Shown here one piece after another: positions 1 to 34,110 of a DNA stretch of 34,110 bases; position 1 is the stretch's first letter; every line of letters starts with the position of its first letter. The notes under the pieces were generated by a model. That model was not told the origin of the DNA and searched no databases. It was given only the letters and a program-made list of their open reading frames with translations. Origin of the DNA: Trichoplax sp. H2 (taxonomy: Eukaryota); the NCBI GenBank assembly GCA_003344405.1, contig NOWV01000181.1, forward strand, positions 1-34,110, given 5' to 3'. The position numbers were made by a program, and so were the translations under genes.

Positions 1-741
1 ACTCGGATTTAGTACTCCTATGTAAAGTGAAATTGAGCGAAAGCCATTCTTAGATATGGATTCATATACGCGTTCTTTACCATCATTTCCTGTAATACTG
101 GCTACTTCGATACTATTAATTTCTTTCCAATTTGGAAGCATATCCAAATCATTTTTGGTGATTTTGTGCACGATGATAGCTGCAGCATGTGTGTAGCCTT
201 TTCTTTCTGCTAATACTAACGCAAATTCTGGCAGTATGTAACCGACACCTTTGCCTGATGCACTCTTTAGTACAGATACTTCATCAAGATAAACTATTCG
301 ATCGATGCCACCATATTGATGCCATGGTGTTGTTTTAAATAGTTCTACAAGAGCATTAAGAAGTGGGACAAGTTTACTACCACAGCGGTCATACGATTCC
401 TGTCCATGGGTAACATTTATTGCTGTGGATAATGAATAAGCTACATGAACACCTATCATTTGGCCTTGTCTATTACGAGCTATGCATCCAATTCTACTCT
501 CAACACTTTCTTGACAGGAAAAAGTAGAATCTTCAAGATATTCATCAGCAGACATACTTATACTTCTATAAAATGGATTGCTAGCCATACATTGTGCACT
601 AATTCGACTTGCTTCAGCGATATCGCTCTTTTCCATTATATGATAGGAAATTTTATTCTTGCAGTCGTATAAATAGTTCTCATTTCCGGATCTAAATTGC
701 CGTAGAAGCTGATCATACCATGCTAAATCTTTTCTAAACAT
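1..741 (-). CDS. GNAT-family (AANAT-like) N-acetyltransferase, paralog 1; 3' end runs off the window
   Basis: Manual translation from ATG at 741-739 gives 247 open codons: MFRKDLAWYDQLL...RIVYLDEVSVLKSASGKGVGYILPEFALVLAERKGYTH...LYIGVLNPS. It aligns without gaps to the 4598..5347 protein (about 145/247 identical). Motif A-like acetyl-CoA loop V-x3-A-S-G-x-G-V-G is present. It is absent from the ORF track because the stop lies outside the window. Confidence 0.85.
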   Translation of the reverse strand, partial: MFRKDLAWYDQLLRQFRSGNENYLYDCKNKISYHIMEKSDIAEASRISAQCMASNPFYRSISMSADEYLEDSTFSCQESVESRIGCIARNRQGQMIGVHVAYSLSTAINVTHGQESYDRCGSKLVPLLNALVELFKTTPWHQYGGIDRIVYLDEVSVLKSASGKGVGYILPEFALVLAERKGYTHAAAIIVHKITKNDLDMLPNWKEINSIEVASITGNDGKERVYESISKNGFRSISLYIGVLNPS

Positions 742-746
742 TTCGG

Positions 747-1315
747 CTGGTAATTAATTAAAGAATAAAAATTGGAGTTATTTTCACGAACGGCTATGAT
801 ACACATAATACTAGATCGTTTATGGTGGCATAAACTCTCTTCTAGTGGTGCTAACGAATTGTTACACTAATTTTAGTTAACGATAAAAGAATCTATTTTT
901 CGATTCAATAGATTTGTGTTAAATCTCTGAATGACTGCTAGCATTATTTCAGTTGAGTAATCAAACTTTCCGGCATAAGTTACTATCATAGTATAGTATT
1001 ACCTTGAATTTGGTTTCCTATTTAGTTTTGCGTTGATTCTATTAATATAGATGACGAAATTGGTCATTAATTTTACAAGATTGAGGATAATTTACAGTCT
1101 TACTTGTTAAGAATAGATTAATGCCTAATTTATCGCCTTAATCTAACAGCTATCTATGTAGAAGGTCCTATAGGATATGCTACAATCTTGAACTAGTTAT
1201 CTTATTGAATAATACCTTAAATCTATTAAGACGAAGGCAAGATCTAGAATTGATTTAATGGTTGACTTGATAGGACTAGTGAACTTTGTTGCATTTAATG
1301 AATACCTTGTCTTAC
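747..1315 (-). other. Predicted 5'UTR intron of GNAT paralog 1
   Basis: AG acceptor 5 nt before the ATG (ccag|ccgaaATG) and donor G|GTAAG at 1315. Both sites are positionally mirrored in paralog 2. Confidence 0.5.
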
Positions 1316-2775
1316 CGTTTTAACTAATTCAATTATAAGTATAACATATGATAATATTGAAAACGCCAAAGTCTTGAATTAGTCTATTCTGTTTAACTTT
1401 ACTTTGATTATATCAGAAGAACAACGTAATTCGTCACCAATCTTTATGATCGACAACTGAATAATCTTCTTGGCCTTCAAAGCTTGTATTAAAAAGTCTG
1501 TACTTATCGTACAATACAAGTATACCAGAATTTCGAATTCTGGTAAAAGGTACTGAGTTCTGCTAGGCAACCAAGGTGCAGTTCACCGCTACTTCTTGCT
1601 ATTTATGTATACTCTTCAATGTCGCCAGCTTTTATCCTTAGACTTGTTTTTATACTTAACGGTGATAAATAGAGCCATCATTGTTCTCAAGGCGTTGTTT
1701 ATGATGTAGAGCGTCTAAGATACGTGATCATTAAACATTCTTGTCTATAACAATATAGCAATTTCTAGTTCTGTACTGATTTTATTTATGCATGTATGCT
1801 TTTGAATAATGCAGCTTATTATCTATAGTATCCAGAATAAAATTATCGCATTACGTTTCAATTAAAATTAGCATAATTTCTATATAGTTTAATTCAATGC
1901 TATTAAGCTAAGTAAGTAGATACTTTTAATCAGCAATGCTTTTTCGCTTATTTTATTTAATAATTTTGCGAATTGCTTACGATGTAGTAATTATTCCATT
2001 CTTATACCATTAAAGTGGTAGTTAATAAATGAAGAGTCGTATGTATTGTTGGTTGTAGCTCAGAATTCGTGTTACCATTGTTTAAGATTTAGTTACTGAT
2101 AAAATTTGAACACCTAGATATTATAGAGTGTGAACTTTAATAATTGGTGGCAAGTACATTAAAGTAAATTATTATTTACTGATTAAGTTTTGATTTTTAT
2201 GTGGTCGTAAAGGTCACGGTTTATCATGTTAAAATGAAAATGATTAGGATGATAATTGCTAAATATTAAGACTAGAGGTCGAATTTGTAATGGCTTTCCT
2301 TTTGGTGTGGTCGGCAAATTTTACTATTTGAATATTAGTGTACCTTGCTAGATCGGATTATTCAGATTATCAGCCTCAAATTATTAACGTTTTAAATTAG
2401 ATTCTAAATGATTTCCAGACTAACAGTTTATGAGTATCTGAAATTATTATTGTTTGATGGTGTATTAAAAATTAAAATTAAAATTAAAATTAAAATATTA
2501 AAATTATTATTATGTATTAAAATTAGCTCATGCATTATCTACTTGTCATCTTTTAAAATTAGATTTGATTCCTGAATTACAATTTATTAGCGTTTTGAAT
2601 TTATTAAATCTTTGTATCTTAAACGTAGTTTTAAAGAAGGTCTAGAAGGCGTTCTTGATGACTTTTACTGACCATCATTGAAATATTATACGACAGTTCC
2701 CGCATATCAATCAAGTGTAAAAGAAAGCTCAGGACATAAATTTGAGTAATTCTATCCAGAATTTTTGTGTGTCCT

Positions 2776-3157
2776 TGTCACACACCACTAGTGACAAAGT
2801 AGTCTACACACGCCAATCCTTGCGTAGAACGCCACTTACTAACTTAAAGAGGCGAGATTAGCTATATCACCAAATAATTCAGTTCCAACGACGTTTACTA
2901 TGGTATAATTATAGCGTCACAGATGATGTAGACGAGATAGTCAGAGATTTACTATCATTTATTACTGAAGGAATCTTGGCACCCAAGATTATAGTCTTTA
3001 CAATTAAATATCAATTGAAAAACTAGTTGACTATCTAACCGACTAACGAACTAAAAAGGAATCTTCATTAGGACGAGCTTACGCATCGTAACAACTATCT
3101 AACCGACTAACGAACTAAAACGGAATCTTCATTAGGACGAGCTTACGCATCGTAACA
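2776..3157 (-). mobile_element. Solo LTR-type insertion (382 bp) with 5-bp TSD GTCCT
   Basis: Termini TGTCAC...GTAACA (TG..CA, imperfect inverted ends). GTCCT at 2771-2775 and 3158-3162. The duplicated block near 3973 has the empty site gtcct|tctagc. Internal 64-bp tandem duplication at 3030-3093/3094-3157. Confidence 0.8.
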
Positions 3158-3383
3158 GTCCTTCTAACTATATTCATATAAATTAGCAGAATAAAACAAT
3201 ATATAGATTTATGATGATGTATGTAGGTACTTTATTGGTTGCTATGCCAAAGTATCTCAAAAATATTACAGCAGCCATAATTTCTGGTGAAACTATTTTA
3301 TTGCGTGTGCATAAAAATTGATACGCTTACCAAGTATTTAGAGTTAGTTACAATACACAAGACNNNNNNNNNNNNNNNNNNNN

Positions 3384-3712
3384 CAGGAGTTTCTGACGAG
3401 ACTATAAAAGGCTGGTGCCTGAAGATTCCTTTTTAGTTCGTTAGTCGGTTAGATAGTCAACTAGTTTTTCAATTGATATTTAATTGTAAAGACTATAATC
3501 TTGGGTGCCAAGATTCCTTCAGTAATAAATGATAGTAAATCTCTGACTATCTCGTCTACATCATCTGTGACGCTATAATTATACCATAGTATTCGGTCGT
3601 TGGAACTGAATTATTTGGTGATATAGCTAATCTCGCCTCTTTAAGTTAGTAAGTGGCGTTCTCCGCAAGGATTGGCGTGTGTAGACTACTTTGTCACTAG
3701 TGGTGTGTGACA
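3384..3712 (+). mobile_element. Second copy of the same LTR family, opposite orientation, 5' end lost in the gap
   Basis: 3421-3712 is the reverse complement of about 2776-3066. It ends GTGACA next to ggtgt. TATAAAA near 3403 and AATAAA at 3524. Confidence 0.75.
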
Positions 3713-4597
3713 GGTGTATTAAAATTAGCTCATGCATTATCTACTTGTCATCTTTTAAAATTAGATTTGATTCCTGAATTACCATTTATTAGCGTTTTGA
3801 ATTTATTAAATCTTTGTGTCTTAAACGTAGTTTTAAAGAAGGTCTAGAAGGCGTTGTTGATGACTTTTGCTGACCATCATTGAAATATTATACGACAGTT
3901 CCCGTTTATCAATCAAGTGTAAAATAAAGCTTAGGACATAAATTTGAGTAATTCTATCCAGAATTTTTATGTGTCCTTCTAGCTATATTCATATAAATTA
4001 GCAGAATAAAACAATATATAGATTTATGATGGTGTATGTAGGTACTTTATTGGTTGCTATGCCAAAGTATCTCAAAAATATTACAGCAGCCATAATTTCT
4101 GGTGAAACTATTTTATTACGTGTACATAAAAATTGATACGCTTGCCAAGTATTTAGAGTTAGTTACAATACACAAGACTTTGCTCATGTTTTAACACACT
4201 TTTATTTTGCCCTAAGTTATATGCCATTTTGCAAGTAGAGAGATAATTGGTCATAATTTAAGCCACGCTATACCTACAATATTTAGTGCTGCAGGACTTG
4301 GAAACGTTAATTGAACACAACCAAAATATGAAATTTTTTTACGAAATGGCATTAAAAAATCTCATGGTTAAGAAAAGGAGTTCAATACTTTTACTTTAGC
4401 AATGCTTTCCTTTACAAGTATTAAGTAATAAATAGTTTCCATTGCAAACGCAGGTGTCCTGGAGAATTGTCATAATAATTTTATAGTTTGCGATAATTTA
4501 ATCTTTCTATACAGGATAATATGAGCTCAATATCTTTACATGTACTAATAGTTGTAGTCCTACTTTCTGTTACTCTACTATATAATCAACACTATAA

Positions 4598-5347
4598 TTA
4601 CAATTTACTCGGATTCAATGCTAGCATATATAGCTGAATTGAGCGTATACCTTGCCTGGCTATGGATTCAAATGCTTTTTCTTTACCATCGTTTCCGGCT
4701 ATACTAGCTACATCGATGCTGTTAATAACTTTCCAATTTGGAAGTACATTCGCATCTCCCTCCAAGATCTTTTCGGTAGTGATACCGGTAATATGGGTAT
4801 AACCTTGTCGTTGAGCTAATGCTACGGAAATTTCGGGCAAAATAAATCCAATACCTATACCAGAAGCGCTCTTAAGAACAGCTAAATCATCAATATACGC
4901 TATTCGTTGTGGATCTCCATATTCATGCCATGGTGTTGTTTTAAGTAGTTGCACAAGAGCATTTAGAAATGGAGTAAATTTTTGACCACATCGCTCAAAT
5001 GATTCTTGACCATACGTAACATTAATCGCTGTGAATAAAGAGTAAACCAGATTTATTCCTACCATATTTCCATGACTATCTCGAGCTACACTTGAAATGC
5101 CAGCATCAGCAGCTATTTGACATGTTACAACAATATCTTTAAGATATTCTTCAGCAGACATTCCAATGGCTAGATAGAATGGATTGCGAGCCATACATTG
5201 TGAACCAACTTGGCTTGCTTCAGAAATATCGCTTTTTTGCAATGCATAATAGGTAATTTTATTCTTAGGGTCGTATAAGTAGTCATTGTTGTTATCTATA
5301 AATTGCTTACAAAGTTGTTGATACCAAGCCAAATCTTTTCTAATCAT
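4598..5347 (-). CDS. GNAT-family (AANAT-like) N-acetyltransferase, paralog 2, 249 aa, C-terminal PTS1 (-SKL)
   Basis: Uninterrupted ORF with GNAT motif A region YIDDLAVLKSASGIGIGFILPEISVALAQRQGY and strand VARDSHGNMVG. Ends LNPSKL*. Conserved with paralog 1. Confidence 0.88.
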   Translation of the reverse strand: MIRKDLAWYQQLCKQFIDNNNDYLYDPKNKITYYALQKSDISEASQVGSQCMARNPFYLAIGMSAEEYLKDIVVTCQIAADAGISSVARDSHGNMVGINLVYSLFTAINVTYGQESFERCGQKFTPFLNALVQLLKTTPWHEYGDPQRIAYIDDLAVLKSASGIGIGFILPEISVALAQRQGYTHITGITTEKILEGDANVLPNWKVINSIDVASIAGNDGKEKAFESIARQGIRSIQLYMLALNPSKL

Positions 5348-5352
5348 TATGG

Positions 5353-6524
5353 CTATGGATAAAAATACAACATTAATGATTCATATCTCAAGGATCTTAA
5401 ACGGTCATCAGTCAGTTAAACACACACTATTCAAGTAAGATGGAATTCGGAATAAACTATGATAATAGTGATCTAAACGATGCTAGATATTAATTGTATG
5501 CGAATTAATAAATCTACGTATGCAAGATACAGATTCGAACTAGATCGATTTAATGCACTACAATGCGTAGTTTGGGCTATAGCGGAGCTTCTTAATGTAA
5601 TGGTAATAAAATTGTGAATTTGAATGACTTCCAGTAGGAGTCTTTGTAGCACTAATTTGTTACCGTCTATTATTTGTTGTACTGTAATAAAAAATTCTTC
5701 CATAGCAACTGACACTAATTAATCTTATTAATGCTCTTAAATGATTCTATGACGGTCAATAATGCTGTATTCATTTGGCTATTAAGTAAGACTTAAGTGT
5801 TGGAATTTTAAGATGCTTCGTCAATTTTAGCTATTATCGAAGAGTCAAATGAGTCTGATAGATCGCTGAATAAAATCATTTCTGGAGTACTATGACCTAA
5901 AAGCAGTTACGTTTAAGTTCTAATTAGATCCAGTAGTTAAAGAGCGCTCAATCCCAAAAACTTAAGAAATTTAGAGGTTTGTTTTGACGTACTAGTAAAC
6001 TTGTTGCAAAGCTATTTTGTGCCATCACTATGATAATATAGTGTTGATGACGACTTGGTTATTTCGCTTGATATAATTTTTATTAATTAGTTGAATATTA
6101 GTATTAATACTTTACTTAAGATTCATATTTGATGGTAATAACAGGATAATAAGAAATATAGTTAGCGTTAAAGGTTGATAAATATGTGAATCTTTTGGAG
6201 CTTTAGTAAATTAATTAAGGAGTTTATGTTTCATACTACTTTATTTTTTACCACAATACATCACCAGATGGAATATGGTTGAGCTATGAATTACTAAATT
6301 ATCACATAAATGCGATTATTTAGTCATCCATGTTACAACCTTAAATTTGTTTTTGAATTTCATCTTACTTGAATAGTAAGCAGGATAACAATATGCTATC
6401 ATCGATGGCAGTAATGGCTGATATAACAGTCCAATTAGTCTTTAATTCGATCTATAGTAGTAGCTAGTCTATCCACAAATCCCATAGAATCGGATGTTGA
6501 ATTACAAATACTATTTTATCTTAC
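5353..6524 (-). other. Predicted 5'UTR intron of GNAT paralog 2
   Basis: Pyrimidine tract plus AG 5 nt before the ATG (ttttatccatag|ccataATG) and donor AAG|GTAAG at 6524. Plus-strand donor context aatac...tcttacc is shared with paralog 1. Confidence 0.55.
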
Positions 6525-8551
6525 CTTATTCGTCAACAGAATAACCGGATGCGCAACTGACTTTAATGATCGGTAATTAACCTGTCGTCTTGAATTTAAT
6601 TATATTTGCTACTGAATTAACAACAGCAGTACTCAATTAGGGATTGCTAAAGAAAGGAGGTGGGACATAAAGCGGCTTTTCAGGGACAAAAATAGGAAAA
6701 TCGATTTTTATTGCTGATTCACTTATTATACCTGAAGACTGGAACCGTACCCTATACCGTTGCCAATCAACCTGTTGGTTACTTTGAGAGCGCCCTTGTT
6801 AACAGCATAATGTGCAGTTACTGACGTGTTTGCCATTTAAAATGACCAGAAAAATCAACGATGTCATTTTCATGGAGGAAAAGTTATTTCCTGTCCTTTT
6901 TTGTTTCCTTCAGCAGTCTCAGATACAAATAATTGTCAGCTTACGAAAACACTGCTAAATTTTTCGGTCTATTATCATCAGGTTAATTTTATCGTCATAG
7001 ATGAGAAAGCATACTCTCTTATGTAGTCAACATTGACCTTTAGACTTGCAATCTCATTAACTAAGATTGACAGCAATGCTGTTATTATCAATCATCCATA
7101 CCCTTTATAAACCAATCATCCCAGTCAGCAAAGTATCAGGAATATAGTTTTATATTAGTCTTATGTATTGTAGATTTGATGATGGCGTAGCAAGATTAAT
7201 TAATTATTGTATGTAAATAAACCCTATTCTACTAGAGGTTCAAAATTTGCATAATTCCGTTATTGTTTTGTTTAATGCTTTTATGCTTATCACGTCGCCG
7301 CTATTCTATTTGGTTTATGATGTCGAATTACCGATCTTCTCGAGCTCATGAACCTAATCCAAATCATGGTAATAATTCATTTGTATTTTCGATTCGAAAC
7401 GATAGCAAACTAAGTCCGTACAAACTTGTGTAATGAAATGAAATATGTAGAAATCAAGCTACAAAACTTCTAATAAACTTTGATTCTACTTTCTTTACAC
7501 TCTGGTCGACTTAACGAAACTTTGATAGCAAATAAAATTGGGGAAACAACCGATCAGCAATTTATTAAGAAAATGTGAGAGAGATCAATCAAATAACCAT
7601 CCAAAAATTTAATTTTAAGTATTGTAAGTGTAGAAATGAAAAAACGGCAGAAATAAATCTGTTAACAAGCAAACAACTTAATAAAAAAAAAGAACGTTTT
7701 AACTTACAACAGTTCGACCTCGAAGGCCTTTAAATTTCAACAATTTCTTTAAAACAATCTTTCTTTTTACTTTTTACTCTAAAATTTCTGATTGCTCTAT
7801 CATTTATAGGCTTTGCAGAGCCCTCAATGGTATTTAAAACTAAACATTTAATAACTAATCACTTTTAAGGTCGATTTTAGAGAACTATTTTGCTCCACTT
7901 AAGAAAACAAAAATTATTCACAGTTCACACACAATTGACCTATGATTCCCTTACAAAACACTATAAACCAACAAACTAACTATAAAATACATCAAGTTTC
8001 ACTTCTAACATAATTCTTTATCATTAATACAATATAAAAGTCAAAAAATTAACCTTTAAACATCAATACTTAGTCATAAAAATAAGAGTCTAACTACTTA
8101 ACAATCAGCACAACCTCTGCCCTTAGCCATCTTCTATTCTATTGTCTCAATTAAACTTTCCTAATGTAACTTTCATGTCACGTCATAAAATTCCAAAGTT
8201 TTAAATTCACGACAAATAGTTTAAATTTCAAAAATTAACTCTTGCAACATTTTCTATAAATTAAAATCCAAACATTATATCGAACACAGGTCAGACAGTA
8301 TACTCAGGTACAGTCGTAATGGATATATTAATTTTCCTGAAATAATATTTACCTTGATAGTATTAACATGTTGAAGAGATTCTTAGTTGGATTTTGTTAG
8401 TTAATTAATTTTCTAATATCCTATAGATCTTAAATAGATTTGTGCTTATGTTCACATCGTGCCCTACTCTATTTGATAGTTAAACATATAATTAATATGT
8501 TGTGTAGAATTGCAATAGGTTATTGTTATGAAATCATGTTGTGTATACAGT

Positions 8552-8818
8552 TTTACCATGCTTGTACCGATAAGATGATGCGATTTCTAATTTACTTTGT
8601 TAATTGATTGATAAATGATTCCATGGATCGTTAAAAAAATTTACTGATGACTTGACACTATGTCTTGTTATCCCAAATATCTTACCGTGCTTGTTCTGAT
8701 TACGTGATGTGATTTAAATAATTGTCTTCACTTTACTAATTAATTAACAAATGATTCTATGGATGGTCAATAAATTAACTCAGGAGTTTACATCGTGTCT
8801 TACTATACCTAATAATCT
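8552..8818. repeat. Degenerate tandem duplication, about 130 bp x 2
   Basis: ttaccatgcttgt...aaatgattccatggat...tgtcttgtta vs ttaccgtgcttgt...aaatgattctatggat...tgtcttacta. Confidence 0.7.
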
Positions 8819-11489
8819 ATATATATACCGGTAAAGTTGTGATAAATGTATTCATTTCCAAGCATAGTTCTGCCTTGATTTTACTAGTAACATAATACTA
8901 CCATCAATTGCTAAATTACTTTATAGATTGATAATTTTTTAGGTAACGTTATTCTCCCTGACTAACTAAACTGAATCCTTCGATAGATACAAATACCATA
9001 ATATCTGCTTGAATTGGCTATTTTACTTCAATTTTTCAATAATAGTATTAAAAAAGATGACAAGGTGGAAGATCAACTCTGATAACTGATTAGCCAATTT
9101 GATGAATCTTTATTGTTTAAGCTAATTAGTCAACAACTTTCACTGTTAATATTTCAATATCTTGTAAATTTTAACTTTTTACTCTTGGTCAAGTATTTTC
9201 ATATTCCATAACACAGATTTCAGCATTACCTCCCAAACTTATATTTTCATAAAACGACAATAAAATAGCAACGCTGTTATAATACATGTCTCGTTGCTTA
9301 TGCTTATAGTCATAGCTTTAAAATTAAATCATTGTCATCTTTACTCATGCAAAATGTTCTACATTGTTTTATTTCTGGCTATACCAATATTAGAATATAA
9401 TATAGCCGGCAAATGACTTAATGATGGGTGAAATATTTATCTTGAGGATATTATCCTCATTTGTTTTAGTTGAATTAAACAGATAAAAGCTCAGCACGCC
9501 TTGAATCTTGCTTAAATTACGATTATGCCATTATTAAATTAATTAAAAATAGTCAGATCGATGGAATAATTGTTTCAAAATAAATAGATGATGTCATTTA
9601 GGTATAACTGCCATGATGTTATGCTTTAGATGTCTCTCTATGTGATATGATATGAAACTGTTTGTAATCGGGTGACCATTCCTTTTGAAATCCTTTTAAA
9701 GTAGAAGAATTTAAAGTAGACTCCTTTAGACAGATTATTGCTGTGGATTCGTTATTATTTCTTCTTAATATCGTAAACAGTAATTACCTTATGTATCGGG
9801 TACCTTAATCATATCCTACACACCGTTGTTCGAACTTGCTTTAATAACCCTTGCAATTTACTATACCGTTACTACTTGTTTATTTACTTGCAGTCTTGTA
9901 ATTTTGAATAATCTTGTCGTAATGTTAATGTCTTTGATATTCGATGCATTTGTTGAAAACGATTCATTTTTTCTTACATAAGCGTAAATGTAACTTATAA
10001 GGCTAATCGATTCTGGATGTAATTCTTGATGCTAGTCTGTTTGATCAAATACAGTGCTAATAAATTGCTATTATAAAAAGCATAGGCAGGGATTAATAAA
10101 TCGGTTTTTAGCCTTTAAAAGACCCATATGAACTCGCTAATACATAAAGCATTGGTAGAAATTAATAGAAATAAGCAACTAATGAACAGATTTATATGAT
10201 ACAAATCAAGTAAATATGTCAGGTATGGAAGTGTAGCGGGATGATTAGAGGAAGCTGTAGAGAATTTTGCTTATAAATAGGAGCAATCATAGCCACATGT
10301 TGATTCTTTTGAAATAGTAGAATAAAGTGATATACGTGGGATAGTCATATTCTAAGATAGTTTTTAATTTCAGCTTATTATAGAATCGTCATAATTGAAG
10401 TTGTAGATTACTGCAGAATCTAATATGTTTGCTGGAACTAGTGCATATTTTAAAAAACTCTAAGCATTTTGGATTATAATTGTGGCGTTAAATCAGTTAT
10501 GACTATCGAGAAGAATTGTAATATGATTAGTATAAAGACAAATGCAGATTGTAAGCTTTAGATTAGTGAGAGACTAATGCAGATTGTAAGATGGTCATAG
10601 CCATAGATTCCGTGGCATTAACCCAGCTATGCTTATGGAAATGAACTATCCTATGATTAGCATTTCGCCAATAGATGTGAATCCAGTTGGACATGCATAC
10701 TAGCATATGATAGAATTTAGATTTGCTTATTTTATTGGGTTGCTACAATGAGCTTAATGATCATGCGTCCATGTATAGCATTTGACTATAGCCAAAGTAT
10801 GAAATCGGCTCATAGCAACTACGATATTTGAACGTCATAAATGAGAAGGACTTGCTTATAGGATGATTATGCTCCATAAGCTTGCCAATATCCAATAAAT
10901 TAGCGTCCATCTCTTGCTATACCTTGAATATAATTCAATTACATTGACTAGGTCAAGGACTATTTACGATACCCATCTAGAGCAATATCTTAAGCTAAAT
11001 CTTGAATATTTTTATTCTTCAGCAGCGGATATAATCTCAACTTACATCAATGTAATCGAATTTTATCACCGATAGGATGATGCAGAAACTACATCTACTA
11101 AACTCAAATATGTACAGTTTAATCGTAATATTGTCGATCAGGGAATGATGGCACCGACATATTTTCCAATGAGCTGCATTCGCACATCAAGCCATACGTA
11201 TAATCTACGCCAGCTAGCTAACTGATTGTGGCTCTAGAGGTTCTCTATCGAATACCAATAAATTTTCAATGCATCTCTAGTGATGCTCTATGAAAGTGGA
11301 TAGCCTGATGATGACCCTCTATCTACGGGTCCGGTCTATAGATTCTCCGTGTATTCTCTAACGATTCTCTATCGATCGATTAGCTGTAGAGGCTACTTAC
11401 GATTTCTGACGATCCTCTATCTATCTGGAATATAGGTATACGCATAGATCCTCTATGTTTTGGACTATATAGTTTTAATCCATTGATCC

Positions 11490-11815
11490 TCGATGTATTC
11501 CCTTGAGACCTTTCTCGATGTATTCCCTAGAGACCTTTGTCGATGTATTCCCTTGGGATCTCTCTCGATGTATTCCCTAGAGACCTTTCTCGATGTATTC
11601 CCTTGGGATCTCTCTCGATGTATTTCCTTAAAAGATCTGACTCGATGTATTCCCTAGAGACCTTCTCGATGTATTCCCTTGGGATCTCTCTCGATGTATT
11701 CCCTAAAGATCTGACTCGATGTATTCCCTAGAGACCTTTCTCGATGTATTCCCTTGGGATCTCTCTTCATGTATTCCCTAGAGACGTTTCTCGATGTCAT
11801 CCCTGAAAGATATTC
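11490..11815. repeat. 25-bp minisatellite, about 13 units (core TCGATGTATTCCCT + variant tail)
   Basis: Units end in AGAGACCTTTC, TGGGATCTCTC or AAAGATCTGAC. Confidence 0.95.
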
Positions 11816-12328
11816 CATCCATTCTCTAAATATTTCGTGCGTTACTTATCCAGCCTATTTTCAAGCTACCATATGATATACCAGTTACAAAATGTGTATG
11901 GTACCCTATATCCTATTNNNNNNNNNNNNNNNNNNNNCTCAACTTACATCAATGTAATCGAATTTTATCACCGATAGGATGATGCAGAAACTACGTACAC
12001 TAAACTCAAATATGTACAGTTTAATCGTAATATTGTCGATCAGGGAATGATGGCACCGACATATTTTCCAATGAGCTGCATTCGCACATCAAGCCATACG
12101 TATAATCTAGCATTTCTAGTGATGCTCTATGAAAGTGGATAGCCTGATGATGACCCTCTATCTACGGGTCCGGTCTATAGATTCTCCGTGTATTCTCTAA
12201 CGATTCTCTATCGATCGATTAGCTGTAGATGCTACTTGCGATTTCTGACGATCCTCTATCTATCTGGAATATAGGTATACGCATAGATCCTCTATGTTTT
12301 GGACTATATAGTTTTAATCCATTGATCC

Positions 12329-12678
12329 TCGATGTATTCCCTTGAGACCTTTCTCGATGTATTCCCTAGAGACCTTTGTCGATGTATTCCCTTGGGATCT
12401 CTCTCGATGTATTCCCTAGAGACCTTTCTCGATGTATCCCTTGGGATCTCTCTCGATGTATTTCCTTAAAAGATCTGACTCGATGTATTCCCTAGAGACC
12501 TTCTCGATGTATTCCCTTGGGATCTCTCTCGATGTATTCCCTAAAGATCTGACTCGATGTATTCCCTAGAGACCTTTCTCGATGTATTCCCTTGGGATCT
12601 CTCTTCATGTATTCCCTTGGGATCTCTCTTCATGTATTCCCTAGAGACCTTTCTCGATGTCATCCCTGGAAGATATTC
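12329..12678. repeat. 25-bp minisatellite, about 14 units (second haplotype)
   Basis: Same unit order as 11490-11815 plus one extra TTCATGTATTCCCTTGGGATCTCTC unit. Confidence 0.95.
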
Positions 12679-13360
12679 CATCCATTCTCTAAATATTTCG
12701 TGCGTTACTTATCCAGCCTATTTTCAAGCTATCATATGATATACCTGTTACAAAATGTGTATGGTACCCTATATCCTATTCGCTTTTGGACTCAGTTTCT
12801 GCCAAAATTCAGTAATATATCGCTTCCGAGCTATCTTGAGCAAGAGATGCTAGAGGACTAGCAATGATATTACCAAGCTCTGTCTACGCCACAGGTAAAC
12901 TGCAGAGCTGACTACTTGTGCCCCATTTATTCCACAAATGAATATCATCGTATTCCTTTAGATAGTCTCTAAGATGGTTCTTGGTGTTATGGTATACTTT
13001 AGGTCTACTCTACAGCTAGAAAAAAATTCCCATCTAGCTGAACATAGACAACATATAGCAGGAATATTTTCAATATTAGCTCAGAATTGAAGGCAAAGAG
13101 CTATCATGGAGCATCTTGAGCATCTTGCAGCCTCCACCCACTTTCTGCAAATAAATTCATAAACAGCGAAAGAATGACATCATCCTTGATGGGTTTGCAT
13201 AAATTAACGAATTGATAGCTGGATTGTAGCTCATGATCTATTCCTATGTCGATATAGAACTCTAGAAAGCAGCTAATCCAAGGCAGTTTAGTATATAAGA
13301 ATAATTTTGGACTAGGTCCACTGCTACGATTATAAGAAGGATAGGTTGTTACTTCTTGGT

Positions 13361-13397
13361 AGTATACATACACGATCATTGATCGTGTATGTATACT
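13361..13397. repeat. Perfect palindrome, 18-bp arms with a 1-nt centre
   Basis: AGTATACATACACGATCA-T-TGATCGTGTATGTATACT. Confidence 0.95.
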
Positions 13398-13666
13398 TTA
13401 CTATGGATCTAATCAACGCTCCCAGCGCTTTTCCCAAGACTTGATTGTGCAATGTTATTGATTCTGGATAAGAATAACTATGATACTCAAACATGTCTTT
13501 CATAGCCTTGCTTTACTATTAGAACCATCGCCATCCTTTGCAATGTTTTTATTCGTTATTCGCTAATGTTATCCTTTACCTTCCTCTCTTCTGGCATCCA
13601 TCTTGATCTGGCTAATTTGGGCTATTACTTTAGGATTATTGCTTCCAACTCTATTCATTTCATTCC

Positions 13667-15936
13667 ATGGGCATCTTTACCAATTCTATCTTTACATTAC
13701 AGCTAAGTTCTACCGTTCATTTCAAGCGAAAGCAAGAAATTCGCCATCAAATTATCACTCATGATGGCACCATTTCTTACATGTTTAATCGAAAGGTAAT
13801 TAGCACAATTTGGATCATTTTTTCAATCGATAGTGTGGCCAAGAACCGTAGGAATGATGTTGTTGGGTATTGGATAGACATGGTCTAGTAATAAGACGAT
13901 GAGAATCGATATTTAGCGATTGTAAAGATAGCTTTCGATCACATGATTGTTCTAAATCGATGGAATAGCGATCAGAGCTATTGATGTTGATTGGGTGTAG
14001 TAAGATGGATATAAGCGATTCGTTCTATTAGCCTAGCAATGACGATTAATCTACCTAGCTACGTTAGTATCTGTATTTCAAGTAGCTTTCTTTATTGCAA
14101 AGATTGTCTAAACATAAATTTTGCTCATCGACCATATGATGACGATAAAGGATCATGTTTACTTTCTGTCATTATTAGCTTGCTATAGAGATGGCCATGC
14201 TAGAGTAGTTATCAAACAATTCGATAAACTACCATAATATCTGTATTTTAAGGAACTGTTGCTATTGCAAAGGTATACAGTAGTATACGTAAGCATAGTA
14301 GAAATACAAGATGAAGCAGTACTAACGGCGAACATGGCTGTTGTTTCTTGATAACAACGCCATGAAAAGTGATCATTATACTTCCGATCGTCATGGTTTG
14401 CTATGCAGAATCGATCTTGTCAATGGCAATGTTGTAACAGCACAGTGAGGATAGGCAATCTGATTAACCGCTTTAGTGTCTATGTTATATAGATTGTAAG
14501 TAGCCTTGGTTAATTATTGTAGAGATACAGTAGTGCAGGTGTAGAACAAGCTGAATGATTAAGTAATCGTTGATTACTGCTCAATAGGACAGCGAGAAAA
14601 GAGCTAATTTACTTTCATCACCTACATTTCTACCAATGGCTATATTCTAGTAACACAGAAATAATGCCAGATTCTCTCAATTAATTATTACTTAACCATA
14701 ATGATTCGATTACAAGTGGCCTTGACTACTGCAGAAATTTTATAAATGTAGTAGAAGCCAGTATTTTTGAAACCTTCTGTGATGACTTAAAAACAATATT
14801 TCAGGCCATGGGAAAAGCACAATATCAAGCAATAACGAATTGCTGACGATATGATAATTAAAGCTCGATGCACTACGATAAAAGAGAATGCTACTTACTA
14901 TACTTTTAGTACATGCACTTTTAGCCATGATTCGATGCTACTGTAGTAACACAAAAGTGCCGTCAGTTTCTATTAATTTTATCAATTATTACTACTGTAA
15001 ACTCTGCTGTGGAGATAGTAAGGGCGAATAGAAGCTAGTATTTTGTAAACATTCTGTAGTCAATCTATTTAATAAACCATATTCCAGGCTAAAGGTAAAA
15101 GCACAACGTAAAGTAATGACGAATTATGGACGATATGAAGATTAAGGCTCGATGGCACAGCGATGAAGGATAATACTATTCTATTTTAGGTCATCATTAG
15201 CTTATAAATGGCTCTATTTCAGTAGCCAAAAAAATAATACCAATTGCCATTGGTGACCATAGTCTGTAGATTGCAATTGGCCTTAACTACTATAAAGGGA
15301 GTGAAAGCATGGTAGAAGCAATTATTTTATCTGTTTTGAATGGAAATTAATTCTAATGGATGATTGCAGTTCCCGTAATTTGATCGAGTTGGAGCTAGAT
15401 CTTTAACATTCTGTCAACAAAGGTCACATTAAATAAGGCAGCATTGGCTGATAAAGTAGCTGATCTATAACGGCTTTGCAATCCAAGTTCACCATTGTAG
15501 AACCACTGTATAATAGGACTGCTATTCTATATATTGAATATAACTCATGTACTAGATGCTATTAAGAAGCTGCTATTCCATCGTTAGACTGTAAATATTC
15601 AATAAGTTAGAGACATAGTGTAATCATAGTATCTTCCATTTTTAAAATCTGGACCATGTAACGCCTAGATCGATCAATCTTATGATTGATACAAGTGATC
15701 AAAAGTCGATTGAATAAAATTGTGCTTGCATTTATAGGTTAATTTCCTTGTTATGGATGAAGGACAAGATTATCGAGATAGTTATAAAGGCAGAACAGCA
15801 GATAAACTAGCTATTCCTATCGTATCGTTGGCATTTATTGATGCTTGTATCCGGCAACATAAATTAGTCGACCACCAGGATTTCTTGCTAAGTGGCAAGC
15901 CTTCGTCTCAGTCTTTAGCGAAAGGCAAAATAGTGG
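13667..15936 (+). CDS. PARP4: PARP4 exons 1-2 (13667-13795, 15738-15936): BRCT domain
   Basis: MGIFTNSIFTLQLSSTVHFKRKQEIRHQIITHDGTISYMFNRK|VNFLVMDE...IPIVSLAFIDACIRQHKLVD is BRCT-like. An acceptor at 13633 suggests an upstream non-coding exon. Confidence 0.85.
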
Positions 15937-18900
15937 GTAAGTCTTGAATGATACTTTAATTATAGATTAATGAATTGATCTTTGATATAGATAGAAATGT
16001 TCTTGACAATCTTGTTAGACGAGTGTTTTTAAAAATAATTTGATTTGATACGGTGCTAGTTTCTTTAGAGCTAATATAAAATGTTCGTGCTACAATCTAT
16101 GTTTTACTCTTTCCATTTAACTGCAATTTAGCTTTCAATTGCTCAATAATTTTAAACATTCATAAAACGAATTAATAATGCGTAAAAAGTGTGAGCTAGA
16201 ATGGCTACAGTTTGTGTACGACTAGAGTTTAGGTTACTATCGTGATTGCAAGCTTTATATTAACAATATGGTACTAGACCTTAATGACGAGAATGCTCAT
16301 CGTTTGGTAGAATATAATTCAAGAATTATATTTCATGTAGTAATCCACAAAACACAATGCCCATGCTTGTTGTATACTAGTATATGTTTCATACTGATAA
16401 CGCTGTTGAACGATATCAAATCTTTCTTCCTTTCAGTTCAGGAGAGATATTTATGGATTGAATTAATCTTGAATAAGAGCTTGATATAATAACGATTTAT
16501 CAAGAATGTAGAGCTTAGCAATTTAACATCTTTTAGGTATTAACAAACTCAATCCTTCTTAGGTATTAACCTTTTCAATTATTTTTGTTTGCAATTAATA
16601 CTACCAGTGCCAAGGGTTTCTATTCCGAAGAGATCCCGTTATACAGCATTTGATTTAAACAAGATCCAGTTAAGTAACTGTAAATAGAGAGGCTTAAAGT
16701 TCAATATTGAAGTTTTTAGAATACCTTGCTACTTTGTAATCTCTCAAATTAAATAACATAGTTCTAATGTTATTACTTTACCTTACTGATTTATCCTAGT
16801 ATTTTGTATTTCATGTGGATAATGACGCTCTTACCTATTAGAATGAATTTTTTTTTCATAATCTCTCCAAGCTGCATAGCTAGCATATTTCTATGTCCTT
16901 TAAATGTGCAGGGATAAAGCCTTTGGAACACATTTCATACCACAATCTCTTCCAACCGCATTTTGCAACATTTCTATCTAGACCTTGTCATATAGAATGC
17001 AAGTGTCATATTTATTAGTTTACGGTTTTTATTCAACATTATAGCAGCCAATGTAGATATTAATTGAGCTTCGAAATCTTGTACATGTTTTAAATGCCCG
17101 TATGTATTTGCAATCACCTGGCCTATACTTATACAAACGATAAATACTACTGTATTTAATAAATCTTTACTATCTTTGCAAACCTCACTTTACATTTATG
17201 AGAAGTTATTTTACCATTTATAAATGCAAATTATAAGTAATATCATGAAATTATTGCTCGATAAAAAATGACCGTACTAGAACTAAACTGCCATTTTACA
17301 GTAAAGACATTTTCGTTATCAACATTCTCGTAATTGCTTCGATAATTAATGTATTAATTAGAGTATGGAATAATAACAAACAAGGAAGTGATAAATTTGA
17401 CAGCAATTATAATATAATCAAATTGAGCCTATTGCAGGTAATATTGTAATATGTAAAGTTCTTATAAATATCCCGTAAATACAATTCAAGGCTATATTGA
17501 AACCTCTCATTATGCATAGGATAATGGGATAAACGAAAAAGAAAGAAAATTTGCAGCTATCGAACTACATCAAGAAAGGACTGAAAATTTATCTTTCCGT
17601 GTGTATTCACATCGAAAAATGGTCAAACAGGAAAATATTCTTAATAAAAATAATATGAAAGATAAGGATTGCAATAACATCAGGGAATACCGATATTGCC
17701 AAGATCTTGATCAAGCTGTTCAATTATATTCATACTTGTATCATCTCTACACAAAGTCTCCACATAATTTGCAGAAATGTTGGACCACATTGCCTATAAA
17801 TATTGGTTCTGATAAAGCGAATGAGGTACATTTTTTACTGAATCGATTAAACAAACTAATATCATATTTTGTGATCATAGTCTTAACGTTTGAAAATTAA
17901 TAGTATAACTACAGTGAGGTTCTTCAATTTAAATTGTACAGTAGCTCTTAACGTAAGTCAATCATAGCAGTACCATATTTTGTGTTCATTGCATATATCA
18001 AGTTCTCTTCAGTTAAATTTGCAGCAGATGATGAAAATAATTTACCATATTACTGCGTCTATGATATGGATGGGCAATTGAAATCATTTTTCATCGTTGC
18101 AGGTGATGGCTGAATTCCAAGCTAATGTAACTGACCGCAGTTTATCTCAAAATGTAGCCTCGTTAATACAATGCCTATGGGTAGAAGCAGTCGGCGAGTT
18201 ACAAAGTATACTCTCAACTTCTGTAAATGAACTTAAAACTACCGATCTTGCGGTTGCAGAAGGCATTTTACTCAAGTTGAAGCAGAGCGTATCTGAAAGT
18301 AACCATGATAGCGTGACTGAGCTTAACAAACAATTTTACGAATTAATTCCTCACATAGATTCTAGTGTATACATCAACTCAAGACGATTAATCAGTCAGA
18401 AGCAAGATTTGTGCCAATTAATTCATGATATGATTACTGTTAATGAAGCAAGCAATTGGCAACTCACTGGCAGCGTTAATGCCCAATATAAGGCTCTATC
18501 GTGTGATATTCAAGAATTAAATGCAAACAGCGATGAATTTAACTCTATCAAGAATTATATCTTATCATCATTGAAGGAGTAAATCTAAATACTTTACTTG
18601 TTTGTTTGGATCTTATTAAAATTTTAATTAGCATTTGTTGAGTGATGCTGTAGAGGATCGATTTGAGATTTCTTTAAACGCTTTCCATTTTAGGAATGAT
18701 TCCACCACGGTCAACATAAAATATATATATTCTGTGGCTCGTAAAGTCGAGAATAAGTTATTTACTCATGAAATGGGTAATAAGAAACTATTATTTCATG
18801 CTAGTCAAGTAAGTTGAATTGGCTCTATCCCTATTCTTAGCCTAATCTTAATCTTGTGTCCTTTTGAATATGAATGAACTTACTCTGTTCGTAAAAATGA

Positions 18901-21900
18901 AATAGCCTAGGAACAAGATAGAAGACTTTTGCAATGAAATTTAAATATTTTTTAATAAATTTACTTTAGGTTAAAAATTACGTTGGCATTTTATCAAGGT
19001 AATATTTCCAGGATAAAGTATTGGTTAATTGATAATACTGTTTAGTGCAATAAACGAATTCGGTGATGATTTATATTCTACATCTGTATACTGTAGGGGT
19101 TTACTGTTGCCCAAAATAGTTGTAAGTGAGTATGGTGGCGAAAGATCGGATTCTGGTAATCTTGGTAGTGGAATTTACTTTGCCGATTCATGCAGGTTTG
19201 AAGAACATTATTTTGAGGCTTTTACTGATATTCATTGTATTGAGGCTAAGTAATATATATTATAATTCATCAGTACAAGTTTGCAATATTGCAACATCAA
19301 CAAGAATAATGGCACACGAATGATGCTCGTTTGCGAAGTAGCTCTAGGAAAGAGTAAAGTAAGCAAATTTCGGTCATAATTAGACTTTGATATCCTGATC
19401 GATTGTCGTAAATATTACGTTGCAAATGTAATATAGATTTATAGAGACCAACATTTAGAGCTTACTTCACCGCCATCAGGCTATGATAGTGTGCATGGGA
19501 TTGCCAGCTCTGAAAATGACCTATCCTATTTCACGGTAAGCTTTAAAAAGAATACGAATTAAATAAATTTTCATAATTTTAATTTTTTGTCTTGGTATGT
19601 TTTTTAGAATAACGAATACGTCATCTACAACTCAAAGCAACAAAAGCTTAGGTTTGTGATCTCATGATGGTAACTTATGTATATCCAAAAAGGAATTAAT
19701 ATCATGTACGCTTTGCAGGTATTTAATAGAATTTTCATTATCGAAAGACCCTACGAAGAAAATCAAATCGACTACAGGCCTAACTGGACATGAATTTATA
19801 CCATCACCTTTATTTCTTAATGGGTCAGGTAAAGTCAATTCTTGGGTACTTCACTATTCTCTTTTATTTCATATTCCTGATAGTTATTTGACAATATGTA
19901 TTGTTCTATTCAAGCAGTCCAAATTGACGTAAATGAGTTGCAAAATAATCAGTTGAATAAGCTCACCGAAGCTGGATTAAAGACAAGTAACAGTGAAACA
20001 CTTCCACTGACTGACGTTCATTTTAGAGTGAAATTATTAGACTTAGCTTCTGAGGTTTGAGCGATTGTAATGTAATTTTACAATATAAATAAGTAGATTT
20101 TTGATATTCCAGTTGTATAGCGACATATTACATCAATATTAGCAAATGTATTAATTGTATAATACAGGTTACATTGTAATCAAGTACAGTATGAACTGAA
20201 TTTATATTCAATGTTTGAATGGAGAATATGTCATGGATTACAACATTAGGTTGTGGTTTTGCAACGCTATTATAATAATTCGAATAACTCTATTGAAGCA
20301 AAGTACGTTTTCCCATTGGATGAAAGAGCTGCAGGTAATAGGGTGAATAAGAGTTTAATATTTTAGTCATAGTGTATGAAATCCTGATTCTTTTTTCTGT
20401 AGTTTGTGGCTTTGAAGCATTTATCAATAACAAGCACATTGTTGGTCAAGTTAAAGAAAAGGAACGTGCGCATAAAGAATACAAAGAGGCTGTCAGCCGG
20501 GGCGATGGAGCTTATCTTATGGATGAAGATTCTCCTGTACGTAAATAGTATATTTTTGATAACTGTTTGGCAATGTACGATTTTAGGGATTGCTGTACAA
20601 TTCGAGCTCTGTATTCTAGAAGTCGTTGTAAAAGATGATCTAATTACTTATCTTTATGTAACAGGACGTTTTTACCGTTAGCGTTGGCAACCTTCCTGCG
20701 AAAGCAAATGTTGTTATTAAGATTACATACGTAACCGAATTAGCTATAGAAGATGAATACTTAGATTTCTTTTTACCCTCTAATCTGGCTCCATGGAAGA
20801 CCGGAGCTGCTCTCTCTAACAAGACACAAGTAACGTCCTATTCAGAAACCTTCATCCTTTTTTAAATCTTCAAATGTGTTTAATGAAAATCGTATCCACT
20901 AATCAATTTCATGGCTTACTAGGATACAGTCGGTGTCGTCAAGATTGATGAGGCTAAAGCAATGTGAGAAATTCTGTTGTTATTTTGAGTAATAATACTA
21001 TAATTATTTGCAAACAAATTGCCCTAGTACGATTACGACAAATATCATTTTCTACATGTAAACCGAAAATTACTTGGCTAATTGTTCTCGTTTCATCTGT
21101 CATCTATTGATTAACTAAAGCGATGCATCAATACAAGTTAGCGTCGAAATGCCATTTGAAATTAGGGCCATCATGTCGCCAACGCATAATATCAAGCAAA
21201 AGGTAAGAATCGAAAGCTTTGGATAAGATTTTTCATGTTACTTTCTAAAAGCATTTGAAAATAACATTATTTGACAGTGCACTGCCACCAGAGCTGTTGT
21301 CGATACAGGAAAAATAACGTCGTTCGATAAAGGCTTTCGATTGCTCATTCGATTAGCTGAAATACACGTTCCTAGGATGTGGGCTGAAACTCATCCAGAA
21401 AAGGGCAGCCAGGTTAGTATTTAAGGACGATGAAATACGGATATATATTGCTACTCTAACTATACTGCATTTATAATTTCATAACTATACTACTCGTTAA
21501 CTATAAATTGTAGGCCTGCATGCTAACATTCTATCCAGAATTTGAAACTGTGGAAACGAAAGAGCCGGAAATTATTTTAGTTCTTGATATGTCTAATTCA
21601 ATGAAGGTCTCATTAACTGATATATCTTGGATTTACATAATCGGCATCTACACTCGTAAATTTGCGTTAGACTTGGCGTCATTCCAGACCCGGCATAATT
21701 TAAAATGGAATAACATTTTCTATCTTGAAAGGATTGCTTGCTTGATGTGAAAAAATTGGCATTATTGCTATTGAATAACTTACCATCAAATTGTCTATTT
21801 AATATTGCTGTATTTGGAACCTGTAAGCAATATAATTTATAAATTCTTTATACGGATTTGATGCATCATATCGATTTGAACAATTTTTATCGTCAAAAGC

Positions 21901-24900
21901 GCACAATGAACTTTTTCCTTGTAGCCAACAAGTTGCAAAGGACACTATCAATATTGCGCAGCAATTCATCATGGTAAGTTGAAGCAGATACTGCTGTTGT
22001 AATACTGCAGTTACTATACTTTTATATCAGTTAACGAATAATCTATATATCGCTTCAAAATATGAAGCTATCATCACTAACGTATCTGTCATTAATTTCC
22101 TAGACATTATCAGCTACATGGGGAGATAGCCAGTTCTTTAATATTTTAGATAATTATCATCACATTGCGAAAGGATTAAAGTCCAACGGAGCTTATAATT
22201 TGTTTGTAATATCAGATGGTCACTTTCCCGCTGAAAACTCAATTATTGACATCACCAGAAAAGAAATTAATTGTTTGAGAATATTTACATTTTCAATCGG
22301 GTTTGTGGTTCTCTACTCTTGAAAAGTTAATGCTAATCGTTTTGTATTTATGTTGGTTAATGTTAGGTATAAGATATTGCTTTTATGCAAGTTCGATACT
22401 TTTTTAATTCTTTAATTCTTTACCGTTTGATTATTATAATTTTGACTATGCAGGAATGTATGCAATCGTTACTTTATGCGATTACTTGCAAAAGTTGGGG
22501 CTGGTTACCATGAGCATTTTGATAGCAATTTAAAATCGAAATGGAATAGCAAGGTCGGTTGTTGTGTACCCATTATTTAAGGGATAATGATTATCTTCAT
22601 AGTAACAAGCTTTTCTAAAGTATAGTTTTCTTGCCAGAAAAGTTACTAATCATTTCTTTGAGATTTCAAACTACTCTCATTGTGGCTACGAAATTTATCT
22701 TTGGTAGATTAAGAAGCAGATTGAGAAAGCATTTCAGCCAACATTAACTTCTGTGAATGTAAATTGGCAACAATTTGGCCAAAGTTATCAATCAAATATG
22801 CAGGTATTATTCTGCTTATAAATAGAAGATAAAAGCATTCGGTATCAAACAAAAATTTTAAAACGTAAAAACATTGCAAATTTGATCTTAGTGAGGAATT
22901 GGATTAGTTGTAATTTCAACTTGCATTTATTATCAGGCGCCAGCTGATATTGTAGCTTTATTTAATGGATCACGGCAAGTAATCTATGGATTTATTCCTA
23001 ACTGCTTGCAGGTAGAATTATCGTTTGAACTATATGAACTACACTTCAGTTTGTGTATTACAAGCTTTTAGAAGAAAATTTTTCAGTATAGTTATTTATA
23101 CCTTGTAGGCAACCTTAGAGGCAGAAATAGGTGGGACACAAATTTCAACCGTCGTCTCTACTTCGGAATTAAGCAAGACATCAGGAAAGGTAACCGCCAA
23201 TCTTATACTTCTATTTTTATATTATACCTACACTTATACATCGCATCCGATTTACCACTTCTGGTAAAATATAACTGAATTCTAATTTCAATTCTTAAAT
23301 TCTTAGATCTTACACCAGTTGACAGCTCGAGCACTTATTCGCGATTATGATGAAGGTGCATACAATAATGATCGAACAAATCATGAGGTATATAATACAG
23401 TTAAAGTGTTATTAATATCGCTATAATCTATAGCATGAACTGACAATGGCAAATATGATTTGTAAAATTTATTAGGCGTTGAAGATTGATCAAAAGTCGG
23501 CTATTATTGAATTAAGTAAAGACTACTCTATTGTTAGTCCTTTTACAAGCTTTGTCGCTATTGAAGATCGAACTCAGGTATACGTACGATATCATCGTTT
23601 CTTAATACTCGTATTTCAACTCACATATATACCACTTATAGCAATCAATCTATTGCTCAAAATAAATATCAAGGAGTTAGATTACGAATCAGAGGTGTTC
23701 AATCTGGATAAACTTCTTAAAGCTGAGAACGTCGATTATCTACCTTATGTTTCGTGGAGTGGAGATTCGGTATTATACTTTAAGTTAATTATTTTTGACT
23801 TATTAGCTGAAATATTCGGAAATAAATTTGTTTTAATATGATGTATCCTAGTCTAGAAAATGCTTGCACATACAGCTATAGATTACTTATAGCTTCTAAA
23901 TATTTCTTCTCTTGATTAAGCTGTATTGAAATTGTTTGGAGGCTTACGGTACCTCAGTCGTAACAATAAGATGTGCTATAATTAGATAAAATTTCAATAT
24001 CATCCTTGAACGAAATTTTCGTAGTTTGTAAATTTGTTACACTAGGGTGATTTAATCGTAGGTTGTTGATTTTTGTTTCTTTTAGAGTCTTGCAGAAAGC
24101 CAAGAAATGTCCTCTACTGTTTGCCCTGTAAGTACAACTAGTCTAGACTCCCGCTTAATTTAGTGGAAATTAATTTAGTAATTTACCTCAGTAAGTATCT
24201 ATACTTTTATTGTTTATTTACCGTTACGTGGAAGTTATGGATCTTTACTGATGAATTTCTCGTGATTAATTACCTGCCAATAATATGATCTTCCATAACT
24301 ACATGAAATGACAACATCAGCCATGAATGGAATTTACTTAAGTCATACAATTATGAAACTAGGACGATGTAATTGTAAATTTTTGTGTTGCATACTTTCA
24401 TTATTTCTTAGATTATTACAGAGACTCAAGAAGGGCTCGGTCTTGATTACGCTGTAAGTATAACTAATTAATGGTAAATTTAGTATCGTTTGTGAACATT
24501 AATCAACGTCACTAAATATCTATGCTTATTATCAGAATCATTTGTTTTCCTTTGATTAAATGTTATGAATTCTTACTTATGGATTTTTTACTTAATTATA
24601 TGTCACACATAAGTTGGATGGGGTAGATGGGGATTATGAAATGGATACTGATAACTTTGTCCAGGAAGAAGCAGATGAAGAGAAATATTGTCCTGACTTC
24701 TTTTACGATTTTGCAATGGATTTATGCGTATCTGAATATGATGAAAATAAGCGGTCGAATTTTGTTAGTTACGACGGGTATGTTAAAATAGTGAGAATGG
24801 TGCAAGTTTTAGCATCTATTTTCTTTGTATTGTTGTAGAAGCCCAATTGCTGTATAGCACATTAGCTTCCATGCTATAGTTCCTCTGGTTCTTTTAAGTT

Positions 24901-27900
24901 ATAGTACTGACTTTAAATGTAGCGATTACAATTGTGTAAGGGACTAGGTAGGGGATTATTATTACGCTTATGTCCTATTCTAAAGTTTGCATTGGAGTAT
25001 CAAGGAAGTTGCTGATACTTAGTGCTATATTATTTCGTTGCTTAATTCATCGATGTCATCACATCCTAATAATTAGGTAGAATCTGTAGTGTGCGTGTAA
25101 GACTGATAAGATGACATCTTTTTTAGCTTTTCCAATACTTTATACATTTTCAGCTTATATCGGGATATTATCAGCTATGTACAACGTTGATTTTATTAAT
25201 ATTCATCTGATGTCAATAAATTTTTTTGCTATCTACAGTAATGCCGAAGAACGAGAGTATATAAGTACTGCAGAAGAACTTTGTAAATTTAATGAGCCCG
25301 CATGTTTGGACCTTATGGATTCGAACAGTCTGGAAATGTATGTATGCTGCATTTAGTCCGTTGAATGGCACTATTAATAATTGCTATGATTCGCTGCTTT
25401 ACAGTAAAAATGTTTCGTGTACTTTATCGGCTATCTCTATATAAATTCGGTCTTCTAATTTGTATAGAGTTGGCTCGCAAAGTACAGTAAACATGAAAAT
25501 TTTAATTTAGTGTGCAGTGATAGAATTAATCAACATTGCTGGAGTTGTATATCAAGCTGTTTAATAATATTTATGTTACTTACAATTAAATTCAATAACT
25601 GATTAGACTCTAGCAAAAAGAATAATAAATTAGTGACAGGTTTACGGCATATAATATTGGATTCAAATGTGTAACTTAGAGTTGACCAGATATACCTTAG
25701 CAGGAGTAGATTTCGAGATTTCGATATAAGAATTATGGTGATCTATGTATGATTTCGTATTAGAATTGCTGGACAATTTATTAAAACATAATCTAGAGTA
25801 CATAATATCTTTTACTTCATCTTACAATTATACGTATAAGTATCGGAATATAAGAAAGAACCTTCAGTTGACTACTTTCCTTCATTTTAAAGCAGTCAAT
25901 TTCTCTACAAAACTGTTTACTGCATATGGTTAACCACTGTTTTAGAATATGATTCCGTAGTTAATCCAAATCACTGAAGTAAATGCAATATCTCGACATA
26001 ATTTTCAACTTTATTAGATTTGATATATCATAGGTAGCTTAGATTATAATGTTTGAAATGGCGGCATATAATAAATGTAATTAGTTGTCAGTTAGTACCT
26101 AGCCTTTTAACATGGTAATTATAGTAAATTGATATGAAGATAGAATTGTCTGTGTAATTTCACATCGGAGCAGTTGATATCCTATCAATGCTGTGTAATG
26201 ATGACTTTAATTTCATTACTTTCAATTCTGATTTATCTTCTAATTTCTAAATTCATTAGTGCAATTGCATTAGTATTATATATAGCACCGTTTATGTTTA
26301 TGTCTCACTAGCATGCTCATCTGCTAATATTCTGTTTAGAATCGTTTAGCAATCAAGTTTTAAGATCGGATAATTTTTCATTTTAATTCAAAAATACGAA
26401 GGCTAGTTTGCTATGTTACACGGCCTTGAGGTTTAGTTCTATTAAATAAGCAGTTCTATGAATCCATTAGTCCAAATGGCGTGTTGCCATGCAAATTGCA
26501 TTATAGCTATTACTGCGTAACAGCGTACACCGACATTTTCTAATTAAGTAAATCATCTAATTTCCATTTAATTATTTAGTGGGTCTAAGGCAATGTCCAT
26601 GTCGTCTGATAATTGTGATGAAGACTTTTCGGTTATGGCAAAACTGCCCCATAGGCGACGAGAACTACGTAAGTTTCACATTACGCGCAATGTATGTATC
26701 TATAACTTACTGCCACTTATTCTTCCTTGAATGGTTACTTGGTAAAGTTTTCGGGATATATTTATCTGAGATATCAACAGGGCTGTTTAGAGTTACTCTA
26801 TATTTTATGTTGACATACCTTATAGCTATGCTCATTAGAGCCTAAATATTATTTTTGCATTAAATTTCTTGCTCTTTAACATGAATCTTTAAAGAAATCG
26901 GCTATACTAAATGAATCAATTTTTAAACCCTAGGCACTTAACATTTGCAGACGTCTTTTTGAATAGAATCTGTTATAGTTATATAATTCATTTTTCTTAC
27001 ATTTTCTAGGTGGTAAAGAACTACTGGCCGACAAAGGTATTAATTTGATTGCCAATTCGTTTACTGGATTATAATGGAATAATTTTGGATAGCGAGACAA
27101 ATTAATAGCTTATTGTAGTATAGTTGCGCTCATAGATATAAATTACCGAATGATACGTTACCATATCTCTCTACAAGTACATTTATTAAAGCGAAATTAT
27201 TTCTGTGTTAATGCTAGCATAAGCTAAATAATTATTGAATCTCTCAGCTGTAAATTATTGCTCTGTTATATCCTGGATAATCATTCATTAGATTCTAGGC
27301 CGCACGGATCTTCCAAGATTGGTACAGCTTACTGACTATCAGATGACATCATATTTATTTCTATATAAATTTAAGGCATTTTAAAGATTTAGAAGTAGCT
27401 TTTATTTTCCTTTATTTGAAACTACCACATCTACCTATTTAATTTAGAAGCTGAAAAGTACTTACCCAAGTTGGCTAGCCTATCTTCGAAAATGCTTAAA
27501 TCCAGTAAGAGACTAGGCTTTTGTTGATTTTATTCATTGTTTGATTGTCGAGCCAATGCTAACAATTATTCGTGTTATTTTGTATAATTTTTACCGCCAG
27601 TAGAAGATTCAAAGCCAACTGAAGGTAGTTACTACAAAATGTATTGATTAAACAATGCGCGAAAAGTATTTTTGTTTTAATCTAGTTTAATAGCAAGAGT
27701 TTTTTGGACTTTAAATCCGAAAAGCTCTGACAGAACTTTCTTTTGGAAATTTCTTGCTGAGGATTTCTACTATTACAATTTAGTTTCCATAGCAGTATTA
27801 TTCTGTATTTGTAAAGTAACTTTAGTTATTGGATTTTTAAATAAAAAATTTCACTGAAAGCTTTGCAATTCAATTAGTAAATAGACACATTCTTATAAAA

Positions 27901-30900
27901 CTTAAGATAGACTTGATATAGTAAAGGACAATCAATTCTTTACTAATTTTTCATTTAATAGATTCTAAGAAGCGAAGACGTCGTAAAGTAATGGATCAGT
28001 CATCAGGTATTCTGTTATTGACAATTGCTGTAATGCGATGCTCATAGAATAGGTATATGTGCAGGGTAATTCGGAATTTTTGCTAGTAAATTCGTGAAAC
28101 ATTTTACTAGAGTTATTGATCAATACTTTCTTTTGGATTTCAAATAGCAGCAAGTCTTACTATGCCACTTATAACTTTCGTTTATATAGCAGTGCTAGTC
28201 TCAGTATCATATTGTTATAATTAACAATAGTAATATGGTGGATAATTATTTTGAGTAAAATGATTGCATGATAGATATAAGCATTATAAGTGTTGCGATA
28301 TTCCATTCTGCCATCGGCTTGATAGATTCTGTAGCATCTAAAAGTCTTTTTGGAGGCACTGAGTCTGCTGGTTACTGTTTCGGTGCCGATACTCTCAACG
28401 AAGGTAATTAAAACCGAATTAGGAAAGTATAACTTTATCATTTCTGTAATTTAATTTAATAACACTATTTCTAGAGCTAATAGAGTATGAATTCTATTAA
28501 GCGCTAAAATAGTGAACTCCCACCAACTACAACAGAATTTTATTACTTCATGGACTCTCTGTGTGGTCGATATGATGTCAGTCATATACGGCAATTGCGA
28601 TTTGACATTTTACAATTGGATTAATAGATTCTACGATATTTAAAGGTCTTCTGAGAAGTGCTCAGCCTTCTGGCTTAAGCTTTGGAGGACGTGCTGCCGG
28701 ATCAGGTAATTGTAGCCGAATTAAATGCTACATAGTTGTAATGCCGATGAGATAAAGAAATAGCCCTTTAGTTGCATCGATTTTTTAATGAATTTTTTTT
28801 CCCTTTGACACCTATCAGATCGATAGCTGATTTATGATGTTCGATGCAACATAATAATTGTGATCTTTATTTCATAATTAAATTGTTACGTTTTACAGCA
28901 TATGAAAGTCTTCCTGAAAGAACTGAGTCATTTGGTTTTAGTTCTGGTTCGGGTATTTTCATCAAAGGTATTTATATCTGAACTTGAAAACGTTAAATGT
29001 GTTGCTTTCAGTTTGTTGTGACGGTATCATTTCTGTGATTAATTAATTTCCGGTGTCACTAAATCGTGAAGACATTACTACACATGACATATAGTAATCA
29101 CATACTAATCACAACAGTTTTGTATGGCGAATATTATTTTACGCCTTTGATAGCTATCATTTTATGTATTCCTCATTCTACGTAGTTCAGAATTCTATTC
29201 TTGTTAGAATTGTATATCGTAGCTAAAAATTAAAAGCTAGTACACTAAATTTGGCGATATACCAAAAGTACCAATTTGCAGACTTATTTTATAAATAGCG
29301 ATTCATTTAGCTCAGCAAATTATTCTATTTTATATCCCCAAATTTCCTTACTTTGATGGCTTTGATAGTGATATCGTAAAGCATTACTCTTGAAGGTTAC
29401 TGAATAATTTTATGACTGCATTTCCAATTTGTAGCAACCAATCTCGCTAAACCATTAACAGCTTCCGATGATAGCGGTATCAATATTATTATTACTGTAC
29501 TAGAAATAGAATTTACAGTAACTAAATGATAGATGAATCTACTTTGTGTATTGGTTTCCTTTTTGATGCATTAAAGCAATTAGTCATATACATCGTAATT
29601 GGTATCATGCTGCAGGTCCCGCAGTGCCAAACATTCTTAAAAAACGTGGTTGGCGCCCCGACTTTGCTCCTCGTGCTGTCAATTTAGGTAATAGCATCCA
29701 GGATTCGACGGCTTCAAATTCTTTGAAAATTTTTGTTGCTATAACACTATTCGCAAGATAAATTTACTATAATTTCGATTTCTATAAGGTAGGATAAAAT
29801 ATAATACGTCGTATGTAAGGCCAATTTTATCTTTTAGTGATGCCAAGACAAATTCATTGCCAATTTCGTTTCACCTCTTTGATAGAAATCACTTTTTGTA
29901 GTTCGTATTCTAAGTACAGTACTTAGAATCTTGAATTGTATATACGATATTTAGTATACTATTGCAGGACAGTAAAGGCTACTTCCGTAAATTAGTTATG
30001 AACTTAAATCTATAGGATAGTTCTCTTAGTAACATATCATCGCTGTCATGAAATCATTCTCTGCTATGTATGTCCCTCAATATATCTTTACTTGCTTGTA
30101 AAGTATTGCAATCCCTTTTGAATTAGTCTGCCTAAATTTTTTTACTTAGGCATAATTTAAAACACTACACACGAACTAGCCGTAGTTGTGAACTTACGCT
30201 CTCTAATTGTACTAACTATAAGATAGTAATAGACATAGTACTACAAAGAGGGATTTAACAATCATAAATGTCACTTTTATGATTCCTTGCCTCCTTTGCG
30301 CCAACGGAGTAAAGTGTTTAGTTGCGTTCACTCGTTCGGATTGCAAAATTAGTTTCCAATAATAAACAATTTTTAGCCTAATGTTAGCGAAAACCGAAAC
30401 TTTAATTAATGCAAAGTTTTTAAGCTATTATCTTGAAGTTATAAAATGCTTAATAGCTGCAGCACCATTGGAACACTCAGAGTATCCGCTTCTACCGCCG
30501 TCTCTACCATCCAACAGATTGCTAACTTCTGACGATCAAGGCAAGTTAATTTATGTTACTATTTAAGAAATTGATCAACTATTAATTCAATTACGCTAGC
30601 AAGTTATGACCCATTTAGTGAATTAAATAAGATGTTTAAAAATTGATGCTATAAACGTATGACTTAGATGATAATTGTCATGCATGAGTATTTGGAAGAG
30701 GATTCACCTGCAGCACTCTCTATTTATACTTATAATGTATTTTCACGTCTCATTTATTATATCGAAGTGCAATATTAAACAGTATCTATATCTATATTCA
30801 TATCGATGACAGATAGAAACCGATGTACTCAGCAATTCTCAAATTAAAGTATATTATATATGATATTGTAATTAATGATGCACCCAGTATTGTGTTACTA

Positions 30901-33046
30901 GTTATTTGAAATTAGTAGTGGCACGTGCAACTTACAAGTATTATAGCTTGAGGTATTAGTAAATGGCTATTAAAGTGAACCGTAGTTAAACTAGTCACTA
31001 ACGTTGTTCGAATCATTTGCGTGATAATCAATTAGTGTCAATGAATTCATCAGTGCTCCCTTCCCATTAATAATTATCATAAATAGATTTTCTAATATCA
31101 ATAAATATTGTATCTATTTTCTCCTTGCTCATTGATCGTTTGTAATGAATGCTATTCGTAGCACGTGTGAAGGAAAAGAGGCTTATTTCAAAGTCAATAT
31201 CGATGTTTGCTAAGTCTCAGCAAAATAGTACCGCTTTTCCTGTAGAGAAAGAAGTACTTCGTGATAGTCGCCGCAGTGATGACGTAAATATCGGAAGTGA
31301 GCTTTATTCTGCATCAACCGTTTTTCTATCCCTTCCCCCCGCTACCGCAGCTTTGAATCGAACAAGAGGTCAAAAAAGCACAGCATTTAGGCGTAGTAGA
31401 GGTATGGTAGTTACTAAAATAAAATTTTGTATCATATATATGTACGTATTTACATTTAAAAGATTTAGAACATTCAATAATCGTGTTGTGTACGTTAACT
31501 GAACTTGCAGAATAAATATTATAAATAAGAACGTATCTTTAAAAATTATTCATTTTCAATAAAGCATCAGTTGTAATAGAAGCTCAAATTTACAGGCATC
31601 AAATTAAAAGAAATAATTTTTTATATAGGAAGGAATTTGCAACTTGCTAGCATATTTTTATTAGTCAGAAGGAGCATTTAACGTTCTGATTTAATTGTTT
31701 TTTAGTTTTAGCGAAAGCGCTAATCGATGAAGTTGACGGTCAAGATAAACCTCCGACGGCGCTACATTTTGGTAGTATCGGTACGATCCCCTCTTTTAAT
31801 TGTATCGTTTATCATAGATTAAAGTAAACCGTATTATGTTTGTATTACAGATCAAATGGATGAATTCAGCCCATCGCAAGGTTTACTTCAAAAATACTTG
31901 TGTCAATAATTTTACGCGTGTATCTGTAAGATTTTAAATTATTCTTTATTGTGAATTTACTATTGATCTTAAAATTTAGAAGCACACTTTGTGGGTGACT
32001 ATTCACCTACATCACCATCAGGTATGAAGATAATATAGTTATTAATTAAATCTTGGTTGCTAGTTATACGCTGTTACAAAATTGGTATTGTTTTTGTTTA
32101 TGTAAATCATTAAACTTTTGAAGCCGAAGGCAAGTGGACAATTGATTTACCAAAGTCACCGAAGCCCAATTACGAACAGGTTTTAGAACATAATCTAGAA
32201 GTTATGTGCAATATTAACAGTTTAGGTTGATGTAGGAGGTTTTTATTCAATTTTTTGCTTAAGAATAAATTATTACGGAGTGAAAACATAAAACAGTCAA
32301 TTAGTTTATGTCCGTACTTAATAATTGGATCTAAGTCACTTATTGCCTATATGTAATGTTTTAATCAATCGCTAAATCTATGTCATGATGAATCATTGGT
32401 TTAAATAATGAACTACAATCAGATCAAGAATCTACAGTCTAAGGTATGTACGTATGCTATGTTAAGGGTTATGGTGATAAGTTAGTCTATAGTTTTACGA
32501 TCAAGGTAAATCGGCTGGCTACCGTCATTTTATAGGAAGGATATTGGGATTTAACGGATGAAATTGCTGATGTTATCAACACAACAAAGGATTATCTACG
32601 ATCAGTTCTTCAGAGTTGTGGCATTCAATCATTTGGTATAGTACAACGAGTATCGCTAATGCTGGAGTATACTTTGTTGCATCTGTACTTATATTAATTC
32701 TTCTATCGCAATATTTATATGCCTATTAAAATTTGAGTATAGAACTCTGACACTCTATATGGTCGACTACTTCAATGATATAATCGTTGTTTTCGTTTAT
32801 GTAATATCGATGTTTTATATGTGCATTGTATTATTAGGTCTAGCGGCATATAATGACATTGTTCGCATGGTTATAACCATGCTTATTATAGTCATGTTCA
32901 AGGACATATCTACGCTGACTGAAAGTGTCCATCGAGGTAAGAAATGGTTTACAGGCATGGACAAGAGATATCCATCGCTTCTCCATCGAATGGAATTGGG
33001 TCAAAATTGGGAAAGTGCAAAATTGAAACTAATTGGTAAAGCTTAA
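13667..33046 (+). CDS. PARP4: Poly(ADP-ribose) polymerase 4 / vault PARP homologue, about 55 coding exons, about 1830 aa (manual model)
   Basis: N-terminus MGIFTNSIF resembles vertebrate PARP4 (MGIFANCIF, from memory). Domain order BRCT, PARP_reg, PARP catalytic, VIT, vWA, linker, C-terminal domain is diagnostic of PARP4. Phase-consistent exons were traced by hand from ATG 13667 to TAA 33044-33046. Linker exons are less certain. Confidence 0.92.
14638..15330. repeat. Degenerate tandem repeat of about 280-300 bp, about 2.4 copies, in PARP4 coding intron 1
   Basis: Recurring blocks tagtaacac, tagaagc.agtatttt, aaaagcacaa, gacgatatga, ta.agctcgatg, ggcctt.actact. Confidence 0.75.
16608..18578 (+). 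CDS. PARP4: PARP4 exons 16608-16668, 17362-17437, 17520-17825, 18103-18578: post-BRCT region and PARP regulatory (helical) domain
   Basis: Phases are consistent. LSQNVASLIQCLW...AEGILLKLK...LNKQFYELIPH...QYKALSCDI matches the PARP_reg pattern. Confidence 0.85.
18694..19828 (+). CDS. PARP4: PARP4 catalytic ART domain exons (18694-18808, 18970-18998, 19097-19195, 19274-19358, 19437-19535, 19608-19651, 19719-19828)
   Basis: LLFHAS|...GILSRGL...GNLGSGIYFADSCSTSLQY...CEVALG...YDSVHG...NNEYVIYN...RYLIEF: PARP signature with H, Y and E. Confidence 0.95.
19915..21412 (+). CDS. PARP4: PARP4 VIT domain and following exons (19915-20054, 20250-20334, 20403-20536, 20665-20829, 20923-20963, 21121-21202, 21278-21412)
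   Basis: IEAKYVFPLDERAAVCGFEAFINNKHIVGQVKEKERAHKEY...DVFTVSVGNLP is a classic VIT signature. Confidence 0.95.
21514..23769 (+). CDS. PARP4: PARP4 vWA domain and downstream conserved exons (21514-21606, 21732-21822, 21900-21973, 22104-22300, 22454-22553, 22708-22803, 22937-23011, 23109-23189, 23307-23387, 23476-23577, 23674-23769)
   Basis: IILVLDMSNSM (DxSxS), FNIAVFG, FVISDG, IFTFSIG, LHQLTARALIRD, IVSPFTSFVAIE. Confidence 0.93.
24086..32021 (+). CDS. PARP4: PARP4 low-complexity linker encoded by about 20 small exons
   Basis: 24086-24127, 24412-24453, 24614-24777, 25239-25337, 26580-26668, then phase 1-1 exons 27010-27036, 27292-27321, 27448-27504, 27601-27624, 27962-28006, 28326-28403, 28628-28705, 28899-28967, 29435-29476, 29616-29687, 30457-30540, 31162-31401, 31706-31771, 31851-31880, 31980-32021. 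All are open in frame with plausible splice sites. No homology support is available. Confidence 0.6.
32124..33046 (+). CDS. PARP4: PARP4 C-terminal (MVP-interaction-like) domain exons 32124-32179, 32423-32443, 32536-32635, 32838-33046
   Basis: IKNLQSK|EGYWDLTDEIADVI...GIQSFG...KWF...YPSLLHRMELGQNWESA. The LQxxxGxW and LELGxxW-type motifs are typical of PARP4 C-termini. Confidence 0.85.
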
Positions 33047-33950
33047 CATGCTATAGCAACAGTACCGTCGTGTACAATGCATAATTCAAGTAGATCGTGT
33101 GACCAGAATACTACATCTTGTGTACTGTTTATCGCGGCCGATATCAGGTTTTTAACCGTTTAATCGATTCAAAATTTAAAAATTGCTATCGCTGCACATT
33201 TATCGAATAATTATTTAATCGTTGTAATAGTCAATATGTCATTGTTACAGTGTTAAATACTGTATTACAGTAGAAATAACTATGTTAGGATAATTCTGTT
33301 AGACTATCCTTATTTAGTTAACTTCTAATTTGGATATACTGTATTTTAATATAGCACTGACTTTTTATGACAGTGACACTTATACACATACTGAAATTAT
33401 AATAGTTATAATAGGGAATGCAAATCATCTGCTTACAGTTCGAATCATTGTAATTGTAATTTACTTATGGTAGACTGTAAATTATCATGGAAATGTTCCG
33501 TGATAGGACATATCGTAATCTGACTATTCTGTATTAGTCATTACATGTCTATGTTCGTAAATACTGTTGTCTGCATTAAGGGAGCAGTAGCTAAAATTAA
33601 TATCTAATTCAGTAAATGATTCTAATGTTAATTGTATTAACTATGACTCATGAACTATTGAGGAATAGTATATAAATGCAGTATATCGTGAAATAAAGAA
33701 GAATTGNNNNNNNNNNNNNNNNNNNNAAAATTGAAACTAATTGGTAAAGCTTAACATGCTCTAGCAACAGTACCGTCGTGTACAATGCATAATTGAAGTA
33801 GATCGTGTGACCAGAATACTACATCTTGTGTACTGTTTATCGCGGCCGATATCAGGTTTTTAACCGTTTAATCGATTCAAAATTTAAAAATTGCTATCGC
33901 TGCACATTTATCGAATAAGTATTTAATCGTTGTAATAGTCAATATGTCAT
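33019..33950. repeat. 224-bp duplicated block (33019-33242 vs 33727-33950) across gap 33707-33726
   Basis: Near-identical, includes the last PARP4 codons and stop, differs by a few SNPs. Confidence 0.9.
33243..33706 (+). mobile_element. LTR-like insertion downstream of the PARP4 stop, truncated by the gap
   Basis: Begins TGTTAC exactly where the duplicated blocks diverge (after GTCAT). TATATAAA at 33669-33676 is followed by AATAAA at 33692-33697. Absent from the second copy at 33950/33951. Confidence 0.6.
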
Positions 33951-34110
33951 ACAAATATGCTGAGTAAAATATAACAGATACAATGTGTAGATGATTTACT
34001 ATCGATCGACGTAAGCACCATTAATCGTATCAAGGAATTACTTGTAATAATGTGATTTAGTAATTATAACGACTGGTGTTCATTCTAGACTATTTTATTT
34101 TCTATTAACT

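Follow-up and report, generated by a model that had tools for sequence, protein, structure and literature searches.

Here we describe a PARP4-like (vault PARP) gene of Trichoplax sp. H2 in which 15 consecutive short exons, each a multiple of three nucleotides (3n) in length and each lying between phase-1 introns, run through the linker that separates the folded body of the protein from its C-terminal end. The gene lies in contig NOWV01000181.1, of which a stretch of 34,110 nucleotides (the window; AT-rich, about 32% G+C) was analysed. The run resembles the layout of the elastin gene, and no mix-and-match splicing was seen in the available transcripts. We consider it likely that these exons encode a disordered tether and are joined in order in the main mRNA, their uniform phase most likely stemming from tandem duplication. 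The run is an RNA-backed, non-bilaterian case of a disordered region assembled from same-phase exons, three of which still show the duplication step. It is relevant to the question, on which PMC6335736 and PMC6142364 stand opposed, of whether symmetric exons precede skipping. In terms of splicing it is ordinary unless skipping is demonstrated.

The coding region is on the + strand, with its ATG at 13667 and its stop codon at 33044-33046. The assembled model comprises 55 exons, and its CDS of 5460 nt specifies 1819 residues without internal stops. An original prediction, made from the letters alone, had called the gene PARP4; sequence comparison confirmed this and places the exon run in the linker that follows the ITIH-like region and precedes a putative C-terminal MVP-binding domain. 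The BRCT, PARP_reg and VIT pieces all found matches, and the product aligned along its length with BRCT-PARP-VIT-VWA proteins; BRCT, PARP, VIT and VWA domains, the PARP4 architecture, were present in the six homologs that were scanned. In tblastn against the window, 48 matches, each longer than 1300 residues, covered 13667-13795, 15738-15938, 17550-23775 and 32780-33037, in that order. The first two of these stretches, where the scanned homologs carry BRCT, were aligned by 9-14 of the 48, and one exon gave a weak Pfam match to BRCT_2 (E 0.0033; 18.1 bits, under the 27.3 cut-off). The regulatory and catalytic domains are both present: the regulatory region (19086-19664) was aligned by 47 of the 48, a single + strand exon matched Pfam PARP_reg at 30.5 bits against a cut-off of 26.8, and the modelled catalytic domain contains the peptides LLFHASQ, GIYFADS and NNEYVIYN, which we take to hold the H, Y and E of the PARP1 motifs. 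Searched against 1.84 billion representative proteins, the PARP_reg exon returned 203 matches at E <= 0.001, the long ones 30-41% identical; a protein word search with the PARP exon, limited to longer proteins, gave no match.

A VIT/VWA (ITIH-like) region follows the catalytic domain. It was aligned by 47 of the 48 homologs at 20250-21421 and by 26-45 of them at 21514-23775, spliced alignments to proteins carrying VIT and VWA_3 scored 1715-1788, and the end of VIT on one exon reached 21.8 bits in Pfam, below the cut-off. After the linker, which is 485 residues long, Ser-rich (67 S) and not alignable with homologs, half of the set (24 of 48) aligned at 32780-33037 with what is probably an MVP-interacting domain. 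In this C-terminal part, an X7 contig (32150-32444) has ends that fit donors at 32179 and 32443, and contig pieces begin at 32837. The top named match of the gene is a Trichoplax adhaerens protein. The 240-nt linker exon (31162-31401) is 96% identical to T. adhaerens TRIADDRAFT_61583 (148 aa, named "uncharacterized protein" at source), which corrects the public annotation of that species, in which part of the linker stands as a separate protein. Pfam had no match for this exon or for two minus-strand ORFs upstream. The features of the gene that concern the linker are as follows.

13667..33046, + strand: PARP4-like coding region (RNA joints, spliced alignment to homologs P0002, P0018 and P0011, stop-free model, Pfam PARP_reg)
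24086-24127, 24412-24453, 24665-24777, 25239-25337 and 26580-26668, + strand: proximal linker exons 32-36 (model; end phases 0, 0, 2, 2, 1)
27010-27036, + strand: run exon 1, 27 nt, phase 1-1 (both joints in X11, X14 and X7)
27292-27321, + strand: run exon 2, 30 nt, phase 1-1 (both joints in X11, X14 and X7)
27448-27504, + strand: run exon 3, 57 nt, phase 1-1 (27321>27448 in three runs; 27504>27601 in X14 and X7)
27601-27624, + strand: run exon 4, 24 nt, phase 1-1, CAG/TAG tandem acceptor at 27601/27604 (RNA joints)
27962-28006, + strand: run exon 5, 45 nt, KKRRRRK, an NLS-like basic patch (both joints in three runs)
28326-28403, + strand: run exon 6, 78 nt, FG exon copy A with SLFGG and CFGA (28006>28326 in three runs; X11 loose end at 28403)
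28628-28705, + strand: run exon 7, 78 nt, FG exon copy B with SFGG (X11 loose end at 28626; 28705>28899 in three runs)
28899-28967, + strand: run exon 8, 69 nt, FG exon copy C with SFGFSSGSG (both joints in three runs)
29435-29476, + strand: run exon 9, 42 nt (both joints in three runs)
29616-29687, + strand: run exon 10, 72 nt (29476>29616 in three runs; exon end on loose ends before 30454 in X11, X14 and X7)
30457-30540, + strand: run exon 11, 84 nt, PLLPPSLP, GC donor GCAAGT (loose ends at 30454; joint 30540>31165 in X11 and X14)
31162-31401, + strand: run exon 12, 240 nt (acceptor in RNA; donor modelled, score 5.6)
31706-31780, + strand: run exon 13, 66, 69 or 75 nt by site choice (splice scores; P0151 uses 31706-31780)
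31851-31880, + strand: run exon 14, 30 nt, SPSQ, least secure of the 15 (frame; weak splice sites, scored 1.9/1.8; missing from P0151)
31980-32021, + strand: run exon 15, 42 nt, YSPTSPS (model; present in P0151)
32124-32179, 32423-32443, 32536-32635 and 32838-33046, + strand: C-terminal exons 52-55, putative MVP-binding domain (model; end phases 0, 0, 1)

The model was assembled from three sources. Nineteen junctions were fixed by RNA joints; 18694-23769 was modelled with a purpose-written spliced protein-to-DNA aligner, which gave the same 24-25 exons from three homologs; and the gene ends were built from splice matrices together with codon usage. Models from codon usage and splice matrices alone were rejected for their spurious micro-exons, as were models with bonuses for tblastn cover, which read through short introns. 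Beyond window position 17518, X7 record 21 holds 3849 more letters and X11 record 2 holds 3693; the model exon sums come within about 20 nt of these lengths, and the model is therefore accurate to within a few codons, individual borders not all being guaranteed.

The original prediction of about 15 linker exons held up well. All were recovered at the proposed sizes by script (the 84-nt exon by reading), 11 of the 15 have both borders in RNA, and in the assembled model all 15 are 3n and phase 1-1, bounded by 16 phase-1 introns. The motifs KKRRRRK, FG, PLLPPSLP, SPSQ and YSPTSPS sit, as proposed, in separate exons of the model peptide. Two details changed. The 84-nt exon keeps its size, but its donor is GC rather than GT. 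A 66-nt form of the thirteenth exon is possible, but tandem acceptors (31706/31712/31718) and donors (31771/31774/31780) also allow 69 and 75 nt, all of them 3n, and the T. adhaerens gene model P0151 uses the 75-nt form (31706-31780). P0151, a gene prediction and not a transcript, also contains 31980-32021 and 32124-32179, omits 31851-31880 and then enters an intron.

RNA support was sought in Logan contigs of four runs placed on 15000-33600. Two runs, X11 and X14, are recorded as RNA; X7 was guessed to be RNA and behaves so; X5 has no joints and covers introns, and is DNA-like. The three RNA-like runs come from two studies. The joints examined were the 15 listed of 55 reported, the last three run exons lying outside those listed. 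Eight joints within or bordering the run (26668>27010, 27036>27292, 27321>27448, 27624>27962, 28006>28326, 28705>28899, 28967>29435 and 29476>29616) were found in all three RNA-like runs and not in the single DNA-like run, and 27504>27601 was found in two of the three. Two further joints appear as loose ends that carry letters of the neighbouring exon: 28403>28628, with 14-letter ends in X11, and 29687>30457, in X11, X14 and X7. The joint 30540>31162 is present in X11 and X14 with three different letters replacing 31162-31164; since X11 and X14 depart from the window at many positions, we read this change in the first letters of the 240-nt exon as allelic. Upstream, 25337>26580 was also found in all three RNA-like runs; the other proximal linker exons have no homolog support. 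The RNA thus places both borders of 11 of the 15 run exons and the acceptor of the 240-nt exon, whereas the last three are modelled from splice scores and frame, two of them also from P0151. In an intron bin at 25557-26177, inside a 1242-nt intron, depth was 0 in the RNA-like runs against 2.58 in X5; there is therefore little DNA carry-over, and the joints are not DNA-borne.

Just one reading frame is open across the 15 run exons, with 0 stops where the others have 14 and 37, and this frame is phase 1-1 throughout. The 16 consecutive phase-1 introns extend from 26668|27010 to 32021|32124, an array of the tropoelastin type; elsewhere in the gene about 6 of 38 introns are phase 1 (outside the run, about 24 are phase 0, 6 phase 1 and 9 phase 2). 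The contrast drawn earlier with mixed phases in the folded domains holds, introns after exons 1-31 being phase 0, 1 and 2 in 20, 4 and 7 cases, with the nuance that exons 26-33 carry a run of nine phase-0 introns. By length alone, the chance of eleven consecutive RNA-confirmed exons all being 3n is (1/3)^11.

All exon pairs, with 30-nt flanks, were compared against shuffles. These comparisons show that the three FG exons at 28326, 28628 and 28899 arose when a phase 1-1 exon was duplicated in tandem together with its intron: z was 21.4 between copies A and B, 23.4 between A and C, and 11.6 between B and C. The two 78-nt units lie 302 nt apart and match at 82 of 145 ungapped positions, flanks included, against an expectation from random pairs of 40.9 +/- 5.4 (maximum 59 in 5000 pairs). 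The FG exons share intron starts (families D10, D12 and D18), and the 78-nt units share the start of the following intron. The 42-nt exons at 24086 and 24412, in the proximal linker, form another duplicate pair (z 8.6). All other pairs of run exons are at or near noise, the best being 27292/27962 (z 4.4), so that paralogy is demonstrable for just 3 of the 15. Four run exons share an ATTCT start after a similar acceptor.

The favoured reading extends this process to the whole run. The tether would connect the catalytic and ITIH-like body to a C-terminal domain that would dock on the vault shell, and its 15 short exons, each 3n between phase-1 introns, would be spliced in order in the main mRNA, perhaps constitutively in all cell types. 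Symmetric exons alone allow duplication, or resizing in 3-nt steps, with the frame left intact. The uniform phase is read as a historical product of duplication: the run would have grown as a phase 1-1 exon and its intron were copied in tandem, an origin that the other 12 run exons probably share, and the copies would have diverged fast afterwards, as disordered sequence does. PMC6335736 traces symmetric 1-1 exons to the duplication and shuffling of exons and describes them as prevalent in T. adhaerens.

Symmetric exons also permit another use, and the original prediction had proposed a combinatorial cassette in which exon subsets are skipped in frame. By arithmetic any subset can be skipped, all exons being 3n and phase 1-1, and skipping regulated by cell or condition would vary the length of the tether and its motifs (basic patch, FG units, SP sites), which are partitioned exon by exon. 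Tropoelastin, with the same layout, is described as having extensive cassette splicing (PMC12554196); contigs break repeatedly in the linker, with changing depths; and P0151, a gene prediction only, lacks the 30-nt exon 31851-31880. The available transcripts do not support this use. No exon-skipping joint occurs in the contigs of X11, X14 and X7 among the 15 listed of 55, each of which joins consecutive exons, at a contig-level view that loses rare variants and that rare or cell-type-specific skipping could escape. In X7 one path seems to lead through exons 2-41: the ten listed joints, of which 15935>16607 is the first and 27622>27960 the last, all have the depth of a 4581-nt contig that agrees in length with the model exon sum to about 20 nt. 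The model has 53 introns in 15000-33600 and 55 joints were reported, leaving room for about two extra joints; according to PMC6142364, T. adhaerens skips exons less than cnidarians and the ctenophore do. We regard regulated cassettes as unlikely on this evidence. Still harder to sustain is the idea that the run is an artefact of exon picking, in which a reader selected AG..GT segments from AT-rich DNA for their compatible frame. Such segments are common, 251 of them within 26900-32300 being 3n and open in phase 1, but 11 exons have both borders in RNA from two studies, a twelfth has its acceptor, and the exon chain runs in a single open frame from the conserved upstream part to the conserved C-terminal one. 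The RNA refutes picking for run exons 1-12 and confines it to 31851-31880 and the exact borders of 31706-31780, and as an account of the run we give it next to no credence.

Variation could instead lie in the introns. RNA-like contigs hold whole introns together with both of their exon borders, at 27977-28353 (X11, X14 and X7) and also at 27634-27989, 28938/28959-29462, 29658/29673-30373 and 32150-32444; silent stretches in the same runs have depth 0. Every run intron presents an in-frame stop within 2-33 codons, and retention is described as prevalent outside bilaterians (PMC6142364). Retention, rather than skipping, would then be the variation that matters, its early stop predicting either a PARP4 without the vault-docking domain or a degraded transcript. 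However, the libraries are of random-primed total RNA, in which unspliced precursor is expected, and a single depth figure per contig cannot rank the forms; a functional part for retention seems improbable to us, and we retain the reading of an in-order, duplicated exon run. At the fourth run exon, X11 lacks the joint 27504>27601 and the left side of its joint 27622>27960 is just 19 letters, a pattern that may reflect use of the TAG acceptor at 27604, 3 nt downstream of the CAG, or an allele. Rfam found no match in the linker introns when run on 13000-34110, where its sole hit was a sub-threshold snoZ165 at 21525-21602 (27.7 bits, where the gathering score is 90). Across the gene, the contig graph has more breaks in the linker than over the folded part, for which alternative paths, retained introns or alleles are all possible.

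The closest known layout is that of tropoelastin (ELN), where, according to PMC12554196, all splice sites are phase 1:1 and exons can be removed in the manner of cassettes. Both sequences are low-complexity and largely disordered, and both are built from many short phase 1:1 exons, one module each, that can be removed or duplicated in frame. They differ in that the ELN array takes in the whole gene and has documented cassette splicing in that account, whereas the PARP4 array is confined to the linker (15 of 55 exons) with skipping not seen; the proteins are unrelated.

A likeness to micro-exon genes, also part of the original prediction, proved weak and superficial. Schistosome micro-exon genes likewise have symmetric 3n exons that permit in-frame skipping, and they encode small secreted proteins from exons mostly up to about 36 nt. 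The PARP4 run has 4 of 15 exons at <=30 nt, with the largest at 240 nt, and it belongs to a large intracellular multidomain enzyme of 1819 aa with no secretion signal to speak of. The original prediction gave the Pro/Ser-rich region of vertebrate PARP4 as mostly one large exon. The human linker between ITIHL and MVPID, characterized in PMC10450202 as intrinsically disordered and fast-evolving, has the same position within the same domain architecture, and differs in that its sequence is not alignable with the Trichoplax linker. In a cryo-EM map of the vault, only the C-terminal MINT domain of PARP4 could be built, according to PMC12280208.

Each of the three duplicated exons encodes one FG unit, and the 485-residue linker contains 5 FG against 1.1 expected, a count reached by 27 of 10000 shuffles. 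Spaced FG in Ser/Gly-rich disordered sequence (SLFGG, SFGG, SFGF) recalls the FG nucleoporins, from which the Trichoplax linker differs in having just five FG in its whole length. The enrichment extends to homologs. Among 23 PARP4 homologs, each of at least 1500 residues with a linker of at least 150 residues delimited by a conserved motif, the linkers hold 110 FG against 34.8 expected (3.2-fold), counts that repeats inflate and that are not independent events; the rest of those proteins holds 67 against 71.9. At least 3 FG, at twice the expectation or more, were found in 15 of the 23 linkers. A literature search, with subscription journals outside its scope, found no report of FG enrichment in PARP4 linkers. 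Pfam Nucleoporin_FG had no match in the six homologs scanned, and FG enrichment alone is insufficient to class the linker as a nucleoporin-type FG-repeat domain.

It is conceivable, if doubtful, that the tether is a conserved FG-repeat region that gained one repeat per exon by phase 1-1 duplication. Its FG units and NLS-like patch might then form a nucleoporin-like cohesive or transport-receptor-binding surface, and the number of repeats could vary without a break in the frame, in the course of evolution and maybe also through rare skipping. If true, this would bear on the old question of a link between vaults and the nuclear pore. The FG enrichment offers a testable handle on the role of the PARP4 tether inside vaults. 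Lineage-specific tandem xxFGxx repeats are present in the homologs P0078, P0017, P0026, P0025, P0029 and P0039.

In the public annotation of Trichoplax adhaerens, part of the PARP4 linker is covered by a separate 148-residue 'uncharacterized protein' (TRIADDRAFT_61583, a gene prediction; P0151), which matches 31162-32179 of the window, starting inside the 240-nt exon and ending in an intron. The PARP4 gene is thus split in that annotation, because this part of its linker is annotated on its own. P0151 also contains YSPTSPS, a motif encoded, in a single occurrence, by exon 31980-32021. The heptad, an exact match to the consensus of the RNA polymerase II tail, may be no more than a proline-directed phosphorylation site. 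The linkers of three PARP4 homologs each hold a Pfam match (residues 1490-1555 of P0018, 1292-1355 of P0011 and 1333-1385 of P0025): two, with E values of 4e-12 and 5e-10, are with actin (its N-terminal ~60 residues), and one, with an E value of 1.4e-9, is with synaptobrevin. These segments could be captured exons or could come from fused gene models.

Within the linker, intron 28007-28325 is contained in full, together with both of its exon borders, in one 377-nt contig (27977-28353) that is present in all three RNA-like runs (one of them, X7, presumed to be RNA) at depths of 74.4, 43.2 and 9.7. In run X11, the depth of this contig is near that of the corresponding spliced joint (the junction as joined in run contigs). 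No Rfam family was matched at 27977-28353. Contigs of X7 also follow the window to positions 21243 and 30448, both in introns, and then continue into 255 letters that are absent from the window; they may represent insertion alleles or chimeric contigs.

The PARP4 gene model includes a further run of in-frame exons, in which eight successive exons with lengths divisible by three lie between nine phase-0 introns; the run overlaps the conserved ITIH-like (VIT and VWA) region in part.

22708-24453, plus strand: phase-0 run, exons of 96, 75, 81, 81, 102, 96, 42 and 42 nt

The sequence flanking the gene holds paralogous ORFs and tandem repeats.

1-753, minus strand: intronless ORF of 251 residues, open-ended, paralog of the ORF at 4598-5380
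4598-5380, minus strand: intronless ORF of 260 residues, paralog of the ORF at 1-753
11489-11804 and 12328-12667: two 25/75-nt tandem repeat arrays, ~840 nt apart

Neither minus-strand ORF matched a Pfam domain at E <= 0.01. The two repeat arrays, which are separated by an N gap and downstream of which PARP4 starts, appear to lie within a duplicated segment. At 33242/33243, each of the four runs, the DNA-like X5 among them, shows loose ends (contig parts running past their window match), and depth beyond this point climbs to 94-2114 (33242-33600). This stretch, just 3' of the PARP4 end, probably marks either an assembly junction or a repeat of high copy number; an N gap (33707-33726) lies downstream of it.
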